DNA from: Takakia lepidozioides
Lineage: Eukaryota; Plantae; Bryophyta
Reading direction: 5' to 3'
Length of the DNA: 64,000 bases
Assembly: GCA_030704615.1 (NCBI GenBank)
Contig: CM060733.1
Span: 61,380,001-61,444,000, forward strand
Part shown: positions 1-64,000 of the stretch, in pieces
Layout of the letters: every line of letters begins with the position of its first letter
How positions within the stretch are numbered: position 1 is the stretch's first letter
The notes under the pieces: model-generated
What the model saw: only the letters and a program-made list of their open reading frames with translations
What the model was told of the DNA's origin: nothing
The model's database searches: none
Translations under genes and position numbers: made by a program

Positions 1-1539
1 GTTGCATTCCGCACCCTTCTCCTCAGCTCCTTGTCCAATATCCCATACCAGAATTGGACTGCCTGAGCCTCTGTAACCCCTTGGGTTACATTAATCAAGC
101 GTCTCATGCGAGTGAAAGCCTCCCTCAAGCTCTCAGTAGGCTTCCGTTGGAACTCTTGCAAGCTTCGCAACTTCTCTGTCCTCACCCCTTGGTAGTTCTC
201 TCTCAACTCTTCGAAGAACTCCACAACAGGGTTGAAGGCAGGCACGGGTACTGGTGCTGGTGCGGTAGTGGCTTGGGTGGACATCGTAGCTACGGTACCA
301 CCAGTCCCACTAGTCCTACTGTTGCTTGCTGAAGCTGCCGGTGCAGCGGCAGATATAGCCACTGCCCTCGTGGCTCTAGTGCCCCTAGTGATGGAGACAT
401 AGTCGGGTGACCAGTATATCCTCCACTCCTCGATCTCAACCTCATGCCCCCGCCTGAACTCATGGTAATCATCCATAGGCGGCCCCTCAAGGTGCTGAAA
501 CAACCCCTTCCATGTCATGAAATGCGTAAATAGTTGTGGATTGCGCATTTGCTGCAAATCACACCAACATCAAACTCTTGGACAAAATCATCCATCTCGA
601 TGGTGCCCACCGCCCCAGAGTACCTTTGTGGCCCCTTGGTAGCTCCATACATCTCCTCCATTGTGTCCCACAACAATGGCAAAGAAACAACTTGCACCGC
701 CGGTGTGAGTCATCCTGATTCACAATCCGAATCAGAACCTTCCGTAGAAGACACAGGAGGTGAAGGTGGCCTAAACCGCACACCTCGTCTTGTGTACCCA
801 CTAGTATCGCTAGTGCTTGAACCGGCACTATGCCGAGTAACTAGTGGCACCTCCGTGTTGACAAACTGTCACTCAACCGGTCATGAATATGTCCCTAATC
901 CCCTCTCCACAAGGTAACCGGGTAGAGAACCTGTTGCGGCTTATGGTTTGGAATACTAGGTTCCTAACATAGCCTACACCTACACCTGCATCCACCGCAA
1001 GCACTCCTATGGTTGGCTGGTCATCACCTCCAACCTCACCACAGGAGAAACAATGATGGCTTGACTGGTCATCACCCCAGCCTCACCATCGACAACATGC
1101 TCTAGGATTGGCCGGTGATCAAATCCGGACCAATCACCTATAAAAACAAGCGCCCACACAAAACTAACATGGCGCACAGTCAAGCATGCAGGTATGGAGG
1201 GGATCCAAACACAAGAAATCAGAACGACAACTCCCCCACACCAAAAACAACTCCACGGTGTTGCTCCTGCAATGATACCCCAGCCCAAACCCGAACTGAC
1301 TCTTGCCTCCACCTACGGAAAGGTCTTGGCCTAATGAGAGGGTGGAAAACTACAAGGAAGAGAAGCTAAAGCAATGCCTAACCCAACATGTCCTCATCCC
1401 AACACTCTTCATCTCCTCTCTTCCCTCACTTGCATGACCATGTGAATATCATGAAGATACTCCTCAAACCGCCCTCCACGAGCTTCAAAATTTGGCCTTC
1501 AAGACCACATGCCAGTCCTTAGGCAGTCCACCGGTGCCT

Positions 1540-2690
<1,151 letters not shown>

Positions 2691-4535
2691 TCATGGCAGT
2701 TTAGCCATTTCTCCAAGGGGTTTAGCCATGCCAAGCTAGGGTTTGTGTCTCTTGGACTCTAGGCTTCTTGGCACCGAGCTATGGCGGCTGTGAAGAAATC
2801 AGCAAGGTATTCTTGCTCTTTCGGCTCCCACACACCACCAATAGTAGCCCTAAGCCATGAGGAAGATGGTTGCCACAAACCAAGCCTTCTTTCTCACTTA
2901 GACTCCCCAAACACGCCACTAAACTCAATGGCAAACAACCAAGCCTTGCTGGTTTCCAGCCCTTGTGAGCACTCATTCAAGCGTTTTCCTTGGCCATAGC
3001 ATCTGTCTTAGAGCCTAATCCAGCCCCCTACACCTGCCACTTCAAGAGCCATGCTCTACCTAGGCTTGAGGTTGAAACCCCACCTCACATATGCCCCACA
3101 AGTGCTTTTCTTTCACCCAAGTGGGAACCAGCCCTAGCCCTTCTATTCTAGCTCTCTAAAGCTTGAAAACAAAAGCCCAATGGACTGAAGGCATGCTCCA
3201 CACATGCCCCACTTTCACCACAAGAGAATCAGCCCCTTTGCTTCCTTTCTTGCACCCACCAACCTGAAAATACAAGCTTCAGCGGGCTGGAAGCATGCTC
3301 CACACATGCCCTACAAGGAAACCAGTCATTTCCTTCCTTTCTTGCACTCCCAAACCTGAAAGTACAAGCCTTCAACAGGCTGAAAGCATGCTCCACACAT
3401 GCATTGCCCTCATATAAGGGAAGTCAGCCCTTCCCTCCCCTCCAAGCTTGAAGATGAAAGCTTCAATGAGCTGAATACATGCTCCACACATGCAACCTCT
3501 TCACACAAGAGGTATCAGCCCCCTATCTTGGCTCCTTGGCTCCTTGATGCTTTCTAAGACAAGACTAAGCACTCCACAGCCTTTGCCAAGCTCCTGAAAC
3601 CCTAAGGCTTACATTTCCAGCCACAAGACACTCCTCTTGTGGTGCAAGGGTTCTTCTTCCAAGCTCTGAAACCCTAGGTGCACATTCCATGGCCTTGCCG
3701 CATCTCTTAGCTCCTGTTCCAGCCCTGCTCTTGCCATGACAAGAGCCCTCTCAATGCTGAAGCTCGAGATTGAAACCCAATCTCAACATACTCCACAAAG
3801 TGCATTGATTTGCCCCAAGCCAAATCAGCCCTTTCGCTTGGTCTTGCAATCCTTCATACAATGAAAGCTCGCATTCCCAAGTCCAGTTCTCAACTTTGCC
3901 ACCAAAGCCACTCTAACCTGCTCTTGACTGGTCCTCTTCCCAATCGTGCTTGCTCATGCATGTATACAATCTGAAACCATCAAGGTGCTCTGGAATTACC
4001 TGCAGCATGGTGCTTTCATCTCTGAAGCTAAAGATCGAATGCCAAGGTCTACCACCTCGTAACCCACATCGCCTCCGCTTCTAACAACCAAGGGCTCCAC
4101 GGTGCTCCTTGCATAACAACTTGGTTTCTCTCATCCTCAAGCAAAAACCACAAGTGCTACAACTAATTCTAATCTGGCACTCACAGATACAAGCTGATCT
4201 TTCTCGAGTGATAAAGAAGAAGAATACAAGCACAAGCTCATGCGAGCTCACAAAGCTAAAGCATAAACTCATGCATATATAAACTCATCACTCAAATACA
4301 AGTCAAGTCAAGTGCACCCCACGCCATGGGGAATCCACACTACGGCGCCATAGCTAGGCGCGGTGAGGCTCCACTCGAGAAAGATGAGCCTCCCGCGCTT
4401 GCCGTGAAGATAACCACTCCAAGGCCTAAATCTGCCTTGATCCCTGGATTGACACTTGGGCCAATCCCAAATGTCAATATGTAAAAGCTAGCTATTTCCT
4501 AGCTAGTTTCACACTAGTGGTAAAATAACTTGACA

Positions 4536-7500
4536 GATGGCCCGGTTTACTTGGGAGTGCGCATCACCCCGCTGATTTTCAGTACCACTGATGATGGCCA
4601 TGCGCTCCTGGCCACAAGAAAAAACACCTTTGCGGGATCATGGACCTTCCCGGAAGATGTCTCAACTTTCTCCACATGAAAAGAGATGGATGCCATTCTT
4701 GCTAAAATTAGCAGCATTTTCATGCATTATCTTCCCAATCTACTCCTTAATCAAGAGACACCTATCTTCTTCGGTGCTTTCCAGCACCAAAGCTCCTCTG
4801 GTGATTATAGTGTTCAGCTCCTTCCTGTCATTCGTCTTTCAGACCTTAAAATGCTGGACTGCTCCTCTTCTGCTCTAACCTGGCTGGCTGGTAAGAGCAT
4901 TCCAGAAGGTTTTGGGGAGGAGGGAAACAGGAAATTCTTGAATGCGATCTTTGAGGCGGGAATGAAAATCGTGGAGGAATTTCACTACTCTCAAAGAAAC
5001 ATGCCAGCGGAGGATGAACCTCCCTCAGTGGACAAATTCTTCACTATTATTATGGACTTGGCCACCTCTGCCCCTTCACCGGTGAGCTCAGCCCCACTTT
5101 GGTGCTCTCACTTGCCTCTCCTTCTTTCCCCAATTGCTTCCCTCACCCACTCCTTCCCCCACTACTTCACTCCTTCTGTTTTTCCCCTCAGTCGTCCTTT
5201 CTGTTTTTCCAGAAAGTTGGTCTTCCTAGGCTACGACTCTCTCTCTGGATATAATCACCTCCTCTCCTCTGAAGTCGTCTTGTCTTCGGGGCTGCTGTTG
5301 TCCCCGGTCTATGTCTCCCCCTTCTCTTCCTGGGTTAACGGATCTTTCTGTGTCAAGCACTGGTTGAAATCCCTTATGCATGCCACCCCCTGTATTCATC
5401 TTCAGCTTCTCCAAGCTATGTCAGAACAGCCATCAAATCGTGGGATTCTCCCTGCGGGCTGGGATAAGCTTCCCACATGACCTGGTCTCTATATTCTTGG
5501 AACATCAGGGGCATGGGCTCGGATACCACCATGCCCAAAAGGTGTAGGATCAAGATGTGGGCCTCTACCTTCCTCTCTTCTTCAGCAATCATCTTCCTTC
5601 AAGAGACTAAGTTGGATGACGTTAAGATTCAATCTATTGGAAACAGTTTTTGGCCTACGCAGGTGGCATGGTGGACCCCTCTATCTCCTCTAGGGGAGGT
5701 ACGGCGATTTTGGTGTCTCCTACTATTGCTGGCTCTATTAATAAGGTTGAAACTTGGATCCAGGGTAGGGTACAATGTTTATTCACGAAACCCTCTTCCC
5801 CCTTTGGTTCAACTGCCTTTATCAATGTTTATGCGCCTAATCAGTCTCATGACAGAGCGGTGCTCTAGGATTCTATCAGGGACAAAATCACCAGCTTTCC
5901 CAACACCCACAATCGGGTGCTAGCTGGTGATTTCAACATGGTGGATAATTTTAATGATAGGCTGGTTCATGCTTCTCACTCTTTATCTGATGAGGAGCTA
6001 ACTGCTTGGGACATGCTTTGTTTTTCTGTTGGGTTAGTGGATATCCTTTCAGAACCCTCTGCTGGATTGAGTTTTATGTGGTCTAATCTGAGGAATCCAC
6101 CCCATCTTTGTATGGCCCATCTGGACAAAATTTACTGTTCACAATCTCCCCTTTCTTGGGCTAAAGGTATGGCTCAGTCTCCTATCCTAGCTAACTTTGA
6201 TCATGCCATGGTTGCTGCGGAGTTCAACCCCCCTGGAATGCATGTTAGAGGGCGTGGTTATTTTAAACTCAACCCTAGCATTTTGAAAAGAGATGACTGT
6301 CTTCAGAAGCTGAAACAAGAATGGTTGTCGGCCGGTTCTGGATTTCATTCCCCCACCAAGCTACTAGAAGAGTGGCTCAAGTCCTCTCTCGCACTGTTGC
6401 AGCTGACAGAACCCAGCATCGTAAAGCACTTATTAAGTGTTTGCAGCACTGCCAGAAAAGAATTGAAGAAGGGAACTGTGGCAACATAACGATGGAATCC
6501 TATCTTGCAGCTAAGCGTAATCGCTGCTCTGACGCAAAAAAAGAGAAATTTCTTTGTATACGTGCGGGAGTTAACTGGTCATTGAAAGGGGAGAAGATGA
6601 CTGGTTACTTTTTTCAGAAAGCTAGACAAAGAAGAGAAGCTACACACCTTCATGCTATCTCTACCCCGGGTGGGGCTTCTTTCACACAGCCCAAAGAGAT
6701 GGTTGCTGCTGCAGCTGATCACTTTACTAAGCTCTTCGCTATCACGCGAGAGGATGTCAGTTCTTTGAACCTTTGTTCTGAGGTGATTAGCTCCTTTCCA
6801 AAACTTCTCTCCACTGATGAACAGGATGCCTTATCTGTTCCCTTTACTGCCTTTGAGTTCTTAGAAGCTGCTGAAGCTCTTAGCTCGTTTAAGTCCCCGG
6901 GTTTGGATGGCTTACCAGTGGAGTTCTTCACTGCCTTGTGGGAAGAGGTGGGTGATGACTTCATGAGAATGTCCAATGACATTTTGAGCAAGGGGATCAT
7001 GCCTTCGCAACTGGCACAAGGTGTCATCACCCTTGCTCACAAAAAAGGGGACCGTGAGCTTCTCTCGAATTATAGACCTATTACTATGTTGAATTCTTCT
7101 TATAAGATCATTGCCAAGGCTCTGGCACGAAGGTTGCAGCCCTTATTGTCAAAGTTAATAAGGCCAGAACAGACAGGATTCTTGAAAAATAAAATGATCC
7201 TTGATAACATCCTTCTTACCAATGAGGCTCTCATCTAGCTCGCATTGACAATCAACCCCTGGCACTCTTGATGTTGGATTTTGAAAAAGCCTTTGATAAC
7301 ATTAATTGGAGCTATCTCTTGGGTGCCTTAGAAGCGGCTGGGATCAATGGTAACTTTCTTCAATGGATTCGAATCCTTCTCTCTTTTGCTTCAAGCAGAG
7401 TGGTGGTTAATGGGGTAGTTTCCAAAGCCTTCCCTCTCTTCAAGTCTGTCAGACAGGGGTGCCCGTTAGCTCATTTTCTTTTTTTAATTGCGGCTGATGG

Positions 7501-10155
7501 GCTGGGTCACTTGTTGGATAAGAGAAAAGATTCCCTGGGTCTGGTGATTCCTAACTCTTCAAATGACCTCGCCTCCTCCATTCACTCCTCGTTGTATGCT
7601 GATGATACTTCTCTGTTCATCAATAACTCCTCCTTTCCAACGTCAATGTGGCCCTCAATTCTTTGAAGACATTTTGTGCAGCTTCAGGACTTAAAATTAA
7701 TTGGAAAAAGTCGGTTGGTTTATTAAGCCAGCTAGCTAATCCTTCAGTCGCTGTACACATTAACCCGTGGGGTATTGAATTGGGCTTGAGGTGGCTTTTG
7801 GATGGTGAATCTCATGAGCTTTTAGGGCAACTGGTGGGGACCAATATCTCTGATGATGCCAGGTTTGCTGCTGCCCTATCCAAGCGAAAAGAAAGCTTGC
7901 GCATTGGAGTTCCTTGCATCTGTCTCTCGTGGGTAGAGCTTTGATTGTTAACCAGGTGCTTTTGGCCCTCTTTGTGGTTTCTTGCTTCGGTATGGTCGCC
8001 TGAGGCTTCCATCATAAAAAAAGTGAAATCTCTGATGAGGAATTTTATTTGGGGTGCTACTCCCTCCTCCGCCTCCAAAAAAGCTTTAGTAAGCTGGGAT
8101 CAACTTACTAAAAGCAAAAAAAACGGGGGATTAGGGGTGTTAGATCCCCAAACACAAATCACAACCTTGCTGGCCAAGTGGGTCCCTAGAGCTCTTTCTC
8201 ACCTTTCTAGCCCTTGGAGTAGGCTGGTCCGGCAGAATCTAATGACGGCCATCCCTCGTACTAGTGACAAATGGGCTCATTCGCTGAGATGGATTACCCA
8301 GGTGGTAAGCTCAATGAAAGGCCGGGTTTGGGTTCTTGAGCGTGGCAATCCATCTGGAAGGCTTGGTGCAAGTTGCGCCCGTTCTTGGTACATCTATGTC
8401 CCCTTTCATTTAGCCAGGTCTTGAGGCAACCTCTTTTTGGGAATTATAATCGTGATAAGGAGATTCTGATTACATGCACCAAACGCTGGGCTGAATGGGA
8501 AGATGCAGGTTTGGCCCACCTCTTGCATTTCTGGGATGGTAACTCTATGTCTCTGATCTCTCCACAATCTGCTGCGCAGCAGCTTTCAAAGATAAGGGTT
8601 AATTTGGGTTGGAATGCGGTCATGGGGGATCTCCCTGACAATTGGAATAGGCTTATTGCTGACCCCAATCTCGTGTCGCTGCCGGGTTGGCTGGGTTTCG
8701 TTGTTGACTCCCAACCCATAGCCATCTACGCGATTGCCAGAGATAGCTCCGGTATGCATGGTACTCGTTTTGAGGTAAGCAAAGATGGAATCTTGCTCTC
8801 CCCTAAGGCAGTAAGTGTCCCTGCAGACTGCCAATTCTTTGAGATCAGGGTCTATTGTAAGCTTTCAGGAAACACAAACCCTCTGCCTCCCTTGGACCTG
8901 CAACAATATGAGGGGAACTTCTGCTGGTTTCTTTCTGCCCCTCTTAAACTACTTCAGTTTGACCCTGGGGAGTGGATTTGGATGTCCAAGGGACATGACC
9001 CATTTTTCAATTATTCGGTTAAGCTTGGGTACAGGTTGTTGATGCCTAAAAGAGGATTCGATCGAAAATGGTCTAATAAGTGGCAACATTTGCCTGGGCC
9101 TGCAGTCCCTTGGAAGCTGGTTTGACGTGATATTTGGAAAAAACACAGGTCTTCGAAAGTTACAGCCTTCCTATGGAAGGTGGTCAATAGGATCTTGCCT
9201 GTGGCGGCAAATTTTGAAGATTCATCCTTGGACTGTATCTCTTGTATCCTGCCTGCAGAGGAAAATTTGGAACATGCCTTGGTGCTTTGCCCATTCGCCC
9301 GTGCTGTTTGGTTAATCTGTACTCCTTCTGGTCCTCTAACTTGGACTCATCTCCTTCAGTCTTGCTTCTCAATGTCAAGAATGGCAGAATTCATTGTTCT
9401 TGCCCTGTTTGGGAGTCACTGAGAGGTATCATATTGTGGCAGATTTGGAAAATGAGATGTTGTGTGGTGTGTCAAAAAGAGAGGCAGTGTTTGAACAAAC
9501 TTCTTTTTTCTGGCTCACTCAGACCTCAAGTCTAAGGCTCACAAAGCTTGGTCTGTTTTGGTTGCAGCTCTTTCCAAGTGTCACAGCAGTCGAAGACCTC
9601 AACTCATTGCCGCCTTCGACAAATCCTGGGGAAAAGATCTCGTGTTCTGCAAGAGAATTGATGACACTAGGATTGTGTGGGAAGACTCCCCCCCTGCCTG
9701 TTGGAAGCTCAACTAGTACTAAACAGACTTCCTTGGAGAACGAAGACGCAGAAATAAATTGGAGACACAAGCGTAGTGGCCCTAGGAAGGCAAAGTCAAA
9801 GACACAGTTTTCGTTTGATGGGGCCAAAAGAAAAATAGGTAGTATGTAGGTGGTTTTTTTAAGTCAACCAGTTTCCTACTTCTCTTGCCTTCCCATATAG
9901 GACAGATGGTCATGTTTTCATAGTTCTTCTTCTCCTTTCTCTTCACCTCCTCTCTAATTTCCTTAGTTAGGAATTTAGTTCCAGCTGAGGCCAGTTTCAT
10001 CTACATGTTGGTCCGGAGTGGTACCTCTGTAATCTGCCTCATGGCTCTCTGTAAGGTTATTTTTTCCTTACCAACCTCTTAATAAATTTACAGGGCTACA
10101 TCCCCCCTGTTAAGTAAAAAAAATAAAAAATAAAAATAAAACTAAATAAATAAAT
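4536..10155 (+). mobile_element. Degenerate L1/Tx1-type LINE: ORF1 remnant, ORF2 (APE endonuclease, RT, C-terminal zinc finger) and poly(A) tail
   Basis: APE motifs SWNIRG, FLQETK, AGDFN, DH (5477-6210). RT motifs KSPGLDG, NYRPITMLN, LDFEKAFD, RQGCPL, YADD (6890-7620). CISC...EHALVLC zinc finger at ~9230-9290. AATAAA at 10081 and A-rich tail from 10116. Many stops and frameshifts. The 5' limit is taken as the Gypsy boundary. Confidence 0.92.
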
Positions 10156-10567
10156 ACTGGAAATTGCACATGGGCATCACTACTACCGTACTGACTTCTT
10201 TACAGGAGATATCCAAAAGTAAAAATAGAAAAATATTTTCGCAAGCGAAACCAATTTTTTATTTTCAGTTTCTTTTTCCTGCCAATAAACTCTCCGTGAA
10301 CTCAAGAAGAGAGGGGAAAAAAAGAAAAAAAAAAGAAAAAAGAAAAAAAACCGAATAGATGTCAAGGCTCATCCCATTGCAAAATAGTACCCATTAGTGA
10401 CAAACAACCATACTATGCTGAATATATTGTTTATTTTCAAGCAATTATGAGTTTTGCTTGCAAAACCTTTGGTCAGTAACAACAAAACTTTCAAATTTTG
10501 TGTTGCAAATAGAATAATAATTGGTTCAATCAGACTTTTTTTTAAAAGAAAATCCAATTGTTGTAAC

Positions 10568-11018
10568 CAGTGTTGAACTGGTATCAAGTTTTTAACATAT
10601 CAGTCTAGTCCTAGTACAAGACGTATCACAAAACTTTCATACCAATCTGGTCTATATAATGTATTTTTCTCCAGATACTGGTATGAGTATGAGTATCATG
10701 ACCACAATATCAGTAGGTATGAGATATCAACTCTCGTATCATTCCAAAGCCATCTTGAATTACAAGTTTATCAAATAGTAAGTATCAAGTGAAAACAAAT
10801 AAAATACATAAAGAATAAATATATATAAGTACAAGTATGTAGGTATATGTACACATAAATTAACATAGTTTACATACCAAAGTAAATGAGGAAGACGGCA
10901 GGGGAGTATGAATATTGTGGCTGGAATGAAAAAACTGATACAAGCCTCGTCTGGTTAGATACCAGTGCATATACCAATATATATAACAGTCCTTCACCTA
11001 TATACTAGTCCAACACTG
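10568..11018. mobile_element. hAT-like MITE
   Basis: TIRs CAGTGTTGAACTGGTAT / ATACTAGTCCAACACTG (15/17 match). Flanking 8-mers GTTGTAAC / ATTGTAAG look like a degenerate TSD. Internal ATACCA/TGGTAT repeats. Confidence 0.65.
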
Positions 11019-11029
11019 ATTGTAAGAGC

Positions 11030-13076
11030 TGTGCCTCGATCTCTTACCCACATTATTAGCCCTTGAAGTATGTTTGTCAGATTTCTGGTGTTTTGGCTTA
11101 CTCTGAGATTTGGCCAATATCTCTTAGGTGGAATATTGTTTAAGGTTCTTCCCCCATACCCCTTGGTCTTGGTTCCAAGGCGTGGCAATCTATTTGGAGT
11201 GCATGCATGGCTCCATAACAACCCAAATCTCTCTCAAAAAGCCCCAAGTCATCCGCTGATGAGGTCTTGAGACAACCCTTGTTTAGAAACTACAATAGGG
11301 GTTCTAACTTTTTTATTAGCCTCAGCTTCTAAACAATGGGCTCATTGGGAAGCTGCTGGAATCTCTCATCTTTTACACATCTGGGACCCTGCAGGTTTCT
11401 CCTGCCTATGGAGACTGTCATTCCTAGATTATCTCCTCGTAGGGCTCACCCCCGAAAGGGGGCAGCAGCCGTAAGGCGAAGTGGCTCTTAGTTATGCCGG
11501 CTTTGGCCGGCGTCTTCTCTTTGATCAAAGAATAACCAAGTTTGACTTAGTAGGCAAAAAACGGAGCATGCTTTGAAGACATCCAGATCCAATCCCCCGG
11601 GTCGAACTGAATCACAGTTCAAGGGAGCTTTTAAGAACCAATGAAATGAATTTGGATAATGTTGGATGTTCACCGGAGGCGCTGGGTTAATCTGCCCTGT
11701 CAGAAACAGAAGACAAAAGTTGTCCTCCGAAATGGAGACCCAACATGGGGAGAAGAGGGTGCCAGCAGCAACAGCCCGGAATGTCTAACCATGAAGCAGA
11801 TCCCGAGAGCGGTGTTGTGCATAAAAGGCAAAGGAGGGCTGGTAAGCAGAGGAACCCAACCATAAGGGGGTCAGCCACTGATTGGAGGCAAGGCTGTGAG
11901 CAAAATCCCGGACGGAGAAAGGTCTCCAGTGACTGTCTCCCAGCCCGCAACGGGGCCCTACGAGCAGATAGAGAGAGAGAGATGGTCCTGAAGAAGGTCG
12001 CTCTCTGATGAGAATAACCCAGACATCGTATCAGAAAATAGATATTGTCTTCAGGCCGCCCGCCAACTCTTCCCATGGATCATAAGCTCTCTCACAAGTG
12101 CGCCACTCGGATCATACACCTATTTGCTGGAAGTGTATTTGGAGAGATGTTTGGAGGAAGGAAAGATCAGCAAAAATCAATGGTTTCCTTTGGCGTTTGG
12201 TCAAATTTTGCATCCTTCCTCTCTCGAATCATGTCTCCGCATTACAAACCCCCTGCTCTAATTGTTCTCTTCTCTCTCTGAAACGTTGGAATACATTTTT
12301 GTTCACTGTCCTCTAGTTGCAAATAGGTTTTGGATGCTTGCTAGCTATCTCTATGTCAATTGGAGAGTCGACTTCTCTTTCCATCCCTCTCTCCTTCTAT
12401 TCAATTTCTTTGATGGCTCTTTATGGAGTTGCTGCCCCGTTTGGGCTACTCTGCGTGCTCACTTTCTTTGGAATATATGGAAAGCTAGATGTTCCCTACT
12501 CTTTGATGGATCGTTTCCAAGTTAAAGTAATTTTATACAAAGCTCGCTCAGACATGTTGTCTCAAGCTCGGAAGGCCTGGAGGGTTTTGGATGCAACTTT
12601 TTATAGAAGCACCGAAAGAAGGAGACAACAATTGCTCGTTGCTTTTGACAGCTCTTAGGGAAAAGGTGGTTTCTTCTGCACTAGAACCTTTAAACTTCGA
12701 GTTACATGGAACAACTCTAGTCTCCCGGCGTGCTGGGAGCTCCCACAGTATTAGTGTCTGATCCCAACTGACGGTAAAGAGCTTGAGGTCAATTGGCGAC
12801 ACCGATATAGTCTTAGAAAAGGCAGATCGAAGGTCTATCCTTTGATCATTCTAAAAGGAAGTGTGCTAGCTTCTGATCTCTCTAGTTTCTGTTAAGATCT
12901 ACCCTCGAGACTCCTGAGTCCTGGTTACGTGGCGTGTCTCATTGTTGGTATCGATGGCTCTCCCGCAAGGTTATTTTTTCCTTGCTGTAATCTGTTTTTA
13001 GACTTTGTCCCATTTCAATAAAATTTTGAGGACCTCCATCCCCTCTTTAAAAAAAATAAAAAATAAAAAATAAAAA
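11030..13076 (+). mobile_element. 5'-truncated L1-type LINE related to the first LINE, with an internal inversion (~11470-12065)
   Basis: VLRQPLF, IWRDVWRK...FLWRLV and the ETLEYIFVHCP zinc finger are on plus. The segment homologous to 8600-9050 is on minus. The 3' end AATAAA...CATCCCC...poly(A) resembles that of the first LINE. Confidence 0.8.
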
Positions 13077-13679
13077 TTGTGCATTTTTGATATGTAATAA
13101 TTGAATTTTAACATATTGGAAATCATTGTCTTTCCAGTATGGTATTCCGTAGCCATTAACAACTTTAGTGAGCCTATGGTGCAATACACCATAGCTAAAC
13201 AAAACGCTGTTGTATGGGCGAAGTCTTATGCTCCTCACAGAGCGAAGCATGCAGTTTGTAACATTGTTCATAGACTTGAGCCGCATTCAAAAGACATCTT
13301 AGGAGGTTCGGTAGTGCGTGAGGACAAGGGCATATTCTTTGCATTTTGCAGATATTTGTGGAATATTCCACAACAAAACGAAATTGGCTAAACTCACTTT
13401 CATACTTCTCATTTTTTGTCCTGGTTTAAAAGGGAATTTCACATGTCTTTTTCCGTTGTTCAAATTTTAAGCAATTTTCATTTCTCTTAGTTTTTATTTG
13501 GTGGTCTGACTTTTTATCCTCTCTCATGTTTTCTCCCATGAGATACAGGCGCTTCCCAAAAGTCATTATATAACGCCATTTTCTTTCCAAATCTCATAGT
13601 GTGTATTTTTTTTTTTTGGCAATTTAGGATTTAGGATTGACATACCTTTTTTTATAGTACCTTGCTTTTTATGTTAACA

Positions 13680-15450
13680 TTACCCCTAACCCTTACCCTT
13701 TTCTGCAAATGGCCCATGAACTATATTCATACCATAACCATAGCCATAACCATAACCATTATGGTTATTGAAATGTCTTCTCCCTTCACATTTGCGCTAG
13801 CTTTTTCCTTTGTTTTGGATTGATATGCATTTAGGCATGTTACAATTTGCTTTCTATGTTACATCTTAATACCAGGTTCCAACGACGAGTCTTTCATTTA
13901 AATACTTGTCCATAATATTAGGTTCTTCATTTTTTTTTTATTACTAGTACCCTACTAACAACACTAAGTTCTAGCGAAGTCTGGAGTTTTCCATAAGTGT
14001 TTGTCTATTTTGTAACTTAAACAAAAACCCTAAACCCTTACCCTAAACCCTTACTATAAAAGCCTAAACATTTACCCTTAACCCAATATCCCAGAACCCT
14101 TTCCCTTCCCTTTGCAAATGGGAATCAACTATCCATACCATAACCATAACCATTTTGGTTATCCAAATTTCCATTTTGTACCCTATTAACACACACTAAG
14201 TTGTAGTGAGTGCGAGTCTTCCGGCATGTATGCTCACCATTTCTGCCTTTAACCCAAGCCCTAAACCCTCGTCGAAAACCCTAAGCAAAACCCTACGCCA
14301 TTGTTACGTCTAAACCCTTACCCTTCCCCTGCAAATAGGAATGAAGTATCCATACCATAACCATAACTATTATGGTTATTCAAATCTCTTCGTCCTTCAC
14401 CTTGCGCAATGTTTTGTCTTTGGTTTGGATTGACATGCACTTACCTTTTTTTATCGAACTTTGCTTTCTATGTATCTTAATATCAGGTTCCAAGAACGAG
14501 TCTTTCATTTAAATACTTGTCCGATGGAATGACTACACTTCCATAATATTAGGTTCTTCATTTTTATTTTGCTTATTACCTTACTAACAACACTAAGTTG
14601 TAGCGAGTGCGAGTCTTCCGGCATGTATGCTCACTTCTGCCTTCAACCCAAACCATAAACCCTCGTCGGGAACCCTAAACAAAACCCTACGCCATTGTTA
14701 CGTCTAAACCCTTACCCTTCCCCTGCAAATGGGAATGAAGTATCCATACCATAACCACATGTATCTTAATACCAGGTTCCAAGGACGAATCCTCAATCTA
14801 AATACTTCTCCGGCCCAATGACTCTTCCATAATATTTGTTTCTCCATTTATTTTATTTTATTTTATCCTACTAACACACACCAAGTTCTAGCGACTGTGA
14901 GTCTTCCATATTTGTTTGTCCAATAGTGTTCTTAAACCTAAACCGAAAACCCTACCTTTACCATCACCCCTAAACCATTAATCGTACCATAAACCAATAA
15001 CTTGAGTGTACTACCCTAGTTACACTCCAAACCTTATTGTACTACCATGTTACATGTTACAGTACTGTTCTCAATGTTTCATGCTCTTTTAATATTTTCT
15101 TTTGTTGGATAAGGTACGATAGAATGATTACAGGGATATCAAATTCCTCAACCATTTCTTAATTCCATCGCAGGATCACGATAAACAAATGAGTCGCATC
15201 GAACATGGGCCAGACTCCTACTCTACCATACTCGATACAACTTGCTAGTAATTTTATTGATTGAATCTTCATATCAAGCACAATGTTCACATACCACGCC
15301 ATTGGAATGAATCATGTTTTGGATGTGACAAGGACAGTAAAATATTAGAATAGCATGAAACATTCGGAAGAGGTACTAGGGTAGTACAATAAGGTTTGGG
15401 GTGTAACTAGAGAGAAGTGTAATAAGGTTTGGGTTTACAGTAAGGGTTTG
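13680..15450. repeat. AT-rich complex repeat with internal duplications, CCATAA and AAACCCT motifs, and a 31-bp inverted repeat (15016-15046 / 15380-15410); probable non-autonomous DNA transposon remnant
   Basis: Blocks such as ACCCTTACCCTT...CCATAACCATAAC and TCTTAATACCAGGTTCCAA recur 3-4 times; the inverted pair has 1 mismatch. Confidence 0.55.
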
Positions 15451-16346
15451 GATTTAGGGTACAAAAGGACAAACAAATATGATCCAAGTGGACGTTCAAT
15501 GAATTGTTCAATACTGCTACTTCACATTGAGCACTTCAATGTCAAATGGACCTCTTATATGACACATTTTGAAACAAGTATGACATCATCTGAAATTTCA
15601 CAAAGTTCAATCACACATTACACCATGATATTATTAATATTTCAATTAATTTTAATGCAAATATATATTAAGTTTAGTCCGGATTTAAGCCAAAAGTCCA
15701 GAATTAATTAAAATAGTGTTAAATACCCGGTTATGAAGAAGTTGCCCCCAATATATCCTGAAATAATACCCTGGCTTCTACCATACCAGTCTGGTATTCA
15801 TATATGTCAAACATTGTAGATACCAGTACTCCCCCATTCATGTGACAAAATCCCTGGTCGTGTTTGTTGTATATCATAGGTGGGACAGCGCTCCTTCAAT
15901 GTTTAGTGTAGTGGCTGTAAATTCTAGGGTGGCATTGGACGTTGCCATAGCTGCGCATATTGATTTCATCTTTTCTTGGTACTACCTAGTAGTTAAATTT
16001 GTTGCAAATGGAGGTATTTCGTGTCACTAATACTTCTATGATTTAAAATATCTATTCGGGATTTTTTTTTACATCATTGCTGTAAGTATCTTAAGGTTTG
16101 CTATGATCTTATCTAATACCAGACCCAGATATATGTACGACTGGTATCACCCAAACGCCTACTCTATATTTATACCAGATTTTTAAAAAAACTCAATTCC
16201 TTTTATTTATACCAGTCCAGTATCTAAAATTGCTAAATTAATGTAATACCAGGATTTGCCATATCTCAGAATTTAGTCCATAATTCAATACCAATAATAG
16301 TCTGGTATTTAATATTGGTACAACACTGGTTTGCTCTACAAAGCAG

Positions 16347-16700
16347 CAAGTGTGCGTTGACGCACACTTGTTTTCAGCCCTCATCAAAACCACAAAAATA
16401 AAAGAAAAATCATATTGTTTTATTTTTTATATTTATTTTTGGTCCAGCCCCCTCAAAACAAGAAAAAGGGAAAATTTTATTTGTTATTTGTTTGTTTTTG
16501 ATTTTGTGCTGCAGAACAAGTGTGCGTGACACTTGTTTTCAGCCCCCGTAAAAACCATAAGGAAAAAAAACTCATTTTTTTTTCTAGTGCTGGAAAACAA
16601 GTGTGCGTTGACGCACACCTCCAAACCCTGCAAAAGAAAAAAAAAAGAAAAAATTGTTTCTGGTTTTTTGGCTTTGGCTGGAAAACAAGTATGCGTTGAT
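16347..16700. repeat. Cluster of four copies of a palindromic CAAGTGTGCGTTGACGCACACTTG motif
   Basis: Full or partial copies at ~16348, 16518, 16598 and 16686, separated by A/T-rich spacers. Confidence 0.7.
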
Positions 16701-17399
16701 TTGTAGTAACCCCAAACCTATTGCAAACTATTCTTCAAGTGTTATTATATTTGTGGCTTAATCACCCTCCGATTGCCAAAGCAATGGGGATTCTTTTAGT
16801 GTTCAATGAATGTTGTATTTGTGTTGTTCTCCACACCCTTCAATGACTAAATCCCACAATATTTACTAGGTGTTCCCCTCGCGGTAATAGGTCCACATGT
16901 TTTGGAAACGGTAGGCTCGCGGGGGCTCATAGGCTCACATTGTCGGGCTCACAATGTAGCACGCCCCGCTAGAAGCTGACCCTTATCCCATGGCAATTTT
17001 GTTGCCCACGCCAAGTGAAACTTTTTGGTCAAGTCATAGTTAGGTTTGAACTTCTTCAAAGGATGTATAGGGTAGATTGCAGGGTTGGGTGGCTCAAAAA
17101 CGGCATATGTTAAGTCCAATGGGAGTCCATGAAAAAAAAAAATTGACCATATGTTTTCAGTTTATTTTTAAGAAAATAGATAGTATTATACCTAACAATT
17201 TTACCTCCCAAATATTGAAGATACTGTTTACTAGAAAGGCTGGACTAGTTTACAATGTACACAGTAGGTAGTTTCCATCTTGTGATTGCCCCGACTTCGA
17301 CAAATTCTCTATCAAGAAAATCAAGGAATCTTATCCTACCCTATAAGCACATGTACTTTATATGAAAACATGCATCTAGGGTGCGTAGGGACTTTTGAG

Positions 17400-19069
17400 A
17401 TCTATCAACCTTTGCTTAGCCAAAATGAGGTTAGGACTATGCTAAAGAAAAACCAAAATCGATGCATGACGTGGACAACAAAGCAATATTGTGTTTTAAG
17501 ACATCAAAAACTTTTTATACCGATCTACATGTTGGGACAATGAATTCTCTTGTCATTTAATTTCTTTTCGGACATAAACATGTCAAAGATGGAGTTCCAA
17601 TTTTGATTGGTATGGGGTTATTTTCCTAAATAGTCTGAAGACATTTTTTTTAATTTTTAATTTTTAAGAAAAAAGAAACCTGGGAGCGAGTGCTCACAAA
17701 TTCAGGCCCTTCAGGAGGGGAAAATTAACCCCCTTTCAGATTAGCCATTAGGCACACAGGTGGGAAACGACCAGACCAACACCAGACAGGGCAGCGGGTT
17801 TTGAACCCCGAAACACACACTATATACTTACCAACTCAGCTACCAGCTGATGTGCAAGACAATTATTTGGTTTTTATCTTGCATTGAGTTGAAGTACTGA
17901 AGTTTAAGTTAATGCATTAATTGGAGTTGAGGATTTCCCGTTTTTGACTTCCCTTTTTGGTTCCTAACACTCTTGAGCAAAGTGTCCATTTTGCTCACAA
18001 TTATGACACCTAACTTAGCATCCTTCTTCTTCTTGAATTTCATATGTGTATATAATACGGTATTTTCGTTTGTCCCCTTTTTCAAGTTTTTCTTACTTGA
18101 CCCTTCTATTAAGAATGCACTCACTACCCTATTTAAAGTGTCTAATGCTTGTACGGTCCCTCTGTAATTCTCTAGTAGAGTAGTTAATAAAACTATAGTT
18201 GCATCTTCTTCTTGTAAGACAATGCCTATAGCTGCTAACTTAGCTTTAAACGTGCGAAAGTTATTGACATGCTGTTCTACGGAATCTTTTTCTTCCATTC
18301 TTAATGTATATATTTTTTAAATTATATATATTTTGGACATTAAATCCTTTGACTGAAATACATTAGCAAGTTGTTCATGAGCTGTTATCACTCCGGCAAG
18401 GTGATGTCAGTGGTTATTATCCACATTCATCATTATACTATTCATTGATGTTCTATCTCCCATATTCCACGCATTTCCTGGTGGTGGATTTAAAAGCAGG
18501 TTGGGGTATGCTTTCATCCACTATGCCCCATAACTCCCATTCTTCTAAAATATGTTTGCATCTAATGCTCCACTCTTCATAGTTCGAACCATTGAATCCA
18601 TCATTTTCTCTCAAGTTGGGAGTATAGTGACTATATGTGATGGCTTGGACACTCACACCATCACTAGCAGGGCTACCAGAGCTTGTGCTAGCTCTTAATA
18701 TTATGTCGATTTTTTCTCTAAATTTCTATTTATTCTTAGTCGATTCTCATGTGTCTCAATGTGACAACTTTGTCATCCTAGCTCTCATATCATGCAGTAA
18801 ATTGTACACATTGAGAACCTAGATCCTTTATGACAATAATTACATACTTTATTAATCATATAGAAACTCTCATATTTAATATATATCCATCTCTCTCTCT
18901 CTCACTGTGTTCTGTTTTATGAGAGACACGGCTCTCTATTATAGTTACATAACTGAGCAGATAGTCTAGTGGTTACACAACTGATTTATGTGACTTCTCG
19001 AATCACACCCGAAGAGTTGTGTATGTGAGAATGTTGAAGCTACAACTTTGCAAATGCAACTTTCCAACA
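17400..19069 (-). mobile_element. Ty1/Copia 5' remnant: LTR (18793-19069), degenerate tRNA-iMet PBS (18781-18792) and decayed gag
   Basis: LTR reads TGTTGG...CTGCA on minus, followed by TGATATGAGAGC (close to TGGTATCAGAGC). Gag motifs FNGSNYEEWS...LWGIVD and MEEKDSVEQHVNNF...IG...ATIVLL (UBN2-type). Left limit approximate. Confidence 0.8.
17644..17855 (-). mobile_element. tRNA-derived SINE inserted into the Copia remnant
   Basis: On minus: A box TAGCTGAGTTGG, B box GGTTCAAAACC and an A-rich tail. AAGACA flanks both sides (putative TSD). Confidence 0.7.
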
Positions 19070-19449
19070 TTTTCAAGCTACACTTAGAGACCCTAGCCAG
19101 TCAATCACCCCTAACCCCGCACTCTACCAATCCAGACAATCCGGAAGCCTTCATTATCGAAGCTATTTGGCGCTACTTGCTTAGACACTTTCTACCTATG
19201 TAAATGGGCGGGCTACCCATCACTTGGCAAATAGAAGACTACCTTTTTGGGCCCACGATGACGCCGGTCTCTATGACCGGAGTCATCTCTCAGCACATAG
19301 AGAGAATTTTACTTTTTATGTATATGTCACAATACTCTTGGGTTGTGTCTCGTGATGCGGAGGCCATGAATGATTGGGTGGAAACATTGGCTAAGGAGAC
19401 GCTGCCAAATGTTTAGGGCTGGGCCTACAATACTATCTCCCCGTTTGTC

Positions 19450-19760
19450 CACTCATAAATTAAACTAATTGCAACATGTACACATTCGAGCAGTAGAATG
19501 TTGTTCCGATCGGTAGTGATTCATTTTGTACACATATTATGTGTAGTCCAGCATCGTATCATCAGCTGCAAGTGATTCAATTGTCATGTTGAGAATCATC
19601 TGGGACATGTTATTCTTCTTGTTCTACATGACCTTGTCCACAACACTCTCTTCCTTCTCCGTTAACAACTCCTTTGTTGCAAGAATGATCTCCATCGGAA
19701 CTTCCATAATGTAAAATTCTTTCCAAACTTGCCATATCCTTGGCATCCATTGATATTTCT
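19450..19760 (-). mobile_element. Separate, highly decayed Copia gag N-terminal fragment
   Basis: Minus strand reads KFGKNFTLWKF then MEIILATKEL across a frameshift, resembling Copia gag N-termini. Confidence 0.4.
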
Positions 19761-20669
19761 TTTGATCCCTATTTAACACCAACCCTTAAGCCCGCGACGT
19801 ACACGTGGCCACACCTACTGAATCAATGCACACACCCACTCATACATCATACCAACGTCCGGGGAGAACCGGCAGCCAGTTACATGCTAGCCGACTGAAT
19901 TCCAGAATTTCCGAATGAAATATGAAACCTCAGGAAATGGATCCGAGGGAAAAAATGGCCGAAGTGGAAATCAACCGGGTGCCCTACTTTTAGGAAGGAT
20001 ATTTGCCTTTCCATTTCATTACAGACAGGAAATCTGCCTTAGTTGGCAAGGCCTGGACGGATTCCGGCCCTTCTTATATTACAAAAAATGGAAATGGCCG
20101 TCGAAGTCCACCACATGGCAGAAATCCAACGTGCCAAGCCGGGTTACATCCAAGGAAGGGCGTTTAGGTGAAAAAATATTGAACTCAAAGAGGGCGGGCC
20201 CGCGGGCAAACCCTACTAAGTCTGGACGTTGCTCTCGCAGCCCCAGCCCCACGCCTGCTTGCACTCGCTGCCTGCTATCACAGCTCACCTGTCCACGCGG
20301 GTTCAATTCTTGGCCTCCATGTGGTTTGAAGGCATTGACAGGTCCAACTTCTATAAGGATACAATGTTCTTTACTTGTTTGAATTGCTTAAAACTGGTTG
20401 TGATTATTTATTATTATTATTATTTACTTATTGTTGTGCATTTGACACTTGTGTTGTCAACCGGTTGATATTTATAAGGGCCGGATTTATAGCTGAACAC
20501 AAAATAAATAATTAGGAATATTACCGGTTGTAAGGAAATTATCTCGGAAATTGACCGGGTATAGTTACCACTAAGGGGCAGCAACCGACTGCCCAACCCA
20601 CTTAGCCGATTGCTGCTGGGAATGAGCGGCTACTGGCTGGTTCAACTGAAATTATTTCCCGGAGGCTGC

Positions 20670-21445
20670 ATCATACATAGCTGACATATTACTAAACACA
20701 ACCAAGCCGTTTGACATCTACATAAGCGGGGAATGTTATTTCATATGCACAGTTGAGGTATGTGGATGCACAAAATCCAGTGATTATATATGCACATGAC
20801 AACTTTGTATGCACACATCCTAGCTGAATGTAGTGGGGCTCTATTATATAATTCACTTATTTATTTCGAATGCAAATGTCAGATCATCTATATGCATAAA
20901 AATAGTCATCATCTTAGCATCAAATCTATAATTTTTCAATTATCAAATATGAATGAAAGCGAGTCCTATGTTTGTATTGAGGACTACGAATTAGAATTAA
21001 GAATTTCTTGAATGAGCCAAGAAATAAAGTATGAAGTTTGGACCTCGTGAAGGTACAAGAGATACCGACCACGAGAAGAAGCTTGGGATATCGACTTCCT
21101 AGAGACTCGGACCATGAAATTAGAAATAAAAATAAAAATAAATTCAAGTAGATTCAAGATTTACAAGATAGACTTAAAATTCTTAAATGTTTCGCTGCAG
21201 GGGGAGTGTTGGAAAGTTGCAGTGGCAAAGTTGCACCTTCAACATTCTAACAGACACAACTAGAAGTTACATAAATCAGTTGTGTAACCACTGGACTACC
21301 TGCTCGGTTGTGTAACTATAAAAGAGAGGTGTCTCTCACAAGATAGAACACAGCCAGAGAGAGAGATGAATATGAGAGTTTCTATATGATTAGTAAAATA
21401 TGTAGTTGTTGTCATAATGGATCTAGGTTCTCAATGTACAATTTA
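20670..21445 (+). mobile_element. Ty1/Copia 3' remnant: PPT plus LTR (21207-21445) of the same family as 18793-19069, in opposite orientation
   Basis: PPT AGGGGGAG directly precedes TGTTGGAAAGTTGC; the LTR is reverse-complement similar to 18793-19069; IADI-like RNase H remnant near 20680. Confidence 0.7.
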
Positions 21446-21569
21446 AGAAAACTCTCCATATCCACACAATTGTGGATGTCATCCATTAAATAGCCAACCT
21501 AGCTATAAAAGAAGGGTTGTGGGTTGTTCGGTCAACCAGACATGTCCAAAAGGTTTGCCCATGCCCTTA

Positions 21570-22321
21570 GAGTCTGCCCTGGATAAATGTTAACAGTTGG
21601 GAATAGAAAAAAATAACATTTAAACAAGGTTAACACATTAACAGTTTATGAAGGGGTTAGTTGTGGCACATTAACATTTACAGAGTGTAATATTTAACAA
21701 ATGTAAAAATTGTAAAATTAACACTTATGAAATAAAGTGTAATATATTCTATTCTCTCTTTGTTTGTGAGTTGTTTTTCATCTTTATTAATCACCTAATA
21801 TCTAACTTATTAGTACAACATATCTGTCTAATCATATGTGGGTCGGCCTACCTATCAACAACCAAAAAGAAAACTGCATAGGTATTTCAAGAATATTTTA
21901 AGTACACTCACTAAAAGACAAATCGATACCATCTACTTGCAAAATAGCTTATAACGCAGGTACAACTACCACATAACTTTTGTAATCTCGTCTCTCCAAA
22001 ACCTCCATATCCTCGAAATTTTGTATATACACTTGTTTCATCTATTCACTTCAGTATTACCTCCCACTTCCTTTTTGGTCTGCTGATTGGTTATGTTTTA
22101 AGATGGAATCTTATCATAATCTAGCTAGAACTTATACTACTTCCTCCTCTTAGGTGAAGCCTTTATGGTACACTTAACATTTATGGAGGGCAAATTAACA
22201 AAGAGGGGAGTAAACAATTGTTAACAAATAACACTTAACATTTGCGTGTGCACAAGTAGGGTTTCTTAACATTTATGGTAGTTTAACGTTTATAGAGGTA
22301 ACATTTATCTAGGGCAGACTG
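21570..22321. mobile_element. Tc1/mariner-pogo-like MITE
   Basis: TIRs GAGTCTGCCCTGGATAAATGTTA / TAACATTTATCTAGGGCAGACTG with TA on both sides; multiple subterminal TTAACATTTA repeats. Confidence 0.8.
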
Positions 22322-22624
22322 TAGAGGTGTTCACCTTCGAAGCTAGTCAAAGGAAATAATGCTTATGTGACACCATGATATGAATCTATCGTCTCTTACT
22401 ATCTCCATCTACCTCATTTCACTCCATTGGTTTTCCACCTCCCTACTACAAAACTGGTGTAATGTAGTCGAACATTTGTCTGAATGTCCACCTTATGACG
22501 ATGAGACCCTGCATGCTGGCTTTTGTCGGCCATTCATGATGAATAGTATGTACTCAGTAGTGGCTCACCATGACCTTATGGCCATATTTCCGTGCTAGTT
22601 TGGAAGGAGAATAACGGGTATAGA

Positions 22625-24013
22625 GTATAGAGGGAGGGGCGAATAAGAATGTACGGTGGATACAGCAACATTTACCGTGCAGCTGTCTCAGAACTTCCAG
22701 AGCTTCGTCAGCCTGTTAACCTCCACTGCCATTGACTACTTATCAAACAGCACTTGGGATGGTTCCTGCATACGACTCTATGGATTAGAATGTCCTCTTC
22801 CAAATATCTTCGGACCCCAACTTGTCTTTATTGTTGAAAACCCTGGTGTTCCTCGTATACTGTCCCCAGCAGGCCAGCTTCCTGTGGAGAACTGATGGGG
22901 TTCAATCGGTATAGAGGGAGGGGCGAATAAGAATGTATGGTGGATACAGCAACATTTACCGTGCAGCTGTCTCAGAACTTCCAGAGCTTTGTCAGCCTGT
23001 TACTCCATTGCCATTCAGTACTCATCAAACAGCACTTGGGATGGTTTCTGCATACGACTCTACGGATTAGAATGTCCGCTTCCAAATATCTTCGGACCCC
23101 AACTTGTCTTTATTGTTGAAAACCCTGGTGTTCCTCGTACTCTGTCCCCAGCAGGTCAGCTTCCTGTGGAGAACTGATGGGGATCAATCGGGTATAGAGG
23201 GAGGGGCGATTAAGAATGTATGGTGGATACAGCAAACATTTACCGTGCAGCTGTCTCAGAACTTCCAGAGCTTGGTCAGCCTGTTAACTCCATTGCCATT
23301 CAGTACTTATCAAACAGCACTTGGGATGGTTTCTGCATACGACTCTACGGATTAGAGTGTCCTCTTCCACATTTCTTCGGACCCCAACTTGTCTTTATTA
23401 ATTGTTGAAAACCCTGGTGTTCCTCGTACTCTGTCCCCAGCAGGCCAGCTTCCTGTGGAGAACTGATGGGGATCAATCGGGTATAGAGGGAGGGGCGATT
23501 AAGAATGTATGGTGGATACAGCAACATTTACCGTGCAGCTGTCTCAGAATTTCCAGAGCTTGGTCAGCCTGTTAACCTCCATTGCTATTCAGTACTTACC
23601 AAACAGCACTTGGGATGGTTCCAGCATACGACTCTACGGATTAGAATGTCCTCTTCCAAATTTCTTAGGACCCCAACTTGTCTTTATTGTTGAGGCCAGC
23701 TTCCTGTGGAGAACTGATGGGGATCAATCGGGTATAGAGGGAGGGGCGAATAAGAATGTATGGTGGATATAGCAACATTTACCGTGCAACTGTCTCAGAA
23801 CTTCCAGAGCTTGGTCAGCCTGTTAACCTCCATTGCCATTCAGTATTTATCGAACAGCACTTGGGATGGTTTCTGCATACGACTCAACGCATTAGAATGT
23901 CCTCTTCCAAATTTCTTCGGACCCCAACTTGTCTTTATTGTTGAAAACCCTGGTGTTCCTCGTACTCTGTCCCCAGCAGGCCAGCTTCCTGTGGAGAACA
24001 GATGGGGATCAAT
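22625..24013. repeat. Tandem array of five ~285-bp units (one with an internal deletion)
   Basis: Units start at about 22625, 22909, 23192, 23481 and 23732 and are near-identical. Confidence 0.95.
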
Positions 24014-24964
24014 CCTCAGAGCACTACCCGGGTACTTGTAAGCTTGGACATTAGAGGCTTAAATTATTTACTGTGAGATATTTTTTTGCAACTTAGATCC
24101 TTGTAAACTCGAATAAATTTAGTGGCATGAGGCATACCGTTATATCTGTGGCGACAGAATTTCTGTGTTGCCCAAAGATCAGTTGCCATAGGGATAGTCC
24201 CAGATTGTCTGCGTTCACCACTGCCATCTCCATGCCAGTTTTATTTCCTTCACACAAGGAAGGAGCTGTAGCTGCAAGGCTATCCTTTCCCTGCCGTAGA
24301 AAAGTTTAAAAAGCCCCCAACAAGGCTTGTCATATTGAACATACCAAAACTCTTAAAACGTACTGGTCAAAGAGTACTTCTAAGACTGCTCTCAAGACTA
24401 TATATACAAGGGAAATCGCATGCAACTATCTACAAAGAGATCCTTAGGAAGGTAGATCCTATGATGAAAGTCCAAACTTGAGGTTGGCCAACCCGTTTAG
24501 AATCCAGAGCCGCATGAACGGCCTTAAGTAGTGATTTTGCAGCAACTTTCCCGTTTCTTCCAGATACCCAAAAACATTTGCTCAAAATTTTGGGAGGATG
24601 ATCAGTCACCCTTGCCTTTGGGGGGCCTGGATGACAGCTTACTGGCGGCGGCGTTAGGTGCTCCATGTCTTCATCAATGTTAAAGCCAGGACGGGCACAG
24701 GAATGTCCGTGTAGACTGAGTTCTGGCCTCCAGAAACGCACTCATGGGACTGTACATAGCGGTAGGAACATACCGAGTCCGATAGTCTTGCTAAAATCAG
24801 CGATGTGCCATACATATGACTGTTCACCATATCCAGCTGAAAGTGAAGATTGCGCTTTTGCTGATCCAAAATCTCACTAGTTTCAAGTGTGCCGACGCTA
24901 AGAGGCGAGAACTTTCAGCCAAGTTCTATTGTCCAAGACAGACATTCCTTCACGAACACATGCC

Positions 24965-25168
24965 AGTCGCGCTGGTCATGACCGTAACCCACTCAAACCC
25001 ATCACTACTGGCTTTCTTCAACATACTCCTGGTGAAGAATTTTGGAATAAGTAGCAAATCACCCTCCCTCACTTCGCCATCGAAGGCCTGCACTCCCCAT
25101 CATCCTCTGCTGATGTACCTAACCTTGTGAGCATGGAGGGAATGTGATGGTGCAGAAATCGCATCCTG
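24965..25168 (-). pseudogene. Cupin (11S/legumin-type storage globulin, C-terminal cupin) exon fragment
   Basis: Minus translation DAISAPSHSLHAHKVRYISRG*WGVQAFDGEVREGDLLLIPKFF...KKASSDGFEWVTVMTS resembles the legumin pattern AHSxxYxxRG...FDGEVREGQLLVVPQ...KKAGxEGFEWV. In-frame stop; preceded by a TGCAG acceptor. Confidence 0.7.
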
Positions 25169-26172
25169 CATAGAGAACCAGATCCAAATTGAGTGCCAGC
25201 GGGGCGGTACGTTCTAGTTATCAAATGAAGATTCAAATGAAGATTTCAGTCGATGCAGAGCAGATTAACCAAATGAGATATGCTTATGATCAGGATAGAT
25301 GTACCTGGATCGTCCTCAAATCAGCAAGACCGTCGAGCTGATGCGAATCTAAACTAGTTCCTACACCTGAAGAAAAACAAGATCCTCGTCATCGTATTTC
25401 TGCACGACCTGTCCCATGCACAACCCTATTCATCCATTGGGAAACATTCTATCCATCCATTTGTGTCGAATTAGCTAAATCGGTCCCATAAAAATTTCAC
25501 AATATTTTGCGTGGTGTCTGCCCGGGCAGGGCCAACAAATGTTGGATGGATGCTACTTGTGAACGAATTGTGCGAGAGCATATGCCGACGGAAAACGTTG
25601 AATATTAACGCAAACAAAGATACCCGGATCTAAATCTTGATGACGTGGCACCACAACACACGCAGACAAAGCAAACGCGTACGCGCGGCCGATGGATCGC
25701 ATGCCTCCATCTTCACCTTCCCTCACAGGGCTGCCGGGCTTCCGACTGTTGCAGTCCATACATTGTATTTCTCTCTGCAACTTTACTGTCTGATATCATT
25801 CCCCAAACCAACGGTGGACAACCTGGGGACCAGGCTGAAAACATGAGATGGAGCACTCTCAGAACCGCTGAAGAAAAGCCTTCATGAGCCTCATCATCCC
25901 GGATGTATAGCAGTTTGAAGAGACCACTACACTGTTTGCTTTCAAGTTATCACATTCAGTGCACATAACGTAGAAGGATTTGAGCCCAATGATACGCTCA
26001 CACAGCAGTATCAATTGAAAGTAAATGTTGTAGAACACAGCCTCACAGCAGTCTTTGGATATTCCTTCAATTGCAATCCCATTTTGGATACCAAAATTGT
26101 ACAAGGTCATCCTTCAGGGAGTGAAATACTTTTTTGGATCGTTTATAGAATGAAAGAGATGGGTGAGAAGTA

Positions 26173-26353
26173 GAGTCAATGCCCGAACCACTACCTTTGC
26201 CGAGTGGTGAAGCACATGCACGATTCTGGTGTGTGAGTGACCAGGAATCACACCGGAAGACCCGCACACCAGAGTGCACTCATCCATACACAGCCATGGA
26301 TATTCTGCTCTACCACGCAGCAACGGCCATCTTAGATGGTTCGCTCTTGACTC
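26173..26353 (-). promoter_or_regulatory. Conserved HD-ZIP IV 3'-UTR stem-loop element
   Basis: Minus strand has GAGTCAAGAGCGAACCA (26353-26337) and GGTAGTGGTTCGGGCATTGACTC (26195-26173). The two are mutually complementary and match the GGTGGTTCGGGNATTGAC motif known from seed-plant HD-ZIP IV 3' UTRs. Confidence 0.8.
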
Positions 26354-26619
26354 AACTCCTACCCTGTACACTGTCCTGATTATCGTAATGCCAATGCAAA
26401 TTGGCCTGGATGTGACTGTATTGGGCAGTTACAGTAATGTGGCCCTCCTTATCCCTTTTGAGGAACACTCAAGACCATGCTCAATATGAGCTATCAAACA
26501 ATCTTGAAAGTTCCTCAACTCCCTCAGTAGCACAAGTCCTCTCTATGCCTCTCTTCTCTCTAGAGGTTGTGGCCGAGAGATAAGATCCATTTCCAACCAA
26601 TAAAGGCAAGAGGGGACCT

Positions 26620-29010
26620 TCACACATCCCCGCAACGTAGAGCAGACTTGATGCGCTGTACCGTACAGGATATGAGATTGTTTACCGTTGAAACCGATTC
26701 CAGAGAGAGCCTGGCTGATGGTATACTGCTCACCAGTATCTGAAAAGCTACCGTCAACAGAGACCCACCTGTGCGAGAGCTACCCGCAAGTTGCCCACTA
26801 TCGTGTTGAACTCCCATGTACCGCCGGTTCTCTGGACCATCTGGGAGAATTGCAAACCCTGAAGGGAGGAGAGCTACATAGTCAGGATCCCCACCCTGCA
26901 ACACAAGGTTCATGGCTGGAATGTCAACAGGCGCATAGATAACCAGTGAACCAGCCACGTCGGTGCAGCTTTCTTGAAGAATGAGCATGTTGCTTTGGCT
27001 TGCGTTCATAGCATTCACCCGCAAAAGTGATACACTATTCCCAGGATCTTGTCCTTTGGCAATGTGTGCCATTTCAGCCACTAGCCCTCCATTCGACAGG
27101 ATGTCCCACTCACTCCGCAATCGCTCGTCCCTAAGAAACTCAAAGACACGTTGAGGAGGTACTGGGAGCCACATAGAGGTGGCAGCACTCAGAACGATGC
27201 CAGGAGGCTCACCCGGATTGTCCACACTCTTGCGAGTCATCACCCGCACGTCATCTTCACCGCTTCCAGAGAGCGTTGTCCAGGTATGGACAGTCGAAGC
27301 ACTCACACCCGCACAGAAATTATTAGTCATGCGCTGAGCCAGTTTCAGCATGCTGCGCCGCCCATTGGCACTTGGCACCCCACCCAGATCTCTTGTGGCA
27401 ATATTGCTTGCGAGCAAACTGGCCAAGCGCTCACACTGTCGCTGAACAGTGGCCACCCACCGTTGCGCACCAAATGCCATGCCTGTGTTGACCAGAGCTC
27501 GATACATGCTGTGGACAGCCCGATCATCATACTCCATGTGTTCCACTGCTGTTATTTTAGAGTATCCGTTTGGGGTCTCCTGGATCAGCATACCTGAAGG
27601 ACGCCTTCTGCAGCGCATCAAAGATGGTGGAGGATTGTCTCGAAGGCTATCCACCGACACATCCACCACAGCCCACACGCCCTCGGCATGCTGCTTGCAG
27701 TAGCGAAGGAAGTAAATCTCGCGCGTGGGTACCAACGGAGACAACACTTGGAGCTCTGCATACATCAGCTGCAAAGCTCCGTTGCGATTCCCAGTCACTC
27801 CCGGGGAGAGGACATCAACAGTCAGAGCTCGAGATACGATGCAAGGAAACATTTCCATCCAGCGCCCGGCGTCCATTAGTGTCTCCACCAAATTCACTCC
27901 ATTCATCATCACCAACCCCGTCTCCCGCGTGGCCTCCGTCTTCAGTCCATGAGGTAGGCTGCCAATCCCTCGTGGAAACTGGCGCACGTACTCTTCATAG
28001 TTTAGCTGTTCTTTGGGAGCATCAGGGCTGGCTATCCACAGAGGATCTTCAGCTTGAGCCATGCGTACCAACTCTTCCATAGCTGTGACAGCGAGCTCCT
28101 CAACCATTGGCTTCTCCGCATCCGTGAGCCCACCTGGCCGAGTCGCTACATCAGCAACTGACGGGCCCTGCACAATGTCCATCCCAGCAGGTACTGCTGC
28201 AGGCATGCCGAAGCTCCCCCCTCCCACTTGCAGATCCAGAGAAGAGCTTGGGACCTGTGCCATTGGCGCGATAGGCCTACCAAGGTACTTCGCAGCCAAA
28301 GCAGAAACACGATCCAGCTCCCCCTTCAAACGTACATTCTCGATGCGCAGCTGCTGCTCGTCAAATGACATATCACCTATAGTTGCGGGACCACCACAGT
28401 GCTGACAAGATGCATTCTTGATTGCTTCCCGCATTGTAATATTTTCGGCCCGCAGTTGATCTCTCTCAGCTCGAAGACTTGAATTGTCAGTTCGCTCTTG
28501 CTGGGCCTTCATTTGTGTTCTCCGGTTTTGAAACCAAAACTTGACCTGGCGAGGTTCTAGGCCGAGGTCTTTGCTCAGCTTCTGTCGCTGTTTGTCATCA
28601 GGGTGGGGGCACTCTTTGAATTGCATTTCCATCTCTTGAATCTGCCGCGGCGTGTGCCTGTGATACCTCTTCTTGCGAGGGGGCAGATCAGGATCCTGAT
28701 CGTCGCCGGAGCCTCCCTCCATGTTGTCACTGCCTGACCTACTTTCGTACTCTTCTTCTTTGTTTTTCTGTTGTTGCTCATTCTCAGCCGTTTGACTCCC
28801 TTCGCGCAGGTTCTCAATCCCACTTGGAGGGGCAAGAGAGAGGCCAGAAGAGGACCCGTAGGCAGTCTTCGGGGGTGGGCGGGACATTGCCAACGGTGGC
28901 ACCGGTCGCGGAGGGGCCATCAACCCAGCGGGCATACCCCCAAAGTCCACAAAGCCCCCCCCCAGCGCACCGTTACAAGTTGATGAGACAACCACACCAC
29001 CCAGCCTCAT
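26620..29010 (-). CDS. Class IV homeodomain-leucine zipper transcription factor (ATML1/PDF2/ANL2/HDG family; HD, ZLZ, START, SAD), intronless CDS, 796 aa from the first ATG
   Basis: Homeodomain RKKRYHRHT...[14 protein letters not shown]; zipper-loop-zipper with CQHCGG; START (AMEELVRMA...[13 protein letters not shown]...CRRRPSG...AFGAQRW); SAD ([10 protein letters not shown]...EWDILSNG...LLPSGF...GSLLTVAFQ). First ATG at 29010, with an in-frame stop upstream. Confidence 0.97.
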
Positions 29011-32000
29011 TCGTCCGCAGCTCTCCCAGGACTGATCAGAAGCCTTTACCAAGCCCCACTAGGAGCACAGATAACTTGTACTCTCATTTTGCCATTTGCA
29101 AACACAGAGAACCAGCCAGTTGTCTTCCACCAGAGAGGATTACTGATATTTCTGGGACCCTGTTGTAGGTATATAAACTTCACCTGTCTTTATTACGACA
29201 TGAGCATAGCGGGTAGGCTTCCGGGCCACGGGAAGATGTGACTTGGTTATCGTGTCAGTCCGTTTGAAGCACGTTGCTGTAGCTTCCAAGGAGGACTTGT
29301 AATCTGAACAGTCGTTCCCAAATCTAGATGTTGAGATAAGGCCTTCAACTCGAGTATATACACTCGAAACCACCCCACAAGATGGGGTGAGAGAAAAGAA
29401 CAAGTAAGGGTTCCACTGCAGTTCTGTGAAAATTGTATCAAACCAGAAATATTGCAGTGCCAGTCCCGGAGGAAGAGGAGGTGGAGAATGTAGATAAAGC
29501 GGAAAAAACGAGAGCAAGGGACTGGAGAGAAGAGGGAGGCAACGCAAAGTGCACGGCACTGTTGAACTTTGCCTCCCGCCCTCTCTCCAACCGTCCAGAG
29601 AAAAGGAGGGAGAGAGAAGCAGCACCGTTGGTGCTGAAACTCCTGTCTCTCTCTTTTTCTCCCTCTCGGAGAACAAGTCAAGTGCTCAACACTGCAACAT
29701 TCCTAGTTACACCCGATTCAACAAAAGTATCTCGAACCTCCACACAAGTTACCTTCTGGTCACCACCGCCAACAGGATTTTCCTTCGCAGCTCTGCCACA
29801 AGTAAAGAGCTCTCCCTTCCTTCAACCCAATTCTTCCAGAGACACGGCTACAACAATCAGCTAGCTACAAAGACTTCAAGGCTAGTTTTCGTACATGATA
29901 TACTGGAGAAAAGAGATTCAACAGGTGTGGCCAAAAGGAGTGATGGAGCACCAGAAGCTGAAGAGAGGACAAGGCAAAGGAGAGAGCCGCGTGTGGGTGG
30001 GGAGCAATGAAGGCACGTACGAACAAAGCGGGCGCTAGTAATGGCGGCCTTCAATGCGTCCACGGCCTTCACGCTTCCTTTACTGCAGCATTAACTGCGC
30101 CTGCGATTTGCGGGCCCTGCCAGAGCTACCTTACGCCTCCCCAAGAGAAGCTGCTGCTGCGCTTGTCTATATAGACTTGTTTTTTTTGGGGCTGTTTCAC
30201 AGCTGATCCTGCGCTTGCCTATATACTATCTACACTTGTGCGCGCAGACTTGGCCCCCCTTCATCAGCGCTGTTGACCTTTGCGCTCCACCCAACTCTTG
30301 TTTTTTTTCCCTTTTCTTCCTCCTCGCTGATCTTGCAGGCTGCCAAGTCATAGACAAGCCGCAGCGCCATCCCGATTAGCATGCCACCTTCACATGCATA
30401 GAAGGCTGCAAGGGGATTTTTAGTGAAGTTCAAATTAGTTGGCAATTTGTCGACCGTGGATCTTTTTTATTCTCTTCATGTGCCTCTAGTGGAGGTTGGG
30501 TAATGTGTGAGCATGTTCACTTGAGCAAAATAAAATATTTTGGATGTTAAGAATATGCTATGAATGATAAAGTGAAACTGTGCCCATGTGAAAGAATTTG
30601 GAAAAGATATTGTAATCTTGGATCACATGAACAGAAACAACCCAACCATGAAGGTAAGAAAGACCGTCAAATATTTCTCAAGTCCGCACATATATATCGA
30701 CAAGATTAAGGAGCTTAAGTTGTTTGCTAATAAGAAAAAAATGAAAAGGTTCATCAGCAAACTACTTTTATAAACTTGTGGTAATAGACATATAGCAAGA
30801 AAGCATGAAGGGAGATGCTGGATGTAGTTTGCAGATGTGCTAAGCTGTCCCTAGGACCCCGGCCGCACCTAGCTATTAGGTTGCCATAAGCCCATGCTAA
30901 GATGGGGGGTTGATATCGCCCGAGCATGCTCACGTGAACACAACCCACGGTCATTGGAGTTTTATGTTTTTAAACCTTGGTTATAGGAGTTATTATGTTT
31001 TCAAAATGAAATAAAACCATAAGCGGGTATAGAGGTTTGGTACATTTATACGGTACATCTGCGCCAATTCAGCGAGGCGAAACCTTCCGTAGTGTAGCCA
31101 GAAACCCTAAACCTATAGCAGCGACAGCGGCAAGTTTCGCATTGAGAAATATTTGATGATATGGGCACCAACCTAAGCAGCGGTGGGTTTTGCATTGAGA
31201 AACCCTTCGTGTATAGCTTGAGTCGAAACTTTCTATACGAAATCCAATCACCGAACAATCCCACATCCCAAATTTCTTGTAGTGGGTTTAGATTTAGGCA
31301 CAAGTTAGTAAGCTTTCCCTACTTGATCCACGTTAGCAAACACATGCAAGACTAAATCAATTGTTTTAGACATTCGCCCCCTTTGGCATAAGCCTGACTC
31401 TAAAAACTAATTTCAAAGTGTTCTAATCTAGATTTCTAATCTAGTGTTTTAATCTAGTATGCTTTCTTCCTTGGCTGGTTGGTACAGAGTTCCATGGGCG
31501 AGGACCTTAAATTTGCGGTGAAGCCTCACCGCCCACTCTCGCGCTTATTATGAACAGGGGTTGGTGTTGTGTGAGCACAACGCGAGAAAAAGCCACGCCT
31601 CTTACGTAACATGATCATAAGGTATAGGTTCTTTCATAGGGGGCCCTGCCTTGCGGTACGATGTAAAGACTTCTCGTAAGAGCTTCGATTTGTCATCCGA
31701 GTGTTTGAAGAAAGTAGGTAGGGTAGCATGCACATTTCCCTTATGAACAATGGTGTAAAGAGGGGACCAACCCCACTGATGCGCTTCATTTTCACAATGC
31801 CAATTGGCATAATGAAAATTTGGTGCAGAAAAGTCGTAGAGCTTAAAGGGAAAATGGAGAAAAACCTCAGAGAAAAAACTTCAGGACTGGCAAATTGAAA
31901 AGTATGTCAACAACGATTGAGTAAGGCTCCTCCTAGTGGGAGACTTCAGTAGGAAAATTGGTTATGCGAAAAGCAAGTCCAATGTTTCAGAGAAGGACTG

Positions 32001-32366
32001 GAAATGGGCTATTTTCTTTCGTTGTTAAAAACCTCTTTGACCGAATTTGAAGACTCAAGTGGTCGTGCCCGCCATTTTTGTTCTTGTGATCTATATGTTA
32101 TGTAGGCGAAACTCCCCCACAGGGTTTTCTTTGTTGACCAGAACGTACAGCAGGCCAGAATCCAGCACACCAGAAACAAAGGACGAGAACGTCCACTGGA
32201 CATTCGAGGTTCAGTGCGACATAAGAAGATAATAAAAAAGATCCCCCAACGCAAACAAGAAGGGCCATATAGAGAAGAAAAAAAATATTTCTTAAATCGA
32301 AGTACTGGAGTTGACCTCAACAATATGTCCGTGGTCTGGAACTCGCTTGCACGACTCGCTTTCTGA

Positions 32367-35300
32367 CTAACGATTAGTCTCCTCCAAATTAGCGCGCGCC
32401 TTCACTGCTTCGGCGGCAGTAATTCTCTTAGTGCTATTCCTTGTCGTATTTTTTTGTGGAGGCATTGTCCACACAACATTGTTCACGTGGATCCATTGAG
32501 GAGGATCTGACGAGTTATACTCCCAAAGTTTTGACCAACAGTCCTTGTACATTTCCAAGTCTGTTGGGTTACCACCTTTTCTCGGTCTCCACCACTCCAC
32601 CTTCACCTTCTTAAAATTAGGGTCCTCCCTTTCGCGGATCACGTCAGATATTGCCAGCCCCATCCAGAGCGGGCACGTACTTGGGGCATGAGGGCGAACG
32701 AGCACAAAAAACCCATTCTCAATATTTTTGACAGATTCAAGGATATTCTTGGTCGCCTACACCTCGGGCCACAGTAAGGTTCTAGGATTTCATCATCTTC
32801 TTCCACATCTAGCACTATATGTGGATGGATTCCATCTCTGAGATGATTCTTGGACCAATTTGTTTTCGGTCAGAATCCCTCAAGAAGATGAATACGCTCG
32901 GGAACTTCTAGAATTAGCTTATCTAGCTCGGCGAGAATGTTTCCCCAGTACTGGTCGTATTGTTCCATTCGACCTTTATAATGATCGTCAAGCATCATTC
33001 ATTTCGTCCAAAAATCCCTGTATTTTTTTATTCCATTCTTTAATGAATGACTGTTTTTCGGAGGAGTTGTCCCCGACTCCCCAGATAGGTCTCCTTGGAA
33101 CGGCGTCTGGGTCTCCTTCAGGGAGCTTGGGAGTCCCCTCAGGATTGGACTTCCACATCTTCACGCTATTGTTTGTTGGAAGCCAATCCGAATCAGTAGC
33201 GGACTTCCAGCCCTCCGCATCCTTAAAAAAAACGGAAGACGTGCATCTCCGAAATCCCGACCAACGCCTCCTTTCCATCCAAAATATAACCCTTTACAAA
33301 ATTCTTGAAGTCGAGAACCTCCTGAATAATCTATGGAATGAACTGCAGATCTTGCGAGGTCATAAATGACCTCATCAAATCTGAAAGAATGTAGGTGCTT
33401 CGTTCCTTCAGCTTCTTCGAAAGGTAGCTGAAGAACCCGTCGATGTCCTCATGGGTGTGTCCGACCATTAGGAACCCTAGCTGGATCTCTTCAAAAACAT
33501 CTTTGGCAGTCAGGAGGAATAGAAAAGCAAGCATCCATCTGTTCTTATTGTCCTTCGCGGAGTTGTCCATTTGCAAGTACAGTCTTCTCGGAAGTGGACG
33601 AGCACCACGTTTGTCTTCCGGCCTGTAGGGTTTAAGAGCATCCAAACATCTCGATTTACCTCTTAAAAGTGATTCGAAAAACTCGTTTTGAAGTTGGTAA
33701 TCAAAAATGTTCCTAGACTCGCGACAGGTTGGCTTCTCCAGCTGGCGCAGGCAACGTGCCTAAGAACCAATTGTAAAGTTTGAATTTTCCTTCCAGAACT
33801 CAAGAGAATACTGACCGTAAGCTCCATCACCGTGTCCGTGCGTGACCATTCCCGTTAGTGAAACTGGAAGCTGACCCAATCCAGAAATCATCTTGTTTGG
33901 AGTCTGAAGCCTTGGAACACCTGTTTTCCTATGATCCATTTTGTCGTGAATAATACAGAGAAACTCCTCCGGAATCATAACAGACTCATTCCTCCAGCTA
34001 TGGTACAGTCTTCTGTACGACTCTTGGTGCCTCAAATGTTTATCAAGCGCTCGTTTGTGTGTCACCTGTTCCGTACTTCTCTTGACAGACTTTCTGATCA
34101 GGTCCTTTAACATCTCACACTCTATGCACTTCGCAAATGTGCTCCCAGTTTTACGAACCTCCACGTTAGAAAATATCCGACTCCGGATGCGGCTAACAGC
34201 CGACTGCGAGACTCCTTCCAATCCGAAAAGTTTGTTCGTCTGTTACAATAAGGCAGGGTCAGGAAAGGAACGTCCACTGGACAGTGGAGGTTCATGAAAC
34301 TAGAACCACAGTCGAAAGAGACAAAATCGAAGGAATGATCATCCACATTTGAATCAGAAAAAACTTCCAGGAAAGAAATTGAAGAATGGAGATTTCATAC
34401 CTCGTTGGACTCGTCTCGTATTTGCTTCCAGTTCATTTCAGGTGGTAAGACTCTCAAAGTATCCCTCCTTCCCTCCCCAATGCATCTTGTCTTATGGGGC
34501 ATGAGGTCAATATTTCCGTTGATAATGAACATAATGTTACCCTCTGCCTGAAGCGTCCGTGGGCGTGGCCTCTTCACTCCACGGTTCCCATGGAGACTTG
34601 ACAACCAACCCTGTTTACTCAACTTTTTGTACTTCATGTATGTGGACCTGCCAATTCCATGAATTGTCCACCAAGCAGTCTCACAAACATCTAGATCCTC
34701 AATCGTAACGTATGCCCTATGAGAGGTCCATTCCAGCATGTGAAGCCGTTTTGAAACATTTAGTCCATGTTCTCTCCTCTCATCGAAAGTGGATGCCTAA
34801 AACGAAGTACGGATAGCCAAGGTTTTTCGCCAATCGAAATATTGACAGCAATGAAGTCTGCAGCAAGGTGCTGTTCACGGACCGGACTTCCTCCAAAGTA
34901 AGATTCTTCATTCTTTTTTTGGAATGTTCCAAATCTCGATCCCTCTTCTTCCTCGTAAAATGCCGATACGCCACTTTCTTCACACCTGCCTTGTGATCTT
35001 TGTACAAGATACTGTCAGAAGATCTAATAAAAATCTCCAGATCATTTGAGAGTAGTCTCCCACTTTTCAAAAGTTGTGTTTTTATTAAAGGTCATTTTAC
35101 AAGAGACATCAAAGATCCAGATCCTCCATAAATTATTCTGGTGACAAGAACTCCAACATCATCCTCTCCCAATTTGTCATTGAGGATCACCTCATCCGGA
35201 ATGCAGGCTTGAATCCTCCCCTCGAACCGTGCACCCCCATCATCACCCAATAGTTTGCATTGCAAGTTTCTCCATTGTTTCTTCCGAGTCCTACGCTCGG

Positions 35301-35726
35301 ATTCCCGGAACTCTTCGATGGTCTGTGGTTTGATTCATCCTCGTCGACATCAGAGTTTTCGGCGGTATACCTTGTTTCCGGCTTAAAATCAGGATTCATG
35401 TCAAGCCCTCCTTGATACTCGTTATTCTCCGCATGAACTTCGCCAACATTCCACACCACCGGGGTCCCAATGGCCTCCTTCAAGGTGTCAGCATCCATAT
35501 GTCCATAAGGAAGATGACATAATGAGTGTGCTTCATCACAGGAGATGAGAACCACTGAAATGGTTGAGGAAGATAATTGGTGTCCATGACAGGTCCCAAC
35601 CCCGGAGACATTAAGGCAGTCCCCAGTTGCTACTGCAGATGAAGACCCGGGAAGAGTAAGAAACACTCTTTGACCCGTCTCTAAGCTCATGATCACCGGA
35701 ACCTCCACTGCACAGGCGAGGTTCAA
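32367..35726 (-). mobile_element. Disrupted DDE transposase, Sola1-like (DUF7869-type), with an N-terminal Tnp1/EnSpm-like accessory domain
   Basis: Collinear minus-strand ORF pieces: VATG...CHGH...LPY...TLKEAIG..VVW; FAKCIEC; IIHDKMDH; LYLQMDNSAKDNKN...FLMVGHTHEDIDGFFS (catalytic-type acidic motifs). Stops and frameshifts between pieces. Superfamily assignment is from motif recall. Confidence 0.75.
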
Positions 35727-37453
35727 GAAACTGAAAACCCCTCCGTGACGACCTTACTCACAGTTATAAGCAGTATGAGTTAAGACTATATTCAGAGATG
35801 AATCAATAAAATAAAAGGAAATACACTCGCGTATGAACGTTTCAGAGAAGTAGAATAGAAATGGAATTATTGTTTGTTCTGGAACATGTCATGTGAAGAT
35901 TGAGTCTAATTATATAACCTCCACTGTACAATGGAGGTTGGATGAGATACAGATGAAAAAAGTAGGACAGATGAATACTAGTGGATGAATATGGTTACAT
36001 GGATGAATATTGTAATGACGGATGAATGTGAGCATTGACGCGACTGTCCAGTGGAGGTCCACGACTTGAGGGATGACGAAACACAGAAATTGGAGAGATG
36101 GACAAATATAGCGAAAGGTGAGTATAGGACTGTAATTTCTAAACATGCAGATGAGAAATAAGTAGATTTTCCTGTAGACTATCGAAAACACACAGATGTC
36201 ATAACATTTTCTGCGGGAGAAAATGCAGTTCACACGAGAGATTATGGAAATTCAGAGATGTACACCTGCGATGGCCATAGAGGTACATGATGCTTAGAGA
36301 GGTGCACTATGGGCAGTGAGGTTGGAGATGACCAGAGAGGTGCGGGAAACACAATCTGCAAGTGAGAGGTATGGAGATAGAAGTTTGAACAGTTTGCACT
36401 CAGACCTTATATAGAGGTGGAAACCAGGTTGCCCGCTGGAACTCCTCCAATGGGATAATGCGATACATTGTCTCGCAGATTGATTTCCGGCGCCGTTGAT
36501 ATCCGATATGGCCACAATCGAACGGTTCTGGATGGTGTAGGAGTGCACTCTTTGACCGATTTCGGAAAAGAATGTCCTTTACTGGTAGAACCCTATGTAA
36601 CAATTATGATGCCAGAACGATAATGGTGGTTCAATGGTTTTGTACTCGTGCTTATTTTGCATTCAATGTTGTCCAAGTGGATCAAGGCCTGACGCAGTTG
36701 ATAAACGTTTCATGAAATCGTGCATCTATGACACTTGGCCGAGAATGCGGTGGGCGTAAATGAGTGACAGAGGAAATATTCCAAGCCTTAATCCGCCGAA
36801 TGTAGACATGGTCAGGAGCAATAATTCCAAGCGGCAAAACGCCGCAGGAGGATCTGACTTGTACATTTCATTTATCGTCATGTGTGGGGTGTGGGAAATA
36901 TCCCGCGAGGTTATAATTGATGATCATGTGCAAGGGATCAATAACGTCATATTTTCTTGTTCATTCATCTATTTTTCATTTCATCTAATCATTCGTAAAA
37001 TGGATGGACAGAATGGAAATGATGAATTGGATGATATTTGCATGGATGTTGGATGGAACACTCGCGACCGTTCGATTTCGAAAGGACGCAATGGTTCAGA
37101 TCCTTTGCGACGGCACCATATAAGGGGTGTGGAGTTCAGCCCACCCTTTCGACACTCCATTGTGTACGCGGAAGCGCTGCGGAAATGCTAAGACAGACTA
37201 GCGCTAGAAAAGAGAGAGTTTTGAAGAGGGGAGAGCGTGAAGAGTAGAGAGTGTGTTGTGCAGGGTGCCGTGAGAGCAAAGAGAAGAGAGTGTGCAGTTC
37301 AGTGCAACGTGAGAGTGCAGTGAAGGAAAGCAAGCAGACAGCGGATTCAAGTGCAGACAGGAGACGGGAGGGAAGCAGAGCGTAAGGGAGAGCGGAGCGG
37401 AGTGGTGGAAGCTTAAGGGTCAGGCGTTTCAGGTCAGCAACAGGGGCACCGAA

Positions 37454-38422
37454 ATGGCTCAGGCATCCATCAGGTAATGTTCTCGTTTACAGTTTCTATC
37501 TAGTTTGATGTCATTCTCTTTTGCTCGCTCTGGATTGTTTTGATATGTTGGTTTGTTGTTGTTATGTTGTTTCAGTTTGTTCTGTTTGTTGATTTGCTTT
37601 TCTTTTTGTTTTGCTGTTGCTTTTGTTGGTCAGCATCGCCCACGTCGCTGTTGGTTTGTTTTTGTTTCCTCACTTGCTTTCGTTCCAGAGGTTATAGAGC
37701 ACCATTTGTTTCTTGCATATTACGTTTCGTGAGTGTGCTGCCTTGTCTGATGCGGAGCATCTCATTTCAATTCATTGCTTCAAAAGCTGTTTCAATTAGT
37801 TTGAATTGATTAAAGCTATTTCCTGCGTTGATTTTTTGTTTTGTCAGTATAAAAAGGTGCGTAGGAGTGCACACGGTGGCCAAAGATGGTTCTGAGACCG
37901 TCGTCGACATCTGTAAGAGGCCAAGGAGACAGAATCCAGTAAACATCAACGAAGCAGAAAACCAAGACGCATCACTGGTTTTATCAAAAAACAAAAACCT
38001 TCAAGAAGAGATTTGAGAATCAAATATCAGATGTGGGCTCTGACGTGCGAACCTTCATAAATCCGGGCACTGACGAATCAATGTTTGAGGGAGTTATTCG
38101 ACAGGAGACAATGGAGGAAACAGAGGAAGAGAAAGATGAAAGTGATGAGTGCAATCTTCAATCTGATTCAGATAATGACATTTCTGTAGGAGATAGTGAA
38201 CAGTCCTCGGGATCCGTCCTTCCGTCCTCTCCCAGATACAGTCCTGACTCTCCTCAGTATCTAGTATCTGTCCTTGTCATTTCTCCAGAATATGTCTCTG
38301 CAGATTCTCCTCAGTACGTCCCTGGAGATTCTCCAGAATACATCTCTAGAGATTCTCCGACATATACCCCTAGAGAGTACTCCCCTGAAACCCTCAGGAT
38401 GATTCGAGAGAGGCTCATGTAG
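37454..38422 (+). pseudogene. Spliced, decayed ORF for an acidic protein ending in SPxY (Pol II CTD-like) repeats, divergent from the transposase
   Basis: ATG at 37454; a GT-AG intron at 37474-37847 restores frame (MAQASISIKRCV...); stop at 38014 plus a frameshift; repeats at 38228-38389; AATAAA near 38562. Confidence 0.5.
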
Positions 38423-38644
38423 TTATTGTAGATATAAGAAAATGAAAAGATGAACCTCATCTTACAAAAGAATATCGAGTTCTTGTAGATATTAGGTATT
38501 CGTTATTGGAACAATTTTGAGACCGCATGATGTATGGAATGGCGAGACAAGCCTTCTCTGAATAAATGTTTTTCCTCTTATGAGTGAAATTTTTTTTTTC
38601 CTCCTGAATTGAATTCTTTTATCTGTTAGCTATGAGCGTGTGAA

Positions 38645-40689
38645 GTGGTGAACCTCCACTGGACAGTGGAGGTTACTGTCCTAGGAGTTTTGTATGGTTG
38701 TTATGATATGTGTCTGACGACAGAGGTGGTTTGTTCAGTGGATAGCAACATCACCCCCAGGGATTGTATTGTTGGAATGTGCAAACCTATCTGTGGTTCA
38801 TTTGTTTCTAAAAAATCTCCGAATTTCAAGAATGATCACCTGGTAATTTTTGAGCTCAACCCGGAGATCACAGAATGGGGCATTGTACCCATTGGAACAC
38901 CTCCGGACCATAAGTTCCAGTTCCACTACAAGATTGGTGCAGAGGTCGCCGAGCTCAAATATGCAGATGTGGTCGACGTAGAGCTGGAGATGGAGGTGGA
39001 ATTTCCGATGCTGGTAATGTTCATGATGGAAGATGGTAGATTTCCCAGAACGTTTGGCTTCAAACTGGAGGTACGAATTCTAAGGAAGGCCATGATGAGA
39101 TAGTCCATTCGGGCGGGTTTCACATATTGCGACGAGGGTATTCAATTTACAGATAAAGGGTTTTGCATGGCTTGGGGTATTTTCTTGGATGTGCTTTACT
39201 TAAAGGGTAAGGAGATTGCAAAGACGCGAGAGGAGGAGGCTGCAAGAGCGCGGCCAAAGAAGAGAAAACGAAAATCCATTGACGCCGGTGGTGATGAGAA
39301 TGAAGCCGAGACATCAGGGGGAAAGAAGAAACAAAAGGAGGAGATGGATCCCGCTTTCATGACAGATAACAAGAAACCCAAGGCTGCAGCCATATTCGAC
39401 AAAGAGATGTGTGAGAAGATGTAGGAGAGGTTGGAGCAAGACTACAAGGACATGTTTCCTTTTGGGTTTGAGGCGACCCAGGACGTCAAAGTTTCAATGA
39501 TGGAGCTTGCTCCCAGGGATATGGTGTACAGGCCCCTAAATGTGAAGCACAAAGACGAAGTCAAAGCGCGTCTTTACCAGCTCCGGGTGCTCGACTCCAA
39601 ACATCCAGTTTATTTGATTCCCGCAAACCCCGAGAAGCCTATGGAGGTTTCTAGTTCGAAACCTCGAAACTGGAAGGAGGTGGAAAATTCCAGATTCTTC
39701 GTCATCGGTGGACAACACACGATCATTGCTGCCAAGGTATATTTCTCAACAAATTCCAATTTTTGTAACAACATGGAGGTTCATGAACTTTAAACAACAT
39801 GCTTGTTAGGTCGATATCATTTATGACCTTATTCAATTCTGTCGCAGGAACTTGTGCAAGACGTGGACGACGACAATCTTAAGAAGTACTACACTGACTA
39901 GCCCTCAAAGATTATATGGTCAAAGGATCTGATCAGTCTCGTGAAGCTATCTAAGCTCCTAAACGACCCGAAGACGTATGGAACCTGTGGGACGAAGTGT
40001 TCAAACAGTGGGAACAAGGAAAGCTTATTGATATTTTCGGGATCCAGTGCAAGGGTGAACAGCTACCACTGAATAAAACCGCTATCGCGAAACTGCAAGG
40101 ACTTAATAGCAGACAGTTGAAAAGAGTGGCGGAGAAAATCCAGAACAGAGACATTTGCATTCGGGGAACAAAATTCAAGGGCGCGGACAAATCCAAAAAC
40201 ACAATGAACGCTTATATTGACCAAATGAAATTGTGACGGTTTATTATCGACGATGTAATGGAAGTCTTAGGGTGGCCTTGGAGGAGCAAACAGAACCCGG
40301 AACCGTATACCAAACAAGAGTGGCGTGATGTGAAAAAAAAATACAACTTCAACAAAGCTGAGTTTGAAACTTTTCGAGATCGGCTCGGGAACGACTACAT
40401 TGTAAGCAAACAGAAGATGAATATGGAGACGCAGCCAATGACTGTTGCCTTCAAGAAGTATGTCTTGTCGTGCAAGCATACCTTTGAGGATAACCAGAAT
40501 GCCCTGGCGATTCTACGTACGAGCTTCAGGTCCCATTACACACAGCTGGGGGGAAACCAAAAATTTGTTGATGCCAGATCACGGTTGGGACTTGCACCGA
40601 AGAAACGGTTCAACGACATATCGATGGTGTTCGTCAATACCACTAGAAGCATTCGTGTCATTTACCACTGGGGTAACGACTCATTTTGA
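38645..40689 (+). pseudogene. Decayed multi-exon accessory gene with a ParB/Srx-like motif
   Basis: Collinear ORF pieces with an NLS-like RPKKRKRK and YRPLN...FFVIGGQHTIIAAK (similar to the ParB-like GxH motif); GT-AG intron about 39737-39847; several stops. Confidence 0.45.
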
Positions 40690-41480
40690 GTCGTAAAAGT
40701 AAAAAAACTGGGATCGACTGGAAGTTACAACAGACCAGTTACAACAGACGTGGTAGTTGGGTTGGACATCCAATGATTGGAGTGGTAAAGGACGCAGACG
40801 CGCGAACAACTGCTCAGCGATTAATGCGATTAATGCTGAAGAACCATGTGGCGTAACCAGCGGGCCGCCCGTGTGTCTGACCTTTTGGGCTGACTTTGAC
40901 TTTTCCCTCCGGATGAGTGGACCGACTCACTGAAGTGCGGTGACACATGGACGACGATGTGGATGCCGACGTGGCGGCGCCACGACGAGCACCACTGCTG
41001 CCACGTGGCCACAGTCCCGGGGCGCCACGTGGTAGTAGACCACATAACTTGCAATGCTACATGCCCAGTGGCAATTGCGACTGCGGAAGTTGGCGCAACC
41101 ACTGCTTTACTACTTTACATGAATTGCTCAAAATTACTTGAACAATCATTCATAGTGATTCATGCTTTGGAGTTTTGGTGTTTGTAGTGAGTCGACTAGT
41201 AATGCCATACAAGAGAACTAATCATGCATTAGAAATGCACAAACGATGAAAGACATGCCATGAAACAAAATGAAATGAAAATGAATGAAATGAAACAAAA
41301 TGTTACTTTATTACATCTGCGGAAAGCTCAAAGAGCTTATGGGACAAAATGAAAAACACAAAGTAAAAAAGCAACCCAAAAGCTACTGCTGCTCTGGGGA
41401 TTGCCTAAGGGTCAAGGCCTCGTGCAAGTCAAGCAGTTCTGATCCTCATAATGCAAGACTTCAGCGAGTTCCACGGAATA

Positions 41481-42560
41481 GACCATCTACCCATGGAGGT
41501 TTCTTGTAGTTATTGATCCACAGGGAATCATACGTAATCTTGTGCTTGAAATTTGGCCCTCTAGGATGAATCTGGACCACACTCTATCCCTGCTCCTTCA
41601 GCTATCCATGCCCCTACACAAATCATGCATTCATCCTTGCCTTGCTGCTAGTAGCTGACAATGACAACCTACATTTGTTCTAGAAACACCCAACTCAGCT
41701 TATCACACTAGTTTCTATGCTCAATTGCATCTGCTACTCTCTGAAATGTAGCAGGCATTCACCTTTTTGCCTCGGTTGTCCCATCATTGACTGGGGCAGA
41801 AAAATATTCATTCCACAGCTTCTCCTCATGTCTGTTACTTGTTTTTTTGATACTTTCCTGTTGTCACACAGCAGTATCATGTAAAAGTCACTCCAAACTA
41901 GATTCACTCAACCAGTTAACTTGCATAATTCAACATGGAAATTTTTGGACCGATTCTAATAAGAGGGAAAAACAGGGTGAAATGTGCTGAAGAAGATGCC
42001 TTCATTAACAATGTCTGATTTTATCAATTGTGCCGTTGCTGCCAGTTGACCATCTACCCATGCAGGTTTCTTGTAGCTTCATAGTTAATCTGGAGCTTGA
42101 AGTCTGGCCCTCTTGGGTGAATCTGCACCCACACTCTATCCTTGCTCCTTCAACTATCCATGCCTTGCACGAATCATGCATACAACCTTGCCTTGTTGCT
42201 AGCAGTTGACGATGACAGCCTAGACTTGTTCTAGGAAACACCCAACTCAACTTATCACACTAGTTCCTACGCTCAATTGCATCTGCTACTCACTATAATC
42301 CAACAAACATTCACCTTCTTGCCTCGATTGTCCCACCATTGATTGGGGTCAGAAAAATATTCATTCCACAACTTCTCCTCGTCTGTGTTACCTGTTTCTG
42401 ATACTTTCCTGTTGTCACATTGGCAGAATCATGTCAAAGTCACTCCAAACTATCAAAGCTTCACTCAACCAGCTAACTTGCAGAATTCAGACATGAATAA
42501 TTAGGGGCGATTCTGATAAGAGGGAAAAACAAGGTGAAATTGAAGAAGGTGCCTTCATTA
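41481..42560. repeat. Tandem duplication of about 530-570 bp (41481-42007 / 42049-42560)
   Basis: Both copies start GACCATCTACCCATG and end GAAGRTGCCTTCATTA. Confidence 0.85.
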
Positions 42561-42574
42561 GCAGTCATTACACT

Positions 42575-42725
42575 CTATCCTTCGCTCAGCCATATTGTTG
42601 AACACTCCCTGTCCACAAGGGTATTGAGAATGACATCTGCCACAATTCCAGCTTTGACGATGCAACCATGGACCTCTTTGCCCTTCCCCAGCAGGCTCGC
42701 ACATGCAGTACAAACGCAAACAACT
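42575..42725 (-). pseudogene. PLS-class PPR fragment
   Basis: VCVCTACASLLGKGKEVHGCIVKAGIVADVILNTLVD is an L-type PPR motif; near-identical to 46560-46710 in inverted orientation. Confidence 0.75.
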
Positions 42726-45700
42726 GGTTGTGGCAAACTGAGAGCAATATGTGTCAGAAGAAACCACTTATACAAATCTACAGCTTACAGGCTGTCTCTA
42801 TCCTCAAAATTGGCAGCACATCACCCGCTGCTATGACATATATTGCCCTAGACACACATTGCCCTAACTGCCATCCCCCAAGATGCTACCCCCACCAGAC
42901 TTCTCTCACTTGGGTCCTTGCAAGGCTGACTTCCAGCTTTGACTCTGTGCATAGGGCCTATCGGACAACATACACCAGCAAGCCCTCCCCCTATCCTGCA
43001 TCAACTCATCTCAGTCTTATCAACTGCACAACGTATGATGGGAGTGAGTGCAACATGGGAAAAGAGCCACAACACATGATGAGCTGTAGGGAAGAAGCAA
43101 CATCGTGCAAAAAGCAAACGTGAAGCAGAAAAACGAGGCAACATGGAGAAGGGAAAATGGGTCAAGGCTGAGAAGGTCAACTGGTCAACAATGAGGAACT
43201 GGCTCTGGAGCACTATGTTGATGATTAAAGGGAGCAGCAAATACATTGGGGCATCGCAGCAAAGTGCATGCCAACGAGGGTCAGAATAGTGCAAGAAAGA
43301 CTCCACGGATGGTGGGCAGCCAAGGGAGATGCAGTGAGACAAGGCACTCATGGCAAGGGAGCTGCCAAGACAAAACTGTTGATTAGGCTACGGAGAAAAA
43401 GGAAAGCACAAGATCAACTACGAGGAAAAGTAGCAATTCAAGCATGGGAGCTGTTGCTAAAACATGAGGAGGAAGACATACGAGGTGAAGCATCAAGGGA
43501 ACCAGTAGGAGATGAGGAAGATGGAGCACACTTTCTTGTCAAAGGTTGGCGGCGAAGCATGCAACCCAGCAATCAGAAAGTGAGGCACCCGAGGCTGGAC
43601 TGCTGCAAAGAGGTACAAAAACAGGAGCTGAGAATGAGATGTTGCCTTTCGTTGAAGTTCCCCACACAAGGGCTGTTTGGCAAGCAAAAACCCCAGGCAA
43701 GGATGAGAGGTGAATCTGGGATAAAACCAGCAGCTGGAGTGAGGAAAGACACAAGGAAGGGCAGCAATACCTTGTCAAATCTGAGGGTGATGGCTGGAGA
43801 AAATTAAACAAGGACTGGAAGTATGGGAGCAGCAATCGCATGAAGAAAAATTTGCCTGAGAGTGAAAGGGAAGAAGACAGGCACCTTGCTTATGAAAAGT
43901 GGAAGGGCAGGGTAGAAAACCTGATGCCTGAAATTGGGAGCTGACTCTAGAAGACTCCAATCAGCTGTTGCCAACAATCGGACAGTGGAAGATCGCCCTT
44001 GGCTGGCGCAACACCACAAAATAGTGCAGCCCTGATAGCATGGTGAGTGGGGCACCAACAGAGCCAGAAATATGATGAGAAGGGGAGACTTCCGTGCCAA
44101 AAAGTCAATGCGGGCCTGCAGTGGCATGCAAGAAAACACCGTAAGTGTTGCCAACAGATGTAAATCAGTGCTCATTCATTCGAAAGCACCACGGAATGAA
44201 GGAAAAACACCTGCAGGGACGTTAAGCATAAAAGAGGATGAGAGCACTTCACTTGGGAAGAAAGTGAAGCATTGGAGAACAAGGCTGATGACTGGCAGTC
44301 TGAAAAGGAAAGGCGGTTGTGGGAAACCCTGCCAAGACCCAAGACAACCATATAGAAAGAATCAAGCAGATGGGAACTGCCCTTCATTGGGGTGGTGCAA
44401 ACAAGAGCACGACCAGAAGCTGAACCACATGAGAAGATAGTGTGTCATCACAGATGGAGACCCTGGAAAATGCTCTGCCCAGGAGATGAAGAACATTAGG
44501 CAACTAGAAACGTGGGGGGCTGAATATGCTCTGCAGTCAACTTGGCTTGTTGAATGCTTGCATAAGAGATGAGGGGTTGTTGTCAGTACACGACATTGAG
44601 TTCATCAAATCCTACAACAGCCCACCATCGCTACCCACTGCTTACAAACTGCCACAAAAACAGTTTCACAGGACTTACAGATGATTGGTGGAAGGCAAGG
44701 CCCCTCGCCATGGGCCAGATTAATTGTATGTTGCAGCCCAGAACAACGACGGGAAGTCATCTAGGGCAGCAAACCCCATCTTGGCAGCGTCTTTTGTGTG
44801 AGAGAAGTCAAGCTGAACCTGCTCATCATATCGAGTGGGATGGACCAGATGTAAAGCTGCCAAGCCAACCACACTCATATTCGCACTCAAGCAACATAAG
44901 CTGGAGCCATTTTCAGATTATGAGTACCCGTGTTTTAAGAATACTCCTTCTTCAACTTGCGGTGAACGGGCAGAAAACTTCACAATGTGCAGCAGATTAA
45001 TGGACCAAGATGCGGAGCTGAATTGGGTATCCAGTTAGGCAATGCTAGTTTCAAAACCCCGTTCCATCCCTGCGTACCGACATGGCATGTCAGCATGCAT
45101 ATCAGCCCAAACTTATTACTCCGTGAGCCTTCTACTGCCGGAGTGTGCCCATTCAAACTGTACACTAGAAGCATTCGTGTCTTTTCCGAATCGACTGCAT
45201 GTCCAAAACCACTGAGGGAACAACTTTGAGATGTTTATTACTACTGCACAGTTGTAACGGATAAATTCACATTTCTAATGGCGGATAGAAGTTGCATCAA
45301 TGACTCCGCAGTCGGCACAATATTCGCGGCGATTTAATTCAATTACGTAAATTGTTTTTTTTTTAAAAACAGCAATTACAAGTGGTTTTAAGCACTAGAG
45401 AACGACTCTTAACAACTAGGCATTCATTGCACACCCTATTCAAAAATGGAATTTTTATAAGTGCTCCACATGGCTCATGACGTGGAATATTTTAATGTAT
45501 TTTAGGGCTTGTGTAGCTCATAGAGATTGTTCTAATCGTCGGATGTAAAATGATCTAAGGGTGGAAGAGTAACTTTGTCCTTTGCCTGAATTTGTCTAAG
45601 TGTTGGGAGAGGGATGGAGGCTTGAGAGAGAGACGAACAAGTGATGCGAGAAGGACGAAGACCAAATCGAGGCCCATGTCCTGTTGTTGCAAGCGTTTAT

Positions 45701-46009
45701 GGCGTCAAGGGCGCATTATGTGCAAATGTGGGCTCTTGGCTCCCCTTTGTACCATGATTTGGTATTCTTCCTGATAATCACAAGGTTCTTGGGGGAATCA
45801 GCTTGGTCTTAGCAACCCATATTTTAATCTCTGCCCGCTCAGCTGCACCGTGGTGGTTCTTACGAACCAATCCCACATTACTTGACTAGAGATACAAACA
45901 GCACGCACAGGAGGTCTTCTTGGGTTCATGGTCAGTCTAATCCGCAATGGGTCATGACACAAGGTAGAGGACAATGTGGTGAGGGCACCTTCTTCTTCGA
46001 GCTATTTCA

Positions 46010-46880
46010 GCCTGTTTTGCCGAGATGTAGTATCGTGGAGTGCGATGCTTGCATGGTATGCACAGCAGGGACGTGGGATGGAGGCTTTGGAGACCTATGA
46101 AGTTGCGAAGGGAGAGTTTGATAACATGGCTGAACAAGATGTTGTCTCAAGGAACACGCTGAATCTCGCAAGATATGGCCAGCATGTGTGCGGGATGAGG
46201 GCATTGGAGACATATGAGCAAATGTTGAGAAGAGGTGCAGCCTGACCGGGTCATGTTCATTTGTGTTTGCAATGCATGTGCAAACCTGGCAGCCCTAGAG
46301 ACTTGGTAAAGGGCAAAGAGGTCCATCATGACATTGTCAAAGCTGGAACTGTACCAGATGTAACAATACCTCGTCGACATGTATGCCAAACGTGGGAGCA
46401 ATCCCTTGTGGACAAGGAGTGTTTAACAATATGGCTGAGCGAAATGTGGTGTGGTGGAACGTGTGATGATCGCAGGACATGCACAACATGGGCGGGGATT
46501 GCGGATTTTGGAGACCTATGAGCAAATGATGTGGGTCTAGGGGTGAAGCCCGAGCACATTACGTTTGTTTGTGTTTGTAGTGCATGTGCGAGCATGTTGG
46601 AGAAGGGCAAAGAGGTCCATGGTTGCATCGTCAAAGCTGGAATTGTGGTAGATGTCATTCTGAACATGAATACCCTTCTAGATAGGGAGTGTTCAACAAT
46701 ATGGCTGAGCGAAATGTGGTGTCGTGGAAAGTGATAATCGCAGGACATGCACAATAGGGGCGGGGATTGCAGGTTTTGGAGACCTATGAGCAGTTGATGT
46801 GGGAGGGGGTGAAGTCCGACCACATTACGTTCAGAGAGTTCAAATGCCTCTCCACCATGACCTTGCTTAGCTAACCATGC
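46010..46880 (+). pseudogene. Decayed, internally duplicated PLS-class PPR gene fragments
   Basis: RDVVSWSAMLAWYAQQGRGMEALETYE, MAEQDVVS, GVKPEHITFVCVCSACAS...GKEVHGCIVKAG; many frameshifts. Confidence 0.8.
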
Positions 46881-49364
46881 CTTGCTGATGTTGTTGTCTT
46901 GCACTTGAGCTGTTTTTGGACACTGGCTGGAACATCCACAAGGCGGCTCTGCTCGAGAGAGAAATCAGCTTGAATGCAGGGGCAGATTTTGAGATCACAA
47001 TCGCCACTCAGAACGTTGTTCTTTGGATGATGACTCTGTTGTCTTTGAGGCAAATGACTACTCCAATATCTTGGATGCTTTTGTGGCTCGGAAGTTCATG
47101 TCCAGTGCTTTTGTGTTTTTCTCGACACAAGAATCATCGGGAAATCTTGTGTCATACATCCGGAATGGCCCTGGATCAAAATGATTTATTATCCGACAGG
47201 ATTATTACATTCCCGGCGAGTTTGAATCACCTTACAAGAGCTGCACGACTGTATTCTCTCGGACGGTCCTCTGCCTCAACTATGTATTTTTGGCAACATC
47301 TGAGGAGATGGTGAATCCGGACGATCACATTCAAACTGTTTTGTTAACACCGGACCCAATTAATCCGTTATCCAAGGACCAGATGTAGACCCGACCTCGC
47401 AGGAAAATGAGTGCAGGACTTACACTCATGAGCTGAGGGCGGACACATATGATTACCTGGTTTTTTTTTTTTTTTTTTTTTTCAGGAACGGGATGTCTTG
47501 TGTGAACATTTTCGGAGGAGTGGCAATGACATACGTTCTGCTTGTAAGTGGTTTTGGAATTGTCTGTGTTTTCAGTTTGCCGGATTTAACTCTCGTGTTT
47601 TTTCTACGTTGTCGGAATATGGTGTTTAACCTGTGTCTGAATTTTCCATTTTGTTAACCTCCATTGGGCAGTGGAGGTTCATGTTATTGGAGTTCTCAAT
47701 GTTTTGGGTGTTTCTTATTCGGGAGTTTGGTGTGTTTGCTAGTTGTCTCAAAAGAAAACCTAACCCTTTCAATCTTTCGATGATTGCAGTTCGTCGGCTT
47801 TATTTTGATTTCATTGTTTGGTTTCATTGCAGGAAAGAAATATTCTTGTGCTTGACATAAACTATGTAATGAAAAAGAAATTTTGTAGAAGCAAGGTGGC
47901 GGCTTATTTCAAGACGCTCCAGATTGATAATTAGACTATTGCAGGAGACGGAGATGACGGAGATGACGGAGACTCACTGCAGGATGACGAAGGACACGAC
48001 AAGGATCATGACAAGGAAATGAAGGAGAAACAAGAAGAGGACGAGGAGGAGGAGAAAGACGAAATGAGAACATGGAAATCGTCACCGGAGACTAGGGGCA
48101 GATGCGACTAATGTGGGAAAAGGAAAGAGAGGGCCAGGAAATTTCTGGGTTGGCTAAACTAGGTAGTACTCCAAATACCCAAGAATGCGTTGCGCCACAA
48201 AGTGTACACAATCTCGACAGCTCTTCCTCCAGTTCCGATAACACCACGAATCAAAATCCGGCTTCTCCAGGGGGCCAAGAAGCGACATCGACGGAGTTAG
48301 TTGAAACCTTCGGTCAAGGGTTCACACCTGTGGAAGGTGACGAGCCATTGATTATGTCACCGGATCCCGTTAACAATCCTCGAGAGCTGGTGTCCCAGAA
48401 TGTCACCTAGGAAGTGGTTCTGGATGTAGGTAACGAATGACAATTAGTGAATTTTTATTCGTACACACTTCTGAATACAATATGACAATATTGTAATTAT
48501 ACATACTTGTGAGTGGCATAATCCGAATGTTTTTCCATATCCTTTGTTCTGGACTTTCGAATAAAACATATTTCCACCCGGATATATATTTCCGTTCGCA
48601 TACCTTTGTGGACAACCACTAACCGATTTGGATAACTTTTCTTGTAGATCCAAGAATCCCATTCGGAGAAAATGACATACACACAAAAAAGCTCAAAGGA
48701 GACTCAAACGGTGAAGAGACACGTGGATTTGACAATGAGGGCCAGGTCACCTAAGCTGGTTCCGCAAGTAACCTCCACTGTCCAGTCGACGTTGTCATCT
48801 ACAGGGAATGAGTCGGAGAATCCTCCTACTCGCGGGGAGGGAGAAGAGACAGAACACCACAAGCGCGTAATCCAACAACAGATCTCGATTCGGGTAAAAC
48901 ATTGGCTTTATTCTTATTACTCTTATTATGGGTCTTTCAGTCTCATCTTCGGTATTGCTCAATTCGGTAATTTTGTCGGATCAATTTAGACCACCATAAT
49001 CCTCATCCGTGGGATTCTTTAATTTCTTGTATATTCGTGAGACGACGTCTGAGGAGATCAAACACACACAGACCGACTCCAACGACACTGAGACGGTGAA
49101 GAGAAGAGTGGATCGGACAATCATTGTCGCTCTATCTGAGCCGGTCCTACAAGTAACCTCCACTGGACAGTCGAGGTTGCCATCTGGTGCCACAGAGAAG
49201 GAGGATAACGTTTCCCATAGAGATGGGAAAAATGAGGAGCAGCCCGCCCATGGATCTCAGCAGCCGCCCCAAAAAACGGTAATGCTTTCAACTCCATTTT
49301 TCCGTTTCTCTACTTTGGGATTTCTGAAATTGAAATTAATAATGAACTCTTCTATTATTCCACA

Positions 49365-50157
49365 GCACAACATGCATTACCCTCCAGTCGACTATTCCTT
49401 TTCTGTCAATCCAAACGATCTACATTCCCTTCCTTGGGGACCGAACGGATGCTTGCCAGGATACTACGTCCTGGTTCTGGACATCGGTTACCTTTGTGAG
49501 GTTTACCTAAAGGATGGAAAGAAAACCCCTCCTGCCACCCTGCCTTGTATCTCCGCAGGGAAATTCAAGTTAGCTACGCGAAACGATCTTGACGAATTCG
49601 TTAAGTGGGCCGTCAAAAAGTTTGCCGATTGTTTTTGGAACACTGGACTTAAAATGAACGTCGAGACTATCGCCAAGGCCGTGTTCGGGAAGTACTATTC
49701 CAAGGTCAGAACTTACAGTAGTGAGAATTCCGTCATGCATAGATCGACATTCAACGAAAAATGGCCTAAAGCTCCCAAAAATCCCATCTACTTTAAACGT
49801 CTTTACGACATTTTCGCTAAGGAAGTCCCAACAGCTTACAAATCCAATACTCTCCTCATCGACACTGTAGACAATATGTACAAGTCCTACTTGAACCCGT
49901 TAGGACATACCATCTTCCTTCCAAAATATAAGGCGCGCGTGGACCCTGACAGAGATAAATTTCTACTAGAAGAGCTCAAGCCTCACCTTAATATGTTCCG
50001 GTTATCAGGGATGGATGTCATGCCATTCAACGAGCTACATCCTTTCGGCGTTACGAAGGATTTATTCGAGGACGACCCAACGGTCAAATTTCTTAGAAAC
50101 TTTGATTATAGGTGGCTTAGCAAATCACGAGTTGCGTGCCGCTGCATTGGGACATAA
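49365..50157 (+). pseudogene. FCP1/SCP (NIF-type) HAD phosphatase-like domain 1, divergent
   Basis: VLVLDIGYL...RNDLDEFVKWAVKKF...FKRLYDIF...SNTLLIDTVDNMYKSYLNPLGHTIFLPKY matches the plant NIF pattern NTLLxDDSPYKxxxNPxxTxIFP. Confidence 0.6.
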
Positions 50158-50287
50158 AATATTTTAATTGAGTTTGGTGAACCTCGGCTGTCCAGTGGAC
50201 GTTCTTGTTCACTTGCCTGGTGTCGGTTTTTCCAATGCATTGTAATGTTCCTTTTTATCATCCTAAATATGAATGACTCTCTGACAG

Positions 50288-50439
50288 ATTAGAGCACTTG
50301 TTTATCCTCCTGCGCAAGGGTTGCGTTTGATTATTTTTGACGTGAATGGAGTCTTGTGCAAAATCTTGAAGTACCAGAAGAGCTATAATGTCCCCCGGTT
50401 TTCAGAATCGGACTACAGTATTCTAGCTCTTGTCGGGTT
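50288..50439 (+). pseudogene. NIF-type HAD domain 2, N-terminal part, interrupted by the Gypsy-like element
   Basis: LRLIIFDVNGVLCK (HAD motif I variant). It joins in frame to 61773 once the element and one TSD copy are removed (CTT GTC GGG TTC GGA = LVGFG). Confidence 0.75.
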
Positions 50440-50763
50440 TATCAAGTTATTTTACCACTAGTGTGAAACTAGCTAGGAAATAGCTATCTTTTACATATTG
50501 ACATTTGGGATTGGCCCAAGTGTCAAATCCAGGGGTCAAGGCAGATTTAGGCCCTGGAGTGGTTATCTTCACGGCAAGCGCGGGAGGCTCATCTTTCTCG
50601 AGTTGAGCCTCACCGCGCCTAGCTATGGCGCCGTAGTGTGGATTCCCCATGGCGTGGGGTGCACTTGGCTTGACTTGTATTTGAGTGATGAGGTTATATA
50701 TGCATGAGTTTATGCTTCAGCTTTGTGAGCTCGCATGAGCTTGTCTTGTATTCTTCTTTATCA
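50440..50763 (+). repeat. Terminal repeat A1
   Basis: Near-identical to 61258-61583 and to the reverse complement of 4209-4535; ends TTTATCA. Confidence 0.95.
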
Positions 50764-50775
50764 CTCGAGAAAGAT
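50763..50775 (+). promoter_or_regulatory. Putative self-priming primer-binding site
   Basis: ACTCGAGAAAGAT is the exact reverse complement of ATCTTTCTCGAGT at 50591-50603. No TGG-type tRNA PBS is present. Confidence 0.6.
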
Positions 50776-52289
50776 CAGCTCGTATCTATGAGTGCTAGAT
50801 ACGAGTTAGTTGTAGCACTTGTGGTTTTTGCTTGAGATTGAGAGAAACCAAGTTGTTATGCAAGGAGCACCATGAAGCTCTTGGTTGTTAGAAGCGGAGG
50901 CGATGTGGGTTACGAGGTGGTAGACCTTGGCATTCGATCTTCAGCTTCAGAGATGAAAGCACCATGCTGCAGGTAATTCCAGAGCACCTTGATGGTTTCA
51001 GATTGTGTACATGCATGAGCAAGCACGATTGGAAGAGGACCAGTCAAGAGCAGGTTATAGTGGCTTTGGTGGCAAAGCTGAGAACTGGACCTGGGAATGC
51101 GAGCTTTCATTGTGAAGGATTGCAAGACCAAGCGAAAGGGCTGATTTGGCTTGGGGCAAATCAATGCACTTTGTGGAGTATGGTGAGATTGGGTTTCAAT
51201 CTCGAGCTTCAGCATTGAGAGGGCTCTTGTCATGGCAAGAGCAGGGCTGGAACAGGAGCTAAGAGGTGCGGCAAGGCCATGGAATGTGCACCTAGGGTTT
51301 CAGAGCTTGGAAGAAGAGCTCTTGCACCACAAGAGAGTTCTTGTGGCTGGAGATGTAAGCCTTAGGGTTTCAGGAGCTTGGCAAAGGCTGTGGAGTGCTT
51401 AGTCTTGTCTTAGAGAGCATCAAGGAGCCAAGGAGCCAAGATAGGGGGCTGATATCTCTTGTGTGAAGAGGTTGCATGTGTGGAGCATGTATTCAGCTCA
51501 TTGAAGCTTCCATCTTCAAGCTTGGAGGGCAAGCAAGGAAGAGGGAAGGGCTGACTTCCCTTATGTGAGGGCAATGTTGTGTGGAGCATGCTATCAGCCT
51601 GGTGAAGGCTTGCACTTTTAGGTGTGGGAGTGCAAGAAGGAAGGAAGGGGCTGGTTTCCCTGTAGGGCATGTAGAGCATGCTTTCAGCCTGCTGAAGCTT
51701 GTATTTTCAGGTTTGTGGGTGCAAGAAATGAAGCAAAGGAGCTGATTCTCTTATGGTGAGAGTGGGGCATGTGTGGAGCATGCCTTCAGCCATTGAGGCT
51801 CTTGTTTTCAAGCTTAGAGAGCTAGAACGGAAGGTCTAGGGCTGGTTTCCACTTGGAGTGAAAGAAAAGCACTTGTAGGGCCTATGTGAGTTGGGGTTTC
51901 AACTTCAAGCTTGAAGGGAGCGCAACTCTTGAAGCAACAGGTGTAGAGGGCTGGAATAGGCTCTAAGACAGATGCTATGGCCAAGAGAGTGTGCTTGAAT
52001 GAGTGCTCACAAGGGCTGGGAACCAGCAGGGCTTGGTTGTTTGCCATTGAGTTTAGTGGCGTGTTTGGGGAGGCTAAGTGAGAAAGAAGGCTTGGTTTGT
52101 GGCAACCACCTCATGGCTTAGGGCTACTATGGTGGTGTGTGGGAGCCGAAAGAGCAAGGATACCTTGCTGATTTCCTCACAGCCACCATAGCTCGGTGGA
52201 AAGAAGCCTAGAGTCCAAGAGACACAAACCCTAGCTTGGCGTGGCTAAACCCCTTGGAGAAATGGCTAAACTGCCAGAGCGGCCATGTG

Positions 52290-52870
52290 TGGGGCTGTGA
52301 CAGGCTGTGTGGCTGTGAAGGCTGTTGTGCCCCTTTGGGGCTGTGACGGGCTGTGAGGCTGTGCAAGGGCTGTGACAGGCTGTGTGTGTGTTGAGGGCTG
52401 TGACAGGCTGTGCTGGCCTGTGGGGCTGTGACGGGCTGTGACAAAGAATGTGGCCTTTGGGGCTGTGACGGGCTGTGTGCCTGAAGGGGTGTGTGACGGG
52501 CTGTGACAGGTTGTGTGCTGTGCTGTTGAAGAAACAGGCTGTGCCCTGAACGGCTGTTGTTGTGACCTGGCCTTTGGGCCTGTGAGGGGCTGTGACTGCC
52601 TGAAGGCTGCTGTGAATGCCTGAGGCCTTTGGGCTGTGATCTGTTCCTGTGACAAGGCTGTGAGGGGCTGTGTGTTGTGGACTGTGATGACGGGCTGTGA
52701 ATGTTGTGAGAGGCTGTGAAAAAAGGGGCTGTGACAGAGGACGGGCTGCTGTGTGTGAACAAAATGTGAACAGGCTGTGCCCAGTGGCCTGTGGGACTGT
52801 GACGGCTGTGACCAGTGAGCTGTGTGGGCCTGTGCTGGTCTGTGGTGGCCCGTGTTGACCTGTGGACGGC
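52290..52870. repeat. GGCTGTGA(C) degenerate minisatellite in the element leader
   Basis: Dozens of ggctgtg units; source of the spurious S/Q/T/H-rich antisense ORFs. Confidence 0.85.
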
Positions 52871-53549
52871 CTGTGCTGACTCGTGGAGGCACTGGTGGAC
52901 TGCCTAAGGACTGGCATGTGGTCTGGAAGGCCGAATTTTGAAGCTCGTGGAGGGCGGTTTGAGGAGTATCTTCATGATATTCCCATGGTCATGGTGAGGA
53001 GTGTTGGGATGAGGCATGCTGGGGTTAGGCATTGCTTTAGCTTCTCTTCCTCGTAGTTTCCACCCTCTCATTAGGCCAAGACCTTTCCGTAGGTGGAGGC
53101 AAGAGTCAGTCCGGGTTTGGGCTGGGGTCCTTGCAGGAGCAACACCGTGGAGTTGTTTTTGGTGTGGGGGAGTTGTCGTTCTGATTTCTTGTGTTTGGAT
53201 CCCCTCCATACCTGCATGCTTGACTGTGCGCCATGCTAGTTTTGTGTGGGCGCTTGTTTTTATAGGTGATTGGTCCGGATTTGATCACCGGCCAGTCCTA
53301 GAGCATGCTGTCGATGGTGAGGCTGGGGTGATGACCAGACCATCATTGTTTCTCCTGTGGTGAGGTTGGAGGTGATGACCAGCCAACCATAGGAGTGCTT
53401 GCGGTGGATGCAGGTACAGGTGTAGGCTATGTTAGGAACTTAGTATTCCAAACCATAAGCCGCAACAGGTTCTCTACCCGGTTACCTTGTGGAGAGGGGT
53501 TAGGGACATGTTCATGACCGGTTGAGTGTCAACACGGAGGTGCCACTAG

Positions 53550-55000
53550 TTGCTGGGGACAGTGCCGGTTCGAGCACTAGCGATACTAGTGGGTACACGA
53601 GACGGTGTGCGGTTTAGGCCACCTTCACCTCCTGTGTCTTCTACGGAAGGTTCTGATTCGGATTGTGAATCAGGAGGACTCATACCGGCGGTGCAAGTTG
53701 TTTCTTTGCCATTGTTGTGGGACACAATGGAGGAGATGTATGGAGCTACCAAGGGGCCACGAAGGTACTCTGGGGCGGTGGGCACCATCGAGTTGGATGA
53801 TTTTATCCAAGAGTTTGATAGTTGGTGTGATTTGCAGCAAATGCGCAATCCACAACTATTTACGCCTTTCATGGCATGGAAGGGCTGTTTCAGCACCTTG
53901 AGGGGCCGCCTATGGATGATTACCATGAGTTCAGGCGGGGGCATGAGGTTGAGATCGAGGAGTGGAGGATGTACTGGTCACCCGACTATGTCTCCATCAC
54001 TAGGGGCACTAGAGCCACGAGGGCAGTGGCTACACCTGCCGCTGCACCGGCAGCTTCAGCAAGCAGCAGTGGGACTGGTGGTACAGTAGCTACGACGTCC
54101 ACCCAAGCCACTACCGCACCAGCACTAGCACCCGTGCCTGCCTTCAACCTGTTGTGGAGTTCTTCGAAGAGTTGAGAGGGAACTACAAGGGGTGAGGACA
54201 GAGAAGTTGCGGAGCTTGCAAGAGTTCCAACGGAAGCCGACCGAGAGCTTGAGGGAGGCTTTCACTCGCATGAGGCGCTTGATAAATGTAACCCAAGGGT
54301 TACGGAAGCTCAGGCAGTCCAATTCTGGTATGGGATATTGGACAAGGAGCTGAGGAGAAGGGTGCGGGATGCAACTCTCTACAAGCGGCCCAACCCACCT
54401 TAGCAAATGTGTTTTTGCTGGCAGAGCGGATAGAGCTCAACATGGTGGAGGAACGTGGTCATGGTGGATTTGCTAAGGAGACACCACGGGGTAGTGGTGC
54501 TCCTAGCCAACCACTACCTCAACGTGCTCAAGGCAACAAGGGGGCTCAGGTGAAGCTCAGGGAAGGGCAGAGAGGACCTCAGATGCAGGGGTCTCTCCCT
54601 TCATTTGCTGGCCAACAACGGGCGGATGTGGTGTGCTGGACATGTGGAGGACCCCATGTCAAGAAGGATTGCCCAGAGGAGGCAAAGGGCGGCACATGCA
54701 CAGCCTGCAGTTGCAGTGTGGGCATTGTGGCAAGCACGGGCATGGAGAGGCCCAGTGTTATGTTTTGCATCCTGAGTTGCGCCCAGGCCAGTTCCAAGGG
54801 AACAATGGTGGCCGGGGGCGAGGTGGAGCAGCCCAGAGAGGACGAGGTGGCCAGCCACGAGGTGCAGGCCAAGGGCAAGCTCAACGTGGCCAAGGACGCG
54901 GAGGTCAGGGTGTTGACCAAGGCATGGCCAACCGGCTTCAGCAGCTAGAGCAGAGGCTCGCTGCCATGGCTACAGCTCAGGTGGTACCGGCTCTAAGGCC
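53550..55000 (+). CDS. Gag (frameshifted) with two CCHC zinc knuckles
   Basis: YSG...LDDFIQEFDSWC capsid-like start; LRSLQEFQRKPTESLRE; knuckles CWTCGGPHVKKDC (~54634) and CGHCGKHGHGEAQC (~54717); RGG-rich tail. Start codon uncertain. Confidence 0.75.
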
Positions 55001-55689
55001 GGATGGTCCACCTCCTGCTCCTGAGGGAGGAGATATGGGAGGCATGGGATTCATGTGTGGAGCAGCACTACCACTAGTGCAGGTGGAGTCTGCTGCAGCC
55101 GTGACTCGAGGAGCAGCACGAGTTCCTGAGCCACGAGGTGCAGAGGTGGAGTTGGATCCACAGCGTGGGGAGGCAAGCCGTCAGGCTAGGCTTCCTCAGT
55201 CATTCACATTGGCGGAGACAGTGTCGACGCCATCCATGGCACCTAGTTCTCGCCCGACTGTTACCGAGGCGGAGGTTACTATGCCATTGGGGAGAGCTAC
55301 ACGGGTAGCACCACTACCTAGTGTTGCCAAGGCTACGGCAGCTAGTGTGCTGCTAGGAGCGGCCACATCTGTGTGCCAGGCTCCATTGTTTTCGGCTACC
55401 ATGATTGCGACGCCGGGGTAAGACCAGCTGAGGTGTTCAGGCTGGCAGCTACACTCTGTGAGAGTGGGGAGGTTACTTCATCTTCTGCGGAGATAGTGGG
55501 AGGTGTAGTGCCGGAGGGATCCTCGGATTTGAGGGTCAAGACTGCCACGGCGGCGCCATGGCAAGCTGCAGCTGCCAGGTTGATGGAGCTGCCAGCTAGG
55601 CCAGCCATTGAGCGCGCCATGGTGACACCTGGAGTTGTCATGTTAGACAACCAGGATGGCATTTTTTCTGTTTGAGTGGACCGGCAGGC

Positions 55690-56010
55690 AAGAGGTACCG
55701 GCCACTGCGGTCTTGTTGGACTCGGGAGCTCAGCCACTGATGCTGGGCAGAGCTGCTATTGCAGGCTTGGGCCTCACGGAGGCGGATATGGAGCCTTGTC
55801 CTTTCCAGATACAGACGTCTCTGGGAGGATCGGAGCAGGCTCGGGGCATGACACGGCATGAGTTGGCTATCAGACTACGGCCGGATCACCCTACAGATGG
55901 CTCAGTGATGCGAGCCAAGGCCATTGTGACAGACGCAGTCTCATACGATGTCCTGGTTGGTGGGGCAGTGTTGTACCCCATGGGCTTCACCCTGGATTTT
56001 TGGGAGGAGT
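55690..56010 (+). CDS. Retropepsin aspartic protease domain
   Basis: VLLDSGAQ (DSG at 55719-55727) and SYDVLVGGAVL. Confidence 0.88.
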
Positions 56011-56429
56011 CAGCTTCCTATAGGCCTGCATGGCAGTCAGGGGAGGGCCGGCGTGTGCAGCTCCCTGTGACGTTCATAGGAGGAGTTGCGGTTGCCCAGC
56101 GAGGCAAGATGCCACTAGCAGCATTCACAGCGGCAGTGAGTTGGCCTAGAGAGTTGCTTGAGGGCAATGCTCATTCAGAGGATGTACCACCTCCGGGAGA
56201 GCAGGATGACATGTATGGTATGGCGGAGTTGCCTACCATGGTTGCTCAGACTCCATTGTGGGGCACGAGCAAGGATTTGCAGCGGGATGCTGATCGACGG
56301 GTGCAACAAGCCTGGGTGGAGGCTTTTGTACCGTCAGGAGAGGAGGAGAGTGTGGGGATTGCACCAGGACCACCTCAATTGTCTCCATTGGACACCACAC
56401 CTATTGTGTGGCAGTATCCGGATGAAGGC

Positions 56430-57390
56430 ATTTGTCTTCTGGACTTGTTTGGCGGGATCAGCACCGGATTGGCTGCTGTGTTACAGGCAGGTGTACGAGT
56501 TCGGCGTTACCTGTATGTGGAGAGGGATGAGACTGCACGACGCGTTTCACTTCGCCATGTTGCTCAGTTGGTGCAGCGGTACCCTGAGTTGTTGTCGGTG
56601 TCTGCAATTCGTGGATATCAGCAGGCCTTGCCAGCAGACATTTCGTTGCTGGGGGCGCAGGATTTGGAGCGGGTTGGCTCCATTGATCTGGTAGTGGCAG
56701 GTTTGGCCCTGCCAAGGCATTCATCAGCCGGGCATGGCAATGGATTGCGAGACTCGAGGTCGGGTCTGTTTTGGGAGATGGTGCGGGTTTTGCGCCACTT
56801 GCAGCTTCAGCTTCATCAAGCTGTATCTCCAGCATACATCTTGGAGAATGTGCCACTGATGGGCGATTCTCGGGCCAGGGTGATGGCCAGTGTGCATCAA
56901 GTCCGGTCGTGGCTTGGGTCAGCAGTGTTGCTAGATGCAGCTACAGTGGGGTCACGGGCTCATCGTCCACGGCTATGGTGGACTAACTTGATGCCACCCG
57001 CACTGCTCAAGCGTGCATTTGATGGGGTGCAGCGGCCAGCACATCTCACAGTGGATAACATTCTGGACACAGGGAGGCAGTCTCAACGTGTGAGACACGA
57101 TGACCGTTCGCCTTTGGCAGTGGTCAACAAGGTGGGTCAACCACGAGCAGCATTACCTACACTGCTCAGCTTCCCAGGATCGCATGCTTTCCGGGATAGT
57201 GGACCTGGCCTCCTGTGGGATGCTCAGTTGCAGCAGTTAGTGGAGCCTAATGCTGACGAGCGTGAGCGGGCAATGGGTTTTACCACTGGTACCACGGCGG
57301 TGTCGTCTCTTTCTGAGGCATCACGTCGTCAAGTGTTGGGGCAAGCAATGGATCTCAATTGCTTGACCTGGATTATCAGCTTGGCTCTGC
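56430..57390 (+). CDS. DNMT3-like C5 cytosine DNA methyltransferase domain within pol
   Basis: Motif I LDLFGGIS; II YVE; III DI; IV IDLVVAG+WPCQG (locally shifted frame, 56704-56717); V SGLFWE; VI ILENV; VIII AHRPRLWWTN; IX ERERAMGF; X RRQVLGQAMD. In frame with the protease. Confidence 0.92.
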
Positions 57391-57819
57391 TGAGCAACGC
57401 AGAGTGCGGAATACACTTCCCTCAATGGTCTCTCTGCCTACCGAGACGGTACAGGCAGTGAGTGGGGGCGAGCATATGAGGACCACGGGGTGCATGCATC
57501 CATGGCACACGTGGGAGGTGCTCGAGGTTCAGAGGGAGTTGGCAGCCAAGGCGGCTGTGATGGATGAGGTTGGGGATTCTTCTCGGTTGAGGAGGTCCTC
57601 AAGGATGAGATGATGGGGCAGGATGAGCCTTGTCATTGACTGAGCAGGTAGGGAGTACTGCTCAAGAGGTTGCAGCATAGCAACCACGGGACGCGTCCTC
57701 TACCTCTAAGCCCACTGGACTTAAGTTTGTAGTTACGGAGGACAATTGGGAGCCTGACATTGGACCCATTGTCACCGGAGGAGAGAGACGACGTATACGG
57801 CGGTTCCTGAGGGCTTACA

Positions 57820-59170
57820 GGAATTGCTTTGCCTTCAGTTTGAAGGACTTGGGAGCACTGAAGGGTCAAGAGATCCGTATTGAGTTGGCCACTGACACGC
57901 CAATCTTTCGGAGACCCTATAGATACAGTGACATGGAGAGGTCTTTGATTCAGATGAGGACTCAAGATCTCTGGGAGGCAGGTTTGGTGGAGCTCTCTGG
58001 TGGAGAGTATGCTTCAGCCACAGTGATGCCAGCCAAGAAGGATGTCTATGGCAATTGGACGGAGAGACGTATGTGCGGTGATTACCGGCCTGTAAATCGT
58101 CAGACAAGTCCGATAAGTATGCCATGCCAACACCAGAGGAGATCTTTGATGCCATCGGGCATGCTAAGGCCTTTAGCACTTTGGATTTACGATCCGGATA
58201 TCACCAGTTGCCAATCAAGGAGGCGGACAAGCAGAAGACGGCATTCTGGGGGATCAATGAGCACGGCAAGGATTGCCTATATCAGTGGCGGTTCTTACCA
58301 TTTGGGCTTAAGAATGCTCCTGCAGAGTTTCAGAGAGTCATGGATAGGATTCTAGCAGGGGTGGACTTTGCTCGGTGCTACATAGATGACATCATCATCT
58401 TTAGACGATGGAGGAGCATGAGAGACACCTTCAGGTGGTATTGGAGCGCTTGAGAGCGCACGGATTGAAGTTGCATCCGGGGAAGTGCAAGTTTTTCCAC
58501 AACCAGATTGAGTATCTGGGTCACATGATATATCCTGGAGGATTGGGGGTACAGCAGACTAAGGTAGAGGCCATTGCACAAATTCCACGCCCCACGGATG
58601 TGAGCCGAGTTCGAGCTTTCATGGGGTTGGCAAACTATTATAGACGGTTTGTCAAGGGATTTAGTACCATTGCAAAGGCTCTAACCAAGCTGACCAAGGT
58701 GGACCAGGAGTGGCAGTGGGAAGATGAGCAGGAACGAGCTTTTCAAGAGCTCAAGGCGAGGTTGACCTCGGCGCCTATCTTGAGACGACCTATCAGGGGG
58801 CGTCCCTTTCAGCTGCATACGGATTGGAGCATGCTGGGGCTTGGAGCGGTGCTCACACAGGTGGATGATGAGGGAAGAGAGTTCGTAGTGGCTTACGCTA
58901 GCCGCTCGAACAACGCTGCAGAGGCTAAGTACAGCTCATATGAGGGAGAGTGCTTAGCTGCAGTGTGGGCCGTGGCACACTTCAGGTGCTATCTATACGG
59001 CAATCTTTTCACCCTTGTCACGGATCACCAGCCACTCAAGTGGTTGATGGAGTCAGACAAGCTTACGGGGAAGCTTGCACGGTGGGCACTTATACTCCAG
59101 GAGTATGACTTTCAGGTTGTGCATCGACCGGGTTTGGTCAATCGGGATGCGGATGGATTGAGTCGCAATC
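57820..59170 (+). CDS. Ty3/Gypsy reverse transcriptase and RNase H (frameshifted)
   Basis: RRPYR, RMCGDYRPVN, FSTLDLRSGYHQ, LPFGLKNAPAEFQ, YIDD, KCKF...YLGH; RNase H LHTDWS...YASR...EGECLA...TDHQPL...ADGLSR. Confidence 0.95.
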
Positions 59171-59559
59171 CATGCATGAGCCAGCAGGATGACACTGGAG
59201 CTCGGTGGCATGGTGAGACGGACGAGGAGATGGTGCCGGGATGGCACGCATCTGCATTTTTGTGTATCTTGGCATCGGGAGGTCAGATTGGACCTACAAC
59301 AGGGATGACTGTAGACGGAGTGTCTGAGGACCCTGAGGCTAGTGATGAGCTAGGTGGTGCCAGAGATATACATGAGGATTCGGCTGTGTTGGACTACCTC
59401 CGCACGGGAGACACGGCAGCCATTGTGACTGCCAGGGAGAGGGATCGGATCCTGCAACGAGCCAAGAGGTTCAAGTGGGAGGGATACACCTACTTCGAGT
59501 GTGGGAGGATGGTCGGGTGAGGATTGTGCCTCACCCCACACAGCGTGCACGGTTAGTGC

Positions 59560-60600
59560 GGCATGCCCATGAGGAGTTGGGGCATTTTGGAGTGCGACGC
59601 ACTCACAGTTTACTGCAGGGGCAGTATTGGTGGCGTGGTATGCATACAGAGGTGCAACAGTTTGTGGCTAGGTGCATGGTGTGTGACAGGGTGCGTGCTT
59701 CATTCAACGCCCCTACACCACAGTTGCATCCTTTACCATCATGGGATTGGGCTACAGGTGGAGTCTTGACTTCGCAGGACCGTTGCCACTGACTATGCGC
59801 CACCACAGATATGTGTTGGTGATGGTGGAGCACTTCTCCAAGTGGATTGAGTTGGTTCCATTGCCTGACAAGGCTAGTGAGGGGGCTGCGTATGCATTCT
59901 TGGATCGTGTGCTTAGCCGATTTGGTGCTCCAGCTGAGGTACTCACGGACCAAGGGAGAGAGTTCTTGGGGGAGTTTCAGGCTTTGTGTGATAAAGCCTT
60001 GATAGACCACCGCACCACTTCTCGGGATCATCCTGAGGCCGATGGCTTAGCAGAGAGAGTTGTTCAGACGGTGAAGAGGGTTTTGCGCAAGTATGGCTTG
60101 CAGAAGGGACACCTAGGAGATTGGGATCTTCAGGTTCCTTGGTTAGCCATGGGCTACAGGTTCAGCAAACAAGCATCACTTGCCTCCTTCTCACCATATT
60201 TCCTTCTCTTTGGCCGAGAGCCGGATTTGCCTGCAGCCATTCGTAGGGACACTGCTCAAGTCCTTAACCTTGACGATCCGGACGTGTGGGTACGTGCATG
60301 TGATCAGCGTGCAGAGTTGTTCAAGAAAGTCATGCCCATGGCTTTTGAGAACCTTGCCATTGCACAGCACCGTGATACGTTGAGGTATGCCACTATACGT
60401 GGTGGAGGATATCGTCCTGGGGTTCGGAGGTTTAGCCCTGGTGACTATGTTTATTTGCAGCAGACTGCTCCTACGACTCTGGATGTTACTGCAGGGCGTG
60501 TTATTCTGAGGGTTCGAGAGGTGTTGCCCTCAGGGGTCCTGATCTTAGAGGGTCGGGATGGCATGACTTGGAAGACCATGTGCGTAATTGTGCGCCATGT
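59560..60600 (+). CDS. DDE integrase (HHCC plus catalytic core; frameshifted)
   Basis: HEELGH...CMVC; WSLDFAGPLP; VLTDQGREF; HPEADGLAERVVQTVK; SPYFLLFGREP; FSPGDYVYL. Confidence 0.95.
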
Positions 60601-60663
60601 CACCTTCCCAATGTCGATGGCAGAGTTGACCCAAACTTGGCAGTGGTACCTGCAGGTTTGAGG

Positions 60664-60807
60664 TGCATGCTCTGTGGGTCTGCCAAAGGGGCAGCCACCA
60701 TGCTGGTGTGTGATCGATGCTCAAGGGGTTGGCATATGGGATGCTTGACACCACCTCTTGAGAAGGTTCCTGACGGAGATTGGTTGTGTCCACACTGCTT
60801 GGGATAG
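60664..60807 (+). CDS. PHD finger at the C-terminus of integrase
   Basis: CMLC...MLVCDRCSRGWHMGCLTPPLEKVPDGDWLCPHC, a canonical C4HC3 pattern. Confidence 0.93.
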   Translation, partial: CMLCGSAKGAATMLVCDRCSRGWHMGCLTPPLEKVPDGDWLCPHCLG

Positions 60808-61057
60808 TGGCAGTGGACATGACTGGAGGCAGCTAACAAGACATGGGAGGCCAAGCTCATAGGAGTCAATACATGAGATCCCAAGCTCAAGTTCACAGGT
60901 TGCAAGACGGCGACTAACGATGGGGCAACTCTTGCACCCGGCCTCTTGATCTATCGAGTTTGAGTGTAGTAGGGATAGTGGTGGAGGACTTAGTGAGGCT
61001 ATGGTCACTATCACATCTTGTGGGCTACCTGGACTTAGAGGGACCTAAGCACCAGCT

Positions 61058-61066
61058 AGGGGGCGA
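61058..61066 (+). promoter_or_regulatory. Polypurine tract
   Basis: AGGGGGCGA immediately before repeat B1 (T-TGTGTGG). Confidence 0.65.
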
Positions 61067-61772
61067 TTGTGTGGACTAGTGACTGCCATAGTGGGCAGCG
61101 TAGTGGCAGCCTAGTGACTGACTAGTTGTAGCCTAGTGGTTGGACTAGTGGCTGGACTAGTGGTAGACTAGTGGTATACTAGTGTGTGGTGTGCACATGT
61201 GTTGTGTGGTTTTGGACAGCGATGTAGTTGTGTAGCGATATGTATGCGCACGACAGCTGTCAAGTTATTTTACCACTAGTGTGAAACTAGCTAGGAAAAG
61301 CTAGCTTTTACATATTGACATTTGGGATTGGCCCAAGTGTCAATCCAGGGGTCAAGGCAGATTTAGGCCCTGGAGTGGTTATCTTCACGGCAAGCGCGGG
61401 AGGCTCATCTTTCTCGAGTTGAGCCTCACCGCGCCTAGCTATGGCGCCGTAGTGTGGATTCCCCATGGCGTGGGGTGCACTTGGCTTGACTTGTATTTGA
61501 GTGATGAGGTTATATATGCATGAGTTTATGCTTCAGCTTTGTGAGCTCGCATGAGCTTGTGCTTGTATTCTTCTTCTTTATCATTGTGTGGACTAGTGAC
61601 TGCCATAGTGGGCAGCGTAGTGGCAGCCTAGTGACTGACTAGTTGTAGCCTAGTGGTTGGACTAGTGGCTGGACTAGTGGTAGACTAGTGGTATACTAGT
61701 GTGTGGTGTGCACATGTGTTGTGTGGTTTTGGACAGCGATGTAGTTGTGTAGCGATATGTATGCGCACGACA
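61067..61772 (+). repeat. 3' repeat block B1 (61067-61255) - GC - A2 (61258-61583) - B2 (61584-61772)
   Basis: B1 and B2 are 189 bp, appear identical and are rich in GACTAGTG units; A2 matches A1. Confidence 0.95.
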
Positions 61773-62230
61773 GGTTCGGACTTGTCTTTAGACGGGAGAA
61801 ATATCGCGAAGTGTGGGCAGAGTTGCACAAACACTTCGGTTTAGGGATTTGGAGCTCTATGATGTACAAGAACTTGCAGCCCATCCTGGATTTTTTGCTT
61901 CGTGGTCTCCCTCAACCGGCCTTTGTTATGTCTCAAGAGGATTGTATTTCATGTCCTACTTCGGTTCACCCTCAATTCAAATAAGGATTTGACCCTCCTC
62001 ATTTGTTTTTGAAACCACTGGTCAAGGTCTGGTAGAGATTTGGTGGACAATACACCAAGAGTAACACTCTGCTCATTGACGACACCGCCATGAAGTGTGT
62101 ATTGAACCCGCCCGACTCATGTCTTGTTCTCAAACCATTCCAGACCGTGGAGATTGATGGTTGTTATCTTCTCAAGGTTCTTCAGACCTATTTGCTTGGA
62201 ATGAGGAAACATCCCACTGTTTCAAGCTAT
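61773..62230 (+). pseudogene. NIF-type HAD domain 2, C-terminal part
   Basis: GLVFRRE...HFGLGIWSSMM...FVMSQEDC...FLKPLVKVW*...SNTLLIDDTAMKCVLNPP; in-frame stops. Confidence 0.75.
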
Positions 62231-62418
62231 TTTAATGGTCTACTCTTGGTCCTTTACAGTAGTCCATTGTCGGGACACTTATGTCTCCGAAAACGTAGAG
62301 GTCACTCTAAAACTAAGAAACACTACATCGTGTTGTTTTTGACGACGGGAACACTTAAATTGCGCAGGATGTCATCGTCCATCAACCTTCATCTGCCACA
62401 TCGGGGAAGAGGAAACGG

Positions 62419-63491
62419 ATGTTGTTAATATTGAGTGTCAATGGACTCCTCTGCTACCGGCCACCTCCAACCGGCGGTGAATTGTTTAAGGAGAGATTTC
62501 GTTTCAGGAAAGTTACAGTTCATGTTCCCAACAGACCTTTTGTTGTTCCCCGGCCCGGAGTCTTGGAGTTTCTCAACCTTGCGTTCATGCATTTTCACGT
62601 GGCGATCTGGTTATGTGCTGAAAGAGATGTTCTTTGTAGGATGCTCGAGTGCTTAGTTCCTACGAAAATTGCGAAGAAATTTTGTTTCATCTGGTCAGCT
62701 GAGGATTGCAAAGACACAACCAGTTACATCATGCCTGGGATGAAATATCTCGTTAAGGATATTCGCACTGTTCTTGCCAAGTACCCTGATACACCATTTG
62801 CAACGCAGAGACAAATACTTCTTGTCGATGATGAGTCATCAAAGGGCCTCCGAAACCCACCAAATACTGGATTCTTCCGTATTTCATACAAGCCATCACC
62901 GAAGGGCTTGGTTGACCAGGATGATATGACAAAAGCTGTGTGGCCATATATATTGAAAATGGCTGCAGCTTCAATAGTGGTAGATTACATCAGCGAAAAC
63001 CCTGCCAAGTGGTCTCGTAAGCCTATTGGTCGTGACCATGCCTATTAAGCTTGGTATGGAAGATATGTTGATCCTCGTGTTTGGATCCCACAACAAAAGG
63101 AACCTGATTACCTTGGTATGTACTTATCCCACTGTTTATTGTTTATGGAGAATTTGATCTTGAAAGTGTCTTCTACTTGCACTTTTACTTTATCATTTTT
63201 TCTACAAATGTTCCACATTTCAATTGACATTTGTCATTTGAAAAATTGTTTTGCCCAGTCACATTCAAGGAGCGAATTCGAAAAGAAGAAGAAGAGCTTC
63301 GTGATTGGCGAGAATGGCGGGCTTCTCGGCAGGCTTCAAGGGCATTAGGAGATTCAACAAGTAGAGTTCCAAGTAACATTTCAGATGATAATGTTATTAC
63401 TAGGTTCGAGTTCTCCGAAAGTATTTCCGTTTCCTCTGGTGCGGAGACCGTTGGTTGTGGAACCGGAGGCGTCTTCGAACACATGCCTTGA
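62419..63491 (+). pseudogene. NIF-type HAD domain 3 plus terminal exon
   Basis: LLILSVNGLLC...PRPGVLEFLNLAFMHFHVAIW...FIWSAEDC...ILLVDDESSKGLRNPPNTGFF; stop at 63046-63048; probable GT-AG intron about 63116-63258. Confidence 0.75.
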
Positions 63492-64000
63492 CTGCGAGCC
63501 GTTTGGGAGGAGGCTCTGTAATATTAATGGGTTAGTGTAAGCCGTTGTATGGCTTCGAGCCGCTGGATAACATCAAGTCCAACGGATGTACAGTTGACGT
63601 TACATTATATCTGACTGCAACGCTAAAGATGCAATCTCTAATAAAAAGTTTATCATCAATGTATGCGGACACATTCTTTCATGTCATTCTCTTCATCACA
63701 TGCCATGATTGTTCTATGTTTGGTTTTGTATGTCATATGATATGACAACCATTTTGTGCAAAAAAATTTATATATCTGACCTCACATCATGGTGTAATTT
63801 ATTGCATCCTCCCATTTTTTTCGTGAACGTCAACTTGGCAGTGGATGTTCTTCTAAAACCACAATACATACTTATATTGTCTTCAAAAATGTTTTGGAGG
63901 ATTATTGTTCATGGTTATATTGTGCATAAAATAACCAAAATAATCATATATATCGCTTTATTTCAATAATAAATTTTGTTTATTCATATTTCTCATATTA

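What the first reader, a model, noticed from the sequence alone, without database searches (positions are those of the whole stretch)
50578..50808. Self-priming architecture: primer site complementary to a hairpin loop inside repeat A
Seen: no tRNA PBS follows A. Instead 50763-50775 pairs perfectly (13 bp) with 50591-50603. That segment is the loop of a hairpin (GCGCGG-GAGGCTCA / TGAGCCTC-A-CCGCGC). The pairing is 14 bp in copy 1 (4197-4210 with 4372-4385). A second hairpin follows (CTCGTATCTA-7 nt-TAGATACGAG); its innermost pair is A-T here and G-C in copy 1, a compensatory change. Established: Tf1/sushi-type elements self-prime from their own RNA 5' end. Inference: priming is tRNA-independent, possibly through a conformational switch or cleavage at the loop.
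Basis: partly seen in the sequence, partly recalled or inferred. Interest (0 to 1): 0.75.

Follow-up and report, generated by a model that had tools for sequence, protein, structure and literature searches.

The report
Self-priming Gypsy with mid-LTR ends
Where a tRNA primer site should be, this broken plant jumping gene and its relatives carry a short stretch that matches their own terminal repeat and changes together with it, so they likely prime DNA copying with their own RNA as yeast Tf1 does, and they likely insert by cutting a conserved palindrome inside the repeat instead of using the ends that copying is predicted to make.

Summary
Confirmed: 50763-50775 is the exact complement of 50591-50603 (14 bp in copy 1) and there is no tRNA-type site. 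The element (50440-61772) is a dead Ty3/gypsy with DNA-methyltransferase and PHD domains, of the KnitGypsy-Dnmt3 kind. In 15 5' ends from four families with unrelated repeat sequences, the site downstream of repeat A pairs best with its own family's repeat. In two families a TATA box lies about 30 nt before the primer. That fits ordinary Tf1-type self-priming from the RNA 5' end (untested). The layout is A-internal-B-A-B with a 4-bp target duplication. A conserved GACA-NN-TGTCA site sits at B|A, whereas the primer-defined A|B joint is ragged. Integrase likely cuts inside the LTR, which would make imprecise primer removal harmless. A 2018 figure legend noted the layout, and this scan found it before on other DNA. 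Self-priming is known in Tf1, Tcn1 and TAR; my searches found no report of it in this lineage.

The parts
50436..50439 (+). left 4-bp target-site duplication (GGTT)
   Evidence: flanks continue one NIF-like reading frame
50440..50763 (+). repeat A1 (3' part of the replicated LTR; likely promoter, R and U5); left end of the insertion
50578..50618 (+). hairpin 1, enclosing the primer segment; predicted to block primer:PBS pairing in any RNA that includes its 5' arm
   Evidence: z -5.5; pair probabilities
50591..50603 (+). likely self-primer (predicted 5' end of the RNA)
   Evidence: exact complement of 50763-50775; family-specific pairing
50764..50775 (+). primer-binding site, directly after A1; not tRNA-type
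   Evidence: other copies in public DNA runs read G at 50776, which lengthens the match to 17 bp (loose ends at 61583)
50779..50805 (+). hairpin 2, downstream of the PBS; not kept in copy 1; role unsupported
52280..52810 (+). GT-rich tandem repeats of about 10 bp in the long 5' leader (approximate limits)
53700..56100 (+). gag-like and protease-like region, broken by frameshifts and stops (labels from motifs and position; no Pfam hit)
56400..57458 (+). C5 cytosine DNA methyltransferase domain
   Evidence: PF00145 E 1.3e-5; relatives in liverworts, moss and algae
57681..59110 (+). reverse transcriptase and RNase H, frameshifted
   Evidence: PF00078, PF17917, PF17919; best solved relative Ty3 RT, E 6.5e-41
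59535..60556 (+). DDE integrase (H2C2 zinc finger and rve core), frameshifted
   Evidence: PF17921, PF00665
60664..60798 (+). PHD finger at the end of integrase, followed by a stop; no chromodomain
   Evidence: PF00628 E 1.7e-11
61058..61065 (+). polypurine tract, directly before B1
   Evidence: G-run at this place in all four families
61066..61255 (+). repeat B1 (5' part of the replicated LTR, U3-like)
   Evidence: 100% identical to B2
61248..61264 (.). B|A junction: conserved near-palindrome GACA-GC-TGTCA, likely integrase cut site
   Evidence: 2-nt spacer in 30 of 30 junctions
61258..61583 (+). repeat A2, with a second copy of the primer segment and hairpin 1 (primer copy 61407-61419)
61583..61772 (+). 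repeat B2; its joint with A2 is the likely join of the two ends made by reverse transcription; right end of the insertion
   Evidence: depth falls about 60-fold just past it
61773..61776 (+). right 4-bp target-site duplication (GGTT)
4197..4535 (-). copy 1: A1 (4535-4209), primer (4385-4372) and PBS (4208-4197) of a second insertion with a different flank; it runs off the window start

Best explanation
The 13-bp match is likely the self-primer and primer-binding site of a methyltransferase- and PHD-carrying Ty3/gypsy retrotransposon, whose RNA is predicted to start at or just before 50591, fold back onto 50764-50775 and be cut by RNase H to give the primer, as in Tf1. Shown: the complementarity, its family-specific conservation, the absence of a tRNA-type site, the domains, the A-internal-B-A-B layout, the 4-bp duplications, the fixed B|A site and the variable A|B joint. 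Inferred: (1) the start site and the RNase H cut; (2) in this family hairpin 1 forms only when sequence upstream of the start is present, so it would mask the second primer copy in A2 and in read-through RNA; (3) ordinary reverse transcription gives B-A-internal-B-A; (4) integrase makes a 2-nt staggered cut at the upstream B|A site, giving CA-3' ends, and the primer-defined ends are joined imprecisely, either before insertion as a circle or after it by host repair.
For: Exact match and its position directly after A. Own-family duplex score mean 13.4 (69 pairs) against 8.5 across families (156 pairs); 14 of 15 ends pair at the homologous place in A; TGG in 0 of 15. 7 of 9 A1 copies reach at most 4 of 200 shuffles. 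TATAAA 45-48 nt before the primer's 3' end in 5 of 5 family-4 ends and 31-42 nt before it in 3 of 6 family-2 ends. Predicted primer:PBS pair probability 0.997-0.998 for RNA starting at 50587 or 50591, and 0.0 for RNA starting at 50570 or 50440. Target duplication round A1..B2 exact in 6 of 9 full elements. B|A spacer 2 nt in 30 of 30, always GC or a transition of it. A|B joint in five forms among 14 family-4 loci; PPT-side bases retained in L006, L007 and L035. Tf1 mechanism as stated in PMC7175516 (passages).
Against: No RNA 5' end was mapped. The window's family and family 3 have no TATA box at the expected place (0 of 2 each). Aged copies pair weakly: L015 26 of 200 and L069 29 of 200 shuffles; L017's best duplex lies elsewhere; one cross-family score reaches 16.5. 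The two flanking duplexes of Tf1's 'pretzel' are not supported (no case under 19 of 200 shuffles). Masking by the hairpin is predicted in families 1 and 3 but not in L005/L009 or L035. A symmetric circle predicts A-B-A-internal-B in half of the insertions, yet 0 of 12 distinct 5' ends have B before A1, so an asymmetry must be assumed. L012 and L016 share a flank but differ at the A|B joint, so some raggedness is later mutation or assembly error. Target duplication is 3 of 4 in L076, absent in L035 and not assessable in L069.
Confidence: 0.65

Rival explanations
1. Switch or loop cleavage: the RNA starts upstream of hairpin 1, the loop kisses the PBS, the PBS invades the stem, and a cut at the 3' side of the loop frees a longer, tethered primer.
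For: Hairpin 1 is very stable (z -5.5). The PBS extension mimics the hairpin's 3' arm. This family has no TATA box 30 nt before the primer. The folding program excludes pseudoknots, so its zero does not rule this out.
Against: Primer-in-loop geometry is not shared by the other three families. TATA spacing in families 2 and 4 points to a start at the primer. A 12-bp helix through a 12-nt loop is sterically unlikely (inference).
Confidence: 0.2
2. The pairing serves RNA dimerisation or packaging (the loop and PBS both contain the palindrome CTCGAG), and priming happens in trans between two RNAs or by another route.
For: A 6-nt palindrome in a hairpin loop in this family and TTCTAGAA in family 4. 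Earlier scan notes describe palindromic PBSs in other gypsy groups (unchecked).
Against: Families 2 and 3 have no such palindrome but keep the PBS:A match. The match always abuts the end of A with the polarity that a primer needs.
Confidence: 0.08
3. A host tRNA, half-tRNA or small RNA primes; the match to A is incidental.
For: Host tRNAs could not be searched: no genome is held and no tRNA gene lies in the window or the loci.
Against: No TGG in 15 of 15 ends; four unrelated PBS sequences, each matched by its own repeat; no Rfam match over 50300-51100.
Confidence: 0.04
4. The element replicates like Ngaro/PAT split-repeat elements: the RNA runs through B2, the A|B joint is inherited through the RNA, and PBS and PPT are used differently or are relics.
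For: Same A-coding-B-A-B layout as these tyrosine-recombinase elements (PMC5890265, passages). It needs no asymmetry to explain 0 of 12 ends with B before A1. A1/A2 pairs are somewhat more diverged than B1/B2 pairs (11.1% against 8.0% over 9 elements).
Against: No tyrosine recombinase hit in the 14 and 69 reading frames scanned. A DDE integrase and 4-bp duplications are present. PBS and PPT are kept at canonical places, and PPT-side bases occur at some A|B joints.
Confidence: 0.1

Closest known systems
Tf1/Tf2 of Schizosaccharomyces pombe and the Tf1/sushi group, including plant Tcn1 (PMC7175516, PMC4600332, PMC6317226, bioRxiv 10.1101/2022.12.06.519325; term passages read)
   Same: PBS directly after the 5' repeat, complementary to 11-17 nt inside it, with no tRNA site; Ty3/gypsy domain order.
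   Different: No chromodomain (PHD finger instead); a DNA methyltransferase domain; flanking 'pretzel' duplexes not supported; the primer does not define an integrase end, because insertions start and stop at the internal B|A site.
KnitGypsy-Dnmt3 of Klebsormidium nitens (de Mendoza et al. 2018, PMC5890265; passages and section 9 read, three supplement files searched for four terms with no hit; Fig. 4c itself not seen)
   Same: Gypsy domains plus a C5 methyltransferase; the legend says the repeats are arranged as in DIRS elements, given there as A-coding-B-A-B. A K. nitens integrase-PHD protein is 57% identical (P0087).
   Different: Host is likely a non-seed land plant. In the parts I read the paper gives no primer, target duplication, cut site or mechanism.
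TAR (Houba/Osr-1) Ty1/copia lineage (PMC6317226, passages)
   Same: Self-priming predicted in plants from the same kind of PBS:LTR match; 12% of surveyed elements were predicted to self-prime.
   Different: Copia superfamily with ordinary LTRs.
Ngaro/PAT and SymbioDIRS tyrosine-recombinase retrotransposons (layout from PMC5890265 passages; the rest recalled)
   Same: A-coding-B-A-B split direct repeats.
   Different: Here a DDE integrase, protease-like motif, PBS, PPT and 4-bp duplication are present, and no recombinase was found.
Foamy virus integrase cleavage of 2-LTR circle junctions (PMC1180852, abstract read); IS3/IS30-type abutted-end circles (recalled)
   Same: A DDE enzyme cutting a palindrome between two abutted ends.
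   Different: There the palindrome is the join of the cDNA ends; here it is templated inside the LTR, and the join of the cDNA ends is not conserved.

Membership tests
Self-primed LTR retrotransposons (Tf1 mechanism) | At least 10 nt starting 0-5 nt after the 5' repeat complementary to a segment in that repeat (criterion of PMC6317226) | tested here: met
   13 and 14 bp in the window; 17 and 15 bp in L009 and L035
Self-primed LTR retrotransposons (Tf1 mechanism) | No tRNA-complementary PBS | tested here: inconclusive
   No TGG in 15 of 15 ends excludes a full tRNA 3' end; host half-tRNAs could not be searched
Self-primed LTR retrotransposons (Tf1 mechanism) | Primer segment is the 5' end of the RNA | tested here: inconclusive
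   TATA spacing fits in families 2 and 4, absent in families 1 and 3; no raw RNA reads were laid on the element
Self-primed LTR retrotransposons (Tf1 mechanism) | RNase H cut releases the primer | not testable with these tools
   RNase H domain present; cleavage needs an experiment
Tf1/sushi group (incl. Tcn1) | Three-duplex 'pretzel' round the PBS | tested here: not met
   Neither flanking duplex beats shuffles in 9 ends (best 19 of 200); aged copies limit the test
Tf1/sushi group (incl. Tcn1) | Chromodomain at the end of integrase | tested here: not met
   PHD finger then stop; PHD also in L009, L035, L042
Tf1/sushi group (incl. Tcn1) | RT falls in the Tf1/sushi clade | not tested
Ty3/gypsy superfamily | Order PR-RT-RH-INT with DDE integrase | tested here: met
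   Ty3 RT best solved relative; protease label rests on motif and position
KnitGypsy-Dnmt3 kind | C5 methyltransferase within a Gypsy coding region | tested here: met
KnitGypsy-Dnmt3 kind | A-coding-B-A-B repeats | tested here: met
   window plus 8 full loci
KnitGypsy-Dnmt3 kind | One clade with the K. nitens element | tested here: inconclusive
   57% integrase identity to a K. nitens protein; no tree built
Ngaro/PAT (DIRS order) | Tyrosine recombinase instead of DDE integrase | tested here: not met
   no recombinase hit, rve present

The most novel reading that the evidence does not exclude
A green-plant Gypsy lineage has uncoupled the ends made by reverse transcription from the ends used for integration. 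It self-primes, tolerates ragged primer removal, lets those ends be end-joined, and inserts by a staggered integrase cut at a palindrome templated inside one LTR. In some families a hairpin straddling the start site acts as a lock, so that only the true 5' copy of the primer can fire.
Probability: 0.45. Interest if true: 0.78.

Novelty: new variant of a known kind. Interest (0 to 1): 0.55.

Why it matters
Self-priming alone is known and was predicted for 12% of plant LTR elements. Here it appears in a lineage without a chromodomain that likely does not use its cDNA ends for integration. If true, it explains the split repeats noted for KnitGypsy-Dnmt3 and gives a natural case in which internal-site or circle-junction cutting is the normal route of a retroviral-type integrase, an idea long argued for retroviruses. 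It also means LTR-finding programs will mis-call these elements. Relatives in Marchantia polymorpha make the start site and cDNA forms directly testable.

Tried and rejected
No whole genome is held, so host tRNAs and in-genome copies could not be searched directly. Viral contigs gave no loci. No RNA holder was listed; the raw RNA run X14 laid 0 reads, which is no test, and X12 is contigs of guessed type. Rfam: no match. The sigma-70 promoter scan is irrelevant for this host and found none. 'Compensatory change' in hairpin 2 rejected as evidence: both changes are transitions of the kind methyl-C decay gives, copy 1's stem is broken, and z is below -2 in only 3 of 13 ends. Pretzel duplexes not supported. 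In one search the zero fold values for L027, L042 and L076 came from my wrong indices and were redone; two junction rows (L030, L069) were printed two bases out of register, so the column counts there are slightly blurred. Two nested LTR elements rejected: A and B interleave, and the duplication brackets A1..B2, not A1..A2. 24 loci end in a single B (3 full A-internal-B, duplication exact in 2, 3 of 4 in one); assembly collapse, B1xB2 recombination and one-LTR circles cannot be told apart. Literature searches found no paper on priming in this lineage; the library lacks most subscription papers, and supplements held as pictures could not be seen.

Full report
Observation. The 13 bases at 50763-50775 are the exact reverse complement of 50591-50603, and copy 1 on the minus strand has 14. 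About 1e-5 such matches are expected in A by chance, and 0 of 200 dinucleotide shuffles of A1 reach the duplex score. Hairpin 1 (50578-50618) has z -5.5; its loop is 50592-50603. Hairpin 2 (50779-50805) is real here.

The element. 50440-61772 holds broken gag- and protease-like frames, a C5 DNA methyltransferase, RT, RNase H, a DDE integrase and a PHD finger. The best solved relative of the RT is Ty3. Named protein relatives come from Calypogeia, Marchantia, Sphagnum, Klebsormidium and Closterium, so the host is likely a non-seed land plant (inferred). The repeats run A1-PBS-internal-PPT-B1-GC-A2-B2. GGTT is duplicated round A1..B2, and the two flanks continue one NIF-like frame, so the whole is one insertion. 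The family is abundant in the runs laid, and depth falls about 60-fold just past B2. Copy 1 and single records in runs X8 and X12 also begin at the start of A with other flanks.

Is the pairing selected? One metagenome scan with an integrase alignment kept the best 80 of 507 confirmed stretches. They gave 13 loci with a 5' end; with the window's two copies that makes 15 ends in four families whose A repeats barely align (L005 and L009 are the same insertion). The four PBS sequences differ, yet each pairs with its own family's A: mean score 13.4 within families (69 pairs) and 8.5 across (156 pairs, maximum 16.5). 14 of 15 pair at the homologous place; L017 does not. None has TGG. Against shuffles, 7 of 9 A1 copies score at most 4 of 200; L015 and L069 score 26 and 29. 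Other copies in the public DNA runs read G at 50776, which extends the match to 17 bp. A tRNA primer cannot explain partners that change together, although host half-tRNAs could not be searched.

Where does the RNA start? In Tf1 the first 11 bases pair with the PBS and RNase H cuts after base 11 (PMC7175516, passage). In family 4, TATAAA lies 45-48 nt before the primer's 3' end in 5 of 5 ends, that is about 30 nt before a 15-nt primer. Family 2 shows it in 3 of 6; families 1 (the window) and 3 in 0 of 2 each. For the window's copy, predicted primer:PBS pairing is 0.997-0.998 if the RNA starts at 50587 or 50591 and 0.0 if it starts at 50570 or 50440. The same drop is predicted in family 3, not in L005/L009 or L035. 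I read this as a start at the primer, with hairpin 1 forming only in the A2 copy or in read-through RNA, where it would hide a competing primer. This is inferred. Pseudoknots are not modelled, so a loop-kiss followed by stem invasion stays possible for this family (20%). Tf1's two flanking duplexes (bioRxiv 10.1101/2022.12.06.519325, passage) are not supported, and a hairpin after the PBS has z below -2 in only 3 of 13 ends.

What the primer does not define. PBS and PPT imply a replicated LTR of B+A, yet insertions begin at A and end at B. Eight loci show the full A-internal-B-A-B form. Counting the window, the 4-bp duplication is exact in 6 of 9, 3 of 4 in L076, absent in L035 and unclear in L069. 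The B|A junction has a 2-nt spacer between GACA-like and TGTCA-like ends in 30 of 30 rows: GC 9, AC 10, AT 7, GT 4 (three pairs of rows are the same insertion; two rows read by eye). The A|B joint takes five forms among 14 family-4 loci, and L006, L007 and L035 keep bases from the PPT side. A staggered cut at B|A would give both ends the CA-3' and 2-nt overhang that integrases use (established for retroviral ends, recalled). The primer-made ends would be end-joined. This fits a self-primer that is poorly removed; for Tf1 I saw only the title of Atwood-Moore 2006 in the reference list of PMC6317226. Against a symmetric circle, 0 of 12 distinct 5' ends have B before A1. A possible reason is that the upstream LTR becomes double-stranded first (untested). 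24 loci end in a single B, which may be assembly collapse or real.

What is known. Self-priming is shown for Tf1 and proposed for Tj1 (PMC4600332, passages). It is predicted for Tcn1 and TAR and 12% of surveyed plant elements (PMC6317226, passages). KnitGypsy-Dnmt3 has these domains, and its figure legend notes DIRS-like repeats (PMC5890265, section 9); a search of its three supplement files for four terms found nothing, and the name occurs in no other paper of the library. Foamy virus integrase cuts the palindrome of 2-LTR junctions (PMC1180852, abstract). The element works like Tf1 in priming but fails two Tf1/sushi tests (chromodomain, pretzel), so I do not file it there; no tree was built. 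Earlier notes of this scan report the split layout and internal palindrome on other DNA, including this genome, and self-priming in other gypsy groups. I had reached my reading before seeing them (note), and they are not independent support. The excerpts shown did not mention priming in this lineage.

Verdict. Self-priming of some form about 85%; the plain Tf1 route with start at the primer 65%. New variant of a known kind. Interest 0.55, carried by the link between self-priming and internal-site integration, not by self-priming alone.

Noticed in passing
window 26620-29058 (-): An 812-codon stop-free frame with homeodomain, START and PDF2_C domains (HD-ZIP IV type), apparently without introns.
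   Followed up: no
window 49000-50157, 50290-50439 with 61773-62240, 62359-63048: A cluster of NIF/FCP1-like phosphatase frames; the element interrupts one of them, and the flanks are themselves repeated in the genome. May belong to another mobile element.
   Followed up: partly
window 4536-9850 (+): Copy 1 abuts a decayed retroelement with an RT hit at 6297-7238, probably a LINE that it inserted into.
   Followed up: no
window 42600-46960: Decayed PPR-like repeats on both strands (families D5, D11, D16 and inverted pair I16; PPR label from recalled motifs, no Pfam hit for the one frame scanned).
   Followed up: no
window 22620-24014 and 13860-14920: Arrays of about 285-bp units, 60-93% alike.
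   Followed up: no
L017 2716-11355, L021 59-6641, L079 2115-11303: Full elements of the form A-internal-B with target duplications; could be one-LTR products, B1xB2 recombinants or collapsed assemblies.
   Followed up: partly
L042 1637-9335: A full A-internal-B-A-B element with no methyltransferase hit, probably an internal deletion.
   Followed up: no
L022 8031-11902 and L024 5137-9008 (-): A second element of the lineage lies in opposite orientation just downstream of the first.
   Followed up: no
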